Below, in pieces: positions 1 through 64,000 of a stretch of DNA of 64,000 nt. Source of the DNA: Schmidtea polychroa (lineage: Eukaryota). The stretch covers positions 2,170,001 through 2,234,000 of the forward strand of contig CM097888.1 of assembly GCA_044892525.1 (NCBI GenBank). The letters run 5' to 3'. The notes beneath the pieces were generated by a model, which ran no database searches, was not told the origin of the DNA, and saw nothing but the letters and a program-made list of their open reading frames with translations. How positions within the stretch are numbered: the stretch's first letter is position 1; every line of letters starts with the position of its first letter. Made by a program: the position numbers and the translations under genes.

Positions 1-2088
1 TCCAAACAACGAACCAACCAAGCTACTTCAAATCTTCCCCAAACATTGAAACCAGAGCCGTCATCGAGACGAGATCCCGAACAACCGAATTTTATTAATG
101 TGACATCACGACAGTATAAACATTTCATGGCATTATAAAACATTATCAAACAATCATGATTTCAAAGACTGAGACTGATTGTGACTAATAACATTGATTC
201 TTGAGCATGATAATTTTATTTTTGTGTGGACCGACCTCGGTCGTTCTTTTTCTTCATCTTTCAACCCATCCGTAGAATGTAGTATAATAGTAGCCTTTTT
301 ATGTATGTGGGTATTGAGGTCACGACCCTGTAGCTCGTAGACCCAATTTGCATGTAGGCACTTGTAATATAGTGCAAGTATTCTGAAAAATAATTTTCTT
401 CATCTTGTGATTTAAATTGCGGGTCGCAATTTTATGGGCCCCCGAGTGTTTTATGTTGGGCTAGAACTGACTTCTAGACCCAAACTTGAATTGTGACTGA
501 AAGGTGCAGGTACACAACATGCAAAAGCAAGACGTTTAGCTAAATATTAAAATTACATCAAATAAACAATATTAACTAAAGGAGAAAGCAACAAAAACAT
601 AAACAAAGAAATTAAACAAAATTATACAAAAGCAAGAAGTGATGCAAAAATCTAACTCAAAAATAACCAAATAAACACAGAGTTACAAAAAACAGACTCG
701 AATAACTTAAAAGACGATAAAAACAGTAAAACATTCCAGAAAAACCCAGAACATTCTATAAAAATGGCGATGACCATCACAAAAGTTATCTAGAACAACA
801 AAAGTTAAGGAAAATAAATAAATTAGTATTAAAAATAAAAAAAAAAAAAAAAAAAAAAAAATCTCAAAAAGAATTCATAAAAACATCAGTTAAAATAAAA
901 ATTAAATTAAAAGTAAAATAGAATGTTCTGGAACCGTTCCAAATCCATCATGGACGTAAAATTAATGAAAAATAATTAAAAAATAAAAATATAAAAATAA
1001 AAACAAAAATTATGGCACAAAAATTGCCATTAAAAATAGCAAAATCGTAAAATAGAAAATTCTGGAATAAAAAGAATTCGAGTTTGTTTTAATGCATCAA
1101 TACATACACGTGTACTAAATAGGTATATATACTGACACGTTTCAGTCACAATCAATCACTTTTTATGCCAGATTTTTGTGACGAAATTTCCAAAATCGAT
1201 AGTAAGCATTGATCTTTATTTGTATATTAATTGTTTAATTATATAGATGGTATTTTAAATTTATTTTTGCTTAAAATTTTTTGCGATGTATGAGTGATCA
1301 ACGGCGTACTGGTATTCCTGCGTCGTTGTTCAGTCCTGCATCCAATTTATTAAAATCGTTATTAACAGGACATGCAGACACGCATTATCATTATTATAGT
1401 GATATTTATTATATGATTTCTTTTTGTTCGGGTCAGCCGGAGGTCGAACTACTTCATGGTCCTGCCATGGAGTTAGGTCGAGGAAACCCTCCGCCTGACT
1501 CTTTGTATTTATTCAAGGTCAACCGTAAATGGTTGACTCAGCACACAACACTAAGGTTTGTAGAAGTGGTCACAGTGGGGCCATGGAAGCAATATTCTTC
1601 CCGACTTTCGTTTAATACACATGAAAAATCCACATTCAAAATCATAAACAACGACTCCACACTAAGGTCCTAAATTGAGTAGAGCTCATACCTAAACTTA
1701 CACAATTCTGCAAGCACATTAATGTAGTTGGTTGATCAATAATAATATTTTGGTACACTTGGACATATGCCGAATTAGGTTTGGTAATAGGAGCCCATGG
1801 TAATTGGAATAATAGAAATGGTAAAATTCTTCGGCCTATGTCTAAGTAGAGCTTAAATTTGGATAGACCTGTGAATAAATCACCGACTTAATGAATCCAA
1901 CGTAAAGGAAAAAGTTATAAATTTAAAAGAATCCCGAATCTAAATTCTCACTGTAACATATTCCTAAAGGTATAAATAATTGATTATAACTTTTATAAAT
2001 AACTATAATAGCTTGGAGATAATTATATTGATAAATTATAGACCTAAAACCGTAAATTACTGAATATAAAACTACCAACTATAAATTA

Positions 2089-2470
2089 AAAACCTAAATT
2101 TCTAAATTGTAGACTTTAAAAGTGTAAAGTATAATCATAAAGTCTAAAATACCGAATATAGTATTATAAGTTATAACCTATACAACTATGGATCAAAAAT
2201 CTAAACTGTAGATCATAAAAGGGCAAATCATAACGATGAAGTCTGAAATGTAAGATCGTAAAATGTTGAATATAAATTGTCAGCAAAAACTATATAATCA
2301 TAAAGTAAAAATCTAAATTTCTAAATAGTAGACTATAATTGTATAAATCATAACCATTAAGTCGAAAACATAACGTCGTAAAATATTGAACAAAAAATTT
2401 AAACCATATAATCATAAATCAAGAATCCAAATTTCTAAATGGTAGACCATGAAACTATAAATCTGAAAAT
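2089..2470. repeat. Degenerate tandem repeat, period about 110 bp
   Basis: The motif AAAA(T/C)CTAAATTTCTAAATnGTAGAC and variants recur at about 2089, 2196, 2308 and 2421. Confidence 0.6.
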
Positions 2471-2699
2471 AGAAAATTAGGAAGTAAAAAATATAAAATG
2501 GTAAAATGTTAAATAAACAATTTATAAATTATAAAGTGTATGATGAGAACTTCTAAAGTATGAATTTATAAACTGTAAGATAAAAAATTGAAAATCGTAG
2601 ACGAAAACCTGTAAAGTGCAAAATGTAACCTTCGAACTCATAAAATATGAATCCCTAAATTGTGAAAGCCAAAATACGAATGGTAAAATATAAAGTTAT

Positions 2700-2842
2700 A
2701 TTATCACTATTATTATTATTGTTGCCATTATCATTATTACTATTATTATTGCTATTATTGTTCTTATTACTATCCTTATTATTCTCATTATTATTATTAT
2801 CATTATTGTTATTATGACTATTACTATTATTATTATTACCTC
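2700..2842. repeat. (ATT)n-rich microsatellite
   Basis: Runs of TTA/TAT; these account for the poly-Asn ORF 2655-2891(-). Confidence 0.85.
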
Positions 2843-3787
2843 TACGATCATTTGTTATCCTCGTTATCACCATTTTTACGGTTATGATCATAATTAGTAT
2901 TACTTACTAGGAAAGCAAAAAATCAATTATTGATTTTTCCCCATATCTAGATTTGGAGTCAATTCTTTTGCCCAATAAAAACGTTCCTAACTGAAAATCT
3001 ATATTTAGCAACCCCCCCCCCAGAGAAACCTTAAGGAAAAATTCAAGACGGGGCTATGACAATCAAGAGTTTCCAGGAGATGGTGAGGATGACTCCGGCG
3101 AACCATGCAATTGAATAAATAAGCCATAATTCGCAGAGATTTACCTACATACAGAATACAAATATTCCCGAAAAATTTCCAATTTTCTGCGAGGGACAAA
3201 TTGCGGGTCCAAATCAAATATTGGGCATGAAATGTCATTCCCTGGGAAGAACTATGGGAAGACTACTCCAAGCTAATATATTCCCCTTACTCGATCGAGG
3301 TTCCTAATGTTATCGCCTAAAAAATAAGGAAGTAGAAAAATCAAATAAATTACTTGCATGTAGAGCAAACCACTCATAACGAGCACAACCGAAGGAAAGG
3401 TAAGCAGACGAAGAGCTTAGTTCGTTGCTAGTACCTGTCGCCCCAGCGTGCCCGAATTTAGTGGCCTAAAAATGACGATCTAAAAAAAATTCACATTTTA
3501 TTAACATATAAATTAAAATTTATAAATAGTAATTAAAATTACCACTCAGTGGTAAACAAAATTTTGAATGGAAATGATTAATTTAAACAAACGAATTTTG
3601 ACGAAATTCCTTTTTTTTTTGTGTTTGTTTTGATAAAGTAGGAAATCTTATTCCACTGCTCCTAAGCTTATAGATGTTAGTCTTAAAATAAAATATTTTT
3701 TTTTAAAGGGAAAAAGGGTCAACAAAATCTTGTGGTTGACGTCGTATCTCAATCAGTATAGAGGGGCTTGATTATTATTTTGTAGAA

Positions 3788-4153
3788 ATGTCCTACTCTG
3801 ACAGCGATAGCCACGAAGAAGCCGACCGACAGATGCTTACCAGACTCCGTACACGGTACATATGGCACCGTATCCATGATTGGAATCGGGGTTTGGACCT
3901 CGACAACTTTGGCCCAGTAATCAGGAGTGGGCCGGAGCCGGACGCTCCGGCGTGGGTAAAAACAGAGCCCACAAACGATTTTTTGCAAGAGGCCCGCGAC
4001 CGAGCGGCCATCGAGGTAGAAGCAGCTCAGATGCGACTCAAGAAGATCGAGCTACAAATCCAAGCAGAAAAAGAGGGAAAAACCGTGGAGGACCTAGAAG
4101 AGGCCGAGGCAACCCCGCGGAAGAGGGGAAGGCCTCGCAAGCGACTGAACTGA
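3788..4153 (+). CDS. Intronless orphan ORF with a coiled coil and a C-terminal AT-hook (RKRGRPRK), probably mobile-element derived
   Basis: ATG-initiated 121-aa ORF in a GC-rich island; helical segment EARDRAAIEVEAAQMRLKKIELQIQAEK; canonical AT-hook core RGRP. Confidence 0.55.
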   Translation: MSYSDSDSHEEADRQMLTRLRTRYIWHRIHDWNRGLDLDNFGPVIRSGPEPDAPAWVKTEPTNDFLQEARDRAAIEVEAAQMRLKKIELQIQAEKEGKTVEDLEEAEATPRKRGRPRKRLN

Positions 4154-4362
4154 CTCATCGTCAAAATTTTGTTTTTGCAAATTATCATTCAGTTGTGACT
4201 TTATTAAACTTTGATTTTAGTGATAATTATTTCAGTCCTTTTAATAAATCATCTTGTGTATTGCGTGCTTAACATCCGAAACTATGTTTATTTATAATAT
4301 TGATTTTATTTTATAATTGAATGAATAGTATGCTGCAAGAATATAATCGTTGAATTTATCTA

Positions 4363-4833
4363 GTGTTCAAACTATTGGAAAATCTGCGAAGAGATAGGGC
4401 AGAAGCTCAAAAACAGTCCGAGGAGCTCCGCATACGAGTAGACAAGCTCAAGGGACGGTGCCGGGAACTAGAAAGCACCTGGTTTAGTCCCGAGGATATG
4501 AAAAAGAAGGTGGCGCAGGTCCTTCAACTGCAGACTCAAGCTGCGCAGGATCAGATGGAGATCCGGGCACTGAAACTCCAGCTCCGCGCGTTAAAAACCG
4601 AACGCAATGAACAAGTAGTTCACGGAGCCGCCATAAGCCAAATCCGGCCGTTGACCGTGGAACTAGCAGCAATATACCCCCCGGCCGCGAAAGAGAAACC
4701 CAAAAGAAAGCGGTTAGGCCGAAATATTCGGGAAAAATTGAAGAAAGCTAGACTGGCCGAATACGAGCGACAAGCAAATTCGTCACTAGCAGCTGCGACG
4801 GAATTGGCCAGTCCTACCAATAAGCCTGTTTGA
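4363..4833 (+). CDS. Intronless orphan coiled-coil/basic ORF
   Basis: 156-aa ORF in a GC-rich island with heptad-like helices and a basic cluster (KPKRKRLGRNIREKLKKAR). The start codon is uncertain (GTG). Confidence 0.5.
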   Translation: MFKLLENLRRDRAEAQKQSEELRIRVDKLKGRCRELESTWFSPEDMKKKVAQVLQLQTQAAQDQMEIRALKLQLRALKTERNEQVVHGAAISQIRPLTVELAAIYPPAAKEKPKRKRLGRNIREKLKKARLAEYERQANSSLAAATELASPTNKPV

Positions 4834-5959
4834 ACTTATATTCGGTTTTAGGTGTTTTGTAGTATTTTTATGTATTGTGGTAGTCTTCAAATAATATGTT
4901 CCTTGTTAAAATACTGCACGTTTTGTAGTGATAAAATAATGACTAGTACAGTTTATGATTGCCTGGGAAATGAGAGTTTGTGCATAAGGTTGGGAAAACA
5001 ATTTTGATAAAGGGACCTGAGAAATCGGACACACACCTTCTATCGGTAGTCCGTGAACCCACGGAGTACTCGACAACTATAGTGCTTTGATGCGCTCACT
5101 TTTTGCGAGTACTCAACCCTTGGTACAGTACCAACGTTGATCACTCAACGGGTACCAAGCGGAAAAACAATGTTGTATTTTGGGTTACGCTGGTAACAGC
5201 ACTCAATCATTCAACCACCAGTAACCCACCACTATTTTTGCGGCTATTTTACCCGTAAATCTAGTGTTAAATAAATTATATGCATGAGGCAGTTTTATTA
5301 GAATTATTTGAGATTTTTAATTCCAAAATAATATTAGAAATATATTTATATTATTTTTTTTTGAGGAAATCAAAAATTATTGAAATTTTTTACTAAATAC
5401 TGTTAAAGTGACAAAAAGGTTTTCGCAATTTNNNNNNNNNNNNNNNNNNNNNNNNNNNNNNNNNNNNNNNNNNNNNNNNNNNNNNNNNNNNNNNNNNNNN
5501 NNNNNNNNNNNNNNNNNNNNNNNNNNNNNNNNNNNNNNNNNNNNNNNNNNNNNNNNNNNNNNNNNNNNNNNNNNNNNNNNNNNNNNNNNNNNNNNNNNNN
5601 NNNNNNNNNNNNNNNNNNNNNNNNNNNNNNNNNNNNNNGAAAAATAATAAACTGAAAGAATAAAAAACTGATTATGTAAAAAAATCCGCAGTTCTTATTT
5701 TGCAGTAGCGCCTCGTTTGCATCTTACTTGGATTTTTATTGTTATTAATATTAGACTTTTCTCCTTGATATAATTCATTTTTTAGATTTAAAAAATAAAA
5801 ATTTTAAAAGAAATTTATTACTTTTGTTGATTTTCGCCACTTCTAATGTTGCCTTTCCATGCAAGAATAATTGGTATCAACAAGTTCATGATGAGGTCAC
5901 CTTGAGCTTTAACTTTTGCATCAATTTATTTTTCAACATTAGAGAAAAAGATTTCTGAT

Positions 5960-6460
5960 TTCTGTCTTGTAAAGCCCAAGATATATAAACTTTATATCGA
6001 TGATATTTGTTTAGTATTTTCTACTTCTGATGATGTCGTTCTTTTTTTAAATTATATGAAAGGACTTCATTCAAATATAAAGTTTACAGTGGGAGAAGAA
6101 ATTAGTTCTTTTCTTTCATTTGTTAGATTTGTTAGTGAAAAGAATGGTTAATGGTTTCGTAAAATAAATATATAGAAAGCCATAGGATACCGGCTTATAC
6201 AGTACTTCTAATACTTAAATATAATAAAATATGATTAAAGGTTTGATTTTTAGATTGTGGTCATTAATTTCTACGTTTGAGAAATCTAGGAAAAACTATA
6301 CATAAGCTCGTTTATCTTTTGAATAAAAATGGCTATTCAAAGGGTTTTGTAGGAAGATTGACATAGACAACCATTGATTGGCTTTTGATTGGACCTGGTG
6401 TAAACAATGAAAATTATAATTCATTTAATGTTGGTTAACCTTTAAAATTTCACGTCTTAG
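5960..6460 (+). mobile_element. Degraded Penelope-like element, RT fragment
   Basis: Broken frames read KPKIYKLYIDDICLVF, HSNIKFTV, YRKP..DTGLY and NMIKGLIFRLW; same family as 62793-63092. Confidence 0.7.
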
Positions 6461-6685
6461 TTATTCAAGGGAATGTTTTACACTCGTTTGCACTCAATAA
6501 ACGCGCTTATAATATAAAACAAAAAATCAATACGTGTATATTATATAAACATACAAACTTAACTGCGTGTTGATTTTTATCGTTGCAATGAATAAACGCA
6601 TTTAATATAGAAAGTGAGAAAGTGGTAGGAAAATAAACTGACACACGCAAACACAACACACACAGTAAAAAATGCATGCAAATTT

Positions 6686-6687
<2 letters not shown>

Positions 6688-6733
<46 letters not shown>
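6688..6733. repeat. (TA)n microsatellite
   Basis: Direct reading. Confidence 0.95.
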
Positions 6734-6736
<3 letters not shown>

Positions 6737-7719
6737 GTTTATATTTATATATTCGTTGCAATGAATAAACGCACTACAATAAATAATTTACAGACATTTT
6801 TAGAATTTTTTAGAAAAAAATGAATGAAAATATTTTAACGAAAATTCCGAAAACTCAACTTTGGGTTCTATAGATAATGAAAACATTATTTCGTAAGATT
6901 TATCTTAAATTTTTAATAAATTTAACAGTTTTTAGTATTTCACATTGGCCTGAAATCTCAACTTTGCCTTCCGATGTTGGGAAGAAAACTAGAAAATCGT
7001 AAATTTTATTAACTTAAATTAAAAAATTAATATTTCTATAGAATTTGAGAACTTGACAAACGGAAAAAAGACGAATATAAAAATTTCAAAAACTATTTTC
7101 AACAAATCTACCGTTTTTCCCTAAATGTTGTAAAAAAATTGATATTTTTGGCGATAAATAAATTGTATTTCTTACTTAATTACTTAATAACAAAAATAAT
7201 AAAACTCACATTATATTGAGATAATTCCAAATAATAATAATAACATCTAAAACTCCTGAAAAATTAATTAAAAATAATTTATAATAAAGAATGTTGATAA
7301 AAAGTATTATTTAAGAGCTTGAATAATGATCTCATATCTATATCAAAAACGGTAGTTGTAGTTGTCCATCATTTCTAAAAGAATATATTAGTAAGCATCT
7401 TTTAGGAATAGCATTACGATTAAAGTTAGTTAAAGCTTCACCAGAAGCTACAAGTGTTTCATTCGGTGAAAAAGGCAAAGATAAAAAGGTATTAATTATC
7501 AGATAATTTAATTTTCTGTTTGAAATTACTTGAAATTTTTTTTTTACTTGAACTTAACAATAATTTTACTTGATGTTTAGTTCATACCCTTTATTCAATA
7601 TTCGGAAAGTTTTAAAGATTTAAATTTTTCTGTAAGGCAATTCAAATATATTTAAAATAATATCAAATTCTTTAAATCATTAAATATGTTTAGGAATAAA
7701 TATCAAACCATAATAGGTT

Positions 7720-7990
7720 TAGTGTCTGATCTAGTGTATTTATTTTCATGTAATGGGTTCAATGCCACATACAGTGGAGAGACTTCATGTCACCTCCGCA
7801 TACGGGTTCAATAACATTGCCGATAGAATAGTGTGAGTCATATTATTGAGCATAGGAAAATGTGTAAAGGGGTAATTGGTATAAAAGATTTTGGGAAAGA
7901 ATTTTGTGTAAAACATTGATGATTAAATCACAATTCGATACAATTAACATTCAATAAGCAACGATTTTTTTTGAGATCATTTAATTTCCT
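7720..7990 (+). mobile_element. Degraded Penelope-like GIY-YIG endonuclease fragment
   Basis: SDLVYLFSCNGFNATYSGETSCHLRIRV parallels CSDIVYQFTCNGCNATYIREASCHLCIRARE at 62388-62786(-). Confidence 0.7.
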
Positions 7991-10001
7991 ACTTACTAAT
8001 GCCGTTACAAGGGTATGTGAAATTGACTTACTACATTTTATTTATAATATTATTTCCGAAAATCTCAATAGAAGAGGAAATATTTGATATATAACGCACC
8101 CACGAAGTGCATAAATTTTAGTAAAATTAAAATCCTGTAAGGGAGAGCCTGATAAGAACATAATGACAAATTGCAATATCCAATTCAAGTATGTAAGGGT
8201 TCGTATTGCCATTGAGCAAGGTTAAACATTTACCATATATTATCAATAAACAAAGGGGGGGGGGTTGTCATCCATAAAATTGTATTACTGCATTTATTAA
8301 AAATTGTGATTCTGATTGAGCTGAAATAAAAAGTTATGAATAAATAAAGTTTCTAGCCAGCAATTAAAAATAATTTAATTATTTCTGATGATTTTATCAC
8401 CAATTAAAACAAAGCGCAAATAAATATCGGAATATCTAATGGATGTCACCGTTCTACCTTCAAATGAAAATGTTTATTTCAGAATATTTTTTATCTATTT
8501 TCTAACAAAGAGTTTTTGTTTTATTATTCAATGACATCATTAAGGTGCTTCCATGGAAACAAATTAATTTCTTAGAAATTTGGGATATTCCCCTTTAATT
8601 TGTTTTCGTCAACAACTTCTCTATTAATAGATAAATAAAAATGGCGGAAAACTAAACAGATTAAAATTAGCTATTTAGGTAAAAGAGCCTGGCCAAATGG
8701 GAAATATATGATAATATCTTAGTTTAATTTTATTGTGATAATTTTATATTTTTATTATTATTATTAAAATCTTTTAACTTCCTCACCTTTGATATGAGTG
8801 AAAATATATATTGGTGAAATTTTAATTTAATTAATAAATTATTTTTCAATTTAAATTCAAGATTTTAAAATATTTAAATTATAATTTTTATTATATAATT
8901 ATTAAAATTTTAAATTTAAAAATTCTTTAATATAATAATTTAATACATTTAAAACCACAACAATAGACATATAGACACAATTTACAACACAAATTATTTA
9001 GAAACATTCAGAACACAAGTGTTCACAGCATTTTGCATATTACTTTTCGGATACAATGATTTTATAAACAAAGCTTCTCAAATTAAACGTTACTAATAAT
9101 TATTGAAATTTTTTAAATAATTTTTTAAGTTTTTGTACTAACTATTTATTTTAAAATTAAATTTCATTTATATTTTAAATATAAAAATCTTAAAATTTTA
9201 AAATATATAAATTTAATACATACCCAATAATAATAATATTAATAATAATAAATAATAATAATAAATTAATAACTAATTACTATTAATTAATTTTAAATTA
9301 TATTTATTTTGTATTTTTTAAATATACTAGTGGCTCTGCCCCTGTTCGCTTCGCTTCACCAACCCATTTAGAACGTGGGGTTAATGTTAAAGTTGATATC
9401 CAGGGTATTCTTGGGCAGCAGTAAGATTCAGTTTATTAATATGTTTACATAACTATGATAAAAGATAATAGCATAAAACGTTTCTAAGTAATATAGAACG
9501 ATAAGTACAAAAGAATAAATATATCATAAAAAAATTAAAAATGACAACTGAAAAAAAAATTTAAAAAAATAAAAATAAAAAAAAAGTAAAATTTGGATGG
9601 AGGGGACCCTTAGCTTTTTTATATATAAAGAGATATTAAATAGCATGTGCATATTATACAAATGTTTGCGTGTAAATATTAAATGAAACTCATAAGAATC
9701 TCCCTATTTAGCCCTCTCAAATATATTTTTCGATTTTCATTGCTTTCTTATGAAAATATTCAGCCTATTTAGAGTCGAAAAAATATTTGAATTTCGATAT
9801 TAAATGTTTAGTTTATTGGAAATGAGTTTTATCAACTCCTTGCAACCTCCCCCCCCCCACCTTCTTAATCCCCTAATGTGATTGGTGACATCCCAAAATA
9901 TTCCCATTCAATTCATTATTTGCTCTAACTATTTCATTGGCTCCTGATCTAACCGACGTTAAGCCGATAAAAGAAGTTAAACGGGGAACAACTTTAGAGC
10001 A

Positions 10002-10802
10002 ATGAAAATGTTTATTTTATATTTTATATCAATCTGTGTACGCGTCGACCTAATTTTGTGTGACGTGCGATGCGCACTTCAAGCGCTCACAGGTAAATCC
10101 CTCTATTTTGTTATTATTAATGACGTTTGTTACATCCCTCAACAAAATGCGGTGAGATCTCTCGCAAATATTTCTGGGATTATTTATAGGAAATTACAAA
10201 ACGTTTTAGTTTTATACAGAATCATTAATGGAACTGGATTATTACCGTATGAATATTTCACGACCCCCTCCAATCAATCGTCTTCTATGATTAATGACGA
10301 AAGAAAAAATTACTCGGAGAATTTTCGTAGCATTCTTCTTGATGAATGGACTGGCCTTAGACCACTCAATTTGAATGTCACGATCCGAGACGTAAATGAT
10401 GTGGTGGTTGGTTGGTTTTATTTTCTCGTAAATGGTAACGACAATTTGACATCTTGGTTTGATGTTGACAATTTGGTGAATTCATTTCCCTGGAACATTT
10501 CCAGTCTTAAAAACTCAACATACAATTTCTTTAGCATTAGTGGAGACCGAACTCGAGGAAGGTCGTTTTTCATAAACACTTATTATAATGAATGCTCTTT
10601 TGATATTGGAGTTTTGAAGTTTTTTGACTTTTACGATTCCTGCAACTATCAGCTGCCATGGCTAACGAATACAATAAATTATCCCCAATTGATATATTCG
10701 GAATGGAGTGGCAATCCGGCTATTTGGAACATCTACAGACATCCTGCAAAATCTCTTGAAATAATTGGAAGTTATTCTTCCAATGTTGCAATATTTTGTT
10801 AA
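10002..10802 (+). CDS. Uncharacterised, probably secreted protein (paralog A)
   Basis: Intronless 266-aa ORF with a hydrophobic N-terminus and many N-x-S/T sequons; aligns by eye along its length with 12721-13568(-). Confidence 0.8.
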   Translation: MKMFILYFISICVRVDLILCDVRCALQALTGKSLYFVIINDVCYIPQQNAVRSLANISGIIYRKLQNVLVLYRIINGTGLLPYEYFTTPSNQSSSMINDERKNYSENFRSILLDEWTGLRPLNLNVTIRDVNDVVVGWFYFLVNGNDNLTSWFDVDNLVNSFPWNISSLKNSTYNFFSISGDRTRGRSFFINTYYNECSFDIGVLKFFDFYDSCNYQLPWLTNTINYPQLIYSEWSGNPAIWNIYRHPAKSLEIIGSYSSNVAIFC

Positions 10803-11981
10803 TTTTTATTTTGTATATTTCTGTATTCTTTTTTGTTATGTAGTGTTTATGACTTTTTAGAGCTGTCGCCGTCCGATTTCCTTTGATCTTTATTCTCTGA
10901 TTTTTGTATTTCCTTTGAATAAATAACACTAAAATAAAATTAATTAACTTTCTTTTGTTGATTACTTACAAATCGATGAAATGTTTAAGGATTACCACAA
11001 ATTATCGGCACAGCCTTTATCAGATGTTAATCAACTAACCAAATATCAATAATGAAAAAAATATTTTTTGTCACCAGGACACTCTCAATAATACAGGCAT
11101 AATTTATAATATAATGTTGGGATTCGACAATATACGCACGAAAACAAAGTGAAAATCAATAAAAACATCAAACTCACACAATAAAAATTAAAAGTACAAA
11201 ATATAAATTAAAAATTAAAAATGAATATTTTCAGGGGAACTGGTATTGGTGGATGCCGAACAATGAGACGTGTTCATGTATAATAAAAATAATGTTAATG
11301 GGGCTCCCAGTAGGAAATAATTACAAAAAACTAAAATTAATTAAAAAATTAATTAGCTAATTAAAAACCCGAGCCAATGGGAAACCCGAGTTATAAATCT
11401 AATTAGAAAAATTGAATTTGCGAACGAGGAATTAAATTTGGGCAGACTGTCAAATTAAATAAATTACCCAGACCAATTTGGGGAAGCCCAGAGGAAAGTT
11501 ATCAACATTTATTTGATGAGGAAATAATATAATTACGGGACCGGTATAAAAGCTACTGGCAAGTAAACAGAATTGAAAATTGGTCAATGAAAGAATATTG
11601 ATATATAATTAAAATGGAGTAAAAGCGAATTTAAATTTAGTGCTAACCAAATCGTTTTGAATTTGGCGTGCCAGAAAGGGAGATCTGCCATTGGAAGATT
11701 TATTTAATGCGACTAAATATGAAAATACTTTATTTTTTAATAATTATTTTAATAAAATTTGTGGTTAATATTAATGCCTAAATTAAGTTTGAAATTAAGA
11801 TTAAATTTTTACATTTATTTTTCATTTTTTATAAATTACAAAAAATATTTGGATGGCGTTTTCAAATAAAATAAAATTATTGCCCTTCTAAGTTTATTTG
11901 AATTAAAATAGTTATTAGTTGAATTCTTGCAAACCTTTACTGTAATTATTAAAAATATTAAAATTAAATAATTTATAATTA

Positions 11982-12530
11982 ACTAGCTGTTGTACCCGGC
12001 TTCGTCCGAGTTTACATTTATTATAATAATTCATTTAAATTAATTTTTTGTTTAATGATGTTATTACGTTCCAGTATTAATTTTATAAGAGCTTCAATTC
12101 CATGTTTAATTCTCAATAAGAAAAGCTTTCAAAATAAATTTCAATTTGTAAAATCGAAAACGCACTCCAATTTAAATCGAAAAATAACTGGCAATATTTT
12201 TCCAATTGCAAACTGGTTCACTAATCAAAAAAAATTCAAATTCTCCATGTTTGAATTCTGCTTTAAAAACTTTTTGACTAAATTATATTACTTTCAACTG
12301 CAAGTAGCAAGATATAATAAATTATTATTTATATGGTAAATTGTTGACCGGACAGACAAAAAAACCGACTGAGGGTACCCTAAGGGTGGTCATCTTGGGT
12401 TGAATCATAGCCTATCACCTGTCCCGAGTCAAATGAGGGTCACATGCAAATTTTCAGCACCCTAGGTCCAAAGTTGGGGAATTCTATAGAAAACAAACAA
12501 ACAAACCAACTTTCATCTTTATATATTATA
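11982..12530 (-). mobile_element. Helitron-like non-autonomous element
   Basis: ACTAG (CTAGT on minus) next to a short GC hairpin (CCCGGCTTCGTCCG); internal AGCCTATCACC and (ACAA)n; ends in CTTTATATATTATA. This layout is typical of invertebrate non-autonomous Helitrons. Confidence 0.45.
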
Positions 12531-12720
12531 TAATTATAAAATCCAATGGGGAGGGAAATAATTTTCACATATACAAAACGTTAAAGCATTAATAAATGTT
12601 GATTTCACCTATTTCTGTTGAGGGGTCGCCAGGAAAAGGTTGTAAAGAAATCAAATATTTATTGAAAATTGCAAATAAAACTAAACAATTAAAACTAAAA
12701 ATTAATTGTTAAAACACAAT

Positions 12721-13568
12721 TTAAACAACAATAGAAATCATATCTTCGTATGTTGCTGTTATTTCCATTGACTTGGCCGGTATCGAATGCAGTAAGGCGT
12801 TATCAGTTCTATTATTTATGGCATATTTTATGAAGGGGTACCCACAGTTTGATTTCCCATATGGACATGTATCCAAACTGTTATAAACACACATAACGCC
12901 TTTGTCTCTTTTGCAATAATGATTGGGACAATTATCAATGCAAAACATTCGATTGGTATATGTCCTCTTTTGACCGGTTATACTAAAAGTAGTATAAGTG
13001 TTCTTTAATAACTTATTCACATCCCATGGAAATGATGACTTTAATTTACTTTGTTTAAACCACGAAACTAATGTATCAGTCTTGTCAACCTGAAAGAAAA
13101 GCCATGCCACTGTAAGATCTTTTGAATTCTTGATGGTAACATTCATATTAATTGGTTTGATGCTGTCCCATTCATCTAGAATATGACTTGAAAGTTTTGG
13201 GAATAATTTCTCTCTTTATCTATTACCGATTTCGTTTCTCTTTGTTCTATTCGTGACCCACCGTTCTTTTCGGTATAGAATTTAAAAGAATGTACTCCTG
13301 AGCCAGTAACTAATCTAAACACAACCAAGGGCTTTGGAATCATTTCGAATCGCATCTGAAGGTTTATTTTAAATGATCTAGATGCAATATCCTTTTGATC
13401 CCTGCAAATTTGTCCGGGCATTACAAAATAGCTCAATTTGCGATCATACATGGCAATTGGACATTGCATCGCTTTGGTTAGCTCTGACAAAATGCCTGGA
13501 GCAAAGACCAATAGTAAAAACCTATATATGATCATACCTCTTGCAAATTTAAACAAATTAAACATCAA
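12721..13568 (-). pseudogene. Paralog B of 10002-10802, split by a 1-nt frameshift near 13188
   Basis: ORF 13176-13568 ends RNYSQNFQVIF*. Shifting frame gives SHILDEWDSIKPINMNVTIK, matching SILLDEWTGLRPLNLNVTIR in paralog A. Confidence 0.8.
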
Positions 13569-14863
13569 AATCAGGTTTTTCTTCAGCTTTTATAAGACAG
13601 TGAGGGGTCGCCAAATCAAAATGAATGATAGATAAATATTTATTTCTTGTCGGATTTACTGACTAACTTTGAACATAAATTGTATAAATAATATTTAATA
13701 ATTATTTAAATATTTATTATTAGCAATAAAGGTTATGAGAATAACTTCATTCAAATGTCGGTTAAAACAACCCTTTCACCTACCCATTCGATTAAGATGC
13801 AGCAATGAAAAACTTTTGATTAGTTTAAACAAATTTCTGGTAACGAGTTAGAAACTTTTGTACTAATGAGAGCTATCTCTTGCATATATAATACTGTATA
13901 AGTTCTTCATACGTATCACAACTGAGTGTTCAAATCTCGATGAAATTCTAACCTTTGAACCCAATCATATAATTTATTTCGCATAAGTTTTATCGTCGAC
14001 TAAATATGAAGAAAATATTATGCAGGAATAAATTTGTCTACAGACCTATGATCGTGCAGTACTGAATCTCCATATCCCAATATATTTGTAAATATTTAAA
14101 AACAATGACGAAACTCTTCTCAAATCTTTCTCAGTTCATCAAATAAGTCAGATTAAATTTGCAAGGTAATTCAGGATATGAAAGTCCCGGTTATATATAA
14201 CCATACAGAACCTTATGAATTCATTTGAATGGATATAATCTACCATGTAAAACACAGTAATTAAAATACTATGATTGACGCCATTCCCTCAGTTCTTCAA
14301 TGGTCATACATTTCAAGCATGGTAGTAAAGACAGATTACCCAAGTGGAACTTGGCAGATTAAATTTTTTTGTGTTTTCTAGTCGAGAACGGCTGTAGAGA
14401 TAAGAACGTTTTAATTTAATAATTCGGAAAGTCAAAAAATTAATAAAATTAAGAAATTAAGAATATGTGAATTATATAAATGCAAACATTTGCAAATATG
14501 AAAATGTTTTAATACATTTATATAAATAATGTTATTATTGTCTGATATAACAAAATTTCCAGCCTCAAATTTATTTGAAGGATGCCCTAAATACCCAAGA
14601 CACGTTAACAAATAATATGATTATTAAATTAATTTGACCCCCGTTAGTTATAATTAATATTATTTTAATCATATAAAATAATTTTTGTCATATTTTTATG
14701 ATATTTTTCATCTCATTTTTGAAACTGAAATACAAATTTAATTAATTTATAAATTACAAATAAATAAATTATTATACTTATTTAAAATTGTTTTATTTTT
14801 TCTAGAATTTCAGATTGTTTAAATATTTCGATTTAAATGAACTTGCATTTGATTATTATTTAA

Positions 14864-17800
14864 ATGATGAATAAAATGTTGAATTTGTTATTATTTATTT
14901 ATTTATTTGTTTGTGGCAATTCTGGTGAGCTGGTAATAATTATTTATGCATTAAAATGAGCATTTAGTGAAGCTATTCCTTCCCAATACAAATTTTGCCA
15001 ATAGCAACAATTGGAAGGAAGCTCAAGTGCCATGCTCAGGTAATCATCTGGTATTCCCTAAATGGATTCCCAGAGTCTTCTTCAGTCCTATGTTAACTGG
15101 GCTTCAAGTAATGGATATTGTGAGTACCATGTATGCATGTGTGTGGAGGGTTAAGCTATGATTTGTATAGGATTTCCCTATCAATGGTGAGATTATCCTT
15201 GGTGATTCTCTGACTATCTCAGCATTTCATAATCAGCTGGATGAGTGCGATTCAACTGGTTATATTAGATTAATTATTGTGAAAGCTTTATAGCCATTTG
15301 TTCAGTGTCACATTTCACTAAGGTCACACCTGATCATTGGTATAATCCTTTCAATTGGTGTCAAGCAGATGAGATCAATTGGCAATGCTTACACAAACCC
15401 CAGGTTGAAGCTTCACTGGTTCCGTCAGCTCTAGATCTTGTTGTCTTCCCTAGGAACAGCACATTTTATATTGGAATCAATAATTCAGAGCCTAGAATAT
15501 TAGCACAATCCATATTTTTTNNNNNNNNNNNNNNNNNNNNNNNNNNNNNNNNNNNNNNNNNNNNNNNNNNNNNNNNNNNNNNNNNNNNNNNNNNNNNNNN
15601 NNNNNNNNNNNNNNNNNNNNNNNNNNNNNNNNNNNNNNNNNNNNNNNNNNNNNNNNNNNNNNNNNNNNNNNNNNNNNNNNNNNNNNNNNNNNNNNNNNNN
15701 NNNNNNNNNNNNNNNNNNNNNNNNNNNNNNNNNNNNNNNNNNNNNNNNNNNNNNNNNNNNNNNNNNNNNNNNNNNNNNNNNNNNNNNNNNNNNNNNNNNN
15801 NNNNNNNNNNNNNNNNNNNNNNNNNNNNNNNNNNNNNNNNNNNNNNNNNNNNNNNNNNNNNNNNNNNNNNNNNNNNNNNNNNNNNNNNNNNNNNNNNNNN
15901 NNNNNNNNNNNNNNNNNNNNNNNNNNNNNNNNNNNNNNNNNNNNNNNNNNNNNNNNNNNNNNNNNNATAAGACGCTTTTTTTTCATCACTTTTGGGGATG
16001 ATAATCGTGGTGCGTCTTATACATGGGTATAACAGGAAATATTTTTTCCTACTCAGAAAATTTTCTGAAAACCCGGTATGGGCAAGGGAAATAAAGCATA
16101 AATTAATACAAAATATTTCTTTATTAGTTACAGAATGTTTTTTTCATTACAGAGATCATTATTTTCATCTTCACTTTTTATCAAATTCTCAATCTCAATG
16201 GACTCGTCCACTTCTTCAAACATTAATTCATTTTCCATATCATCATCCTCATTCCCTACATCAGATATATCGTCCTGCCAAATAACATCGTCTTCTGATC
16301 CATCCATAGCATTACTCAAACAACATTTCTTGAATCCTTTGATAATAATTGCCTCAATAACTGCATCCCATGATAATTGAATCCATTTGCAAATAGTTTC
16401 TAAATCAACCTTTCGTCTGTTTCCAGAAGCAGTAAATGATGGAGCTCCAGAAAAAAACCACTCATTCCATCTCTTTCGCATCTCTTGTTTAAATGGCCTA
16501 TTGCAAACTACATCCATAACTTGGAGTTGCCCGGTCATCCCTCCAGGAATAATCACAAGATCTGTTTTGTTTTTTGCCAAAATTTCCTTTACGCATGGCA
16601 TACGGTGGCATCTAAATGCGTCTAATACCAGTAACCTCCTTGAATTTCGAAATTCATCTTTTCTATCATTACACCAAATAGTCTTAATCCAATCCTTAGT
16701 CAACTCCTCATTCATCCATCCATTTTCTTGTGCTTTAACAATCATACCAGCTGGCCAATGAATGTTCTTTGGTAAAGATTTTCTTTTAAAAATTACATAA
16801 GGCGGCATCTTCTTGCCGTCACCATAAGCTCCCAACATAACTGTAAACCGATTCTTTTCGTTGCCTGTAGTTTTAATAGGTACGGACTTGACTCCTTTGA
16901 AATCCAATGTCTGAAATGAAGGTATATCAAAACTTAGTGGAGTCTGATCCCCATTTGCTATGCAACTAATTGGATATTCATGCCTTTTCCTTAAATTTAT
17001 TATATATTTCTGATAGTCGAGCAGCTTATTTTCTACATCATCCGGCAGTCGCTGTGCAATCGAAGTCCTTCTTCTTATAGAAATATCATTCCTTTTCATG
17101 AAGAGCTGGCACCAGCGCGCCGAGGCTTTAAATATTGAACCAGGATACATCTCCTTGACTAACTCTAAAGCCTTCAATCTAACTTCTACAGTGGATATTG
17201 AGGAACCTGAAAATCGCCTTTCATGAACATATTCAACTAATTTTTTCTCCACGTCAGGAAAAAATAATTTCCTCCCTCTGCCAGGGGCCTTTGTAGAGGA
17301 TCTGCACTCTTTTAAAGTATTTTTATTATTTCTCCAATGCCTTACATTAGCTTCACTGAGTCCATATTCTCTAGATGCTCCTCTATTTCCGATACGTTCG
17401 GCTGCTTCAATTACCATCAATTTGAAACCTGTCGTATAACTGCAGCGTTTAGAAGACATTATAGGGAAATAAAAATTTAAATTTAAGTAACTGAAATTTT
17501 AATTTTAAACAAAAAATAAATTTAATGTAATATAAATTTAATGTAATATAAATTTAATGTAATATAAATTTAATGTAATATAAATTTAATGTAATAATTA
17601 TACATGCGTCTTATATTTGGGTTACTTATATTTTCTTGAATTCAGTCAATTTTTAATGATGCGTCTTATATTGGATGCGTCTTATATNNNNNNNNNNNNN
17701 NNNNNNNNNNNNNNNNNNNNNNNNNNNNNNNNNNNNNNNNNNNNNNNNNNNNNNNNNNNNNNNNNNNNNNNNNNNNNNNNNNNNNNNNNNNNNNNNNNNN

Positions 17801-20800
17801 NNNNNNNNNNNNNNNNNNNNNNNNNNNNNNNNNNNNNNNNNNNNNNNNNNNNNNNNNNNNNNNNNNNNNNNNNNNNNNNNNNNNNNNNNNNNNNNNNNNN
17901 NNNNNNNNNNNNNNNNNNNNNNNNNNNNNNNNNNNNNNNNNNNNNNNNNNNNNNNNNNNNNNNNNNNNNNNNNNNNNNNNNNNNNNNNNNNNNNNNNNNN
18001 NNNNNNNNNNNNNNNNNNNNNNNNNNNNNNNNNNNNNNNNNNNNNNNNNNNNNNNNNNNNNNNNNNNNNNNNNNNNNNNNNNNNNNNNNNNNNNNNNNNN
18101 NNNNNNNNNNNNNNNNNNNNNNNNNNNNNNNNNNNNNNNNNNNNNNNNNNNNNNNNNNNNNNNNNNNNNNNNNNNNNNNNNNNNNNNNNNNNNNNNNNNN
18201 NNNNNNNNNNNNNNNNNNNNNNNNNNNNNNNNNNNNNNNNNNNNNNNNNNNNNNNNNNNNNNNNNNNNNNNNNNNNNNNNNNNNNNNNNNNNNNNNNNNN
18301 NNNNNNNNNNNNNNNNNNNNNNNNNNNNNNNNNNNNNNNNNNNNNNNNNNNNNNNNNNNNNNNNNNNNNNNNNNNNNNNNNNNNNNNNNNNNNNNNNNNN
18401 NNNNNNNNNNNNNNNNNNNNNNNNNNNNNNNNNNNNNNNNNNNNNNNNNNNNNNNNNNNNNNNNNNNNNNNNNNNNNNNNNNNNNNAGATCTTATCAATT
18501 TCAACAAAAAATCAAAAAAACCTTTACAAGAAAATTTGTGGAATTTGTCGACATAAATTCTTCATACCCTCCGCAGGTCGAGATTCAGGGAAATAAATGC
18601 AAAAAAGATTATTGTGTTGTTAACAGCAATTTGCAGGTTAAATCTTTGTTTTACTCATTTGTTTCAATGATATTATAAATTTTATAATTTATATAATTTG
18701 CTTTCAACAAGTTCTACTTACTTTAAATGTTTTCTTTTATTATTTCAAACTGTTAAACTATCAGAAGGATTGGAGGAAATGTGGCTGACCTCTAGTCAAT
18801 TTTAATCATATTATACAAGATGGTAATGAACTTGATTGGGTGCCAAATGATAAATATGTGCCGAAATCAAAAATTAATCCCATATAAAGGGCCGATCGGA
18901 GCCCAGTGCAAATGGTGAGATTACACAGGGCCCGGCGTCGTTCTCATTTTTAAATAAAATTTTATTAATAAATTATTTTTCTTATTTGATTTTGAAAAAT
19001 TTACCATAAATAACTTTATAATAATTTCAAAGATAATTAATTATATTAATAACAGTATAATATGAATATATGTGAGACAAGATAAATCCCTGTGTAGAAT
19101 TGATATTATAATATATCAAGTATTTCTATGTAAACAATCATAAATAAATAAATATAAATAAATATGTCATAATAATAATAAAGGTTTTTGATTATGATGA
19201 TAATTTCATTTTTAATAATTTAAATATTTTACTTTCTATTCTGAATGTAATAAATAACAAATTGCAATAAATTATTATTTCTTGTAAGAAATTTCTTTCA
19301 ATGTCTCGCTAGGAAACTTAGCATGCAAACCAAATAATAAATTTTTAATTTTCCAAATAAGAAATCCCAACAACCAATGAAATGCTTCCAAATAAGAAAT
19401 CCCAACAACCAATGAAATGCTTCCAAATAAGAAATCCCAANNNNNNNNNNNNNNNNNNNNNNNNNNNNNNNNNNNNNNNNNNNNNNNNNNNNNNNNNNNN
19501 NNNNNNNNNNNNNNNNNNNNNNNNNNNNNNNNNNNNNNNNNNNNNNNNNNNNNNNNNNNNNNNNNNNNNNNNNNNNNNCAATGTTGATAGTAATTTATTC
19601 ATTGACAGAGAATGGATACGATATGCAAATACGTGACGTGCCAACAACCGAAATGCGGCCAACGCGTGAAACCGAAAGGCAGCTGTTGCGATATATGCGG
19701 TAATTCTATATTATTGTTAGTTTATTAGAATAAATGAATAATTAATTATTCTTTATTAATTCAATTAATGTCGGGCCGATTGTAAATTTATTGATTGAAA
19801 TAATTATTATTATTATGTGTGTTTGGGTTTCCCGGGATATTTTCCCCATTATACATGCAACAATTTCCTATTAATATTGTTTTCATATGCCTAACATTTA
19901 ACGGTTCCTTAGTAGTGACTCTTGCTGTTATTTTGTGTTCATAAATATTCAAAGTTCTTATTCATGGAACTCCTGAATATCTTTCTATAGCCTTCCAGTT
20001 TGCAGCTAGTAAACAGAGCGATTTGAAAAATTTAAGGCATACAAATGCTTGTGTTTCTCCAGTTCTGGGATCAAGATAGAACATTTCTAATAACAATAAT
20101 AATAATAATAATCCTTATCCTTTATCATCACAGTTAATTCAGCCTGGGGGGGCAGTGAATTTGATTCAAAATGGCCTCAATTGACTGTTATAAAAAGAAT
20201 TGCTAAAATGATTAAGTAATAATTTATTCTTTAAATAAATTCCTAAATCAAATAAAAAATAAAGCTGGTTTACATTTTTCAACTTAAAATAATTTGATTG
20301 GATGAAAAGTTTCAACCAATCACAATTTAGCCGCTATTCCAATAACATGAAAACAGTTTTTCCCCGCCACATCAGGAATATTTATTTAAAGAAATAATTT
20401 TATTTTCTCTTTCTCAAAGTAATTATTAAGAATCATTTGTCAAATGTATTAGTTGATATGTTTTGTCATCGGCAGTCTTCTTTCCTTGAATATCAAAAAC
20501 GAAATATGTTTAATACAGGCAAAGGAACGCAAATATTTATCTTATATCTTATATAATTGTATAGAATATCAGGGGCGTAACAAGGGCGCAAAAGTGGGAC
20601 GTAACATTTTTTTAATGTTACCAAAAATTATAAATAAAAAAATATCAAATGGCCAGCACTAAAAAACGACACCCTAGCTAGCATATCTTTAACATTACTG
20701 GTTGGACTGGTCCATTAGCGTGCCTTCGTAGGTGTGTGTTTTGTAAAATGTTATAATAGCTGGAGATGAATACATAGTTAACAATCTTAACATGAACATT

Positions 20801-23800
20801 ATAATTATTATAGCAGGCTGTTTTGAATTCTCGTGTTGGGGGCGCCAGATATCTGAACCACACAGGGCGCAATAATGTCTTGTTACGGCCCTGTGAAATA
20901 TTTTCCATATAAAAGGCTGATAAAATGTTTCTAACATAAAAGCTGCTTTCTAAAATACAAAGTTATTTTTAATTTCTGTTTTGCAGGTCACTTATTAACT
21001 GTTGGGTTACTAAATAAGTCGCATAAGACCAAAATAGGAGACTGGTTAAACAAGTATCTAAATTCTCAATTCCAGGTAAATAAATAATTGTTTATTTGTG
21101 TCTGATGAGGAGCTTAGGAGAAAATAATATTTGATGTGCTCGCGGTGGAAATAACGAATTTTCAGTTGACAATTTCTCCATTGATAACTGATGAGGAACA
21201 ATTTGATAAAATTATTATGGAAATTATAGAAAATATTCAATCAAGTAAAATATTATTTTTTATTCATTTTGCAATATAAATAAATGCTAAAAGTTCGTTT
21301 TCTGTTCATTTAGTTACTCATTACCAGTGGCGTAACTAGTGGACGCGGGACCCTGCGTTGCGGGGGCCCAAAATTATTACTAAAAAAATATTTACAATCA
21401 TTTTCTGAAACTTTTTTCCCGCAGTTATATTTGCCTACAAACATAAAACTATCATTGAATAGCGGCTGCTGTGAATAACTGTGTATTAAACTTTAACCGA
21501 AAAATTTAAATGGAAATATTTTACATTGCCCAAATTTTGAAGTTCTGCCACTGCTCATTACCCCCTAATTCTCTTTTCTGCATTATTGCAGGTTTTCTTA
21601 TTTTGTCAGTAAATATATTTTCATTTACATAAGGGCTCCAAACTTAATTTAATCCATTTTAATTTTATTAAATCCTTATTAAGTTTTATGGAAATACAAG
21701 AATGGAAATACATTTAGAAAAATCACTAATAATGAAAGAGGATTAATTATATGAAAACATAACGCATGAAAATATGCCAAGCTAATTCCCAATGAGTTAG
21801 AATTAAATGTAAAAACAGTAACATAAATAATTAGGTTATTTAAGAAGGCGGGCTGCGAGACAACGAACAGCGCCACTAATAACGGAAAAGGCAAAAAGTT
21901 ATATAAGGTCTGAAATCGATAGAGATATTTCCATTACTCTACAGCAGTGATTCTCAGCCTTTTTTTGTTGCGGCACACTTAACGATTTCAAAATTTTGGG
22001 GCACACAAAAGTTTTTATAATACACGTTGGCGTGTGCATCAGTGAATATGACTCACCATTTATGAGAAAATGAAGTTATTTACTTCATTTATTCAATTCT
22101 ATAAATGGTTTTCAAGTAAGTTTTTTAAATTTAAGTAACTTCTAAGGCTTGAATTTTGATTTTATATAATTATGAGATCATTTCTCGGCACAATAGTTAA
22201 GAATCACTGCTACAGGCTTTAAAAACAAAAGTTTTAAATGAATTCAACATTGATTGTTCTTTACCAACAAAAGATTGGTGTTATTGGTATAAGGGCGAAT
22301 GATAAATAAATATTATAACCTTTTGTGTAATAAAATGTCAAAATTTATATGGATTAAATTAAGTAGTGTGTATATATACCCAACCCAAACAGCCCTCCCA
22401 ACAAAAACATACCTCCATTACGCTTAAACCATTAGAAAAACAACATAAAACCTATGCTTTTATAGTATTTTAACCCCATATTTTAAACAACAACCACCCT
22501 TAATCTTTAAAGCCTCAAACTCAAAAGCTTCAAACTAAAAAGAGAATAGAAAAGAAAATGGCATTATGAAAAAGTTAGAGGGCTATTTGGGATAGGGCTA
22601 TATACACACTACTTTTGATCGCAATCAAACTCCGGAGTTGATCTTTATTGATTTTAAATTATATAAATTAAAAAATAAATGAAAAATAGTAAAACTGCTC
22701 TGAGGGGACAGTGGTATTTTTTTTTTCACTGTCCCCTCAACAGTTTTTTTTGATCCGGATCATTTTTTTATTTATCAACCTCTTTCGTTTATCAAATCTC
22801 TTCCAATATACAAGCTGGCCAGACTCATACATCAGAATCAATTCGATAATAGCAGCACACCTTATTATTCGCTTCTCGCTCGAATACGATTTCATCGGCG
22901 TTTTAAGTGTGCTGCTCGAAAGTACAAATGAATTCGAAAGTGAATTCGAAAGAGGTCCGAAAACAACTGAGAAATAAATGTGCACATTAAAGAATCGATC
23001 CGGGGGTGTTCGAAAGACAGGTGGCGATAATTACCGGTTCGCCACCATCACCCGTTTCAATAATTTTTTTTTCATATTTATGTTTAAAAAATAAAATAAA
23101 ATAAAATAAATAAAATAAAATAAAAATAAATAAAATATACAACTACTTTATAAATCTAAGATACCCACACCATTTTCAATATTATTTTAAAATTTTTAAT
23201 ATTATTTTATGTTGAAAAAAAACTAACCACAGTTAGGATTTGAACCGCTAGCATTTTGAACCACTGTGCCAGTCTAGCCCACTGCGCTATCTAGGTTTGG
23301 ATTTTTCTCATTTTTTAGACTATAAATAATCGATTCAAGTTCTTTAACTCTTTCCTGTAATTATTTCATTTTCTTCAATCTTATATCAGCAACATCTACA
23401 GCCTTCATATAAAAATGTCGATACTTTTCATTATCTACCATCAACTCTTTGATGTATTCTAATGGTTCTTCTTCTCTTCTTTTCATTCTCTTATGTTTAA
23501 CTTCATTCAATTCATTTCTCATTCTTTCTTTTAACTCATCCATTTTTATAAATATTTTTTTTATTGGATATATTAATTTTTGGTAGCTTAAGTTAAAACG
23601 TTTTTGATCTTAAATTTCCAAGAGTTGCCGTTGACCAATCTCCTTAAAAATTTGTACAAGTACTAAATCGAGTATGCTGATCAATATTTCGTTTAAAAAA
23701 ATATTTGAAAAATAATTGACCGAAATGGGATTTGAACCCATTGGTATTGGCAATGCAGTCGAGTGCTATTACCACTAAGCTATACTCAATATAAAATAAG

Positions 23801-26800
23801 TTGTTAATGTGTGACTATTTATTGATGAAATTAATAATTAATTATTCATTTTCTCGACAACTACCACTCAGATCCATCTGAAAATTTAAATATATACTAA
23901 AATCAGTAAGCTGAATCAGATTCCGTTGAAAAAAAATATCGAAAAAAATTGACCAAAATCGAAAATTGAACCCGGTACTCCCGGTGATAAAATTGAAGCC
24001 TATTCCCACTCCGCTATAATGGCTTACATAATATATTTAATTAATCCTATTGTGTGTGTGTAAATTTTATTATATAAAAATGAATAATATAAATCTTAAA
24101 ATTCAAGAAAAAAATAAATTAAATCTTGATTATAATAAAGAATTTACTCATGAAATCAAGAAAAATGATGTACTTAAAATATCCCCTACGTCAGGATCTA
24201 TTGCAAACTTAAATCGTAGGGGTGATATAGTTTTTCAATCTCTTCAAACATCAAACCCAATAGATATTTGTAATGCTAAATTATATTATAAAATCGAATT
24301 AGAAATTGAAGCAAACAAAGATATAACCCTAGAAAATAATTTCTTTCCAAATTTATTCTCCAACATGAGATTAAAACTAGGATCATCAGAAATTGAAACT
24401 GTTTTGCATCCGGGAGTATATTCTACAATGTTAAATTTTATTTTGACTGGTTGTGATTATAAAAACGAATATGGTGAATTAACAGGTTGGATTCCTGATG
24501 TTAATAAAGGAGATTTAGATAAAGATGGTTTAGATATAAATTATGGTTATTATAAAAGAGCTGAACTTTATAAATCTAAAAAATTTGAAGGTTATTTTGA
24601 ATTAAAACACTTGTTTGGATTCCTTCAAAACTATAATCGTATACTTCATAATGTTTTTATAGAATTAGTTTGTAATAGAGTAGAAGGTGATAAAAGATTG
24701 TTCTATGGAGCTGCAGATACAAAAGCTAAATTAAAATTATCAACACTTGAATTGCATATACCTGAATGGACATTAAACCCACATTCTGAAATCAAACTCC
24801 TTGAAAGATTAAATTCCAACAAGTCTATAAATGTAAATTATTTAAATAGAATCTGTAGTGAATTTAGTATGACAGAGGGTTCAACATATTCTATAAAGGT
24901 AGCAAATTTAGCATACCGACCAAGGTATATCTTGATTGGATTCAAAGAAGTAGATTCATCTTTCCAAAAAAATAACAATCTATTTATTCAAAAGATTGGA
25001 GATGATAATTTAAAAACAATCCAAATTCAATTAAATAGTTCTTATTATCCAATAAATAGAATGGAATTTAATATTGAAAATAATGAAAACATATTCCCAT
25101 ATCTAAATTATATTGAAACATGTTATGATTTCAAAGTTGAACCACAATTAAGTTTAGAAGATTTCAAAAATTTATATTCTATATTTTGTATAAATGTATC
25201 AGATCAAGATGATAGATTAGCCATAAATAATGTTGATGTTACACTTCATGTAACAAAGGATTCTAATTTCAAAGCTAAAGTATATACATTAATATTAGAA
25301 GAAAAGAAAATAGAAATGAAATTATATGGTGGAAAGATTTCAATTATTGAAAATGTTAGGGGAGATTCTTGATATAATCCCTGATATTTTAACATTTTAA
25401 AATGTCTCTAAATAAATATTGGAGATGTGAAAGTTGTAATTGTCAAGTTACAAGACATCATAAAGCAAGTCATTTAAAAACTAAAAAACATACAGGAGGT
25501 GATCTAATTCCACGAGCTGGAGGTGATTTGCAATCTTCAAAAACAACATCTTCAATATTAAAACCTTTTACTACAGAAAAATATCCAGGTGAAAAACATT
25601 TATTTAAACACAATTATACTGGGCCAGGAACAAGATTAGATATTAGATTAGATTAGATGAAAATAATAATCCCAAACAAGGAGAAGAACCAACAAATAGA
25701 ATTGATCAAGCAGCTTTAAAACATGATATTGCTTACAATTCAGAAGATCTTAAAGATAGACATGTTGCAGATGTTAATTTAATACATGATTTAAATAATA
25801 TACAAAATCCATCAACCCAAGAAAAGATTCAAAGAGCTCTAGTTAAATTAGCAATGAAAGGTAAGATTTTCATAGGCTTAGGACACAGTCCGATCGCCAT
25901 GGGTGCAAGACTTCCTAAGAAAGCAAAAGATGTTGCTAATAAAAAGATTATTGAACAAGCAGATGCTGAAAGATCCCTCGAGAATATATCCAAGACTAGT
26001 TTATTAACCCCAACAGAATCACAAATAAAATATGCCAACGAATTACACCATGAATTTAGAAAAAATAAAAAATATTTAAAAGTTCAAGTACATGAAAAAG
26101 ATCAAACATGGTCTGCTGATTTAGTCTTTATGCCAACCAAATCATCAGACCCTGAAAAATATAAAATAATTTTAACAGTAATAGATTTATATACAAGATT
26201 TGCCTTTGCAAGGTGTTTAGAAAATAAAACAGGATATTCCATTACAGAAGCATTTGAAAATATATTTGAAGAACATCAAAGAATTCCAAAATATTTATGG
26301 TGTGATAAAGGAACAGAATTTTATAACAAAGTTTTTACAAAGTTTTTAAATGAAAATGATATTAAATTATATTCAACAGAAAACGAAGGAAAAGCAGTCG
26401 TAGTTGAAAGATTAAATAGAACATTAAAAAATAAAATGTGGAAATATTTTACTGCTATTGGAAAACAAAAATGGAACAATGAATTGTTACAAAAGATTGT
26501 AAATGAATATAATAATGATGTACATAGTTCTATAAAATTAACACCTTTAAATGCTTCCTTGAATCCTTTGGAACTCATAAATCCTGTTGAAAATGATGTT
26601 ATTGAAAAACCAAAGTTTAAAATTGGTGACCGAGTAAGAATATTTAAATATAAAAATAAATTTGAAAAAGGATTCACAGCAAAATGGACAAATGAAATTT
26701 TTATTATAAATAAAATACATTATACAACCCCAATAACATATAGCATCATTGATTTAAATAATGAAAAAATATTAGGTAGATTTTATAATAATGAGTTACA

Positions 26801-29800
26801 GAAAACAGATTTTTAAGTCGACAAGCCCTAAAACAAACTTTTCCATATTTCAGCTTCTTCTCTATCCAAATAAATATAATTATATTTTTCTTTCCAATGA
26901 TTATCAACAAACATATCAAACATATTCTTATCAGGTTCAACATTTGAAAATAAATCATTATAAATCATATTCTTATCACGGCGATCTAATTTAAAAAATA
27001 TAAAACAATTAGAATTATTTCTTATAGAGTTTTTATCTAAAGCATAATATGTTTGAGATATATAAATAACATTACAATTATTATGTCTTCCTCTTGTAAA
27101 GTAACTCTTTTGAATCTCTTGATTTTTCATGTTAACAACATCATTAAATATAACTAAATTCTTTTTATCTTTAGGAAGTAAATCACAATGTAAAACATCT
27201 TCAGGTTTATTAGAGAATAAAACTTGAATCGCCTCTGCCTGCCCCTCATCTTCACAGATGTAATCATTTTTATTACTAATATCTGATTCTAAAATCTTTT
27301 CCTTATACCAATCAACCATATCACAAGGTTGAAAAACTTCTTCAGGACATCTATGTTGATTTTTAAAAATATCAATTATAGCTTTTTTAGTTAATTTATT
27401 TTCAAATCCACATTTCAAAAGTTGTAATTCTGGTTGATTTATGGTTGTAGAGTAAAAGATTAAATTATTATAATCTAAAAAACCATCTTCAAGCAACATT
27501 TTCAAAACAAGTACATTCTTTCCACATCCAGAAGAACCAACAATTAATAATCTAAAATTATCAGGAAATACTTTATTATTAAATTTAGATTTATGTCTAT
27601 TTAAAATTGGTTTCCAAATATCCATTTTATTTATTTAAAAATGACAACTGAAGAATCTTTGCAAGAATTAATAAATTCAAATAAAAATAAATCAGTAGTA
27701 ATTGATGGTAAAAAATATTTTATTGGAAAACATGTAAAAGAACAAGTTAGAGCGAAGATTAAAGAAGGTGGCATTCTTCCATTAGCTGCTTTAATACCTG
27801 CAATCATTGCCGGACTATCAGGTGCTGCTGGAATAGCTGGAGGAATTGCAACTACAGTTCAAAAAGCTAAAGAATCTCAAAAGACAGACCTAGAAAAAGA
27901 AAAACTACAAACTGAAATCGATTCAATGAAAAAGAAGGGAGTGTCCGAAGGTCAAAAGTCCGTTGGAAAAGGTCTCTATCTTAATCCATATCAGAAAGTG
28001 TCCGAAGGTCAAAAGTCTCAGGGGAGTTGCTCCGTTGGAAAGGGTCTCTATCTTGATCCTTATAAAGGCCGCGGTTTAAATGATTTTTTAAAAAATCAAA
28101 TTTCATCATCTGAATCTTTATCTTCAAAAGATAAAGATGATTTAAAAAAAATGTGTAAATCTTTAAAGAATGGATGCCTTTGTAAAACTAAAAATGGTAA
28201 AGGATTATATTTAAAACCTTGGAAGGAACCATGATACCATTTTTGATACCATTAAAATGGTATATGAAGAAAGATTAGCACTTTTAAAAAAATTACAATC
28301 AGAACAAGATAAATATAATAAAAAAGATACAACTCAACATGCTGAATCTATAATATTAAATGAGATAATAACACAACAACAGGGGCCAACAATTAAAGCT
28401 ATAAAAGAGTTGGAAGATTTCAATGAGCAAGCAAAATTTAAAGAGTTAGAAGATAAAAAACAAAAAATAAAAGAACTAGAGTGGCAGGATAAAGAAAAAG
28501 AATCCAGTGAAAACCATCCTGAAAGAAATCAAAGAAAACGCAGAAGAATTTCTAATGTGGAAGAGAAAGAAATGTTTTTAAAAACAAAACCTCTTAAAGT
28601 TGATCCTAAAATTAGAGATGATTTACCTCCTTCAATTAGACCCACATTTAATACTAATACTGAAGGATATCAAATAATAACAATTAATAAACAAAACTTT
28701 ACTTTATATTCAAATTCATTGCTCATTGAAATCTTCCAACTCTTTTATAGCTTTAATTGTTGGCCCCTGTTGTTGTGTTATTATCTCATTTAATATTATA
28801 GATTCAGCATGTTGAGTTGTATCTTTTTTATTATATTTATCTTGTTCTGATTGTAATTTTTTTAAAAGTGCTAATCTTTCTTCATATACCATTTTAATGG
28901 TATCAAAAATGGTATCATGGTTCCTTCCAAGGTTTTAAATATAATCCTTTACCATTTTTAGTTTTACAAAGGCATCCATTCTTTAAAGATTTACACATTT
29001 TTTTTAAATCATCTTTATCTTTTGAAGATAAAGATTCAGATGATGAAATTTGATTTTTTAAAAAATCATTTAAACCGCGGCCTTTATAAGGATCAAGATA
29101 GAGACCCTTTCCAACGGAGCAACTCCCCTGAGACTTTTGACCTTCGGACACTTTCTGATATGGATTAAGATAGAGACCTTTTCCAACGGACTTTTGACCT
29201 TCGGACACTCCCTTCTTTTTCATTGAATCGATTTCAGTTTGTAGTTTTTCTTTTTCTAGGTCTGTCTTTTGAGATTCTTTAGCTTTTTGAACTGTAGTTG
29301 CAATTCCTCCAGCTATTCCAGCAGCACCTGATAGTCCGGCAATGATTGCAGGTATTAAAGCAGCTAATGGAAGAATGCCACCTTCTTTAATCTTCGCTCT
29401 AACTTGTTCTTTTACATGTTTTCCAATAAAATATTTTTTACCATCAATTACTACTGATTTATTTTTATTTGAATTTATTAATTCTTGCAAAGATTCTTCA
29501 GTTGTCATTTTTAAATAAATAAAATGGATATTTGGAAACCAATTTTAAATAGACATAAATCTAAATTTAATAATAAAGTATTTCCTGATAATTTTAGATT
29601 ATTAATTGTTGGTTCTTCTGGATGTGGAAAGAATGTACTTGTTTTGAAAATGTTGCTTGAAGATGGTTTTTTAGATTATAATAATTTAATCTTTTACTCT
29701 ACAACCATAAATCAACCAGAATTACAACTTTTGAAATGTGGATTTGAAAATAAATTAACTAAAAAAGCTATAATTGATATTTTTAAAAATCAACATAGAT

Positions 29801-32800
29801 GTCCTGAAGAAGTTTTTCAACCTTGTGATATGGTTGATTGGTATAAGGAAAAGATTTTAGAATCAGATATTAGTAATAAAAATGATTACATCTGTGAAGA
29901 TGAGGGGCAGGCAGAGGCGATTCAAGTTTTATTCTCTAATAAACCTGAAGATGTTTTACATTGTGATTTACTTCCTAAAGATAAAAAGAATTTAGTTATA
30001 TTTAATGATGTTGTTAACATGAAAAATCAAGAGATTCAAAAGAGTTACTTTACAAGAGGAAGACATAATAATTGTAATGTTATTTATATATCTCAAACAT
30101 ATTATGCTTTAGATAAAAACTCTATAAGAAATAATTCTAATTGTTTTATATTTTTTAAATTAGATCGCCGTGATAAGAATATGATTTATAATGATTTATT
30201 TTCAAATGTTGAACCTGATAAGAATATGTTTGATATGTTTGTTGATAATCATTGGAAAGAAAAATATAATTATATTTATTTGGATAGAGAAGAAGCTGAA
30301 ATATGGAAAAGTTTGTTTTAGGGCTTGTCGACTTAAAAATCTGTTTTCTGTAACTCATTATTATAAAATCTACCTAATATTTTTTCATTATTTAAATCAA
30401 TGATGCTATATGTTATTGGGGTTGTATAATGTATTTTATTTATAATAAAAATTTCATTTGTCCATTTTGCTGTGAATCCTTTTTCAAATTTATTTTTATA
30501 TTTAAATATTCTTACTCGGTCACCAATTTTAAACTTTGGTTTTTCAATAACATCATTTTCAACAGGATTTATGAGTTCCAAAGGATTCAAGGAAGCATTT
30601 AAAGGTGTTAATTTTATAGAACTATGTACATCATTATTATATTCATTTACAATCTTTTGTAACAATTCATTGTTCCATTTTTGTTTTCCAATAGCAGTAA
30701 AATATTTCCACATTTTATTTTTTAATGTTCTATTTAATCTTTCAACTACGACTGCTTTTCCTTCGTTTTCTGTTGAATATAATTTAATATCATTTTCATT
30801 TAAAAACTTTGTAAAAACTTTGTTATAAAATTCTGTTCCTTTATCACACCATAAATATTTTGGAATTCTTTGATGTTCTTCAAATATATTTTCAAATGCT
30901 TCTGTAATGGAATATCCTGTTTTATTTTCTAAACACCTTGCAAAGGCAAATCTTGTATATAAATCTATTACTGTTAAAATTATTTTATATTTTTCAGGGT
31001 CTGATGATTTGGTTGGCATAAAGACTAAATCAGCAGACCATGTTTGATCTTTTTCATGTACTTGAACTTTTAAATATTTTTTATTTTTTCTAAATTCATG
31101 GTGTAATTCGTTGGCATATTTTATTTGTGATTCTGTTGGGGTTAATAAACTAGTCTTGGATATATTCTCGAGGGATCTTTCAGCATCTGCTTGTTCAATA
31201 ATCTTTTTATTAGCAACATCTTTTGCTTTCCTAGGAAGTCTTGCACCCATGGCGATCGGACTGTGTCCTAAGCCTATGAAAATTTTACCTTTCATTGCTA
31301 ATTTAACTAGAGCTCTTTGAATCTTTTCTTGGGTTGATGGATTTTGTATATTATTTAAATCATGTATTAAATTAACATCTGCAACATGTCTATCTTTAAG
31401 ATCTTCTGAATTGTAAGCAATATCATGTTTTAAAGCTGCTTGATCAATTCTATTTGTTGGTTCTTCTCCTTGTTTGGGATTATTATTTTCATCTAATCTA
31501 ATCTAATATCTAATCTTGTTCCTGGCCCAGTATAATTGTGTTTAAATAAATGTCTTTCACCTGGATATTTTTCTGTAGTAAAAGGTTTTAATATTGAAGA
31601 TGTTGTTTTTGAAGATTGCAAATCACCTCCAGCTCGTGGAATTAGATCACCTCCTGTATGTTTTTTAGTTTTTAAATGACTTGCTTTATGATGTCTTGTA
31701 ACTTGACAATTACAACTTTCACATCTCCAATATTTATTTAGAGACATTTTAAAATGTTAAAATATCAGGGATTATATCAAGAATCTCCACTAACATTTTC
31801 AATAATTGAAATCTTTCCACCATATAATTTCATTTCTATTTTCTTTTCTTCTAATATTAATGTATATACTTTAGCTTTGAAATTAGAATCCTTTGTTACA
31901 TGAAGTGTAACATCAACATTATTTATGGCTAATCTATCATCTTGATCTGATACATTTATACAAAATATAGAATATAAATTTTTGAAATCTTCTAAACTTA
32001 ATTGCGGTTCAACTTTGAAATCATAACATGTTTCAATATAATTTAGATATGGGAATATGTTTTCATTATTTTCAATATTAAATTCCATTCTATTTATTGG
32101 ATAATAAGAACTATTTAATTGAATTTGGATTGTTTTTAAATTATCATCTCCAATCTTTTGAATAAATAGATTGTTATTTTTTTGGAAAGATGAATCTGTT
32201 TCTTTGAATCCAATCAAGATATACCTTGGTCGGTATGCTAAATTTGCTACCTTTATGGAATATGTTGAACCCTCTGTCATACTAAATTCACTACAGATTC
32301 TATTTAAATAATTTACATTTATAGACTTGTTGGAATTTAATCTTTCAAGGAGTTTGATTTCAGAATGTGGGTTTAATGTCCATTCAGGTATATGCAATTC
32401 AAGTGTTGATAATTTTAATTTAGCTTTTGTATCTGCAGCTCCATAGAACAATCTTTTATCACCTTCTACTCTATTACAAACTAATTCTATAAAAACATTA
32501 TGAAGTATACGATTATAGTTTTGAAGGAATCCAAACAAGTGTTTTAATTCAAAATAACCTTCAAATTTTTTAGATTTATAAAGTTCAGCTCTTTTATAAT
32601 AACCATAATTTATATCTAAACCATCTTTATCTAAATCTCCTTTATTAACATCAGGAATCCAACCTGTTAATTCACCATATTCGTTTTTATAATCACAACC
32701 AGTCAAAATAAAATTTAACATTGTAGAATATACTCCCGGATGCAAAACAGTTTCAATTTCTGATGATCCTAGTTTTAATCTCATGTTGGAGAATAAATTT

Positions 32801-35800
32801 GGAAAGAAATTATTTTCTAGGGTTATATCTTTGTTTGCTTCAATTTCTAATTCGATTTTATAATATAATTTAGCATTACAAATATCTATTGGGTTTGATG
32901 TTTGAAGAGATTGAAAAACTATATCACCCCTACGATTTAAGTTTGCAATCGATCCTGACGTAGGGGATATTTTGCGCACTGTGAAGTATCTACCAAATCA
33001 GTACTCTCATCAAGAGCGATCGAAAATGCTTCAAAATCTCCAGCCTTTTCAATAAATTGTTTTTCACATTATCTGCTAAATCGGTTATTCTGCTTGCAAC
33101 TGTATTAGAAGACAGACTTATGCTTTCGAATAGTTTCTTTTTATCAGGAATTAAAATTTCCCTGGCCTTCAAAAAACATTCTTTTATGAATGGACCTTCT
33201 GTGAAAGGTCGCGATGATTCAGCTATCATCAGGCTTAGCTCAAAACTTGTTTTTACTGAATTTTCTGCAAATTGGCTTAAATTCGAAAAAAAGTTTCGTT
33301 GCTTATCAAATTCTATTTTAAGCTTGTTAACCTTTTCATCTCGAATTTTTCCAGTATATTTATCATATTTTTCACGATGCATAGTGTCGCAGTGCCGGCG
33401 AAGGTTGAACTCCTTTGGTACTGCGATAATCTGCTGGCATATAAGGCACTGAATTTTATCTCTCGCCTCTGTGAAAAAATATAAATTCTCCCACTTCTCT
33501 TGGAAAACCCTTCTTTCATCAACGAGTTTTCTTTTTCTAGATAACAAAGTCATTTTGTGATGGGTATAAAAAATTTTAAATATGCCAATTATTATTTGTT
33601 GATTGAAATAACATTAAATTAAAATAAACAAAAATTTAAATTATGTAAAATATATGTATTTTTAATATAACTTATATTTTTTTAATTTAAATAATTTAAA
33701 TAATAAAATCAATAATTTTTAAAATAAATAAACTGTTTTCGATAAGATTCATAAGAAAGACGTAATAAAGCCATTATTAAATTGTACTAGACGTCATATG
33801 TATAAATAAAAATAATTAAAAAGATTAGTTTTAATTTATACAGCTAATTATGATTTAAATTGTTAAAGAAGTTTGGTTAAATTACAAATCTATGTTTTTT
33901 CGTTGCGGGCCGCATGCGGCCCGCGGGCCGCGTGTTTGAGACCCCTGATCTAAAAGATTACAAAAAAACTAAATTCATAAACTTGAAATACCTCTTGCTC
34001 GCGTCTGTGTGCGCACACAGCCAAAAACAAAGAAAAGAAAAGTGCACACAGACGCGAGATCAACTAACAGCCCAACACAAAAAATTACATTGCTCGCGTC
34101 TGTGTGCGCACACAAATTCATCACACAATACAACGCGCACACAGACGCGCATTGAGCTAATAATTCACCATACAGATATATTACCATCTACCTCATACCC
34201 AACGTATAAAATGAAGTTCGAGACAATGCCACCCTTGGGTACATCAGTATTGGAGATGGTGTCGAAATATCCATTTAGCACATTGGAACGGCTAAAGGAA
34301 GAGTATAAAGATGAAATAAAATCAGAAAATGACCAAGATAGTGATGATCAACAAAAGTTCAGAGATAATATCAGAGGAATCTCAACAATATTAATGGTCA
34401 ATATGGGTAAAAAGACTTATAAACCTACGATTAAATTAAAAGTTAACAGGCATACGGTACATGCCATTATTGATTCAGGATCAGATTTGACATTGATCGA
34501 AGCAAATTTATTAAACGAAAAAGAATTACAAGCAATAGTGCCGACATTAACTGTGGCATCGGGAGCAAATGGACAACCTATCAATGTTATCGGAACATTA
34601 GATTGTGAATTAAGGTTGTGTGATCAAAAATTTAGACACGATATAAAGGTCACTAGACAATGTATGGCAGAATGTATCGTGGGAATGGATATATTGAAAA
34701 AGTTAAAAGATATTGTATTCGATTGTGCAACAGGTGAATTAGTGAAAATGACGGGTAGAAAACGGAAAACCTACAGTGTGAATGTAGTGTTTTTGGATAG
34801 AACGGTGACAATACCACCGAGGACCGAAACAGTTTGTTTCGTAGCAACACATAAGAGGTGGAAGGAGATGTTATTTTCGAACCGAGTGAGCAGTTCGTAA
34901 CTAGGTATAAAACACCTATGGTGCAAAACTTGGCAACAGTACGGGGAGGAAGGATCCCGATTAGATTAACGAATCTAGCGAGTAAATCATTGAGATTATA
35001 CCCAGAAACTAGAGTGGGTAAAGTAATACAACTATCTAACATGCAGAAAGAGTCTGAATCGATATTATCAGTAGAAGAGGATGAACGAGATCCTGATATC
35101 GAATATTACGACGCACCGAGCTGCGATAGTAAAGCCTTATCTAGAAAAGAGAATATCAGAGTTAATCAATTGTTACGTAAATATGACCAAGTTTTCGCAA
35201 AGCATGAATATGACTTAGGGCAAGTTAATATCTTAGAGCATGAAATTAAATTAACAGAAAATAAACCGATAAAAATACACCCGTACAGAATACCTCAAAG
35301 TATACAAGGGTCAGTAGACAAACAAATCAAATTAATGCAAAAATATAATATAATCAGACCCAGTAAATCTCCTTATTCCTCACCTTTGGTGGTTGTAGCT
35401 AAAAGAGACGGCTCAGTAAGATTATGCAATGACTATAGGAAATTAAATGAACAAACAGTTAGTGATAATCACCCGCTACCTTTGCTAGATTACATTTATG
35501 ATAAAATGAAAAATTCAAAGTTGTTTACTGTGATGGATGCACAGAAAGGTTTTTATCAAATAAAGATGAGCGAAGACTCAATTCCTATGACAGGATTTTC
35601 TACAAGTAATGATCACTTTGAATACTTAGTAATGCCGTTTGGATTAAAAGGAGCCCCTCCAACTTTTCACAGGGCAATGAATATCATGTTGATGGATGCA
35701 CATCACGCAATGGTATATATAGACGATATTATCATCTTCTCGGAAGATTTAGATAAACATTTGGAACATCTTGAGGACATTTTCAAAAGATTGATTATGG

Positions 35801-38800
35801 CAAATCTGAAAGTAAAGCCAAGTAAATGCAAATGGGCAGAATCGGAAGTGATTTACGTAGGGCATGTAATATCACACGATTGCGTAAGACCAGATCCGGC
35901 TAACACGGATAAAGTAAAGAATTTCCCACAACCAGTGAATGTAAAACAAATCAAAGGATTTTTAGGATTGACGGGATATTACCGGAAATTTATACGAAAT
36001 TTTTCAGCAATTGCTTTTCCTTTAACTACCTTAGAAAAGAAAGGTATAAAATTTTTATGGGGAGAAGACCAGCAACAGGCATTCGATAAGTTAAAAGATG
36101 CATTATGCAAACCACCAATTCTACGATTTCCAGATTTTAAAAGACAATTCATTGTGATAACCGATGCATGCACAAGAGGTATAGGTGCAGTTTTGGGACA
36201 GAAAGATGAAATTGGCGATGAATACGCAGTAGCATATGCAAGTCGTGGATTGAAGCCACACGAAAAAAGTTATGCTGTAATAGAATTGGAAGCATTAGCA
36301 TTAGTGTTTGCAGTGGAAAAATTTAGTCATTACCTTTGGGGCAGAAAGGTAATTTTCTATACGGATCATAGACCATTGCAATGGCTACTAAAACATAGAG
36401 ACGAAGCATCAAAATTAGTAAGATGGACATTGAGATTACAGCCATATAATATCGAAAATGTATATCGTAAAGGTAAAGCTAATGGTAATGCAGACGCATT
36501 ATCACGAATGGAGCAAGAGCCTGAGTTAGAAGATATAAAGGAAGGAAGATTAGAAGGGACAATCTTCATGCTAACAAGAGAGGCTAACACTTTGAGTGAT
36601 TTAGTAGAGGCTCAGAAAAATGATGACGAGATCAATATGATCAGACAAGCTATAGAAGCAAAGGCCATACCAAATGAATTTCAGAAATATTGGGAGAAAC
36701 ATAAAGATAAATTCATATTGGAAGGTCTAATCAAATACGTTGAATCAAGGAATAATGTAATATTAGTGCCAAAGAAATACAGAGAATCACTATTATTACA
36801 ATACAACGATGGAGCACTGGGAGGACATCTCTCAGCTAGACACACACTATCGAGATTAAAAATGAAATACTTCTGGCCATATATGAAAGATGATGTTAAA
36901 AAGTGGTGCCAATCATGTAAGATATGTATAACCAGAAGGAACACAGGTAGAAAACCACATGTTCCATTGAAACCAATGCCAGTACCGTCCTCGCCAATGG
37001 AGATGACTGCTATGGACGTACTAGGGCCGTTTAAAGAATCGAAGATGGGAAATAAATTTATCATAGTATTTTGCGACTACTTAACGAAGTGGCCCGAAGC
37101 ATTCCCAATTCCGAATCATAAGGCAGACACAATTGCCAGAATCTTTGTAGAACAAATTGTATTTAGATATGGTGTTCCGACAAAATTGCTTACCGACAGA
37201 GGAAAGGATTTCATGAGCAATTTGTTAAAAAGTATAAATGATTATTTTGGTATTTTAAAGTTAAATACCTCACCATACCACCCACAGACGGATGGATTGA
37301 TAGAAAGGTTCAATGGAACCTTGGCAAACATGTTATCATCATACGTAAACTCAGGTCAGGCGGACTGGGATGTGCACATACCATCATGTTTGTTTGCGTA
37401 TAGAAATGCTGTTCATTCAGTAACAGGAGAAACACCTTTCTATTTGATGTATTTAAGGCATAACAAGATGCCAGTGGATCTTATATTTTATCCGAAAGCT
37501 TCACAGAATTGTGATGAGGGAAATTACTTATTCGAGATGAGAGAGAGAATGCAAGAAGCCTGGGAGAAAGCAGGTTTGAACATTCGTTATAACCAAGAAA
37601 CAATGAAGGAATATCATGATCGCAAGGCAAAGGATCATGGATTTTTGGTTGGAGATTATGTCATGTTAGAGGGACATTACAACAAAAAAGGTTTATCTCC
37701 AAAATTAATGAGAAATTACAAAGGGCCTTATCAAATTTTGAAAGTCACAGAAACCAATTTAGTCTTGCAGTTAGTGGCAAAGAGAAAAGCAGAACCGATC
37801 ATGGTTCATGCAAACAGATGTAAAAAGTTAGCCCCGCCAGAAAAGGAGAAACCAAAATCCGATATTGATGAATTCAAAATAGATAAGAAATCAAAAAAGA
37901 AAACGTTAGAATCATATAAAAGTATCCTAAAGGGACAACCAGAACGATACCCTTTTCGATCTCGGCAAATCCCAAAAACTGTTACATTTCTAGCAGTGAT
38001 TAGTTGTGTTATGATCATTGGACAAGCATTCGAGGTATTTACACCTAAAGCCAGTCAACATCCAGATATCGAATATCAACGAACAGATAGAGCATTCAGA
38101 TTTCATTTAACGAATATACAATGGCATAGATATGATCTATATTTGGTAGCTGCTGAAAGAGGGATATCATTTCACTTGAATACATGGGATCGAGTAAAAA
38201 TAATAGAGGGACTTATGCCGAATACAAGTTATCTATTAGAAATCAAGACATTTTTTGCAGACCCAAATGTTTTTGCAGACGAGGGAGATTGTGTAGATAA
38301 AGCAGCATGGAATTTGAAGACTGCAAAATTTACCAAAAAAGTAGAGATTTCATATCTCGGGCAGATAGTAAGACTTACTCATCCACGGTGGAAAAGAAAT
38401 GACACATCTTCCACTCACGATTGGAGGACGAATAATAAAATTGCACTAATCGTCATATTAGAAAATGACCAGCGAGTCGAGAGATTAGTGCTCAATCATG
38501 CGTATCTAAGTAGAAGATGGAAAATCAAACCAGATACCGTGACAAAGGCGAATATTTCGTATTTGGAATTTACGGAGAGAACCGGTTGGTATACAATATA
38601 CCAAGAAATAGTAAATCTAATACCTCACACAAAGGGAGAACTAACTAGCAAAGAAGGAAAGGCTAGATTAGTGAGTATTCCTGGTTGTAAAGGAATAAAT
38701 GCTTTGGATCGGTTTAGTATTAGAAAGGTAGCGAGTGTAAAACAGCCCCGCATAACTAAATTAATTAATAATTGTAGTTGTCAAAATACGTTAAAGGGGA

Positions 38801-41800
38801 CAACGAGAGATAAAACGCCAACTTAGCTATTGTTAATTATGATAGGGGGAGTAATTTGCATGATTTTAATTTTGATATTAGCCACCCTATGGATGTTTAG
38901 ATTAAACATGCGGGATATTCGTTATTGGGAAAATATTTACGAAACCGAGGTATAGGGGAAAAGTCTCACCATATACTAGGAAGTGTAAATATATATAGTC
39001 ATTTATTTTATATGTTATTTATATTAGTATTTAGACTAATGTGGGCTCAAATGAGCATCTGTAAAATCAGACATCAGCGTATGTCGACTTTGGTTACCCT
39101 GCGAGGGTCTATCACGAAAGTGATAAACGCTGTTAATTATTTTATTTTTAGAAAAATGAATTATAACAGAGAACCAAAGCCACCAGTCAAAGCAAATCGA
39201 CGACACCCATTGGCAACGTACAATTCCCAGACTCGAGTTGAAACTGAAGTGTATAGCACCTATAAAGAAGAGTATGTATATCGGTTCATCGGAACCACGG
39301 TCGCAGCAAAAATGAATCACCTCACCTCAAACTATTGGTATTATCCCAGGAGAGTGGATATTCCAAACGATTTCAAATTCCCAGGAGGGCCTCATAGGCA
39401 AATGATGATAACGGTTATAAATAACCAAGGTAGATTAAAATTGGCAGAACTATGTAGGGAGTATGGTTCATGTCCGAAATTGGAAAATATTTGGATCCAT
39501 GCGATCAATAGGCCATTTACTGTGCTTATGGCGGATTAGAGTTACCTGTTGAATTAGAAAAACAGTGTACTCTGGAGATATACCACGCTGATGGACGAGA
39601 ACGGAAGATTATGATCCAGGCAGCGGCAGTGGATACCATAATTGTAGTAGAAATCTTAAACTTCAGGAAGCCATACGCTATAGTTAGGAAAAACGAGCCA
39701 ACTTGGATTTATAATGTAAATGAAGCTGATATACAGCAGTGTAAATCATTTGTGAGGAAGAAGTTAACCAAAGCCGAGGAGGACGAGGCTACAATTTTCA
39801 TATCGGCAGGTTTTGCCAAATCCCGAATCGAATTGAAGGAGACAATTATCCAAATCGTAATTATGGATATGAGAGGAAATAATTTACTGAGTGCGGTAGT
39901 GACTCCCAGAGACCCTGTAAAACACTACCAAACGCACCAATACAAGTTAAAGGAACCAGATATTAAAGGAAACCTCGACGAAGATGATTGTTATCATCTG
40001 ATAAGAAAGATCTGTGATAAGAAAATACTTGTAGGTATTTTGCTTAAAGATCTGACCTCGGTAGCCAATCTACCAGTGCAGCGGATATTGGGTATCCGTG
40101 ACCTTTCTGCAAATAAACTATTGGAAACCAGAGGAGTCCCAAAGATTCATGGTCATTACAGATTGGGATTCCTGACAAAGACTTTCCTACGTACGGTTCC
40201 CGGAGAGCCAAGGAATTTAGTGGTCACCAATGAGGCACTGGCGATACGTGCGGTTTATTTACATATCAGAAACGAATGGTTAGACCATATCACGATACCC
40301 CAGGAGGAATTCACTTCTGCAACTACAGCAGCGATAGTTGAACAGGAAATGACGCAAAAGAGGAGATTACCCGAGCAACCATCTACATCAGAGCAACCCC
40401 AGCCTAAGAGAAAATCACCTGTGGATCTACCACCGCCTCCAGCTATATCTATTGGAGAAGAAGATGAATATGAAACATGTGCTAGTGAAATGGAGACAGC
40501 AAAATCACCTAAACAATCATCAGGAGCTGCCTATCAGCCAAAAGATAAACCGGATAATGCGGTCAGAAAAGAAAATCCAAAAGGAGGCAAGGTGAAAAAG
40601 ATGTTAAAGAAAATGTTACTCATAAAAAGAGACAAGTCGAAGCTAAAGTTGAAGAAAGTTGTTAAACCGTCGGAAGGAAGAGACACCCAGCAGTATGGAA
40701 GATAAGAATAATAAACCTCAAAAGATATTCAGCGAACCAGATGATGACATTATGGAAGTTGCCTTTCAACCTCCGGTTAAGGAGATGCAGGAAGCAATAA
40801 AGGTTAAATCTGAACCTGTGGTAAGGCAGAAAATGTTAAAGATTGCCAAGGAGAATATCATCAAGAAACCAGTTTCGGTTGATGTGGACGGTTTCGAACC
40901 AATGTGGTACAAACGTCCGGATAGTAAATGGAAACCCAGAGCTAAGGAGTATGACTGCCAACCAGTCACGAGAATGGCAGTCAATAATAATCAAAAATAT
41001 GATGTTTATGACGTAGACGGGATCCCTTACGTGGTGTCTACAGTCATATTAACGAGTGCTCTGGATGGTAAGCCTTTGGCAGTGAGTTTTGAGCCAGAAG
41101 TCTTACAGAAGAGGAAAAACAAGTTGTTGCAGCAATACGTCGTTGCCAATAGCTACAGCACAAAGGAGCTGCACCTTTACAAAGTTCCCGACCAAGATCC
41201 CGACGATCTGGATATCTAATCCGAGAGCGTTGCCACCCAACATGTGTCGTCGAATTCAAATGTGTATAAAATGACTTAACTATTATTTGATTTGTGCTAT
41301 CCAGTGTTTTGACATTTATTATTTGTGATTGGAAACATTCATTTTGTGTTTTGTCTTATTTGATTAATTTTTATGTTTTATTGTAATACTGTTTACCAAA
41401 AGCCTTTCTTTAGTCTTGTTTTTGTCTTGTTTTCGAGACGAAAATTTTTTAGGGGGTAAGACTTGTTAGGGATAGGCCTGGGGCCTTGACTGTAAAATAA
41501 ATAAAGAATTACTATATTTAGAAATGGTATAAATAAAATAATAAAGAATTACCGAAAATAAAATATAGAGTTAAATAATTACTATAATTTGATATATTTG
41601 ATATTACTATTACTATATATAGTAATTATAAAATTGCTATTAATATAATAAATAATTAAAATATGATATAAATACTGGTTCAAAACGAGAACCAGGGGAG
41701 AAGAATTTGGACGATAAAATTGACAAGAAAGTGGGACGGAAAAACATTGAGACAATAATTTAGAAGATTATTTGATTATCATTGTAAAAAAAGAAAACGT

Positions 41801-43874
41801 GATTAAAGAATCACTGTGTTGATTATAATTTAAGAAGTTCAACATAAGTCTAAATCAAAGAAAACGTGATTAAAGAATCACTGTGTTTATCAAACACCAG
41901 ACGACATTCCGATTTAAATTTCGGATCGATTTCAAAGTTGAAAATTGGCTATAAATTGCCAAACAGAATAAACAAGAGTCAGTGAGAAAATCTCTAGAGA
42001 AAAAAAATTGGAACAGATTTGTGAACGAAGAACAGAAAAGGAGCCATTAATTTAGACAAGGTAAAAGGAGTTCAGTATTTGTGTTGTGTAAGGATAAATT
42101 ATTATCCTTGTGAAGTGAAATAGTTAAAATAAAGCGAACACAAAGCACAGACAGCGGCTTTCGTGTTACCTGGTAGCCCCAAAATCAGCCCTCTTTCTTT
42201 ACCGGCATCTTTTCAATTTATTTAGCGATCGTTGTGCTACACAGGAGCCATCGATTTCTTGCAGGCTGTGGTAAACAGTAAGGATTAATAAATCCGTTTC
42301 TCTTGTATTCTTTGCACATATATTATAAATGCCTGTTATAAATTATTAAATACATTTTTATAAAAGGAGAAAGGAGTTTTGTTTTTAATTCAGTGATTTA
42401 AACATACTCGCGCAACCACATTAAATATAACATATTTATATTTATTATTATTTATTTATCTTAATTAAATTATTGGAGTCATTGTGTTAAGATCTGTAGT
42501 CCCCGTTTTTTGATCTTAACACTATCATTTTATAACGATTTATACTGTTATATTGTATATTGAGCTCTAATTATTTAATTAAATTGTCTTTCCAAAGAGG
42601 ACCCAAAAAAAAGTTGAAATATCAACAAAAACAGATGAAAGGTGACCAAAAAATAAAAGATATTTCTGATATCATGTTTTACTTATTATAAATATATTAT
42701 TTCCCTTATTTCAGGACTAACATCAGAAGGAGTGATTCTAGTCGAGTGTACAAGTTGCAAAACTCTGAAACCAGTTCCACATGAAAGGCCACATTCCCGT
42801 ATATTTCTTTAAAATTTGATATTTGTTTCTATATTTTTTAAAATTATTATTTATTGATTTTAAATTAATTTTTTTGTAAAAGCTAATCTCAAGGTCAATA
42901 ACAACAAATCAAACTGATGATTTCATTGATTTCTTCTTTCGTGTTGATTGTTGGCCGTTTGTTTATGATGAGAATTGCATATTTGAATCTGACATTTTTT
43001 TGGATGTTTCCATTAACTGAGATTTTGATTGAAATATTTTTCCTTTTCTTAATTGGTTGACATTTTTGGAGATGTCTGTTTACCGAGGATTTTCCATCAG
43101 GATCTAGATGTTCTTTAACTGTTTGTTGCAAGGTCCTGAGTATACTTCCAATGTATATTTTCTTGCATACATTGCACGTGATGCAATAGACGATGTTTTT
43201 TCTAAAGCACATATCTTTCGGTGTCTGGCAGTTTTTCATTGTGCAATTGTTTTCTCTATTTGTGTTGTTTAATGTGTTNNNNNNNNNNNNNNNNNNNNNN
43301 NNNNNNNNNNNNNNNNNNNNNNNNNNNNNNNNNNNNNNNNNNNNNNNNNNNNNNNNNNNNNNNNNNNNNNNNNNNNNNNNNNNNNNNNNNNNNNNNNNNN
43401 NNNNNNNNNNNNNNNNNNNNNNNNNNNNNNNNNNNNNNNNNNNNNNNNNNNNNNNNNNNNNNNNNNNNNNNNNNNNNNNNNNNNNNNNNNNNNNNNTATC
43501 AGAAGTCCTACAGAAATCCAAGTACTGGATCTCCATTCTCGTCATTGGGATATTCATGCTTTTCGTCATCTTACTGCTGTTATATATGAATCGGTTATAA
43601 ATTTTGTTTATTCCCATAAATTAAAATAATATCTAGTAAAAATGGGACATCAAAATTTCAAATCAATTTCAACATTCCAAAAATGCCCAAATTTAGATTT
43701 CCTAGATTGAATTTTGACCAGTTTAGATCAAACTTCCCAAGAATGCGACTGAATGAGACATATGACGAGAATTCTCGCGGGAATTCGGAATTTGTTGAAG
43801 CGATCGAGCTGCCGGACACTGTCAATGAAGTATCATTTGATAACCCGATCTATGTTGCAGATTCCAGACAATGA
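14864..43874 (+). CDS. AMN: Amnionless-like type I membrane protein, multi-exon; internal exons only partly resolved
   Basis: Signal peptide exon 14864-14924. Exon 14968-15119 reads KLFLPNTNFANSNNWKEAQVPC (AMN: KLWVPNTDF..A.NW....PC). Exon 15171-15258 reads DFPINGEIIL. The exon from 15306 reads HWYNPFNW...VPSALDLVVFP. A TM exon ends at 43593 and the last exon 43637-43874 carries the FDNPIY endocytic motif. GT-AG introns of 43-51 nt keep the frame. Confidence 0.85.
16128..17459 (-). CDS. pogo/POGK-type DD35D transposase
   Basis: N-terminal Brinker-like HTH and CENP-B-type HTH; catalytic motifs NGDQTP, LVLDAFRCH and LQVMD with 35 residues between D2 and D3. Confidence 0.93.
   Translation of the reverse strand: MSSKRCSYTTGFKLMVIEAAERIGNRGASREYGLSEANVRHWRNNKNTLKECRSSTKAPGRGRKLFFPDVEKKLVEYVHERRFSGSSISTVEVRLKALELVKEMYPGSIFKASARWCQLFMKRNDISIRRRTSIAQRLPDDVENKLLDYQKYIINLRKRHEYPISCIANGDQTPLSFDIPSFQTLDFKGVKSVPIKTTGNEKNRFTVMLGAYGDGKKMPPYVIFKRKSLPKNIHWPAGMIVKAQENGWMNEELTKDWIKTIWCNDRKDEFRNSRRLLVLDAFRCHRMPCVKEILAKNKTDLVIIPGGMTGQLQVMDVVCNRPFKQEMRKRWNEWFFSGAPSFTASGNRRKVDLETICKWIQLSWDAVIEAIIIKGFKKCCLSNAMDGSEDDVIWQDDISDVGNEDDDMENELMFEEVDESIEIENLIKSEDENNDLCNEKNIL
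17519..17595. repeat. 16-bp tandem repeat (AATTTAATGTAATATA), about 5 copies
   Basis: Direct reading; lies in the 5' region of the pogo element. Confidence 0.85.
18488..18636 (+). CDS. AMN: AMN internal exon (5' edge in gap)
   Basis: KTFTRKFVEF...GNKCKKDYCVVNSNLQ resembles AMN RTFTR...EDC...GCVCGN; donor CAG|GTTAAA at 18636. Confidence 0.55.
18820..18914 (+). CDS. AMN: Probable AMN Cys-rich exon
   Basis: AAG|ATG acceptor and TG|GTGAGA donor; reads MVMNLIGCQMINMCRNQKLIPYKGPIGAQCK in phase with the previous exon. Confidence 0.45.
19351..19440. repeat. 35-bp tandem repeat running into a gap
   Basis: TCCAAATAAGAAATCCCAACAACCAATGAAATGCT, about 2.5 copies visible. Confidence 0.85.
21325..21553. 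mobile_element. hAT-type MITE
   Basis: TIRs CAGTGGCGTAACT / AGTTCTGCCACTG; perfect 8-bp TSD CTCATTAC at 21317-21324 and 21554-21561. Confidence 0.85.
21945..22209. mobile_element. hAT-like MITE
   Basis: TIRs CAGTGATTCTCAGC / GTTAAGAATCACTG; inner GCGGCACA/TCGGCACA motifs; flanked by a 6-bp direct repeat CTACAG. Confidence 0.7.
22362..22613. repeat. Imperfect inverted repeat starting AGTAGT and ending ACTACT; candidate Polinton terminus
   Basis: AGTAGTGTGTATATATACCCAACCCAAACAGCCCTC versus the reverse complement of 22578-22613, AGTAGTGTGTATATAGCCCTATCCCAAATAGCCCTC. AGTAGT is a common Polinton terminal sequence. Confidence 0.65.
23215..23296 (-). ncRNA. tRNA-like Pol III unit 1
   Basis: A box TAGCGCAGTGG (23289-23279), B box GGTTCAAATCC (23246-23236), T8 terminator (23222-23215). 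Cloverleaf stems are degenerate. Confidence 0.6.
23361..23543 (-). CDS. Small charged helical ORF (60 aa), probably of the Polinton
   Basis: ATG preceded by AAAA, as in the other Polinton ORFs; lies between Pol III units 2 and 1. Confidence 0.5.
   Translation of the reverse strand: MDELKERMRNELNEVKHKRMKRREEEPLEYIKELMVDNEKYRHFYMKAVDVADIRLKKMK
23708..23789 (-). ncRNA. tRNA-like Pol III unit 2 (tRNA-Cys-like 5' half)
   Basis: A box TAGCTTAGTGG, D-stem GCT/AGC, GACTGCA at the anticodon position, perfect T-arm AATGGG-TTCAAAT-CCCATT, T5 terminator. The anticodon stem is unpaired. Confidence 0.7.
23942..24023 (-). ncRNA. tRNA-like Pol III unit 3
   Basis: A box TAGCGGAGTGG, degenerate B box GGTTCAATTTT at tRNA spacing, T7 terminator. 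The 3' flank is homologous to that of unit 2. Confidence 0.55.
24050..25372 (+). CDS. Polinton-type major capsid protein (double jelly-roll); likely ATG at 24080
   Basis: Motifs LN..GDI, ENNFFPNLFS, HLFGF..NY.RIL.N..IEL, RPRYILIGF and FCINVSDQ; size and gene context fit. Confidence 0.85.
   Translation: MCVCKFYYIKMNNINLKIQEKNKLNLDYNKEFTHEIKKNDVLKISPTSGSIANLNRRGDIVFQSLQTSNPIDICNAKLYYKIELEIEANKDITLENNFFPNLFSNMRLKLGSSEIETVLHPGVYSTMLNFILTGCDYKNEYGELTGWIPDVNKGDLDKDGLDINYGYYKRAELYKSKKFEGYFELKHLFGFLQNYNRILHNVFIELVCNRVEGDKRLFYGAADTKAKLKLSTLELHIPEWTLNPHSEIKLLERLNSNKSINVNYLNRICSEFSMTEGSTYSIKVANLAYRPRYILIGFKEVDSSFQKNNNLFIQKIGDDNLKTIQIQLNSSYYPINRMEFNIENNENIFPYLNYIETCYDFKVEPQLSLEDFKNLYSIFCINVSDQDDRLAINNVDVTLHVTKDSNFKAKVYTLILEEKKIEMKLYGGKISIIENVRGDS
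25402..26816 (+). pseudogene. Zinc finger - PLA2 - retroviral-type integrase ORF, broken by a 5-nt insertion at 25642-25656
   Basis: C2H2 motif CESC..HHKASHLKTKKH; PLA2 motifs YTGPGT and DQAALKHDIAY; integrase WSADL / WCDKG / VVERLNRTLK (DD33E). Removing one ATTAG unit gives one open frame of 469 aa. Confidence 0.88.
26828..27625 (-). CDS. A32/FtsK-like DNA packaging ATPase
   Basis: Walker A GSSGCGKN, Walker B LVIFND, and the RGRH..NVIYISQ arginine finger/sensor motif. Confidence 0.92.
   Translation of the reverse strand: MDIWKPILNRHKSKFNNKVFPDNFRLLIVGSSGCGKNVLVLKMLLEDGFLDYNNLIFYSTTINQPELQLLKCGFENKLTKKAIIDIFKNQHRCPEEVFQPCDMVDWYKEKILESDISNKNDYICEDEGQAEAIQVLFSNKPEDVLHCDLLPKDKKNLVIFNDVVNMKNQEIQKSYFTRGRHNNCNVIYISQTYYALDKNSIRNNSNCFIFFKLDRRDKNMIYNDLFSNVEPDKNMFDMFVDNHWKEKYNYIYLDREEAEIWKSLF
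27641..28234 (+). CDS. pX/core-like structural protein with GKGLYLxP repeats
   Basis: EGGILPLAALIPAIIAGLSGAAGIA resembles adenovirus pX (GGFLPALIPIIAAAIG); three GKGLYL repeats. Confidence 0.65.
   Translation: MTTEESLQELINSNKNKSVVIDGKKYFIGKHVKEQVRAKIKEGGILPLAALIPAIIAGLSGAAGIAGGIATTVQKAKESQKTDLEKEKLQTEIDSMKKKGVSEGQKSVGKGLYLNPYQKVSEGQKSQGSCSVGKGLYLDPYKGRGLNDFLKNQISSSESLSSKDKDDLKKMCKSLKNGCLCKTKNGKGLYLKPWKEP
28257..28793 (+). pseudogene. Polinton ORF truncated at the fold-back; the last ~25 aa are read from the antisense arm
   Basis: The ORF crosses the junction at 28718/28719. Confidence 0.7.
28915..29508 (-). CDS. Mirror copy of the pX-like ORF
   Basis: Translation identical to 27641-28234. 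Confidence 0.65.
   Translation of the reverse strand: MTTEESLQELINSNKNKSVVIDGKKYFIGKHVKEQVRAKIKEGGILPLAALIPAIIAGLSGAAGIAGGIATTVQKAKESQKTDLEKEKLQTEIDSMKKKGVSEGQKSVGKGLYLNPYQKVSEGQKSQGSCSVGKGLYLDPYKGRGLNDFLKNQISSSESLSSKDKDDLKKMCKSLKNGCLCKTKNGKGLYLKPWKEP
29524..30321 (+). CDS. Mirror copy of the packaging ATPase
   Basis: Translation identical to 26828-27625. Confidence 0.92.
   Translation: MDIWKPILNRHKSKFNNKVFPDNFRLLIVGSSGCGKNVLVLKMLLEDGFLDYNNLIFYSTTINQPELQLLKCGFENKLTKKAIIDIFKNQHRCPEEVFQPCDMVDWYKEKILESDISNKNDYICEDEGQAEAIQVLFSNKPEDVLHCDLLPKDKKNLVIFNDVVNMKNQEIQKSYFTRGRHNNCNVIYISQTYYALDKNSIRNNSNCFIFFKLDRRDKNMIYNDLFSNVEPDKNMFDMFVDNHWKEKYNYIYLDREEAEIWKSLF
30333..31747 (-). pseudogene. Mirror copy of ZnF-PLA2-integrase, carrying the same 5-nt insertion
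   Basis: The same ATTAG x3 slippage is present; the proteins differ at two residues (EKH/ERH, PKK/PRK). Confidence 0.88.
31777..32973 (-). pseudogene. 5'-truncated mirror copy of the major capsid gene
   Basis: Lacks the N-terminal ~32 aa and abuts hAT sequence at 32974. Confidence 0.85.
32974..33947 (-). mobile_element. Truncated hAT element (Buster/SPIN, GTF2IRD2-like transposase), 5' half only
   Basis: TIR CAGGGGTCTCAAAC at 33947-33934 with the subterminal palindrome GCGGCCCGCGGGCCGC; flanking 8-mer has a central TA. The transposase reads RVFQEKW, CLIC...RRHCDTMH and, after a 1-nt frameshift, FSIALDESTDLVDTSQCA, where it is cut. Confidence 0.9.
34211..34900 (+). CDS. Gypsy aspartic protease region, frameshifted to pol near 34853
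   Basis: HAIIDSGSDLTLI and CIVGMDIL; adding 1 nt restores VATHKEVEGDVIFEP into the pol frame. Confidence 0.85.
   Translation: MKFETMPPLGTSVLEMVSKYPFSTLERLKEEYKDEIKSENDQDSDDQQKFRDNIRGISTILMVNMGKKTYKPTIKLKVNRHTVHAIIDSGSDLTLIEANLLNEKELQAIVPTLTVASGANGQPINVIGTLDCELRLCDQKFRHDIKVTRQCMAECIVGMDILKKLKDIVFDCATGELVKMTGRKRKTYSVNVVFLDRTVTIPPRTETVCFVATHKRWKEMLFSNRVSSS
34858..38826 (+). CDS. Gypsy Pol (RT, RNase H, integrase) with a C-terminal FN3-like extension
   Basis: RLCNDYRKLN, VYIDDII, TDA..GIGAVL, ELEALA, YTDHRPL, GH...C..C, AMDVLGP / TDRG / IERFNGTL. Confidence 0.97.
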   Translation: MEGDVIFEPSEQFVTRYKTPMVQNLATVRGGRIPIRLTNLASKSLRLYPETRVGKVIQLSNMQKESESILSVEEDERDPDIEYYDAPSCDSKALSRKENIRVNQLLRKYDQVFAKHEYDLGQVNILEHEIKLTENKPIKIHPYRIPQSIQGSVDKQIKLMQKYNIIRPSKSPYSSPLVVVAKRDGSVRLCNDYRKLNEQTVSDNHPLPLLDYIYDKMKNSKLFTVMDAQKGFYQIKMSEDSIPMTGFSTSNDHFEYLVMPFGLKGAPPTFHRAMNIMLMDAHHAMVYIDDIIIFSEDLDKHLEHLEDIFKRLIMANLKVKPSKCKWAESEVIYVGHVISHDCVRPDPANTDKVKNFPQPVNVKQIKGFLGLTGYYRKFIRNFSAIAFPLTTLEKKGIKFLWGEDQQQAFDKLKDALCKPPILRFPDFKRQFIVITDACTRGIGAVLGQKDEIGDEYAVAYASRGLKPHEKSYAVIELEALALVFAVEKFSHYLWGRKVIFYTDHRPLQWLLKHRDEASKLVRWTLRLQPYNIENVYRKGKANGNADALSRMEQEPELEDIKEGRLEGTIFMLTREANTLSDLVEAQKNDDEINMIRQAIEAKAIPNEFQKYWEKHKDKFILEGLIKYVESRNNVILVPKKYRESLLLQYNDGALGGHLSARHTLSRLKMKYFWPYMKDDVKKWCQSCKICITRRNTGRKPHVPLKPMPVPSSPMEMTAMDVLGPFKESKMGNKFIIVFCDYLTKWPEAFPIPNHKADTIARIFVEQIVFRYGVPTKLLTDRGKDFMSNLLKSINDYFGILKLNTSPYHPQTDGLIERFNGTLANMLSSYVNSGQADWDVHIPSCLFAYRNAVHSVTGETPFYLMYLRHNKMPVDLIFYPKASQNCDEGNYLFEMRERMQEAWEKAGLNIRYNQETMKEYHDRKAKDHGFLVGDYVMLEGHYNKKGLSPKLMRNYKGPYQILKVTETNLVLQLVAKRKAEPIMVHANRCKKLAPPEKEKPKSDIDEFKIDKKSKKKTLESYKSILKGQPERYPFRSRQIPKTVTFLAVISCVMIIGQAFEVFTPKASQHPDIEYQRTDRAFRFHLTNIQWHRYDLYLVAAERGISFHLNTWDRVKIIEGLMPNTSYLLEIKTFFADPNVFADEGDCVDKAAWNLKTAKFTKKVEISYLGQIVRLTHPRWKRNDTSSTHDWRTNNKIALIVILENDQRVERLVLNHAYLSRRWKIKPDTVTKANISYLEFTERTGWYTIYQEIVNLIPHTKGELTSKEGKARLVSIPGCKGINALDRFSIRKVASVKQPRITKLINNCSCQNTLKGTTRDKTPT
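38827..38955 (+). pseudogene. In-frame transmembrane helix and tail after the TAG at 38824-38826
   Basis: LLLIMIGGVICMILILILATLWMFRLNMRDIRYWENIYETEV*. Confidence 0.75.
38925..39539 (+). CDS. Gypsy accessory ORF, unknown function; true start uncertain
   Basis: 204-aa open frame inside the element. Confidence 0.6.
   Translation: MGKYLRNRGIGEKSHHILGSVNIYSHLFYMLFILVFRLMWAQMSICKIRHQRMSTLVTLRGSITKVINAVNYFIFRKMNYNREPKPPVKANRRHPLATYNSQTRVETEVYSTYKEEYVYRFIGTTVAAKMNHLTSNYWYYPRRVDIPNDFKFPGGPHRQMMITVINNQGRLKLAELCREYGSCPKLENIWIHAINRPFTVLMAD
39611..40705 (+). CDS. Gypsy accessory ORF: REX4/ISG20-like exonuclease fold lacking catalytic residues, plus a disordered tail
   Basis: IVIMDMRGNNLLSAVVTPRDPVKHYQT, KILVGILLKDL, IRDLS, RLGFLTKTFL, NEALAIRAVY...W. 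Confidence 0.65.
   Translation: MIQAAAVDTIIVVEILNFRKPYAIVRKNEPTWIYNVNEADIQQCKSFVRKKLTKAEEDEATIFISAGFAKSRIELKETIIQIVIMDMRGNNLLSAVVTPRDPVKHYQTHQYKLKEPDIKGNLDEDDCYHLIRKICDKKILVGILLKDLTSVANLPVQRILGIRDLSANKLLETRGVPKIHGHYRLGFLTKTFLRTVPGEPRNLVVTNEALAIRAVYLHIRNEWLDHITIPQEEFTSATTAAIVEQEMTQKRRLPEQPSTSEQPQPKRKSPVDLPPPPAISIGEEDEYETCASEMETAKSPKQSSGAAYQPKDKPDNAVRKENPKGGKVKKMLKKMLLIKRDKSKLKLKKVVKPSEGRDTQQYGR
40659..41219 (+). CDS. Gypsy accessory ORF, unknown function
   Basis: 186-aa open frame directly before the 3' UTR and PPT. Confidence 0.55.
   Translation: MLNRRKEETPSSMEDKNNKPQKIFSEPDDDIMEVAFQPPVKEMQEAIKVKSEPVVRQKMLKIAKENIIKKPVSVDVDGFEPMWYKRPDSKWKPRAKEYDCQPVTRMAVNNNQKYDVYDVDGIPYVVSTVILTSALDGKPLAVSFEPEVLQKRKNKLLQQYVVANSYSTKELHLYKVPDQDPDDLDI
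41464..42521 (+). repeat. 3' LTR, about 1058 bp
   Basis: Begins TGTTA directly after the purine tract AGGGGGTAAG and ends TAACA; contains TATA-like and AATAAA motifs. Confidence 0.75.
42895..43278 (-). mobile_element. Penelope-like GIY-YIG endonuclease fragment
   Basis: KNIVYCITCNVCKKIYIGS..RTL....KEH. Confidence 0.8.
43497..43593 (+). CDS. AMN: AMN transmembrane exon (5' edge in gap)
   Basis: YWISILVIGIFMLFVILLLLYMNR; the 43-nt intron 43594-43636 joins it in frame to the tail exon. Confidence 0.75.
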
Positions 43875-44816
43875 AGACATTTTACATTTATTCTATGAAT
43901 TTATTTGATTCACTAAGCATAAAATACAGAAGTATTAGTTGTTATTAGAATTTGCCATATAATGTGATGCAACTGTGGAACTTGCAAACTATTGATAAAT
44001 GCACCTCCATGACATTCTATAGCAAGGATCATCTCATTAGCTGTAAAGGAGCTTCTCGTGATATTTAGAATAAAATCTTACATACATAAGCAAAGAATGA
44101 CAAGCATAAATCGATAAAATCAAAGAATCCCTTTGAAGCTTGAAAAAGTCTTTCACGAACCTTTTACATTGGTTAGTTGTTTGGTTAGAGGTGTCAGTTA
44201 TGCCAAGAACAACTTTACAAAAATATCTTTGAATATCAAGGCTTTTTTTCCAAAGTTAGCAGCGATGAGTACCAAAGGTAAGGAAAGAATATATATCAAT
44301 GGGACTGTAATATTGGATAGTTCATTTACACCACATTTACACATGTGGTTCACAGCTCATATTATGTTTGTTCAAAAAATATTGCAGTTTTTTTCGTATT
44401 TGTAAGTTTAACATTAATTAATGGAAGAGTTGTAATTCCTTAAAATGGATATTTAGAACTATGACAAGAACTAGGTCAAAAATGTATGGAGAAACAAAGG
44501 TCATTCAAAAAAAAGTAATGTTTATCTAGGTTGATCTTCAAGACCTTGTTGATCTACATAAAATACAGTTGTAGTACAATTAACATTAATATAATTATAC
44601 AATAGCAAATGAAGGTCAGGAGTGCATTAAAAAGAAAACAAACTTCCTATTTAGATAAATTTATTTATTTTATAAAAATATTTTTAGTTTTTTGTTATTT
44701 AGGAATAGGTGAATTTTATTGTTTTATAACCAACATTGTTTTTTGTAGTAAATATTTTGAATTAAATAACTTAATAATATATAAAAAAATGCTTTTAGTG
44801 GTTGGCTTTTTAATCT

Positions 44817-44915
44817 TCGACTTATACTCAAGCCGATAATTTGGAAAGCTAAAAATTAATTTAAATCGACTTCCGACTTATACTCAAACGACCTTATAGT
44901 CAAGTATATACGGTA
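44817..44915. mobile_element. Orphan pogo-type terminus
   Basis: Repeated CGACTTATACTCAA motifs ending in CAAGTATATACGGTA, the typical pogo TIR end plus TA target. Confidence 0.6.
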
Positions 44916-46093
44916 AGGGCTTATTCATGTGTCAACACACATTCATAACAAATTTCTATTTATTGATTTTCAATGACTATTATAAACGATTATTGGTTAC
45001 TATAATGGGATCGATTCACAAATCAAATACATACAAATTAAATAACTTAGCTCAGGTAATGGCAAATAGGAATATAAAGCGAAGGAAACATAATATAAAA
45101 AGGATATACGAAACCTCTCTTTCTTAACGTTAAACATTTTATCTCTAGATTTATAATTGTTATTATTAAATAAAAAGATTTCAAACTTGTGTTTGTGTTA
45201 TTATTTATATAAGAAATCAAGTTTAGTAAACTATCAAGCTCAACAATATATAATGTTATTGTTTAATGAAACGACAAATATATAATTGATTTTTAAGCAA
45301 ACTAGAACTAAATGCCGTATACCATTAAAATATTGTCAAATTAAGTAAGTAAACAAAAGTAAAATAAATGTTTGTCTCAATAATAAAACATATATTACGC
45401 TGTTACATTCTTTATAAGGTGATAAATTAATTAAAATGGAGTTTTATCTCAAATTTAATTTTCATCCACTTTCTGAGATCTTAATCTGTTCTGATCTACC
45501 GTGTAATATTTAGATAGTATGAATGTTTCTATGGGTCATTCCATGTCATTTAACTGATGGAATGAGATTAGTTTCGATAACAGTACTCACTTGCCCATCT
45601 ATTCTCAACCTTGTTATATCCTTCAAACATTGTTGCCCATAGCAGTAACTATTGATGTAACAATAGGAAGGAAATAAGAACATGTGGTTATTGGAGATCA
45701 AGGCTAACCAAGTTCAAAGAAACGAAATAAAGTATCAACTCAGAACACCAACTAATAAATATAATGCAAACTCATTCCAAATATTGATGAAATTTTATGA
45801 AAAAGAAGTTTAGAACTGTTGAAAGTGAAACAAAAAACAAATATTTAGAAACAAATGTTAATATTAAATTTTTAAAACGAAATAATTGTCTTTATTTGAA
45901 TTAAATTGTACTAAATTATACTTTTTAATCACCTATAATTATCTCAAATTTAATAAACTTATTTATTAAATTCTAATTTTCTTTAATTTTCTGGTTAATT
46001 CCGATATTTATAATTTATTATAAACCTTTGTTTAAATATTTGAAACAATTTGAAAACTAAGACAACAAATGTTAAACATTTAAAATTAATTCA

Positions 46094-49000
46094 ATGAAAA
46101 ATACGAGATCATTGGAATTAAATCATATAAAATATGGGAATTTCAATGGGAATTTGAACAATAATAATAACAATGATAATAATTCATCAGATATTGATAA
46201 TTACATCTGGGCTTGCAATGACAGAGAAAGGTAAAATGCAATTAGGAAATAGTTTATCTAACCTGCTGAAATTAGAATTAGTATGCTTGGAAACGTTGAT
46301 AATCTGGCTGATATTGATAGAAGCGAGTTGAAATCCATCCAAAGCCAATTAGTAACCCTCGCAATTGAAGTAAATAAAAGACCAAAGTAAGAATAAAATT
46401 AATTTTAAATAAAATTTCTCTGCGGTTACAGATTAAATATTTGGCAAGAATTGAATGAGCATTTGAATCACATTTCAGCGCTTTCTGAAATGATTTTGCT
46501 CGATAAAAAGGTAAAGTTTAGAAATTTGAAAATTATTTTATTAATTAATTAAATTAATTAATTTGATTATCAATTATATAATTATTGATTATTATATCAA
46601 TTTAATAATGATATTATTTGCTTATCAAAATGATTATTACACTAAATTTATTCATGATCTTGTTGTGGAAACAAACTCAATTTTTTATTAATTTTAATTA
46701 TTAATTAATAATTATTTTTATTATTAAAATTAATTAATTATTCATTTATTTAGACATTAATTATTATAAAATTATTTTAACCACAATAATTATTATTAAA
46801 TTATTAATTAATTATTAATTAATTATCCAATTAATCAATCTTATTTTAATTAAATTGAATTAATCAAATCTTCTAATTATTTTAATTAAAAATCAAATTG
46901 ATTTCAGCTCTAAATAAAAATTTTTGTTAGTGCAAATGAGAAGCTTTTAAATTAATTTTAATTACTATTCAAATTTAATTAATTGTTTTTATTTTGATAT
47001 TTCATAATTCTGCACTTTCTTATAAGTTAAAAGTCGATTTTTGATAGGTTAAAAACATGCAGTATTCCCGAATATATACAATGCTGAAAAACATTATTCT
47101 TTTAAAAAGGTTTTGCTAGCTAAATCAAGGCATAATTATATTAATATCAGAAATGTATTGCAATATTCATATGAGAAACAGTTTCGAATCTTTGATCATT
47201 ATTCATCGTATTGACCAATTTGTATTTTGTAATTGACCAATCATTATTGACCAATCATCATTGACCAAACATCATTGACCAATCATTATTGACCAATCAT
47301 CATTGACCAATCATCATTGACCAATCATCATTGACCAATCATCATTGACCAATCATCATTGACCAATCATCATTGACCAATCATCATTGACCAAACATCA
47401 TTGACCAATCATCATTGACCAATTTAATTAATTGTTTTTATTTTGATATTTCATAATTCTGCACTTTCTTATAAGTTAAAAGTCGATTTTTGATAGGTTA
47501 AAAACATGCAGTATTCCCGAATATATACAATGCTGAAAAACATTATTCTTTTAAAAAGGTTTTGCTAGCTAAATCAAGGCATAATTATATTAATATCAGA
47601 AATGTATTGCAATATTCATATGAGAAACAGTTTCGAATCTTTGATCATTATTCATCGTATTGACCAATTTGTATTTTGTAATTGACCAATCATTATTGAC
47701 CAATCATCATTGACCAAACATCATTGACCAATCATTATTGACCAATCATCATTGACCAATCATCATTGACCAATCATCATTGACCAATCATCATTGACCA
47801 ATCATCATTGACCAATCATCATTGACCAATCATCATTGACCAAACATCATTGACCAATCATCATTGACCAATCATCATTGACCAATCATCATTGACCAAT
47901 CATTATTGACCAATCATTATTGACCAATAATCATTGACCAATCATCATTGACCAAACATCATTGACCAATCATCATTGACCAATCATCATTGACCAATCA
48001 TCATTACACCAATCATTATTGACCAATCATCATTGACCAATCATCATCATTTTGTGGAGTTGTAATTTGTAATAACCTGATTTAGGAAATTGTAATCGGT
48101 AGTAATTTGGTTTGTAAAATTGGAATTGTTAGGTTCGCTAGCACAGTGCACAATCTCGCTCCAAAAAATACTACGCGTATAAATAACTAAGATAATTCGA
48201 TTTCAACGATAAAATTTATTTTAAAATATAAATATAACAAATATGGTTTATATAATTTAAATAATCAAATCAATATTGCCGCAAAACTATAAAGCAAAGA
48301 CATCGGGTTTGTCCAACAGTTCTTGGATATTTCTAAGTTAGCGAGAGCTGGATTCTAATTTATCTACCGTTTCGCTCGAAAGTGAAAGGTAAGAGATTAG
48401 GGATTCCCAAAATATGCGCTATCGATTGCTACTAATAATCGGCAACAACGTTTCCTACAATCCTACCTTCTATAATTTTATAATAAACAATAAAAAAAAA
48501 CAGACAATTCAGTTTAACTAAAAAATTCTTGTCTCAAAACCCCAAAACTATATTTACAACGTATTCCTAGCAACTGTTTCAAATGGTTTAATCAAATAAA
48601 TTGACAGCCGTTTTCTGCTGGGTGAAACCCGGGTAACTATTCGGATAATCATGCAAGGTAAGTTAACTTCTAAAAAGCTAATACTTTTGTCTTTTTAGAT
48701 AATTTCCCCTGTATTTATTACAAATTGTACTTGGAAAGTATTTTTTTAAGTATTTTAAATAAGTATTAAAACATACTAAAACAAATTTAGTTTTATTTGT
48801 ATATTATTTAGTTTGGTTATAAATATTTAATTTAATTTACAACTGTCTATAANNNNNNNNNNNNNNNNNNNNNNNNNNNNNNNNNNNNNNNNNNNNNNNN
48901 NNNNNNNNNNNNNNNNNNNNNNNNNNNNNNNNNNNNNNNNNNNNNNNNNNNNNNNNNNNNNNNNNNNNNNNNNNNNNNNNNNNNNNNNNNNTAACCAAAA

Positions 49001-52000
49001 ATTAGTTCTATCAAAACAATTGTTATATATTTAGAATTTATAATTCCTATTAGCAATGCTTTTGAATGTCGAGCAAAGCCGAGTTAATTAGCTACTTATA
49101 AATATTTATTTATCAATAATTTAAATAATACCATTCAATATTAAAACAAACAATTTTTAAAGTAAATTTATTAAAATTAATTAATTTTTTTGTTAATTTC
49201 TGAATCTTCCATATTAATATATTTTTTTTTGCTGAAAGTAATCGCTACAGATGTTAAATTATTTGAAACTTTTTTATACAATATTCTCATGTTCTCTATC
49301 TTTTCTGTATTAATCAATCCGCTTCATCCTATTCTGGTATTTTTTGGTATAATTTTCTTTTACTTTTAAACGGACAGCTGGAATCTGAATTGGGTGCGGT
49401 ATACAAATATCTCTTGGAGAATCCGGAATTCTCGTACTTACTTCCAGGCATGGAAATGAAACTGAGACAGTTTTTGAAAATAGCGAATAAAACCTTATCT
49501 AAACCAGTCGAGAGAAAAGAGGAAGATGAAGGAAAGTATTATCCATTGCCAATTAGGAAGTTTAATAAAAAGCCAAGTTCAAAAATCATGCCGGAAAATG
49601 TAGTAGAATGGTTTGTTGACAGAACGAAAGGAGATTTATTTAATCCAGCAACAATTGACAGAAATATCTCAGTGAAGGTATAGGAATTGTCAGATTTATT
49701 TCTAACTTTATCTCTCTCTCTCTCTCAATATTGCAGCCAAAAAAAATCAAGATGAAAGATTTCCTTGCAGCGATTGGCAGTGTAGCCAAAGAGATTATAT
49801 TCACACAATATGCATTTGAAAAACCTTTAGAAAATCTTATCAAGGCATTTGATGTGGATTTATCAGAATTCAGGTCCTCCATTACAGAAGATATCGATGA
49901 GAAATTCTCAGAAATAGAAGGGGGTTCAGTTCAAATGCCAGAAACTGAAGATTTAAGTGAAGACACGAAAAATATTGACTTGGTAATTGGTTTTGATCCT
50001 ATAATCTCCTATCAGCCTCTTCTCTAGGCTAAAGGGTTTCCAAAACCAAAATCCGGACGGGATACTGTTATTTATATGATCAAATGTTTCCATTTACGGG
50101 AGATGCGGGTTGCCTATCTCAATTATACAAAACTGAGGATTCGGGATTTATATTCTTTGACAGTGGTTCATAAAACTCAAGTAATTGGTATAATNNNNNN
50201 NNNNNNNNNNNNNNNNNNNNNNNNNNNNNNNNNNNNNNNNNNNNNNNNNNNNNNNNNNNNNNNNNNNNNNNNNNNNNNNNNNNNNNNNNNNNNNNNNNNN
50301 NNNNNNNNNNNNNNNNNNNNNNNNNNNNNNNNNNNNNNNNNNNNNNNNNNNNNNNNNNNNNNNNNNNNNNNNNNNNNNNNNNNNNNNNNNNNNNNNNNNN
50401 NNNNNNNNNNNNNNNNNNNNNNNNNNNNNNNNGCATTATATTTTCAGTAGTTTTGGTATAATCCATCGATACCCTGATGGAACCGGGGTCGCTATGTCCT
50501 TGACAGATTGGTATAGGGAGTCGATCCTTTATAATGCCCTGAAATGCATGCCCTTCGTGAAGCAGTTTCTGACGCGGAAATATTTTCAAGGGTACCAGTG
50601 TCATATTATTACTAATTAAATATGTTGTTAACCATTCAGATGGAAATCACTGGCCGTGAGAAACAGGCATTTATCTGTGGGAAAATATTTGACCCGCAAC
50701 TTGTTGCCAGTCAATCTGACTTATGGGAAATCAATATTGCAAATTCTCAGGTGAATAATCGATATAATGTGCAATTATTGATTGAATTAATATTCATCAT
50801 TCTAGACTGCTCGATGAGATTTCCCAGATAACATTTGTCCCTAGCGAATTGAGGTAATTGGTATCATATATATATATTTGTTATTAGCAGATGCTTGAAT
50901 GAGCCATTTAGAGAGATCCAGACTGAGGCATCCTTCACACAATTGATATCCTATTCCACTTCTTCTGCCAATGAATATCTTATCAAGTTTTACAAGTTAG
51001 TTTCTTATATCTTTCTTTGATTTACAATATCACCTACTCACAGGCTTGATATTTTATTGATTAAATTTCACAATTTTATTGATTATTTTCCTCATTAAAT
51101 ATTTATCAATTTTAATAATTATATATTTCAATTTTATAAGTAAAATTGTCAGCAATTCTGCAATAACAATCAGCGATTGACTAATGATATATTGAAATTT
51201 ATTGATAACACAATTATGCACAATGTGACATTGACACAAATATCGAATGCGATAATTATCACTAGATTTACGGACAGCCAATTTCACTCATTTAAAATTC
51301 TATTGCAAATCTAGTGTTAAATCGTATGGCCAATCCTATGGGATATTTTAGGTTTGAATCAGTAGAATATATTAGATCAGCCGTCATCCTTTACAGGGAC
51401 GGCTCAAGAAATTTTATCCAAGCCTAGCGCCCTAGGCGAATTTTTATGAAGCGCCTACCCTAAAGAATGCCAACTGAAACATTATGTTTTAATAATTTAA
51501 ATTTCTTAATTCAACGAGTAATAAATTTTTTATTGAGTGAAATAAAAAATTTGTCCATTTCAATATATATTAATATATGCAGTTTCAAAATACATAAATA
51601 ATAGTACAAAATAATATCGGAGTGACAATTGTGAAAGAGCAAAATTAAAGATATCATAATAAATAATTTTTTTTATATATTCGAGAAATAATTTAGAAAA
51701 ATATTTTTGCGCCCTTGGCGGCCGCCTAATTCGCCTATATGGTAGAGTCGTCCCTGCTCCTTTATATAAAAATGCCTAATTGATGCATATAAACAGCCCA
51801 ACAAAATTCTGATTAGTGAATTTTCACTAAAATGTTGAGGAATTAACTATATCTAATTTCCCATTACCGCATTAGTATAATATATTAATTTCTGGTCCAG
51901 CTTTATGCCAGGCCTGCTTTATCGGGTCATCCAAAATATCATAACATATTGTCCATAAAAAGATCTTTAACTTTGTTGCGACATTAATATCGTGTCGATA

Positions 52001-55000
52001 GGAATTATGTCTCGATCTGGCTCATCGTATTCAGTCAAAATCAATAAAATCACTTTATCACAATTCAATACACTCCATTCAGTCAATCACAAAATATAAC
52101 CGGAGTAGAGACCTACCGGATATCTGAATTTACCCGTCAATTTCTCGGTCCGTCAAGGGGCAACTATTATCAAGGCATATAGGCTATATCTTTTTTTCTT
52201 CAGTTACCGCTGTAGTACATCGGATGACTTTTGCTTAATTTGATAAAATAATGGATTTCAGAATAGGGGAGGGGTTGTAAATGATGAACCTTTGCCCAAG
52301 CGCTACATATCCTAATAACATCAATTACATCACTGCCTAAAATCAAGCTCATCATTAAATGTAACATTTTAATTTTTTGTTCACTTAAAATAGAAATGGT
52401 TGATTTGGTTATGCTTGTGTAGATATGTTCAAATGATGGTCAATGAAACTGCTGCAGAATTATACAAAGCTTTGCAATTTTCCCAGCTCCAACTCCATAG
52501 CAACAATTTATAGTATACTTTTCATTTGTAAGATATCCTTTTGGTAATTCTTCCATACAGTTCCAACGATTCGATTTATATGAAAAAGATAAAACAAAAG
52601 AATCGGCAACAAGCTCTTAATGATTGTTTGGATCAGGTTTACAAGTTAGGCGACTTTGTGAAGCTAGTCAATTTCATGCTCAACAACAAAACCGTTGAGA
52701 TTGCATTGAACAACATCACAATTCTCAGTGAATTATTATGCTCTATGGAAACGAACAATGATAAAAATGGCGCCAATAATAAACCGGGAAAAGTCGCAAT
52801 TTTTAGCACCAAGGCCGTAATAGTACCAACTGATGATAAGCTCGAGCTTAGGGCATTTCCAGGAGTTGAGGATATTGAAATCATGTTTACGGATATCATC
52901 AATAGCATTCCTAAATTGATCTTGAAACATTGCTACCCTTTCGATGGGTTAATCAGAAAAGACTACCTTAACAGGTTCAATGACATCATCATTGGTAATC
53001 TCAATGGGAACAGGACCGGAAATTCAACCATTCTCACTAGTAAATCAGAAATTCAAATAGAAATTATGACCGAATCAGAGAAAAAGTTGAACAAAATAAC
53101 GAAGCCAGATTTGCCTTACATAAGTATTAATTCTATTTTATTATAATTTTATATATTATATGAATATTCGATGCTTTGTGTGTAATTCTTTTCAAGTTAA
53201 CCAATAGGATTAACCTATAGTTAACTAATAGGATTAACCTATAGTTAACCAATAGGATTCATATTAGGTTGAAAGGGATTATTTTATAATTGAAAATTCT
53301 ATTCGAATAAAATTTGCAGGAAATACTTACAATTATTATTTATTTAGTGTATGGTATGTATAATATGCTGCAATCAAGGAGCTATGAATATTTCTTATTA
53401 TTTTATCACACTATATAGAACTTCCTGTGAAATCTGAAGATAATCTCAGAGTCGCGACGCCACCGGCTGTTAATCCAAATATCTTCAACAAACCGTCACT
53501 CAAGTTAATCGGTCGTTCCATACCGGCTAAGTTTACTCCAATAAACACTGAAGATGTGTTCGAAATTCTTAAGCTCAAGTACGAATTGGATAATTAAATC
53601 AAATTAAATCCTATTTAGTCCCATTTACTGCAATTTGGTCAATAATTTTACCAAACTTTTCCACGATTGTCAACAAGAAATGGATGCATTATTTCAGGAG
53701 GTTAGATGGCTGGTTGACGTGAGGAATGAATACAAGGAATGGGCAAAAGTGAACATGAACACAGAATGGATCAACCAATCTCCATATTTGTATGAAGTAT
53801 GTTTACTGCTTCCTTAACCTCCATGCAATTGAGTGGGTTCAGCAGAAACTAGTGAAGGTCAAACGCTACATTCACAATTTGGAGAGCACAGAAAAACAAG
53901 TGATTTTATCAAACAGGATATTTACGGTGTCGTTTGAATCAATTATTGAAGAATTGGTGGCGGAAATGGAATTCGAGCTCGAGGCTATTTCTGATTTCAT
54001 TTTGAATTTAGTTAGGAAATTGGGTTTGGAATTTATAGGGCAAATAACTGATGTACTTCAAGTGAGTGCTTTAATTTCATTGTGTAATTGAATTTATCTA
54101 ATTAGAACTTTTATGTACCCACATAGCTTAGGAAACGAAAGGGAATGGGAAAGTGATTAGGATAGCCCATGATAAATGTAAATCAAATATATAATATAAA
54201 CACAGTTGACCCGAAATTGTTATATAATCTTATTACTGTAAATATGTTAATTTCAATATTGCAAATATATTAATTATATCAATACTGAATAAATATTTAT
54301 TATATCAATATTCTAAACAATTAAATGATAATTTAAGCCCCTTGCTGCGAAAAATATATTTAATACAAATGAGAAATAATTTTTCGCAGCAAAAGGCTTA
54401 AATTATCATTTAATTGTTTAAAATTTAATTAATGCTGCTACCAAATAATCATCACTTTATATCAATACTCCATATGTATTGATTATATCAATATTGAAAA
54501 TATATTAATTATATCAATACTAAAATATATTAATTACATCAATATTGAAATATATTAAACAATATAAATATATAATAAATAACATAAAATAAAATGGCAT
54601 TATATGTACAGTTGATAAATTAAAATACTTATTTATTTATTTATTTTAATTTGGTTTTATTTAAATTTCAAATGTGTCAGATCATTTTGCCCCACGCTTT
54701 TCACTCGTTTTAATTTATTTTTATCTTTCTCTTCTAAATTGCAAATGGCATAAATTGCACCGTTTTAGGATTCCTTCGTTCCTGGTTTTTGTTCGGTGAT
54801 ATAACAAAGCGGTAATAAATGTTTTCAGTGATATTTTATGGCTGGCAATATTCAATATTACCCAAAATCACTTAAGTAAGAAATTACTTTGTCAGGAACA
54901 TTTTATTAATATTCTGAAAGAAATTTTGAAGATATTAATAAAATTGAAAATTTTCTAAAAGTTTAATTATAGTACCTTTGATAGAATGCATTGTTCTCGG

Positions 55001-58000
55001 CGGTGAATCTATCTGCCGAATTTCAGCTCAATCCAGTCATGGAAAGTGGGTTAATTAGCTGTCACAAGATTTGATTGGCTTATACAAACATACAAACATA
55101 CATGCAAAGTGAAGTTAATATAGAAATAGTTTTTTTATCATTTAGTGTTGTCTCAATTTAATATTTTGTTTTTAACTCATTTCAATGCCAATTATTTATT
55201 TACTTTTTTGATTTAAAAAAGCTTCGGTTTATTTTATTTGAATTCCGCTTTTTTATTTGTATAATTTTGTAGTTTCTACGAGAACGAAGATTGGATGTGG
55301 AAATATTCACCAAAGTTGTCCACTATATCGGATATAGTAGAGATAATCACGTAGAATTACAGAAATCTGTGGATTATATTAAATCACTTTTTGATGTAAG
55401 TTATTATCATTATTTTATTTATTTATTAACTATTATTAATAATAATAATAATAAATAATGGTTTCTTGGTAGCGGCATGAATTTAATGTTAAACAAGAAA
55501 AGGATAAAACAAGCTTTTGTTGATAAACATGTATTAAATTAAATCAGGAATTTCCGATTGTAAAATAATAATTGTTATCCACTAAATTTTTAGAGATTGA
55601 AAGGAATTATCTTAATATTTAAAGTTTTTTCATTTAATTTAATACCTATTTTGCAGCAAAGTCNNNNNNNNNNNNNNNNNNNNNNNNNNNNNNNNNNNNN
55701 NNNNNNNNNNNNNNNNNNNNNNNNNNNNNNNNNNNNNNNNNNNNNNNNNNNNNNNNNNNNNNNNNNNNNNNNNNNNNNNNNNNNNNNNNNNNNNNNNNNN
55801 NNNNNNNNNNNNNNNNNNNNNNNNNNNNNNNNNNNNNNNNNNNNNNNNNNNNNNNNNNNNNNNNNNNNNNNNNNNNNNNNNNNNNNNNNNNNNNNNNNNN
55901 NNNNNNNNNNNNNNNNNNNNNNNNNNNNNNNNNNNNNNNNNNNNNNNNNNNNNNNNNNNNNNNNNNNNNNNNNNNNNNNNNNNNNNNNNNNNNNNNNNNN
56001 NNNNNNNNNNNNNNNNNNNNNNNNNNNNNNNNNNNNNNNNNTATAATTAATATAAATCAATGTTCAGATGCTGCGTATCTCGGAGAAACACGTTAACGAT
56101 AAGGATAAATCCATTGAGGATGATGTGACAACCCTTTGGGAATCATTCATATTTCAGTTACAAGAAGCAAATGATTTTGTGAATAGTGAAAAAGAAAATA
56201 TTTTGTTCACAATTAAAACAAAAATCAAGGTTAGTATCAATCTGGTTCAGAGTAATTTATGATCTTAATGAAAAGACCTGGATCCTGATGTAACGGAAAG
56301 GGTAAATATGAAATGAGATTCATGGTAATATGTTATTGAGGCATGAAATATTCGTTTGTGGCACACCATATTAATTATTTCACTGAATATCTGTATTTTT
56401 TCACAAAGGTCTTTGTTGATATCTTATTTATGTTGCAACAAATTTCATTATTTTATTTTGTGTAATATCTTTCATCTCGATCCTTTTCATTTCTTCGCAA
56501 ATGTATAATATCAACAGGGAAATGTCAAGTAACACTTAGAACTATGGTTGAGGATATACATTTGGTCAATAAGGTTGGCCACTATGAGCAACGGTGCTAA
56601 TGTAGTCAATTGCAAAACGTCATACAAGGTCACCAAATGTATGCAAGGGTTACTGATAGTGATGGAAGGAATCTGAACACTTTCATTAATATTGTGCGAT
56701 ATCATTGTGAGGAGAAATATATGTTATATGGGGCTATATTGTACGATATAAATCTTGATCCAGGCAATGTTATCCAATAATGATATTAATTTCGGCATGC
56801 TTGAACTGTCTGGTCATATGATGCATGAAATGTTAGGCTGTCACTGTTTGATCATTTGATGCGCATGGCTTTTGCTTTTTTATTATTAGGAATGCCCTGA
56901 TTCACTTCCTTGCAGGAACTAGAGGACAATGCTAGAAATATCGAAAATGTGATTTGCGGATCCAAATATTCGACTATATCAGATGATGTTAAAGGGGTAT
57001 TGATGGAAATCAGCAAAGTAAGTATCATTATAAAATATTTACTTGCAATCAAATCATGTATATGACAGGAATTAAAGGGTTTCAATTATTATTACTTATT
57101 TATTACCATATCTTGTAAAATAAATAACAGCAGCGTAACCTAGCACTTAAATACTCTGTACCAAATGTGAAGGTCNNNNNNNNNNNNNNNNNNNNNNNNN
57201 NNNNNNNNNNNNNNNNNNNNNNNNNNNNNNNNNNNNNNNNNNNNNNNNNNNNNNNNNNNNNNNNNNNNNNNNNNNNNNNNNNNNNNNNNNNNNNNNNNNN
57301 NNNNNNNNNNNNNNNNNNNNNNNNNNNNNNNNNNNNNNNNNNNNNNNNNNNNNNNNNNNNNNNNNTCCAATTTCACCACTGATTATTTAATCCATTGAAT
57401 TAAAAAGAGAGCTTGAAGGCTATAAATCAGTAATATATCGATGTTTGTTGATACTCACGAATTTTCGGCACTGCCTTTATACATATAATGATACATAATA
57501 ATACATATAATCATACATAATGATGCGTATAATGATATATAATAATACATAATGATACATAATTATGTATATATTGATATATAATGATACATAATGATGC
57601 ATATAATGATAAATATACATATAATCATACATATAATGATACATCATGATACATAATGATACATATAATCATACATATCATGATACATATAATGATACAT
57701 AATAATACATATAATCATACATAGATGCATATAATGATACCAATAGGTACATATGATTTACACAGACCTCACTTGATTGTCATCATGTAGGAAACCCATT
57801 TGATCTGTTAATTCTATTTCTGTGAAATCCTTTAATAAACGGCCATATATGGATAATTGATCAACCTCTAATTAACCTCTAACCTAACAAATGATGGATG
57901 GAAAGGTTTCCTACATTATCTACCTAGCGTCATATAGTGAGGGGATATATTAGTATTTGTATGCGCAAAGATAAAAGTTTAGATAATAATTTATCCACAG

Positions 58001-61000
58001 ATCCTTGAAGGTTGTGATCAAATCCATGGAGAATTAATCCACCTATTCAAGTGCTATCAATCTATTGCTATTGAAGAATGCCCAAAAACAGTTGATCTAG
58101 ATCAGATTCGATCAGTTGTGAGCTTAGTCTATTCAAATTGGACCTTGCTATTCAATTCCACAGATCAAATAAGAAGTTGGAAAGGATCATTATTCTCTCT
58201 TGTAAAATTTTGAATTCTTTCTCAATTACAAAAAAGATAAATGTTTAGTTCCAAGTCTCAGCAGCTGCGGAAATGATATTGGAATGGGAGAAGGAATCGG
58301 CAGCATTCAAATTGAATTATAATTCAAGAATCATGATTGTTGAAGAGACTCGGGACGCTGTTAATGAATTTGCAAGTTTTATGCCATTCTTCCGCCAGCT
58401 ATCCTCCCAGATGTTTACTGCAAGTGTTTGTTTATTTATAATTATTGTTTATCTATATATAGTTACAACATTGGCAGCAATTTTTCCTTCAAATTGGTCA
58501 CGAATTCATTGACCCTTATGATAAGTTGACTGTGCAAGATTTAATAGATTTGGATGTGAGGCAACATTCACGGATCTTGGATGCATTACACAATGATGCG
58601 GCAATGAAGAATAAAGCAAACAAAGAATTTGATTACCATTTGAGATATTGGATAACGAAAGAATTCGAATTTGATGAGCACAGGACAGATTTGCACTGCC
58701 AGAGATCTCTTCATGAACGATTCGAATCAATCGCCATCTCCAAAACTCCAATCGCCAATCGCACCCGATCTGAACTGGAAAAATATCATGTATGCCAATT
58801 TCTGTGAATGATAGAATTATCTTGCTTATCCAGGACAACAAAAGCCTCGAAGACAAGCTGGAGAGGTTGAGCAGATTACCCATTACCAATAATGAGAATA
58901 GGGAAATATTTCTGATTGGGGAGCTAAATAAATTGGATGAAGACATTGCCGACTCGATTATTTCAATTCAATTGAGAAAGCCTCAGGCAAAAGGTGACGA
59001 TCGTTATAAGTTACTCGTCCGAGCTCTTGAGGATCTAAGGTTAACAACGACTACCTTGGGAGAATGCCAGGAAAAGGTAGGATAGTTCGTTTGTAACTGT
59101 AATTATATTATCATAAATTGGGGAACCACAAATTGAAATGAGTAAGTACTCAAGTAAGAGCCAAGGAAAACATAAAAGAAATCCAATAAATTAGCTATTT
59201 GTTTTGAAAAAGTCGAGAATAAAAGGTTAAGAGAAAAATGTTAAGAGAAAAATGTTAAGAGAAAAGACAATAAAATTCCAAAGTTTATTTATAACTAAAA
59301 AATTATGGAAATATAATTTCTGTTAAATCCTGGATTTATTAATTGATAAAATAATTATTATTAATATTTATAATATTATTCACCATTGATTAATTATTTT
59401 CAATTTGAATTTCATTTTTGTTCGTTTTTCGATAAATCAATAAAATGATTTATTTTTCACAGCACGAATTTATGCCGGTCTTTTCAATTGATTTTTGATC
59501 AATTCTTTTTTATTTATTTAATTATCAGTTTAAAAACGAAGAAAAGGATAGAAGAAATAGTGCAAAATGTTGTGATTTATGTGAGCTATATTTTGATTTA
59601 ATTTTTATTCCGTTTTGTATTGTTCTCAAATCTCATAATAAATGGCTAGTATTGAATTGAGCATTATTAATATATTGATTGAGCATTAATAATATATTGA
59701 TTGAGCATTAATAATATATTGATTGAGCATTAATAATATATTGAATGAGGATTAATACTATATTGATTGAGCATTAATAATATATTGAATGAGGATTAAT
59801 AATATATTGAATGAGCATTAATAATATATTGAATGAGGATTAATACTATATTGATTGAGCATTAATACTATATTGATTGAGCATTAATAATATATTGAAT
59901 GAGGATTAATAATATATTGAATGAGCATTAATAATATATTGAATGAGCATTAATAATATATTGAATGAGGATTAATAATATATTGAATGAGCATTAATAA
60001 TATATTGATTGAGCATTAATAATATATTGATTGAGAATTAATAATATATTGATTGAGCATTAATAATATATTGATTGAGCATTAATAATATATTGAATGA
60101 GGATTAATAATATATTGAATGAGCATTAATAATATATTGAATGAGCATTAATACTATATTGATTGAGTATTAATAATATATTGAATGAGGATTAATAATA
60201 TATTGAATGAGGAATAATAATTATTGATTGAGCATTAATAATATATTGAATGAGGATTAATAATATATTGATTGAGCATTAATAATATATTGATTGAGCA
60301 TTAATAATATATTGAATGAGGATTAATAATATATTGATTGACATTAATAATATATTGATTGAGCATTAATAATATATTGATTGAGCATTAATAATATATT
60401 GAATGAGGATTAATACTATATTGATTGAGCATTAATAACATATTGATTGAGCATTAATAATATATTGATTGAGCATTAATAATATATTGATTGAGCATTA
60501 ATAATATATTGAATGAGGATTAATAATATATTGATTGACATTAATAATATATTGATTGAGCATTAATAATATATTGATTGAGCATTAATAATATATTGAA
60601 TGAGGATTAATACTATATTGATTGAGCATTAATAATATATTGAATGAGGATTAATAATATATTGAATGAGCATTAATACTATATTGATTGAGCATTAATA
60701 ATATATTGAATGAGGATTAATAATATATTGAATGAGCATTAATACTATATTGAATGAGGATTAATAATATATTGATTGAGCATTAATACTATATTGATTG
60801 AGCATTAATAATATATTGAATGAGGATTAATAATATATTGAATGAGCATTAATAATATATTGAATGAGCATTAATAATATATTGAATGAGGATTAATAAT
60901 ATATTGAATGAGCATTAATAATATATTGATTGAGCATTAATAATATATTGATTGAGCATTAATAATATATTGATTGAGCATTAATAATATATTGATTGAG

Positions 61001-63209
61001 CATTAATAATATATTGATTGAGCATTAATAATATATTGAATGAGGATTAATAATATATTGAATGAGCATTAATAATATATTGAATGAGCAATTATACTAT
61101 ATTGATTGAGCATTAATAATATATTGAATGAGGATTAATAATATATTGAATGAGGAATAATAATTATTGATTGAGCATTAATACTATATTGATTGAGCAT
61201 TAATAATATATTGAATGAGGATTAATAATATATTGATTGAGCATTAATAATATATTGAATGAGCATTAATAATATATTGAATGAGCATTAATAATATATT
61301 GAATGAGGATTAATAATATATTGAATGAGCATTAATAATATATTGAATGAGGATTAATAATATATTGAATGAGCATTAATAATATATTGATTGAGCATTA
61401 ATAATATATTGATTGAGCATTAATAATATATTGATTGAGCATTAATAATATATTGAATGAGCATTAATAACATATTGAATGAGCATTAATAATATATTGA
61501 ATGAGCATTAATAATATATTGAATGAGCATTAATAACATATTGAATGAGCATTAATAATATATTGAATGAGCATTAATACTATATTGATTGAGCATTAAT
61601 AATATATTGAATGAGCATTAATACTATATTGATTGAGCATTAATAATATATTGAATGAGCATTAATACTATATTGATTGAGCATTAATAATATATTGAAT
61701 GAGGATTAATAACATATTGAATGAGCATTAATAATATATTGAATGAGCAATAATACTATATTGATTGAGCATTAATAATATATTGATTGAGCATTAATAC
61801 TATATTGATTGAGCATTAATAATATATTGAATGAGGATTAATAATATATTGAATGAGCATTAATAATATATTGAATGAGCATTAATACTATATTGATTGA
61901 GCATTAATAATATATTGATTGAGCATTAATAACATATTGAATGAGCATTAATAATATATTGAATGAGCATTAATACTATATTGATTGAGCATTAATAATA
62001 TATTGATTGAGCATTAATAATATATTGATTGAGCATTAATTAAGAAAGCAACACCCAATCATTCTTTTAACGATATATTTCGATAGCTCTCCTTTCATCA
62101 TCATTATACCTGTAGAAATTATAGAGTTTTGAACAAATTAATAATTGTAATAAATATTAATTATATTAATTTTTTTAATAAAAATATTTAATTTTTTAAA
62201 AAATTATAATTCAAATAATATTTTTTTAAATTTTAACAATCAAATATAAAATTTTAAAATATTGTAATTTAATTTAATTATTATTTAATTTAACAACAAT
62301 CTATACATACAATATACAAAAAAATTATTTAAAAACATTCAAAATACAAGTATTCACTGCATTCTGCACATTAATTCTCGGATTAAATCACTTTATCAAT
62401 AACGCCTCACAAATTACACGTTCCCAATATTTATTGAAATTTTTTAATAAAATTTTAAAATCAGACATACCTATTTTAATCTTACAGCCCTTATTGTGCT
62501 CACCAATATGGGTCAAAGCCTTGGGTCTATAATGTTCTCGAGCTCGAATACAGAGATGACAGGAAGCCTCTCTAATGTATGTGGCATTACACCCATTACA
62601 TGTAAACTGATAAACGATATCGGAACAAAATCCAACCGGCGGTTTAGACTTATCAATAAACATATTGCGTACTTTCCATGAAGTTGGCACTATCCTATAG
62701 TTTAAATTCCCTAACTGCTTTCTTATCTTCACTTTATAATACTTAAAACTCATCAGACTCACACACCTTAACAACATCACACCCATATTTTATCAAACAT
62801 GGATCCTTAGGATTTTTAATAAATTTTCAACAGTCGCTTTTACCATAATTAATAAAAAGGATTTTGAATAACCGTTCTTCATTAACAATTCAACCAATTT
62901 GTCAACACTTTTTACTGAATTTACAAAAGCCGAACAAAAATACCATGAACGATAAATCAACCCCTTCACCATATTTCTTTTATACCTGAATTCACAAAAA
63001 CTTTCGGATGAAGTATAAAGACCAGTATCAGTTGGTTTTCTATAAATCTCTGTCTCATAGTGTTTCTCTTTGCGTTGTATTAACAGATCCAAGAAAGCAA
63101 GCGATGATTTTTTCTCCGTTGTTTTTCTTTTTTGTCATCGTTCGTGCTAAAGGGAACCCATAGTAACTCCATCTATTTGTTGATACCATTCATTATTGAT
63201 AAGGAAAGT

Positions 63210-63243
<34 letters not shown>

Positions 63244-64000
63244 TAACTTTATTTTTTCCTTTTTAGTGGCTCTTTTTAGAAAGAATATTCGAGGAAGAGT
63301 CTTTCGTCCAAGTCCATTTGGAAACTGCGGCTAAATTTGTCATTGTAAATAAAGACTTTCTGGCCCTACTCGATCAAATCAAACAGTCTCCCCTCGTCTT
63401 TCATCATTTGCCACTTGGAAAAGTTCTTCTATCGGAAAAGGATATTGAAGGTTACAATTTGAAATCTCGTTTGCTAGACCTAATAAAAATGATGAATGAA
63501 ATTGTATGCAATGTCGAAGAGATTATGAAAAATGTCAGATATCATTTCCCTAGACTTTTCTTCCTTACTGACTTTCAATTGATTGAGCTACTGAACTGTC
63601 AAATATCTCAAAATATCCAAAACATCAACCGCTTTGTACCAATTGTTTTCCCGGCAGTCAAGCGTTTGAACTTTGATGAAGCCAAAAATGCGATTTCCAT
63701 AATCAGTGAAACAGAAGAAAGAATAGATCTCTACAAGACGGTCTGTCCAAGAAATTCAGCTTCTCAATGGCTAAAAGAATTTGAATTAGTATTAAAATTA
63801 ACTTTGAAATTCTACATCGAATCTTGCATTGTTCAACAATCACAAGAGTGCAATGAAGTATTCAAAGAAGGTAAAAAAACAATATTCATGACAGAAAGAA
63901 CTAAGTCAACGATGTTTCAGGAAATTGATACCGTTAGTAGATAAATTATTAACTGACATCATTTGCTATCTTATTTCAGATTGACCAGATTTCCCACCGG
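46094..64000 (+). CDS. Divergent dynein heavy chain (DNHD1-like) gene, multi-exon, continues beyond the window
   Basis: First exons 46094-46230, 46276-46386 and 46432-46510 are joined by 45-nt introns. Linker-region motifs LTVQDLIDLD (58526) and FPRLFFLTDFQLIELL...VFPAVKRLNF...QWLKEFE (63318-63932). A 44-nt intron at 58790-58833 keeps the frame. Linking all exons into one gene is inferred. Confidence 0.65.
46972..47870. repeat. Tandem segmental duplication, period 449 bp
   Basis: AATTTAATTAATTGTTTTTATTTTGATATTTC... starts at both 46972 and 47421. Confidence 0.9.
47232..48047. repeat. 14-bp minisatellite (ATTGACCAATCATC) in two blocks, 47232-47422 and 47681-48047
   Basis: Direct reading. Confidence 0.93.
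51394..51756. mobile_element. hAT-type MITE
   Basis: TIRs CAGGGACGGCTC / GAGTCGTCCCTG; 8-bp TSD ATCCTTTA / CTCCTTTA (7 of 8 match). Confidence 0.8.
53197..53260. repeat. 24-bp tandem repeat (TTAACCAATAGGATTAACCTATAG), about 2.5 copies
   Basis: Direct reading. Confidence 0.8.
57480..57745. repeat. Degenerate ATACATATAATG-type minisatellite
   Basis: Direct reading. Confidence 0.8.
59651..62040. repeat. 22-bp minisatellite (ATTGATTGAGCATTAATAATAT and variants), about 108 units
   Basis: Direct reading; intronic in the dynein-like gene. Confidence 0.97.
62388..63092 (-). mobile_element. Degraded Penelope-like element (RT C-terminus and GIY-YIG)
   Basis: DLLIQR...YRKPTDTGLY...MVKGLIYR followed by IVYQFTCNGCNATYI.EASCHL..R..EH. 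Confidence 0.85.

Follow-up and report, generated by a model that had tools for sequence, protein, structure and literature searches.

The 64,000-nt stretch of the Schmidtea polychroa genome analyzed here (the window) carries one copy of a Polinton/Maverick family that is present in about 3,000 copies in this genome. Polintons are integrated relatives of adenoviruses and, to our knowledge, have been described almost wholly through their proteins. The features of the locus are listed in Table 1. The AGTAGT at 22362, which an initial annotation of this DNA had put forward as a candidate terminus, is the true left end of the copy, and the terminal cassette that it opens varies in sequence from subfamily to subfamily. 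The neighboring ORF at 24080, likewise proposed as the capsid gene, does encode a double-jelly-roll capsid protein. Only the left end is present in the window, without the polymerase half and the right end known from complete copies. Both ends, with AGTAGT-starting terminal inverted repeats and a 6-bp target-site duplication as is typical of Polintons, were found in seven of the eight sister copies fetched, and these seven are 13.7-15.6 kb in length. Protein-primed PolB (PF03175) was detected in a sister copy and makes up the Polinton gene set together with the integrase, capsid and ATPase genes of the window. The small optional ORF encodes 89 aa in sister copies and has no credible Pfam match.

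Table 1. Features at the left end of the Polinton copy (positions within the window).
Feature	Position	Strand	Details
Left terminal cassette	22362-22613	+	starts with AGTAGT, finishes with ACTACT; imperfect inverted repeat in itself
Unit 0	22682-23055	-	A box 23044-23034; B box 23001-22992 (GGATCGA form)
T runs of unit 0		-	internal T4 22963-22960; terminators T4 22694-22691 and T5 22686-22682
3' hairpin of unit 0	22691-22747	-	A-rich loop; one two-sided compensatory pair; followed by T runs
G-U-rich hairpin within unit 0	22789-22849	-	25 bp, pre-miRNA size (predicted fold)
Unit 1	23215-23297	-	A box 23289-23279; B box 23246-23238; T8 terminator 23222-23215
Small optional ORF between units 1 and 2	23361-23543	-	60 aa; shortened in the window's copy
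Unit 2	23708-23789	-	A box 23782-23772; B box 23738-23730 in intact T-arm; T5 terminator
Unit 3	23942-24023	-	A box 24016-24006; B box 23973-23965; T7 terminator
Double-jelly-roll major capsid protein gene	24080-25372	+	PF21738
Fold-back duplication	24176-32973		4255-bp arms, 24176-28430 and 28719-32973
rve integrase ORF	25854-26816	+	PF00665
A32-like packaging ATPase	26828-27625	-	PF04665

The initial annotation had reported three minus-strand units next to the capsid gene, each with an A box, a B box at tRNA spacing and an oligo-T terminator. All three were recovered at those places, the B boxes following the A boxes by 43, 44 and 43 nt in units 3, 2 and 1. A fourth A/B pair and the folded region behind it, here called unit 0, were absent from that annotation; the A box of this unit is one position off the consensus. 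A generic type-2 pattern found these four pairs between 22362 and 24080 and none in the rest of the window, while none of 2000 dinucleotide-shuffled versions of that region contained an A/B pair and whole-window shuffles gave a mean of 0.017. The bodies of the four units have diverged, and their boxes share one geometry at tRNA spacing. Unit 1 holds a second A/B-like copy starting at 23271, and its terminator was T5 or longer in 117 of 117 copies extracted with a motif that itself demanded at least T4; the terminator of unit 2 is longer in most copies than in the window. Unit 3, which stands head-to-head with the capsid gene, is a diverged 234-bp duplicate of unit 2, as had been proposed (alignment score 118, as compared with 14.6 ± 11.3 in 100 shuffles). 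The accompanying claim that the boxes persist in this pair while the middle differs agrees in direction and falls short of significance (16/20 versus 19/33, p = 0.14).

The 5' half of unit 2 is of tRNA-Cys ancestry, in line with the likeness noted before. It matches the host's own tRNA-Cys at 29 of 36 positions, with values of 20 for Lys and 16 for Arg among the three isotypes compared. Units 0-3 were likely captured from host tRNA genes, which themselves form tandem arrays with a period close to that of the units (281 bp for Cys); tRNA-Cys alone has 993 matches in the genome. That the units are not normal tRNAs was borne out: ARAGORN called no genes, the acceptor and anticodon pairs of unit 2 are broken, and the Rfam tRNA model gave this unit 26.7 bits in the window (cut-off 29) and 32.4 bits in a sister copy, leaving units 1 and 3 unmatched. 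We therefore rejected functional tRNAs, as a cloverleaf with acceptor and anticodon stems emerged from neither ARAGORN nor Rfam.

In the genome, a unit-1 pattern that does not capture all known variants had 884 exact matches, a unit-0 29-mer had 2550 and a unit-2 30-mer had 2966. Element DNA surrounded all sites inspected, that is 20 of 20 each for units 0, 1 and 2, plus six of six outliers for unit 2. The single site without an element end or a capsid gene is a fragment of the element of about 1 kb, containing unit 3 and three tandem copies of unit 2. SINE insertion into the Polinton, for which the initial annotation had expected copies outside Polintons flanked by target-site duplications of their own, is highly improbable, since no such copy was seen at any of the 66 sites checked. 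With its A/B head, body and A-rich tracts, unit 0 is laid out like a SINE; the dispersed free-standing copies that define a tRNA-derived SINE were not found at these sites, and we rejected this class.

Across the Polinton family, the units lie at both element ends, head-to-head with the first gene (the capsid gene on the left, the polymerase gene on the right). They are spaced about 235-245 bp apart, and their number shifts through tandem duplication. In some copies the terminal inverted repeat extends over unit 1, and units 0 and 1 sit together within both repeats in some. Boxes, spacing, terminators and the fixed place in the element ends are established. Units 2 and 3 are optional, and the units as a whole are dispensable in cis: two of seven complete elements with target-site duplications lack any unit, as do the upstream regions of nine of 38 capsid-anchored loci. 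The existence of intact Polintons without units, named in the initial annotation as evidence against its reading, was thereby borne out in part. Presence is scattered across a quick capsid tree, in which two of 37 branches are well supported.

Among 130 copies of unit 1, substitutions common to at least three copies affected one of 20 box columns and 25 of 57 other columns, flanking and internal (p = 0.002), and the one variable box column is an A/G position permitted by the consensus. As the shared variants spare the boxes, the promoter is under selection while the RNA body, free to vary between lineages, is drifting. Units 2 and 3 are nearly without variation to test. This near invariance would suit neutral passengers, i.e., pieces of a host tRNA array that a successful lineage picked up a single time and has kept ever since, and so would the similar period of the host arrays and the scattered presence on the weakly supported tree. 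Such a history explains neither the box conservation in unit 1 nor the shared box geometry of four divergent bodies nor the RNA-specific fold of unit 0 described below, and we consider it improbable.

A conserved duplex is a requirement for any VA-like RNA. Predicted folding was no stronger than that of shuffles for unit 1 (z 0.7) and unit 3 (z 0.2), with z -2.4 for unit 2, and the body of unit 1 varies, so that the VA-like reading of units 1-3 given in the initial annotation is unsupported; what stands of it is that the units belong to the element, derive from tRNA and form type-2 Pol III cassettes whose boxes are under selection. Judged by predicted folding, the VA-RNA-like candidate is unit 0, not units 1-3.

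Unit 0 is likely to encode a Pol III RNA with a predicted length of about 360 nt. VA RNA is about 160 nt long; unit 0 would be about twice that length, and its predicted folds have no 5'-3' terminal pairing of the kind that would form a terminal stem. For the region of about 360 nt, the folding z-score is -10.5 in the sense orientation, as compared with -5.9 for the opposite strand, and a 150-nt scan of one full element placed windows below z -4 only in the 3' parts of its two unit-0 copies. The head folds like shuffles (z 0.1). The G-U-rich hairpin, about 63 nt, folds only as RNA of the Pol III sense (minus) strand, with -24.2 kcal/mol (z -6.5) as compared with -2.1 for the antisense RNA (z 0.9) and -4.7 for DNA (z -1.6). 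In 116 copies, pairing was kept by 12 of 19 shared variants and by 15 of 61 single-copy variants (p = 0.004). Two-sided covariation is thin, amounting to one pair in a 31-row alignment and two pairs in the 116 copies, and repair of a DNA palindrome could be its source. Among changes from Watson-Crick pairs, G-U was not favored over A-C (shared, two versus four), and depletion of T runs was not significant (P = 0.17). The internal T4 could stop most transcripts at about 90 nt; it need not stop the host's Pol III, because host tRNA-Lys carries an internal T4. Rfam assigned unit 0 to no named family, the best matches being generic hairpins far under the cut-off, and no complementarity of at least 12 nt to the element's own genes was found.

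Viral type-2 Pol III RNAs have precedents in VA RNA (PMC7589676), the TMERs of murine gammaherpesvirus 68 (PMC8223928) and bocavirus BocaSR (PMC11194592). As in the Polinton units, the genes for adenovirus VA RNA I and II have their A and B boxes within the transcribed region and end in a U-run terminator; they are virus-borne and tandem, and an origin from a tRNA gene has been proposed for them (PMC7589676). Unit 0 resembles them in being long and, by prediction, highly paired. The Polinton units differ in their terminal location and their duplication in inverted repeats, and units 1-3 lack a conserved duplex. Membership in the VA RNA family was rejected, since a terminal stem, central domain and apical stem were not recovered and the Rfam VA family gave no match at E up to 1 or 10. 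The TMERs are clustered type-2 units of tRNA origin, in which a tRNA-like head is followed by hairpins (PMC8223928). Unit 0 shares this layout, and by predicted shape it alone has a candidate hairpin of pre-miRNA type downstream; units 1-3 stop right after the T-arm. TMER heads are tRNA-folded and have a triplicated A box (PMC8223928), unlike the head of unit 0, and with shuffle-like folding in the corresponding part of units 0, 1 and 3, TMER membership was rejected as well. Elements of the same virus lineage, namely polinton-like viruses, virophages and MELD viruses, carry tRNA-derived genes that were called as tRNAs by Rfam or ARAGORN and are seen as translation aids (PMC12220804, PMC8502044). 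In contrast, ARAGORN does not recognize the units described here, their acceptor and anticodon stems are disrupted, and one of them would give a long RNA that is not a tRNA. Our literature search found no such Pol III RNA described for Polintons.

BocaSR, a single intragenic Pol III RNA of 140 nt, is encoded next to the end of a small DNA virus genome and exerts its effect at that terminus, on the origin of replication (PMC11194592). By analogy, the RNA of unit 0, which adjoins the terminal cassette and lies within the inverted repeat in some copies, might be an aid to replication at a terminal origin and not a silencing decoy. We find this hard to reconcile with the single 9-nt A-rich match between unit 0 and the cassette, which offers no pairing comparable to that of BocaSR, with the constancy of unit 0 while the cassettes differ among subfamilies, and with the complete elements lacking unit 0; the probability of such a role appears low.

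Documented polymerase-free TFIIIC sites near heterochromatin edges (PMC6950938) suggest a further explanation, in which all four cassettes would be TFIIIC landing sites that insulate the ends and the divergent promoters from heterochromatin, any RNA being a by-product. Retention of the boxes while the unit 1 body drifts, the head-to-head arrangement with the first gene at both ends, and the regular spacing with copy-number change by tandem duplication are all consistent with it. Extra-TFIIIC sites and tRNA-gene insulators resemble units 1-3 in their clustered A/B boxes and possible factor-binding value, yet they are host-chromosomal and polymerase-free (PMC6950938), whereas the Polinton units also conserve terminators and a structured RNA. 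A purely cis-acting role leaves the unit-1 terminators of T5 or longer and a hairpin that folds only as sense RNA unexplained, and we regard it as unlikely.

According to our analysis, the element end carries four outward-facing type-2 cassettes, likely derived from host tRNA genes and likely read by host Pol III, with the RNA of unit 0 as the likely effector; we assign this reading a probability of roughly 0.55. As all four units keep their Pol III signals, the production of small RNAs by the element itself, after the manner of adenoviruses, is likely. TFIIIC would bind the A and B boxes and TFIIIB would be positioned upstream of the units, and Pol III would then release three tRNA relics of 75-80 nt from units 1-3 and transcribe unit 0 through its one internal T4 to the T4 or T5 past the last hairpin. 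Units 1-3, their RNA sequence being unconstrained, would act mainly through TFIIIC/Pol III binding itself, which may keep not only the end accessible but also the divergent promoters of the capsid and polymerase genes. From thousands of templates, the unit-0 RNA might enter the host small-RNA pathway via its pre-miRNA-sized hairpin. Its action there as a Dicer substrate, or as a decoy that weakens silencing of the element, is a tentative suggestion that we hold to be somewhat less probable than its negation. More doubtful still is the idea that an abundant RNA of about 360 nt feeds or jams Dicer/Argonaute through the G-U-rich hairpin and has aided the spread to about 3,000 copies. With the same reserve, this RNA might be viewed as a Polinton's equivalent of VA RNA in counter-defence, assembled independently out of tRNA promoters of the host.

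If true, selected, element-borne Pol III RNA genes would add a non-coding layer to Polintons. How these virus-like transposons evade silencing by the host could then be tested directly, as could the question whether the integrated relatives of adenoviruses have an equivalent of the VA-RNA strategy. With near-identical templates in the thousands, about the size of the host tRNA arrays, the RNA should be easily detected, and the family may be a real load on the host Pol III.

Relatives were sought more widely. In 38 distant metagenome capsid loci, which total 100,547 bases and in most cases lack element ends, neither units nor a unit-0 homologue were found by motif, by ARAGORN with its threshold lowered, by a unit-0 profile or by Rfam, the last applied to 20 of the 38. 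One of these loci (L112) gave a mir-754 match; a mir-754 search in the planarian genome gave none, and the control was likewise unmatched in that search. Viral contigs contained no relatives, and the best-scored places for a diverged capsid query in this genome included no second, distant family.

Contigs from four sequencing runs, presumed to be RNA and possibly containing DNA, were also inspected; as contigs only were used, their depth cannot rank the parts of the element. With this possible DNA content, summed contig depth over unit 0 was about 13,000 in run X2, 3,300-7,200 in X1 and 44-137 in X5, and most capsid bins had 0-194 (first bin 535), 230-1,120 and 0-29, respectively. The far higher depth over unit 0 than over most capsid bins is a lead only. 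Depth was moderate over unit 1 (1,407 in X2) and near zero over units 2 and 3, again in runs that may contain DNA. One contig joint skips 23574-24063, and the missing cover on units 2 and 3 may therefore mean a subfamily without them. Unit 0 was also covered by contigs under two other species labels, one in X4 and several in X5, the latter with up to 16 differing letters per piece.

The three tRNA-like cassettes proposed by the initial annotation (units 1 to 3) are present at the left end of the Polinton, with B boxes 43-44 nt behind the A boxes and oligo-T tracts after them. A slightly wider type-2 pattern recovered a fourth pair, which is followed by a folded region and is here called unit 0. 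These four are the only pairs in the whole window, and none arose in 2000 dinucleotide shuffles of 22362-24080. None of the units is a working tRNA according to ARAGORN, and unit 2 scores 26.7 bits against the Rfam tRNA model (cut-off 29), in agreement with the earlier view that units 1 to 3 are not normal tRNAs. The 5' half of unit 2, described as Cys-like, is identical to the host tRNA-Cys(GCA) at 29 of its first 36 positions, compared with 20 for tRNA-Lys and 16 for tRNA-Arg, the only other isotypes compared. The host's own tRNA genes form long tandem arrays with periods of 281 bp for Cys (993 matches), 424 bp for Lys and 278 bp for Arg. Units 2 and 3 are indeed a diverged 234-bp duplication. 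The claim that the boxes persisted while the middle changed holds in direction (identities of 16/20 in the boxes, 19/33 between them and 93/151 in the downstream spacer), but the difference is not significant.

The element's gene set comprises PolB, integrase, capsid and ATPase, and seven of the eight sister copies fetched at length have both ends and a 6-bp target-site duplication, these seven measuring 13.7-15.6 kb; the copy in the window is folded back on itself and lacks the polymerase half. In this AT-rich assembly of 781 Mb, exact patterns matched unit 0 2550 times, unit 2 2966 times and unit 1 884 times, the last an undercount because the pattern leaves out common variants; these counts are close to the roughly 3,200 capsid candidates. 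Context was checked for 20 of the best 40 unit-2 matches, 20 of the first 100 unit-1 matches, 20 of the first 100 unit-0 matches picked for absence of a unit-1 match, and the six unit-2 sites in the first 19 Mb of contig C1 that had no unit-0 match. All 66 sites lie within element DNA; the units are therefore not SINE insertions, a source that we reject and that keeps only a very slight probability.

The units are an optional part of the element. From 47 capsid loci, seven were dropped for stops or short matches and two had been fetched twice, leaving 38 distinct loci enriched for diverged subfamilies. All four units occur in eight of these, units 0 and 1 alone in 21, and none in nine; units 0 and 1 were never found apart. 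Among seven complete elements, units 0 and 1 occupy both terminal repeats in two and the left one only in three, and no unit is found in two. Unit 3 points away from the capsid gene, and unit 1 at the right end has the corresponding orientation relative to the polymerase gene. The unit slot is a variable accessory region, since one subfamily has an HTH-like ORF plus another ORF there in place of the units.

Unit 1 is variable enough for a test of selection. Across 130 copies, substitutions common to at least three copies affect one of 20 box columns, a consensus-permitted A/G, against 25 of 57 columns in the sequence flanking and separating the boxes (p=0.002, a guide only because the copies are not independent). 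We regard neutral carriage of the units as improbable. Compared with shuffles, units 1 and 3 fold no better and unit 2 modestly better. In units 1 to 3 the promoter and terminator count and the RNA body seems not to, which argues against the VA analogy drawn for them.

The VA-like role proposed earlier moves instead to unit 0, while its premise of element-borne cassettes stands. The roughly 360 nt behind the fourth pair fold on the same strand at -134 kcal/mol (z -10.5; opposite strand -5.9) and end with a hairpin, after which come T4 and T5 tracts. An internal T4 might end the RNA early, although the host tRNA-Lys also has one. Within unit 0, a 25-bp hairpin of pre-miRNA size relies on G-U pairs and has z scores of -6.5 as sense RNA, 0.9 as antisense RNA and -1.6 as DNA; stable as sense RNA alone, it is therefore unlike a DNA palindrome. 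In 116 copies, with the window copy as the sole basis of the predicted structure, pairing was preserved by 12 of 19 shared variants versus 15 of 61 single-copy variants (p=0.004), and several lineage deletions cleanly remove or shorten one stem. Against a conserved fold, there are only one or two two-sided changes, and a test of G-U versus A-C changes on Watson-Crick pairs was negative. Unit 0 matched no named Rfam family.

No run recorded as RNA contained the unit region. In four runs guessed to be RNA, contigs from three species labels span unit 0 and those from one label span unit 1, at depths unsuited to ranking parts of the element. The 38 distant metagenome loci, most without element ends, contained no units. 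Near the polymerase end of a distant metagenome Polinton, a long hairpin matches Rfam mir-754 at 48.6 bits (E 9e-7), short of that family's 84-bit cut-off, with no A/B pair detected nearby.

We infer transcription and every subsequent step as follows. All four cassettes would most likely be transcribed outward by Pol III of the host together with its TFIIIC. The functional product would be the unit-0 RNA, which most plausibly would serve the small-RNA machinery as a substrate or decoy, and units 1 to 3 would be promoter relics that recruit the machinery and keep the element ends open. A purely cis role of the cassettes as insulators is a tentative alternative (TFIIIC sites were compared using parts of PMC6950938), and a replication aid like the bocavirus BocaSR (compared using parts of PMC11194592) is unlikely. 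The mode would resemble that of viral type-2 Pol III RNAs, as far as the consulted parts of PMC7589676 and PMC8223928 describe it; by membership tests the units are not VA RNA, TMER or tRNA. In the portions consulted, PMC12220804 reports 558 hits to tRNAs among polinton-like viruses and virophages and interprets them as translation aids, and PMC8502044 annotates tRNA genes predicted in MELD viruses and does not mention VA or noncoding RNA. The literature searched, seen in part and excluding subscription papers, repeat databases and Supplementary Tables S11-S12 (ncRNA hits) of PMC12220804, did not describe any Polinton gene for a Pol III or VA-like RNA.

The outermost segment of each end is itself an inverted repeat; its sequence is unrelated between several subfamilies, with an unchanged layout, and it may form a terminal panhandle in single-stranded DNA.

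Coordinates of the cassettes and of further features in the window (plain numbers), in fetched loci (L) and on contigs (C) of its genome (G000)
Feature	Location	Strand	Observation
Units 1-3, A boxes	24016, 23782, 23289	-	
Unit 0, A/B boxes	23044/23001	-	
Internal T4 of unit 0	22963		
Left end	22362		AGTAGT, common to many copies
Outermost end segment, itself an inverted repeat	22362-22613; L081-L110		outermost ~210-300 bp of each end, AGTAGT...ACTACT
Fold-back	24176-32973		4255-bp arms, reported 100% complementary; 288-bp spacer
Spin-doc zinc-finger ORF	32990-33553		beside end of second arm
HTH-like and second ORF	L157:1507-2406 (L157 at G000:C2 near 16.167 Mb); L081		
Element fragment L221	G000:C1:12400-13400		unit 3 plus unit 2 in three tandem copies (243-bp period); another, unrelated A/B pair just upstream
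Integrase ORF of complete copies	L151:3280-4689		N-terminal phospholipase-A2-like domain, PF08398
mir-754-like hairpin	L112:2810-2889	-	
Host tRNA arrays	G000:C1:269.25 Mb; C4:76.66 Mb; C140		
Tc5/pogo-type DDE transposase	16128-17459		
Retroelement-like gag/pol ORF pair	33914-41219		more ORFs lie downstream; judged by eye
14-bp and 22-bp tandem arrays	47000-48000; 59500-62000

Follow-up and report, generated by a model that had tools for sequence, protein, structure and literature searches.

The Pol frame of a Ty3/Gypsy-type retroelement in a 64-kb window of Schmidtea polychroa DNA (64,000 nucleotides, the whole stretch analysed here) does not end with integrase, which raises the question of what the appended membrane-protein-like module is and whether it belongs to one copy or to a family.

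The element and its fused module

The Pol ORF (34855-38826, + strand) encodes 1323 aa, in which RT, RNase H and integrase were recognised by Pfam. The Ty3/Gypsy (Metaviridae) domain order protease-RT-RNase H-integrase was present in the Pfam results, a GPY/F module was located at the integrase C-terminus as in Ty3/Gypsy, and the best PDB match of the family profile was Ty3 Gag-Pol (E 1.5e-160). The following features were identified outside the module.

32990..33947, - strand: hAT-type (Spin-doc zinc finger) transposon end, outside the element (Pfam zf-C2H2_12, E 8.4e-7)
34418..34708, + strand: aspartic protease domain (Pfam RVP, E 2.4e-8, and tblastn of relatives), in its own frame (ORF 33881-34900) and not that of the remaining Pol
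34837..34855, + strand: protease/RT frame break, approximate, probably a lesion
35398..35871, + strand: reverse transcriptase with YIDD present (Pfam RVT_1, E 2.7e-30)
36133..36447, + strand: RNase H (Pfam RT_RNaseH, E 7.8e-35)
36766..37284, + strand: integrase zinc finger and core (Pfam)
37636..37833, + strand: integrase C-terminal SH3-like (GPY/F) domain, SH3-like fold, GPY at Pol aa 957
37945..37965, + strand: basic RYxxRSR motif at the end of integrase, common to most relatives
41451..41460, + strand: candidate polypurine tract, by inspection
41464..42432, + strand: candidate 3' LTR, TGTTA...TAACA, 969 bp

The frame break is probably a lesion because protease and RT share one frame in relatives: P0008, P0011, P0012 and P0013 are single proteins matching both window frames, and the frame of L001 is open from protease to RT. 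The transposon end, which we take to be hAT-type from a terminal motif read by eye, occupies the expected place of gag and the 5' LTR, and the 5' part of the element is absent from the window. Neither a sister copy nor a second LTR of the element was found within the 64-kb window, and no tRNA gene was found. The window sequence is AT-rich and contains gaps, and has the character of an animal scaffold. The element is best explained as a degenerate member of a Gypsy (Metaviridae) lineage in which Pol is a membrane-threaded polyprotein. Troyka retroelements have CG...CG termini and carry neither a GPY/F motif nor an envelope (PMC12440569), and Troyka membership was dropped because GPY is present and the candidate LTR begins with TG. 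Burro membership was also considered and dropped.

Beyond integrase, the Pol frame continues through a signal-like segment and a 265-aa ectodomain to a TAG at 38824; past this stop, a 24-aa TM helix follows in the same frame, and then a tail with ETEV at its end. The chance of such a 283-codon open frame at this base composition is p ~1e-10.

37981..38028, + strand: internal signal-like segment VTFLAVISCVMIIGQA, with a basic n-region, a hydrophobic core and small residues at -3/-1, by inspection
38029..38823, + strand: ectodomain, 265 aa, with four N-glycosylation sequons
38080..38330, + strand: FN3-like unit 1, limits approximate, signature IIEGLMPNTSYLLEIKT at 38200-38250
38386..38397, + strand: RWKR furin-type site, not conserved, polar residues after it
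38518..38562, + strand: candidate degenerate second FN3 signature WKIKPDTVTKANISY, -0.4 bits, not above chance
38824..38826, + strand: in-frame TAG ahead of the TM helix, probably a nonsense lesion
38827..38898, + strand: TM helix, 24 aa, all hydrophobic (best 21-aa Kyte-Doolittle mean 3.07)
38899..38955, + strand: cytosolic tail with the tyrosine motif ENIYE and the class I PDZ-type end ETEV, ending WENIYETEV (stop 38953-38955)

Signal and TM segments were assigned from hydrophobicity scans, and the rule used for signal segments was that of small residues at -3/-1. The first-pass annotation had proposed a module fused in frame to Gypsy Pol, and every feature that it had quoted was found in its place; its sequons NTS, NDT and NIS are joined by a fourth, NCS, at 38770.

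Relatives of the element and the in-frame TAG

A Pol search returned 11 close relatives with scores of 467-551 bits, the next best among the 120 matches listed being 325. These relatives and the window copy were monophyletic with support of 1.0 in a tree of 120 sequences, from which P0066 was left out as too short. Signal, ectodomain, TM helix and tail were in frame with integrase and stop-free in 9/11 relatives. When a stop-interrupted module is included, the integrase-fused extension, whose absence from other family copies would have told against the earlier annotation, is found in 10 relatives and the window copy. This tenth relative, P0003 (L001), contains the complete module, including a TM helix and three FN3-type motifs, and is interrupted by one stop within the second unit. 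A twelfth member, L002, has the signal and the first motif before its contig ends. An equivalent of the signal-like segment was found in 10/11 protein relatives and L002, and FN3-type motifs in 9/11 relatives. The module is absent from the ORF of P0005; P0010 keeps signal and TM helix around a Cys-rich, unrelated ectodomain devoid of an FN3 motif, and its tail contains PPxY. The number of FN3-like units varies from 1 to 3, P0008 having one unit and a stalk. Three relatives encode additional proteases behind integrase, and P0009 carries ankyrin repeats. In P0012 a second signal-FN3-TM module precedes protease, an arrangement that would keep the enzymes on one membrane side; such a topology, with cytosolic enzymes between membrane modules, would be unusual for Metaviridae. 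No capsid domain was found in the protein sequences of the 11 relatives, and no Gag was seen in any member. Judged from sequence, the module very probably has a type I membrane architecture, fused in frame to Pol and conserved across the clade.

TAG 38824 had been put down to either a lesion or a readthrough site, with the TM helix and tail beyond it belonging to the same protein. The second point holds, since 9/11 relatives read from integrase to the TM helix without a stop and the PDZ-type ending is shared. The TAG itself is probably a nonsense lesion, given the stop-free relatives and the decay of the window copy elsewhere. Of 168 columns otherwise invariant, 16 are changed in this copy, while eight relatives have 3-8 such changes each and the outgroup P0010 has 15. 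Pol aa 651 in the integrase zinc finger is changed at a position otherwise invariant across all compared relatives; 5' loss and the protease/RT frame break add to the damage. Programmed readthrough, which would yield a secreted ectodomain and, less often, an anchored one, is the less supported half of the earlier proposal and is unlikely. The TAG lies exactly at the ectodomain/TM border in the context TAG-CUA, and a C at +4 makes a stop leaky. A hairpin directly 3' of the TAG had a z of -2.6 in one folded segment, but z was -0.21 and +0.92 in two overlapping segments. Both members with module-spanning DNA, the window copy and L001, hold one in-frame stop each; however, L001 is open at the ectodomain/TM border, and its own stop differs in codon, place and context.

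Ectodomain fold and PDZ-type tail

The ectodomains diverge very fast, with pairwise scores mostly below 10 bits. The window ectodomain scored 10.2 bits against the whole-ectodomain profile of the relatives (best of 1000 shuffles, 9.4), with an hhalign probability of 2.9%; this score being weak, its homology to the relatives is argued from position, motif and tail. The first FN3 motif of the window copy scored 9.9 bits against a relatives-only profile, a score reached by 0/2000 shuffles, and FN3-type motifs numbered 18 compared with 0.33 in shuffles. A unit profile of the relatives' repeats had 26 PDB matches with E no higher than 10, the leading ones being titin (3.6e-4), fibronectin, PTPRF, pikachurin, iHog and tenascin, all of which we take to be FN3-containing proteins. 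The units for this profile were chosen by an FN3-like pattern written post hoc, and the profile test and motif count are partly circular. In an integrase-anchored alignment that did not use the motif, the motif Leu was in register in 8/8 rows. The Leu...Tyr signature of strands E-F, known in FN3 domains as the tyrosine corner, is present in unit 1 of the window copy and in 9/11 relatives. The FN3-like ectodomain of the first-pass annotation is supported by a first motif above chance and a relatives' profile that matched mostly FN3 in PDB. Its second FN3 signature in the window copy is not supported, at -0.4 bits.

The structure prediction and Foldseek search that had been suggested for the fold gave no confident structure. 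AlphaFold returned a pLDDT of 31 from the single sequence and, with 8 sequences, an ectodomain below 50 with low-confidence strands. Foldseek with this low-confidence model gave no match at E 0.001; 17 of the 40 matches listed were FN3-type chains by title, weak at E 0.1-0.3, and the others were mostly SH3/KOW. Top Atlas matches were all FN3 (score 0.88, recognition 1944), a lead only. No unit reached the Pfam fn3 cut-off, the best unit of a relative scoring 15.3 of 25 bits and 2/9 units matching at all, and the window ectodomain had no Pfam fn3 match. Sequence searches of the module in Pfam, NCBIfam and PDB yielded nothing besides a generic TM match and one row at E 0.95, and its VIA-align listings were taken up by the integrase SH3 domain. 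The ectodomain query found 0 matches among 701 candidates of 727-2316 aa and 0 among 498 candidates of 154-492 aa. Among 1.84 billion representatives it found one, a bacterial FN3 repeat protein at E 1.6e-9, a value summed over five repeats (one-repeat profile, 14.5 bits). No homologous retroelement or host protein was found in these ectodomain searches, and the earlier proposals of a captured cell-surface receptor and of an envelope function are conjectural. The evidence for an FN3-like ectodomain is weak but converging, and comes from sequence comparison in the main.

A class I PDZ ligand is a C-terminal S/T-x-V/I/L. The window tail ends in such a motif, as do 7/9 complete tails of the relatives compared with 3/109 other Pols (Fisher p 8e-8). 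With sister pairs merged and the window copy added, 6/8 tails had a PDZ-type end, the expectation being 0.023 per tail; P0010 and P0011 had none. Taken together, the clade-wide in-frame module, FN3-type motifs, PDZ-type tails and mostly FN3 PDB matches indicate that the module is a conserved family trait. Capture of a host exon or random sequence by the window copy alone, in frame by chance, would fit an ectodomain whose only sequence match is one bacterial repeat protein, but is effectively refuted by the same architecture in 10/11 clade members with divergent sequence and a conserved tail end.

Possible function and comparison with known systems

The RWKR furin-type site noted earlier is present in the window copy, but processing is unsupported. 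R-x-[KR]-R after integrase was found in 1/11 relatives, RWKR is followed by polar residues rather than a hydrophobic peptide, and furin processing was dropped. The splice acceptor proposed at 37993 was dropped as unremarkable, 14/222 YAG sites within the element being equally pyrimidine-rich. A genuine fusogen of a novel beta-sandwich kind is an improbable reading of the module: the env position, signal, sequons, TM anchor and RWKR would suit one, but a hydrophobic peptide neither follows RWKR nor is conserved within ectodomains, among the 11 relatives the furin site is confined to one, and some ectodomains are only a single unit plus stalk (P0008). In addition, the window module and the 11 relatives had no match to the F, gB and Gypsy env Pfam families at E up to 1-10. 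Against a viral structure library there was no match at E 0.001, and the 50 matches listed include no fusion glycoprotein, which excludes nothing.

On balance, we lean towards an FN3-type, PDZ-tailed surface module in the Pol polyprotein with a role in adhesion or at junctions, interrupted here by a TAG lesion. The internal signal would thread the ectodomain into the ER, signal peptidase would free its N-terminus and the TM helix would anchor it, while the enzymes would remain cytosolic until released by the element's own protease. The product would be a glycosylated type I surface protein with 1-3 FN3-like units, whose tail could bind PDZ scaffolds of the host and, for some members, partners of the tyrosine motif as well. 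Such an adhesion or receptor-like protein may place particle assembly at cell contacts and so aid cell-to-cell passage, for example from soma to germline, while not itself a class I or III fusogen. More tentatively, the module could mimic an adhesion receptor through its FN3 repeats and PDZ-binding tail: once freed from Pol by signal peptidase, it would form a junction-like contact for the fusogen-free passage of particles between cells. It would then be an independent surface-protein class, some members having two modules flanking the enzymes.

A host-modulating decoy or signalling mimic, which would bind a ligand or receptor or tie up PDZ/SH2 proteins and protect carrier cells with no direct part in transmission, is rather unlikely. 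Ligand-binding parts of cytokine receptors are FN3 pairs, many weak Foldseek rows are such receptors, and the fast ectodomain divergence resembles an arms race. Accessory-type cargo is nearby (an exonuclease-like ORF, and the ankyrin repeats of P0009), and host-modulating domains are carried by Burro elements, as described in PMC6431247. However, the module sits in the env position directly behind integrase in 10/11 relatives, strict Pol fusion would couple its amount to replication, and the ectodomain searches found no homologous host receptor. Also unlikely is a module that serves chiefly as a membrane tether or sorting tag and brings Pol and particle assembly to a membrane domain or extracellular vesicles, with the ectodomain as a folded passenger. 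Topology and PDZ-type end are conserved and ectodomain sequence is not, and P0010 combines signal and TM helix with its unrelated ectodomain and PPxY tail; yet signal cleavage would part Pol from TM helix and tail, and the 1-3 repeats and the two modules of P0012 suggest a role for the ectodomain.

For an adhesion or junction role, the tail has an analogue in HTLV-1 Env, a retroelement surface protein with a Tyr motif and a C-terminal PDZ-binding motif that, according to PMC3185783, binds Dlg at cell contacts. HTLV-1 Env is a class I fusogen from a vertebrate retrovirus and unrelated to the module, and the likeness is an analogy only. A non-Env membrane protein for direct cell-to-cell transmission is known from sORF2 of MDG1-group retrotransposons, the source of our functional model. 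sORF2, a short protein of FAST-like type, has a small ORF to itself (PMC11952523), whereas 200-400 aa ectodomains are fused to Pol here.

Errantiviruses with F- or HSV/gB-type env likewise combine Gypsy pol with a following signal-ectodomain-TM glycoprotein in invertebrate animals (Chary and Hayashi, PMC13524379). The env of errantiviruses, a large fusogen of class I or III that has a furin site and a fusion peptide or loops, is expressed as a separate ORF from spliced mRNA. In contrast, 1-3 FN3-like units with a PDZ-type end and no conserved furin site are fused to integrase here, in the window copy and 10/11 relatives. This in-frame fusion and the lack of an F or gB Pfam family bear out the earlier view that the module is unlike errantivirus F env. 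Gypsy env-like genes described to date derive from viral fusogens (F, gB) or are tiny FAST-like proteins, and the clade would give retroelement surface proteins a further origin, in adhesion domains of cellular type. BEL/Pao elements of the Cer7 type have env in frame behind integrase in a single ORF, but are a different superfamily with phlebovirus- or herpes-like fusogens. The env survey of Chary and Hayashi used F and gB as baits, and its main text contains neither 'fibronectin' nor 'FN3' (PMC13524379); bait-based surveys would miss such FN3-type modules. No published account of an FN3-type or PDZ-tailed retrotransposon module was found in a literature search of mainly open-access papers, and an earlier mention elsewhere may exist. 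The family may represent an undescribed route of retrotransposon passage between cells, and offers a testable case of whether selection in a retrotransposon can favour attachment or junction targeting by itself, with no fusogen.

Burro giant Gypsy elements of planarians likewise have an in-frame env-like region in the polyprotein, with ankyrin and other accessory domains, and the upstream module of P0012 has a similar place before protease. In the Burro elements of PMC6431247, an F-like env separates gag from pol, whereas the module here is FN3-like and follows integrase. Vesta, Juno and TelKA of bdelloid rotifers resemble the element in a domain between protease and RT and in carrying further ORFs behind pol, DEDD exonucleases and small TM proteins among them. 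Their ORF3s stand apart as ORFs of F-like, GDSL, DEDDy or coiled-coil/TM type, with no FN3 type named in the description available (PMC5408684). Three accessory ORFs follow Pol in the window.

39156..39539, + strand: accessory ORF3, 127 aa counted from its ATG, without a family match; a candidate splice acceptor ends at 39151
39512..40705, + strand: accessory ORF4, with an RNase T/DEDD exonuclease-like domain and, behind it, a charged tail of low complexity
40653..41219, + strand: accessory ORF5, no family match

ORF4 had neither a Pfam match nor a PDB sequence match, and its first DEDD acidic motif is, by eye, presumably absent. At fold level it resembled RNase T (ESM Atlas 0.94, 190/256 features, RNase_T in 28 of the 30 matches listed). 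This exonuclease-like ORF, the status of the module as a family trait, the PDZ-type end and the further breaks of the window copy are additions to the first-pass annotation.

Pol and the module behind integrase

A Gypsy-type element lies on the forward strand at ~34.0 to 42.4 kb of the window, with the following features:

34855-38826, + strand, Pol ORF of 1323 aa with RT, RNase H and integrase by Pfam
Downstream of the accessory ORFs, a candidate PPT, then a candidate 969-bp LTR

Past integrase, the Pol frame stayed open through a basic RYPFRSR motif, a hydrophobic segment (37981-38028) and then another 265 residues up to a TAG at 38824-38826. After this stop, the same frame encoded a run of 24 hydrophobic residues, followed by a tail of 18 residues that ends in ETEV. 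The chance probability of so long an open frame is ~1e-10, so its length is not due to chance. Every sequence feature cited in the first-pass annotation, which had read an env-like module with an FN3-like ectodomain fused to Pol, was present where it had been placed.

With the integrase region as query, 270 proteins matched, of which the best 120 were examined; the search for relatives covered proteins of 727-2316 aa. Eleven relatives (P0003-P0013) scored 467-551 bits, the next score among the matches listed being 325. In the tree of the 120 matches, minus one that was too short, the window copy and these 11 relatives formed one clade with support 1.0. Integrase, signal-like segment, ectodomain, TM helix and tail followed one another in frame and without a stop in 9 of the 11. 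The P0005 ORF had no module, and the P0003 protein was truncated early; its contig, L001, carried a single in-frame stop within the second repeat, beyond which the unchanged frame encoded a third repeat, TM and tail. A twelfth member, contig L002, contained the signal and first repeat before the contig ended, while contig L003 fell outside the clade and had no extension. A hydrophobicity scan of 109 other Pols detected a TM-like segment behind integrase in one, P0028. The module is real and kept across the clade.

P0028, outside the clade, has a 920-aa extension behind integrase with the TM-like segment C-terminal. P0010, the most basal clade member, has a signal and TM, but its ectodomain is short, Cys-rich and not of FN3 type, and its 128-aa tail contains a PPxY motif. 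Extra aspartic protease domains were located behind integrase in P0005 (two), P0007 and P0009, and the domain was doubled before RT in P0008. P0005 and P0008 contained a C2H2-like finger and P0009 ankyrin repeats. L001 (1-4655), L002 (1-1891) and L003 (1-2260) are eukaryotic retroelement contigs, probably contaminants, that were binned with bacterial genomes in the GTDB set.

The module is apparently undescribed so far. In the literature covered (Repbase, subscription journals and supplements being outside its scope), no Gypsy element was found to be described with an FN3- or PDZ-tailed module. The available parts of PMC13524379 report env types F and gB only, and its main text, to that extent, does not mention fibronectin or FN3. 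An in-frame env as such is already known, since Burro has one according to the accessible text of PMC6431247; that env is F-like, whereas the module of the present clade is probably FN3-like. Comparison with the available portion of PMC12440569 excluded membership of the window element in Troyka. The module adds one more variant to the env-like surface genes of Metaviridae; the copy in the window is itself broken.

Ectodomain, tail and proposed role

The ectodomain is likely, but not proven, to be FN3-like. As a query on its own, it gave zero matches in two word-based searches; a full scan returned a single match, a bacterial FN3 repeat protein with an E-value that sums five repeats. Its Atlas match was to FN3 clusters (0.88), which is a lead only. 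In the integrase-anchored alignment, the Leu of the L...Y signature was in register in 8/8 rows. The signature occurred 18 times in 11 ectodomains, compared with 0.33 in shuffles, and the first unit of the window copy outscored 2000 of 2000 shuffles against a profile of the relatives' units. Of the 18 units found, nine (one from each protein) were built into a profile that matched 26 PDB sequences, with titin, fibronectin, PTPRF, pikachurin, iHog and tenascin at the top. Since an FN3-like pattern was used to pick the units, these tests are partly circular. However, no unit reached the Pfam cut-off, and single-sequence structure prediction gave no usable fold. An AlphaFold model from 8 sequences was confident for the integrase SH3 domain only; its Foldseek list contained zero matches at E 0.001, and 17 of the 40 listed rows were FN3-type chains going by title. 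Over its whole length, the window ectodomain showed marginal similarity to those of the relatives. The weaker second FN3 claimed for the window copy was not borne out, scoring -0.4 bits against the relatives' unit profile.

A C-terminal T-x-V/L fits the class I PDZ-type motif. Complete tails ended in this way in 7 of 9 relatives, compared with 3 of 109 control Pols. With sister pairs merged and the window copy added, 6/8 tails had the PDZ-type end, against an expectation of 0.023 per tail. Apart from this end, which was absent from P0010 and P0011, the tails were mutually dissimilar. Because its end matches that of the relatives, the post-stop tail of the window copy once belonged to the protein.

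By inspection, most members combine a basic n-region, a hydrophobic core and, at -3/-1, small residues in the segment behind integrase. This segment would act as an internal signal cut by signal peptidase, leaving the ectodomain lumenal and glycosylated and the tail cytosolic, while Pol would stay cytosolic until freed by the element's own protease. Upstream of its protease, within the Pol ORF, P0012 carries another signal-FN3-like-TM module (residues ~45-245), which includes a tyrosine motif; this order would preserve the proposed topology. Since the module has no fusogen hallmarks, its sequence most plausibly points to an adhesion or receptor-like protein rather than a fusogen. Positioned at cell contacts by PDZ scaffolds, it would help cell-to-cell passage, a role as decoy or tether being less likely. 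Models for non-standard membrane proteins in transmission are offered by the available parts of PMC11952523 and PMC4402516, and an analogy for the PDZ-motif tail by that of PMC3185783.

The stop codon and decay of the window copy

The window element is a decayed copy, as judged from its protease, its 5' end and its Pol residues. The protease is in another frame than RT, with a break near 34837-34855, while the two share one frame in P0008, P0011, P0012, P0013 and L001. The gag and 5' LTR are absent, and a hAT-type transposon end occupies their place. Nine relatives are invariant at 168 columns of RNase H-integrase, and the window copy deviated at 16 of these, including a zinc-finger position; the same count gave 3-8 in eight relatives and 15 in the most distant one.

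The TAG at 38824 had been read as either a nonsense lesion or a readthrough site. Its position precisely on the ectodomain/TM border, the CUA directly after it and a folding z of -2.6 in one of three windows would suit readthrough, but z was -0.21 and +0.92 in the remaining two. A lesion is favoured because nine relatives are stop-free, the L001 frame runs on across this border and has its stop in a different place and context, and the window copy is damaged elsewhere. Two further proposals found no support: the residues after the furin-type RWKR site are polar, and 1 of 11 relatives has a counterpart of the site; the splice acceptor at 37993 was equalled by 14 of 222 sites, and its use would cut into the signal segment.

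Three accessory ORFs follow the module, one of them, ORF4, RNase T/DEDD-like (Atlas 0.94). DEDD exonucleases are retroelement cargo in the available parts of PMC5408684 and PMC6338049, so ORF4 is of a known kind. ORF3, ORF4 and ORF5 (39156-41219) lie in different frames with overlapping ends and may be a single accessory ORF with frame breaks. A strong candidate splice acceptor ends at 39151, directly 5' of the ORF3 ATG.

Other features of the window

The window has nine N gaps and also contains a Polinton/adintovirus-like gene cluster (24041-32997) and the following features:

9981-10802, + strand, open frame of 273 aa with no Pfam match and the look of a secreted-protein domain
16128-17498, - strand, unbroken pogo/Tigger-type transposase ORF (BrkDBD, HTH_Tnp_Tc5, DDE_1)
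24041-25372, double jelly-roll capsid (Pfam)
25647-26816, PLA2-like and integrase (Pfam)
26828-27634, - strand, A32 ATPase (Pfam)
27605-28234, protein X-like (Pfam)
42895-43620, - strand, GIY-YIG-like fragment, Penelope-like, spanning an N gap (Pfam)
46972-48000, tandem array of a 14-nt unit, with an exact 449-nt duplication
58463-58807 and 63267-63944, + strand, dynein heavy chain exons (DHC_N2)

The Polinton/adintovirus-like cluster is a 4255-nt inverted duplication with copies 99.8% identical and 288 nt between them, either a foldback or an assembly artefact. A 22-nt tandem array (~59480-62000) lies between the dynein heavy chain exons.

Follow-up and report, generated by a model that had tools for sequence, protein, structure and literature searches.

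A putatively inactive REX4/ISG20-type exonuclease domain retained under selection in a planarian Burro-type LTR retroelement

Introduction

To our knowledge, DEDD nucleases carried by retroelements are known only as intact-looking DEDDy ORFs. The rotifer Juno/Vesta LTR elements and the Terminons encode a DnaQ-like 3'-5' exonuclease as an extra ORF downstream of pol; as characterized in the cited sections of that work, rotifer ORF3 is RNase D-like, of the DEDDy type with intact residues, has its DEDD changed to DEED, and was reported to evolve near-neutrally (PMC5408684). In planarians, the giant Gypsy elements of the Burro/GYPSM1 type encode gag, a ubiquitin-like and a BCL2-like domain, a mononegavirus-type env and PR-RT-RH-IN in one polyprotein. 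The in-frame env between gag and protease is a Burro hallmark, the elements exceed 30 kb and carry BIR, ankyrin and MATH cargo, and the portions of their description that are cited here name no exonuclease (PMC6431247).

The DEDD fold without catalysis is found in Maelstrom, EXD1 and Exuperantia, which are described as RNA-binding (PMC5408684, PMC7968707, both cited in part); all three are host genes, and two of them act in an anti-transposon pathway. An AlkB-like domain has been described in an orchid Ty3/Gypsy element, where the title of the report calls it a functional m6A demethylase (PMC9289625). Among cellular proteins, the DEDDh exonucleases ISG20, ISG20L2, REX4/REXO4 and SDN1 are the best sequence-profile and structure matches of the domain described here.

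Here we analyse a stretch of 64,000 nucleotides from Schmidtea polychroa (GCA_044892525.1, contig CM097888.1, positions 2,170,001 to 2,234,000), referred to as the window, in which an LTR element, termed family A, carries an accessory gene, ORF2. As in the rotifer elements, the exonuclease ORF lies downstream of pol, and the sister families B and C share the change from DEDD to DEED. Compared with rotifer ORF3 as described, ORF2 differs in its REX4/ISG20-like DEDDh type, its jelly-roll fusion, its presence in env-bearing elements, and in having dead forms, so called from their replaced catalytic residues, under strong purifying selection. Family A has the Burro arrangement of env, but is only 15.3 kb long and lacks the BIR, ankyrin and MATH cargo. 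It resembles Maelstrom, EXD1 and Exuperantia in that a fold is kept under selection without the catalytic residues, whereas it stands on the side of the transposon and belongs to another subfamily. Its jelly-roll is a further instance of an AlkB-like fold in a Ty3/gypsy element but, unlike the orchid domain, is fused with an exonuclease and has no metal triad. From the cellular DEDDh enzymes, finally, it is set apart by five altered catalytic positions, by this fusion and by being encoded in a mobile element. In the open-access literature, covered mostly as titles and abstracts, no REX4/ISG20-type or jelly-roll-fused nuclease was found in such elements; the Burro supplement or Repbase may name the ORF.

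Results

The window copy and its element

A reading of the sequence alone had proposed a retrotransposon-borne, apparently dead REX4/ISG20-type exonuclease at this locus (the original prediction). That it is borne by a retrotransposon is clear from the Pfam RVP, RVT_1 and rve domains and from the match to 15.3-kb LTR copies. The element and its main parts are:

34169..42521, + strand: Burro-type Ty3/gypsy LTR element with env in full copies, here truncated at the 5' end (family A, subfamily A1; DNA identity, protein mapping)
34169..38952, + strand: 3' half of ORF1 with protease, RT, RNase H and integrase (Pfam RVP, RVT_1, RT_RNaseH, Integrase_H2C2, rve)
39156..41219, + strand: ORF2 accessory gene, 690 aa in intact copies, split into three frames in the window copy
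41464..42521, + strand: 3' LTR, TGTTA...TAACA, with a G-rich tract upstream at about 41450-41458

The window copy is 91-96% identical at the DNA level to four 15.3-kb copies in an alignment that starts at 34170, and it lacks the 5' LTR, gag and the ubiquitin-like, BCL2-like and env parts. Behind the integrase, the ORF1 3' half continues with a hydrophobic stretch, a region that looks FN3-like by eye, and a transmembrane segment. ORF1 carries a frameshift near 34855 and a stop at 38824-38826, and ORF2 is frameshifted near 39530 and 40678. Judging by its reading frames, the window copy probably makes no protein with the pseudo-exonuclease domain, and the biology is therefore read from its sister copies.

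The host genome is AT-rich and 781 Mb in size. A genome search with the domain gave 1040 candidates, 150 of which were scored, all 150 significantly; about half of these 150 form one tandem array, and the matches lie mostly on four very large contigs. All four full A1 copies measure 15.3 kb with 1.1-kb LTRs, and as their LTR pairs are 99.8-100% identical, family A appears to have spread recently with the dead version of the domain. In full family-A copies ORF1 is one open frame of ~3500 aa that encodes gag with CCHC knuckles, env and PR-RT-RH-IN. The env is a mononegavirus-type fusion glycoprotein (PF24664, E 7e-82) in frame upstream of RVP, likewise in families B and C. A ubiquitin-like match in family A (E 0.011) and a Bcl-2 match in families B and C (E 0.004) are both below the cut-off; family A has no Bcl-2 match, and its ORF1 and ORF2 have no BIR, ankyrin or MATH match in Pfam.

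The middle domain of ORF2 belongs to the REX4/ISG20 group

39746..40288, + strand: REX4/ISG20-type DEDDh pseudo-exonuclease domain in the middle of ORF2 (profile, language-model and fold searches)

The motifs on which the original prediction was built are located where it had placed them, in the plus-strand frame 39512-40705, with TIFISAGF at 39791-39814, ILVGILLKDL at about 40025-40054 and VTNEA at about 40223-40237. A direct Pfam scan of the dead domain detected no DEDDh family, and a comparison with PDB sequences gave no match at E<=10; both misses are failures of sensitivity that were overcome via the sister families. Three word-indexed protein searches returned nothing at E<=0.001.

More sensitive comparisons agree with each other. 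In the ESM Atlas, RNase_T clusters are the top matches (0.95), and the ten best family-bearing matches all agree. Against a profile of 38 cellular-type REX4/ISG20-like proteins, the domain in the window reaches 38.2 bits (E 6e-14), with 7.2 bits for the best of 500 shuffled and -1.1 for the reversed sequence, and against a profile of 31 intact two-domain relatives it reaches 112.1 bits (best shuffle 5.9); both profiles were built without family A. A profile of a 15-sequence family alignment matches ISG20L2 (7yw5, 4e-13), ISG20 (1wlj, 3e-9) and SDN1 (5z9x, 2e-7). The AF2 model built on this alignment has a mean pLDDT of 64.8, mostly 70-88 over the nuclease domain (a single-sequence model with a pLDDT of 36.8 was set aside). 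Its top match is ISG20L2 in Foldseek and ISG20 in VIA (Z 16.4, rmsd 3.4, 161 aligned; next Z 13.4), with Exuperantia among the VIA matches at Z 10.2. By fold and by sequence homology, the middle domain of ORF2 belongs with ISG20, ISG20L2 and REX4. The original prediction, which had named a DEDDh profile or structural match as the test of its assignment, is upheld in this point by matches of both kinds.

Family A has replacements at each of the five catalytic positions

By alignment to the intact sisters, the ExoI Asp is Ser, the ExoI Glu is Gly, the ExoII acid is Leu, the ExoIII His is Leu and the ExoIII Asp is Glu in family A; the former catalytic codons of the window copy are at 39803, 39809, 40052, 40217 and 40232. 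Hence, all five positions are altered, four of them non-conservatively. The lost ExoII acid and ExoIII His are further losses that the original prediction did not name. The His of LVGH, which it did name, is indeed replaced, but is not among the five DEDDh residues.

A census covered the 30 best A1 matches, 17 hand-picked A2 copies, 19 B loci and 14 further loci (12 C and 2 old B-like). An eight-position family-A signature is identical in 30/30 A1 and 14/17 A2 copies, so that 44 of the 47 have S, G, L, L and E at the five positions, and the site is intact in none. The complete D-E-E-H-D set is present in 11 of the 19 B loci, the others being partial or decayed, and in 11 of the 12 C loci. As the single changes D11G, D94G or D154G are each stated to abolish the activity of ISG20 (PMC7756014, in the part cited), the family-A domain is very likely catalytically inactive.

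Two acidic residues might be taken to argue for a nuclease that is still active with a rearranged site: 45/47 family-A copies retain Asp299, which immediately precedes the ExoII site, 46/47 retain Glu360, and a Glu occupies the ExoIII position in 59% of the dead rows. We consider such an enzyme highly improbable, given that neither of the ExoI acids nor the general-base His is left, that one of the ISG20 changes mentioned above is enough to abolish activity, and that Asp299 is not conserved among the dead lineages.

The dead domain stays basic, with 28-30 K+R and 22-23 D+E, similar to the intact domains. Dead and intact forms have F215, G241, P251-R252, D275, G313-D316, W375 and D377 in common. 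The former active-site positions vary freely among the dead lineages, which argues against a preserved 3'-end pocket, and no conserved Cys/His zinc motif is seen in the alignment of the pseudo-nuclease.

The dead domain is under purifying selection

Between A1 and A2, the nuclease domain has a pS of 0.72-0.74 and a pN of 0.06, and its uncorrected pN/pS of 0.083-0.086 is the lowest of the four ORF2 regions (N-terminal domain 0.166, linker 0.30, C-terminal region 0.11-0.13). For comparison, the values in ORF1 are 0.06-0.09 for the protease, 0.06 for env and 0.01-0.025 for RT and integrase; two A2 copies were used per ORF. Jukes-Cantor dN/dS of the dead domain is 0.022-0.030 in all five comparisons, with bootstrap upper bounds of at most 0.068, although the corrected values are rough because dS is near saturation. 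Overall, dN/dS of the dead domain between the two subfamilies is about 0.02-0.09. Since the replacements are common to A1 and A2, this constraint acted after catalysis had been lost.

A neutral relic that travels with an active element would account for the broken window copy and for the finding that ORF2 is complete in only 11 of the 30 best-matching copies. Breaks in individual copies are, however, normal decay after insertion and occur in ORF1 as well, and with dN/dS far below 1 between subfamilies and shared replacements at near-saturated silent divergence, the relic is refuted and left with next to no probability. The original prediction had named absence or random decay of the ORF in sister copies as evidence against it; what was found instead are replacements common to 44/47 copies at low dN/dS. 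That the dead family-A domain is a pseudo-nuclease kept under selection is, in our judgement, highly probable.

Sister families B and C carry the same gene with an intact site

A genome search with PF00929 gave 20 matches from 43 candidates. Nineteen of them are related element copies, whose ORF2 matches that of family A at up to E 1e-23, and a search seeded with one of these copies uncovered a further high-copy family. In both families, B and C, the order gag-env-pol-ORF2 is as in A, and the nuclease lies at the corresponding position with an intact DEEDh site. LTR pairs are 99.8-99.9% identical in three of four B contexts. The nuclease domains of A and B/C are 20-24% identical, and their RTs 53-55%. 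PF00929 also matches 9 of the 15 alignment members, and the intact relatives carry the ExoIII His.

Given that families B and C retain an intact DEEDh site in this gene, the nuclease was likely still active when an element captured it and was disabled later. The captured host nuclease of the original prediction was hence correct as to its retention by selection in a dead form, but not as a one-off capture of this kind. The only strong non-element match of PF00929 (locus L043) is ERI1-like by eye and unrelated to ORF2 by phmmer. A host donor gene was not located by the PF00929 genome search, which intron-split REX4/ISG20L2 genes would escape.

Two candidate observations were rejected. Giant Burro elements with the same ORF2 were sought at two BIR-bearing loci (60 kb each), which gave no profile match below E 0.003. 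A branch-specific acceleration after the loss was not supported either, the ratio of A-to-B/C over B-to-C distance in trees being similar for RT and nuclease (about 5 vs 4). Downstream of env in seven other env-bearing loci there was also no ORF2 profile match below E 0.003. Since the gene is missing from the other env-bearing families that were sampled, ORF2 is not essential to an env-bearing lifestyle.

Wider two-domain proteins and the number of losses

An HMMER search of 1.84 billion representatives returned 1991 proteins at E<=0.001. The best 150 of these 1991 matches were examined for coverage of both ORF2 domains (at least 80 and at least 150 profile columns), and at least 36 proteins among the matches listed cover both, 21 of them intact and 15 dead. 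The dead library proteins carry many different replacements. Ten library proteins that were looked up are unnamed or hypothetical and come from contigs of 1-17 kb; we infer that the two-domain library proteins are element-borne. Scans of IMG/VR and of metagenome contigs gave 64 and 206 pattern matches, respectively, none of which was confirmed.

Three trees were compared, from all of which nine near-duplicate or partial rows of the host genome were left out. On the nuclease-only tree (80 rows, catalytic columns included, 20 rows labelled cellular by the analyst), the 21 dead rows are all united on a single branch (SH-aLRT 92), which speaks against repeated loss. Intact element-type rows lie between this branch and the cellular group, supporting an active ancestor. 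The single dead branch may reflect long-branch attraction. On the tree of the N-terminal domain, the dead/intact label needs six changes, at least two of them forced by strong branches, and on the two-domain tree without the catalytic columns (42 rows) it needs five, at least three of them forced. The two-domain tree rejects the grouping of all dead forms in one clade (AU p=0.005; quick tree, LG+G4), but the nuclease-only tree does not. Family A itself is grouped with five other clusters, which are below 50% identity, in a clade of dead forms only (two-domain tree, support 90). Taken from these alignments, repeated rather than single loss of catalysis is favoured.

Dead and intact families were both recently active in one genome, which raises the idea of an interplay in which the dead protein borrows from or poisons the active ORF2 of B or C by hetero-oligomerisation; cheating of this kind would predict repeated loss. 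It is very unlikely, as identity between the A and B/C domains is only 20-24%, and as family A shares an old clade, dead throughout, with at least five other such clusters, so that the loss long predates the co-residence with B and C.

ORF2 outside the nuclease domain

39213..39670, + strand: N-terminal double-stranded beta-helix (cupin/AlkB-like) domain (VIA, Foldseek, conservation)
40358..40415, + strand: bipartite nuclear-localisation-like motif in the variable linker (pattern; localisation predicted only)
40872..41216, + strand: conserved ORF2 C-terminal region of about 115 aa, 79-82% identical between A1 and A2
39131..39151, + strand: splice-acceptor-like pyrimidine tract and AG before the ORF2 ATG, with splicing as a prediction

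The nuclease is always fused behind the jelly-roll domain, which the original prediction did not mention. VIA gave OsALKBH1 (Z 10.9, over residues 20-169), ALKBH6 (10.5) and ALKBH5 (10.2), Foldseek gave cupins, and the ESM Atlas gave Cupin_2 at 0.81, which serves as a lead only. With a pLDDT of only about 45-77 across the N-terminal domain, the AF2 model supports a fold but not a subfamily; as modelled, residues 20-171 form a double-stranded beta-helix whose nearest relatives are AlkB-family proteins and cupins. A P-N pair, a Lys, a His and a Glu are conserved in the alignments, and the P-N, His and Glu are invariant in both intact and dead two-domain forms. No HxD...H or HxH...E...H metal triad was found in 42-50 aligned rows, which have one conserved His and one Glu; this was judged on alignments, not by superposition.

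The localisation-like motif is kept in A1 and A2 despite a linker identity of 61%, and simple monopartite and bipartite patterns gave no clear linker motif in three of five B and C proteins tested. The C-terminal region has no Pfam match below E 0.05. An AG after a T-rich tract, 1-8 nt upstream of the ATG, is present in seven of ten contexts displayed (A1, A2 and C) and missing at the corresponding place in three B contexts. Contigs of one run, the RNA origin of which is only guessed, cover 30/30 element bins, with no acceptor joint among the matches listed.

Discussion

Possible functions of ORF2

Repeated loss of catalysis combined with retention of the domain implies that the selected function needs no cutting. 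We tentatively propose, with a probability of about 0.4, that ORF2 is a nuclear, non-cutting RNA-binding adaptor which shields the element from host RNA surveillance. An ancestral element would have acquired, behind the jelly-roll domain, a REX4/ISG20-like nuclease that was still active, and cutting would have become dispensable in several lineages if binding was the step under selection. ORF2 would be produced from a spliced RNA, as the acceptor-like AG suggests, and enter the nucleus, as the localisation-like motif suggests. Its target may be a step of host RNA defence, either silencing guided by small RNAs or a trimming enzyme of the REX4/ISG20-like kind, with ORF2 occupying the substrate or partner of this enzyme. 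That the dead domain still binds nucleic acids is suggested by its unchanged charge. A counter-defence role is proposed because the other cargo of the element is host-directed, as reported for the ubiquitin-like and BCL2-like parts of Burro elements (PMC6431247, in part), and because there are precedents among viral DEDDh enzymes and among host DEDD pseudonucleases of small-RNA pathways (PMC5408684, PMC7968707, both in part): the ExoN of arenaviruses acts as a suppressor of innate signalling, and Maelstrom is able to bind RNA but does not cut it (PMC7968707, in the part cited). A catalytic mutant of ISG20 is also stated to retain antiviral activity in the consulted part of PMC7756014. Against an RNA-binding adaptor, the residues common to dead and intact forms may only hold the fold, and a protein scaffold would fit the selection data equally well. 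The free variation of the former active-site pocket among dead lineages and the absence of the gene from other sampled env-bearing families also speak against it.

ORF2 could instead act in cis as an RNA chaperone that binds the genomic RNA of the element for export, stability or packaging, similar to Rev or Rec, without any action on host defence. Accessory genes of complex retroviruses have the same layout of a separate downstream ORF, an acceptor site and an NLS-type motif. The basic domain is equally suited to this role, and 3'-end processing of element RNA is suggested for the rotifer DEDDy ORFs in the cited part of that study (PMC5408684). The gene is missing, however, from the related env-bearing families sampled, and divergence of the domain far outpaces that of RT (24% vs 53-55% identity), which is unusual for a core replication factor. 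We consider a chaperone possible, but rather unlikely.

The free variation at the former active-site positions, with core residues kept, would suit a structural or protein-binding scaffold, in which the task falls to the jelly-roll or the C-terminal domain, with the dead nuclease only giving support, dimerising or recruiting host proteins; the jelly-roll has, moreover, invariant residues of its own in both forms. A scaffold appears unlikely in view of the stronger constraint on the dead domain than on the jelly-roll (pN/pS 0.085 vs 0.166) and of its retained positive charge.

The RNA-binding adaptor can be extended to a doubtful, more general proposal. In a clade of animal env-bearing retroelements, the two-domain protein, composed of a metal-free AlkB/cupin-like reader and an ISG20-like nuclease, would counter nuclear small-RNA silencing, as an active trimmer of small RNA or dsRNA in some families that was turned at least three times into a sequestering decoy which no longer cuts.

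Significance

Within a single genome, young element families provide an ISG20/REX4-type nuclease in an active and a dead form that match each other, and constraint on the dead one equals that on the protease of the element. This provides a natural comparison of cutting and binding for the role of a nuclease in a retroelement. If the target of ORF2 is host silencing, it would be a transposon counter-defence protein derived from a fold that hosts use against transposons and viruses. If the two-domain counter-silencing proposal is true as well, ORF2 would be the counterpart of Maelstrom and EXD1 on the side of the transposon, and a suppressor of piRNA silencing that a retroelement encodes.

Divergence between the two subfamilies of the element

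The share of silent differences (pS) between subfamilies A1 and A2 of the env-bearing Burro-type family was determined by comparing copy L032 with L126 and L130, and copy L008 with L103 and L111. It is strongly non-uniform across the element regions, with values of 0.21-0.25 for RT/RNase H, 0.48 for env, 0.53 for integrase and 0.71-0.78 for the accessory gene ORF2. This unevenness suggests recombination between A1 and A2, in which the 3' accessory block was swapped as an older module.

The C-terminal part of the ORF1 polyprotein has a replacement-to-silent ratio (pN/pS) of 0.15 between A1 and A2. Downstream of the integrase, a signal-like hydrophobic stretch precedes an FN3-like region, whose likeness was judged by eye and which has no Pfam match, followed by a transmembrane segment; the short tail behind it closes with a tyrosine motif and a PDZ-ligand-like terminus. 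From its sequence, this part is predicted to be a receptor-like membrane protein within the polyprotein.

37985-38952 (window; also in L032): post-integrase ORF1 C-terminus

Related families and window surroundings

Another env-bearing, high-copy family (G000:C1:110163057 and similar loci) has an ORF1 of 3334 aa, downstream of which no ORF2 match was found. Among the library matches listed, P0044, P0065 and P0097 (733-804 aa) carry up to four nuclease-like stretches in tandem, some without catalytic residues.

The following features surround the element in the window:

27520-29630 (approximate): inverted duplication (mirror-image repeats)
29515-32997: Polinton/adintovirus-like block, adjoining the LTR element, with Pox_A32 ATPase, double-jelly-roll capsid and an integrase with a phospholipase-A2-like N-terminus
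32993-33613, minus strand: Spin-doc zinc-finger ORF (PF18658), probably a piece of a DNA transposon, lying between this block and the LTR element
46972-47970: tandem array of 14-bp repeats, carrying a 449-bp higher-order duplication

Genomic distribution

Two of the four full-length A1 copies (G000:C1:1611684, G000:C2:175018707) are inserted in AAT microsatellites. ORF2 pieces also form a tandem array:

G000:C3:106.49-106.52 Mb and 107.05-107.22 Mb: period ~2.87 kb

Each of its more than 60 units contains an internally broken family-A ORF2 piece; the array is a satellite made from the accessory gene, and possibly a source of small RNAs.
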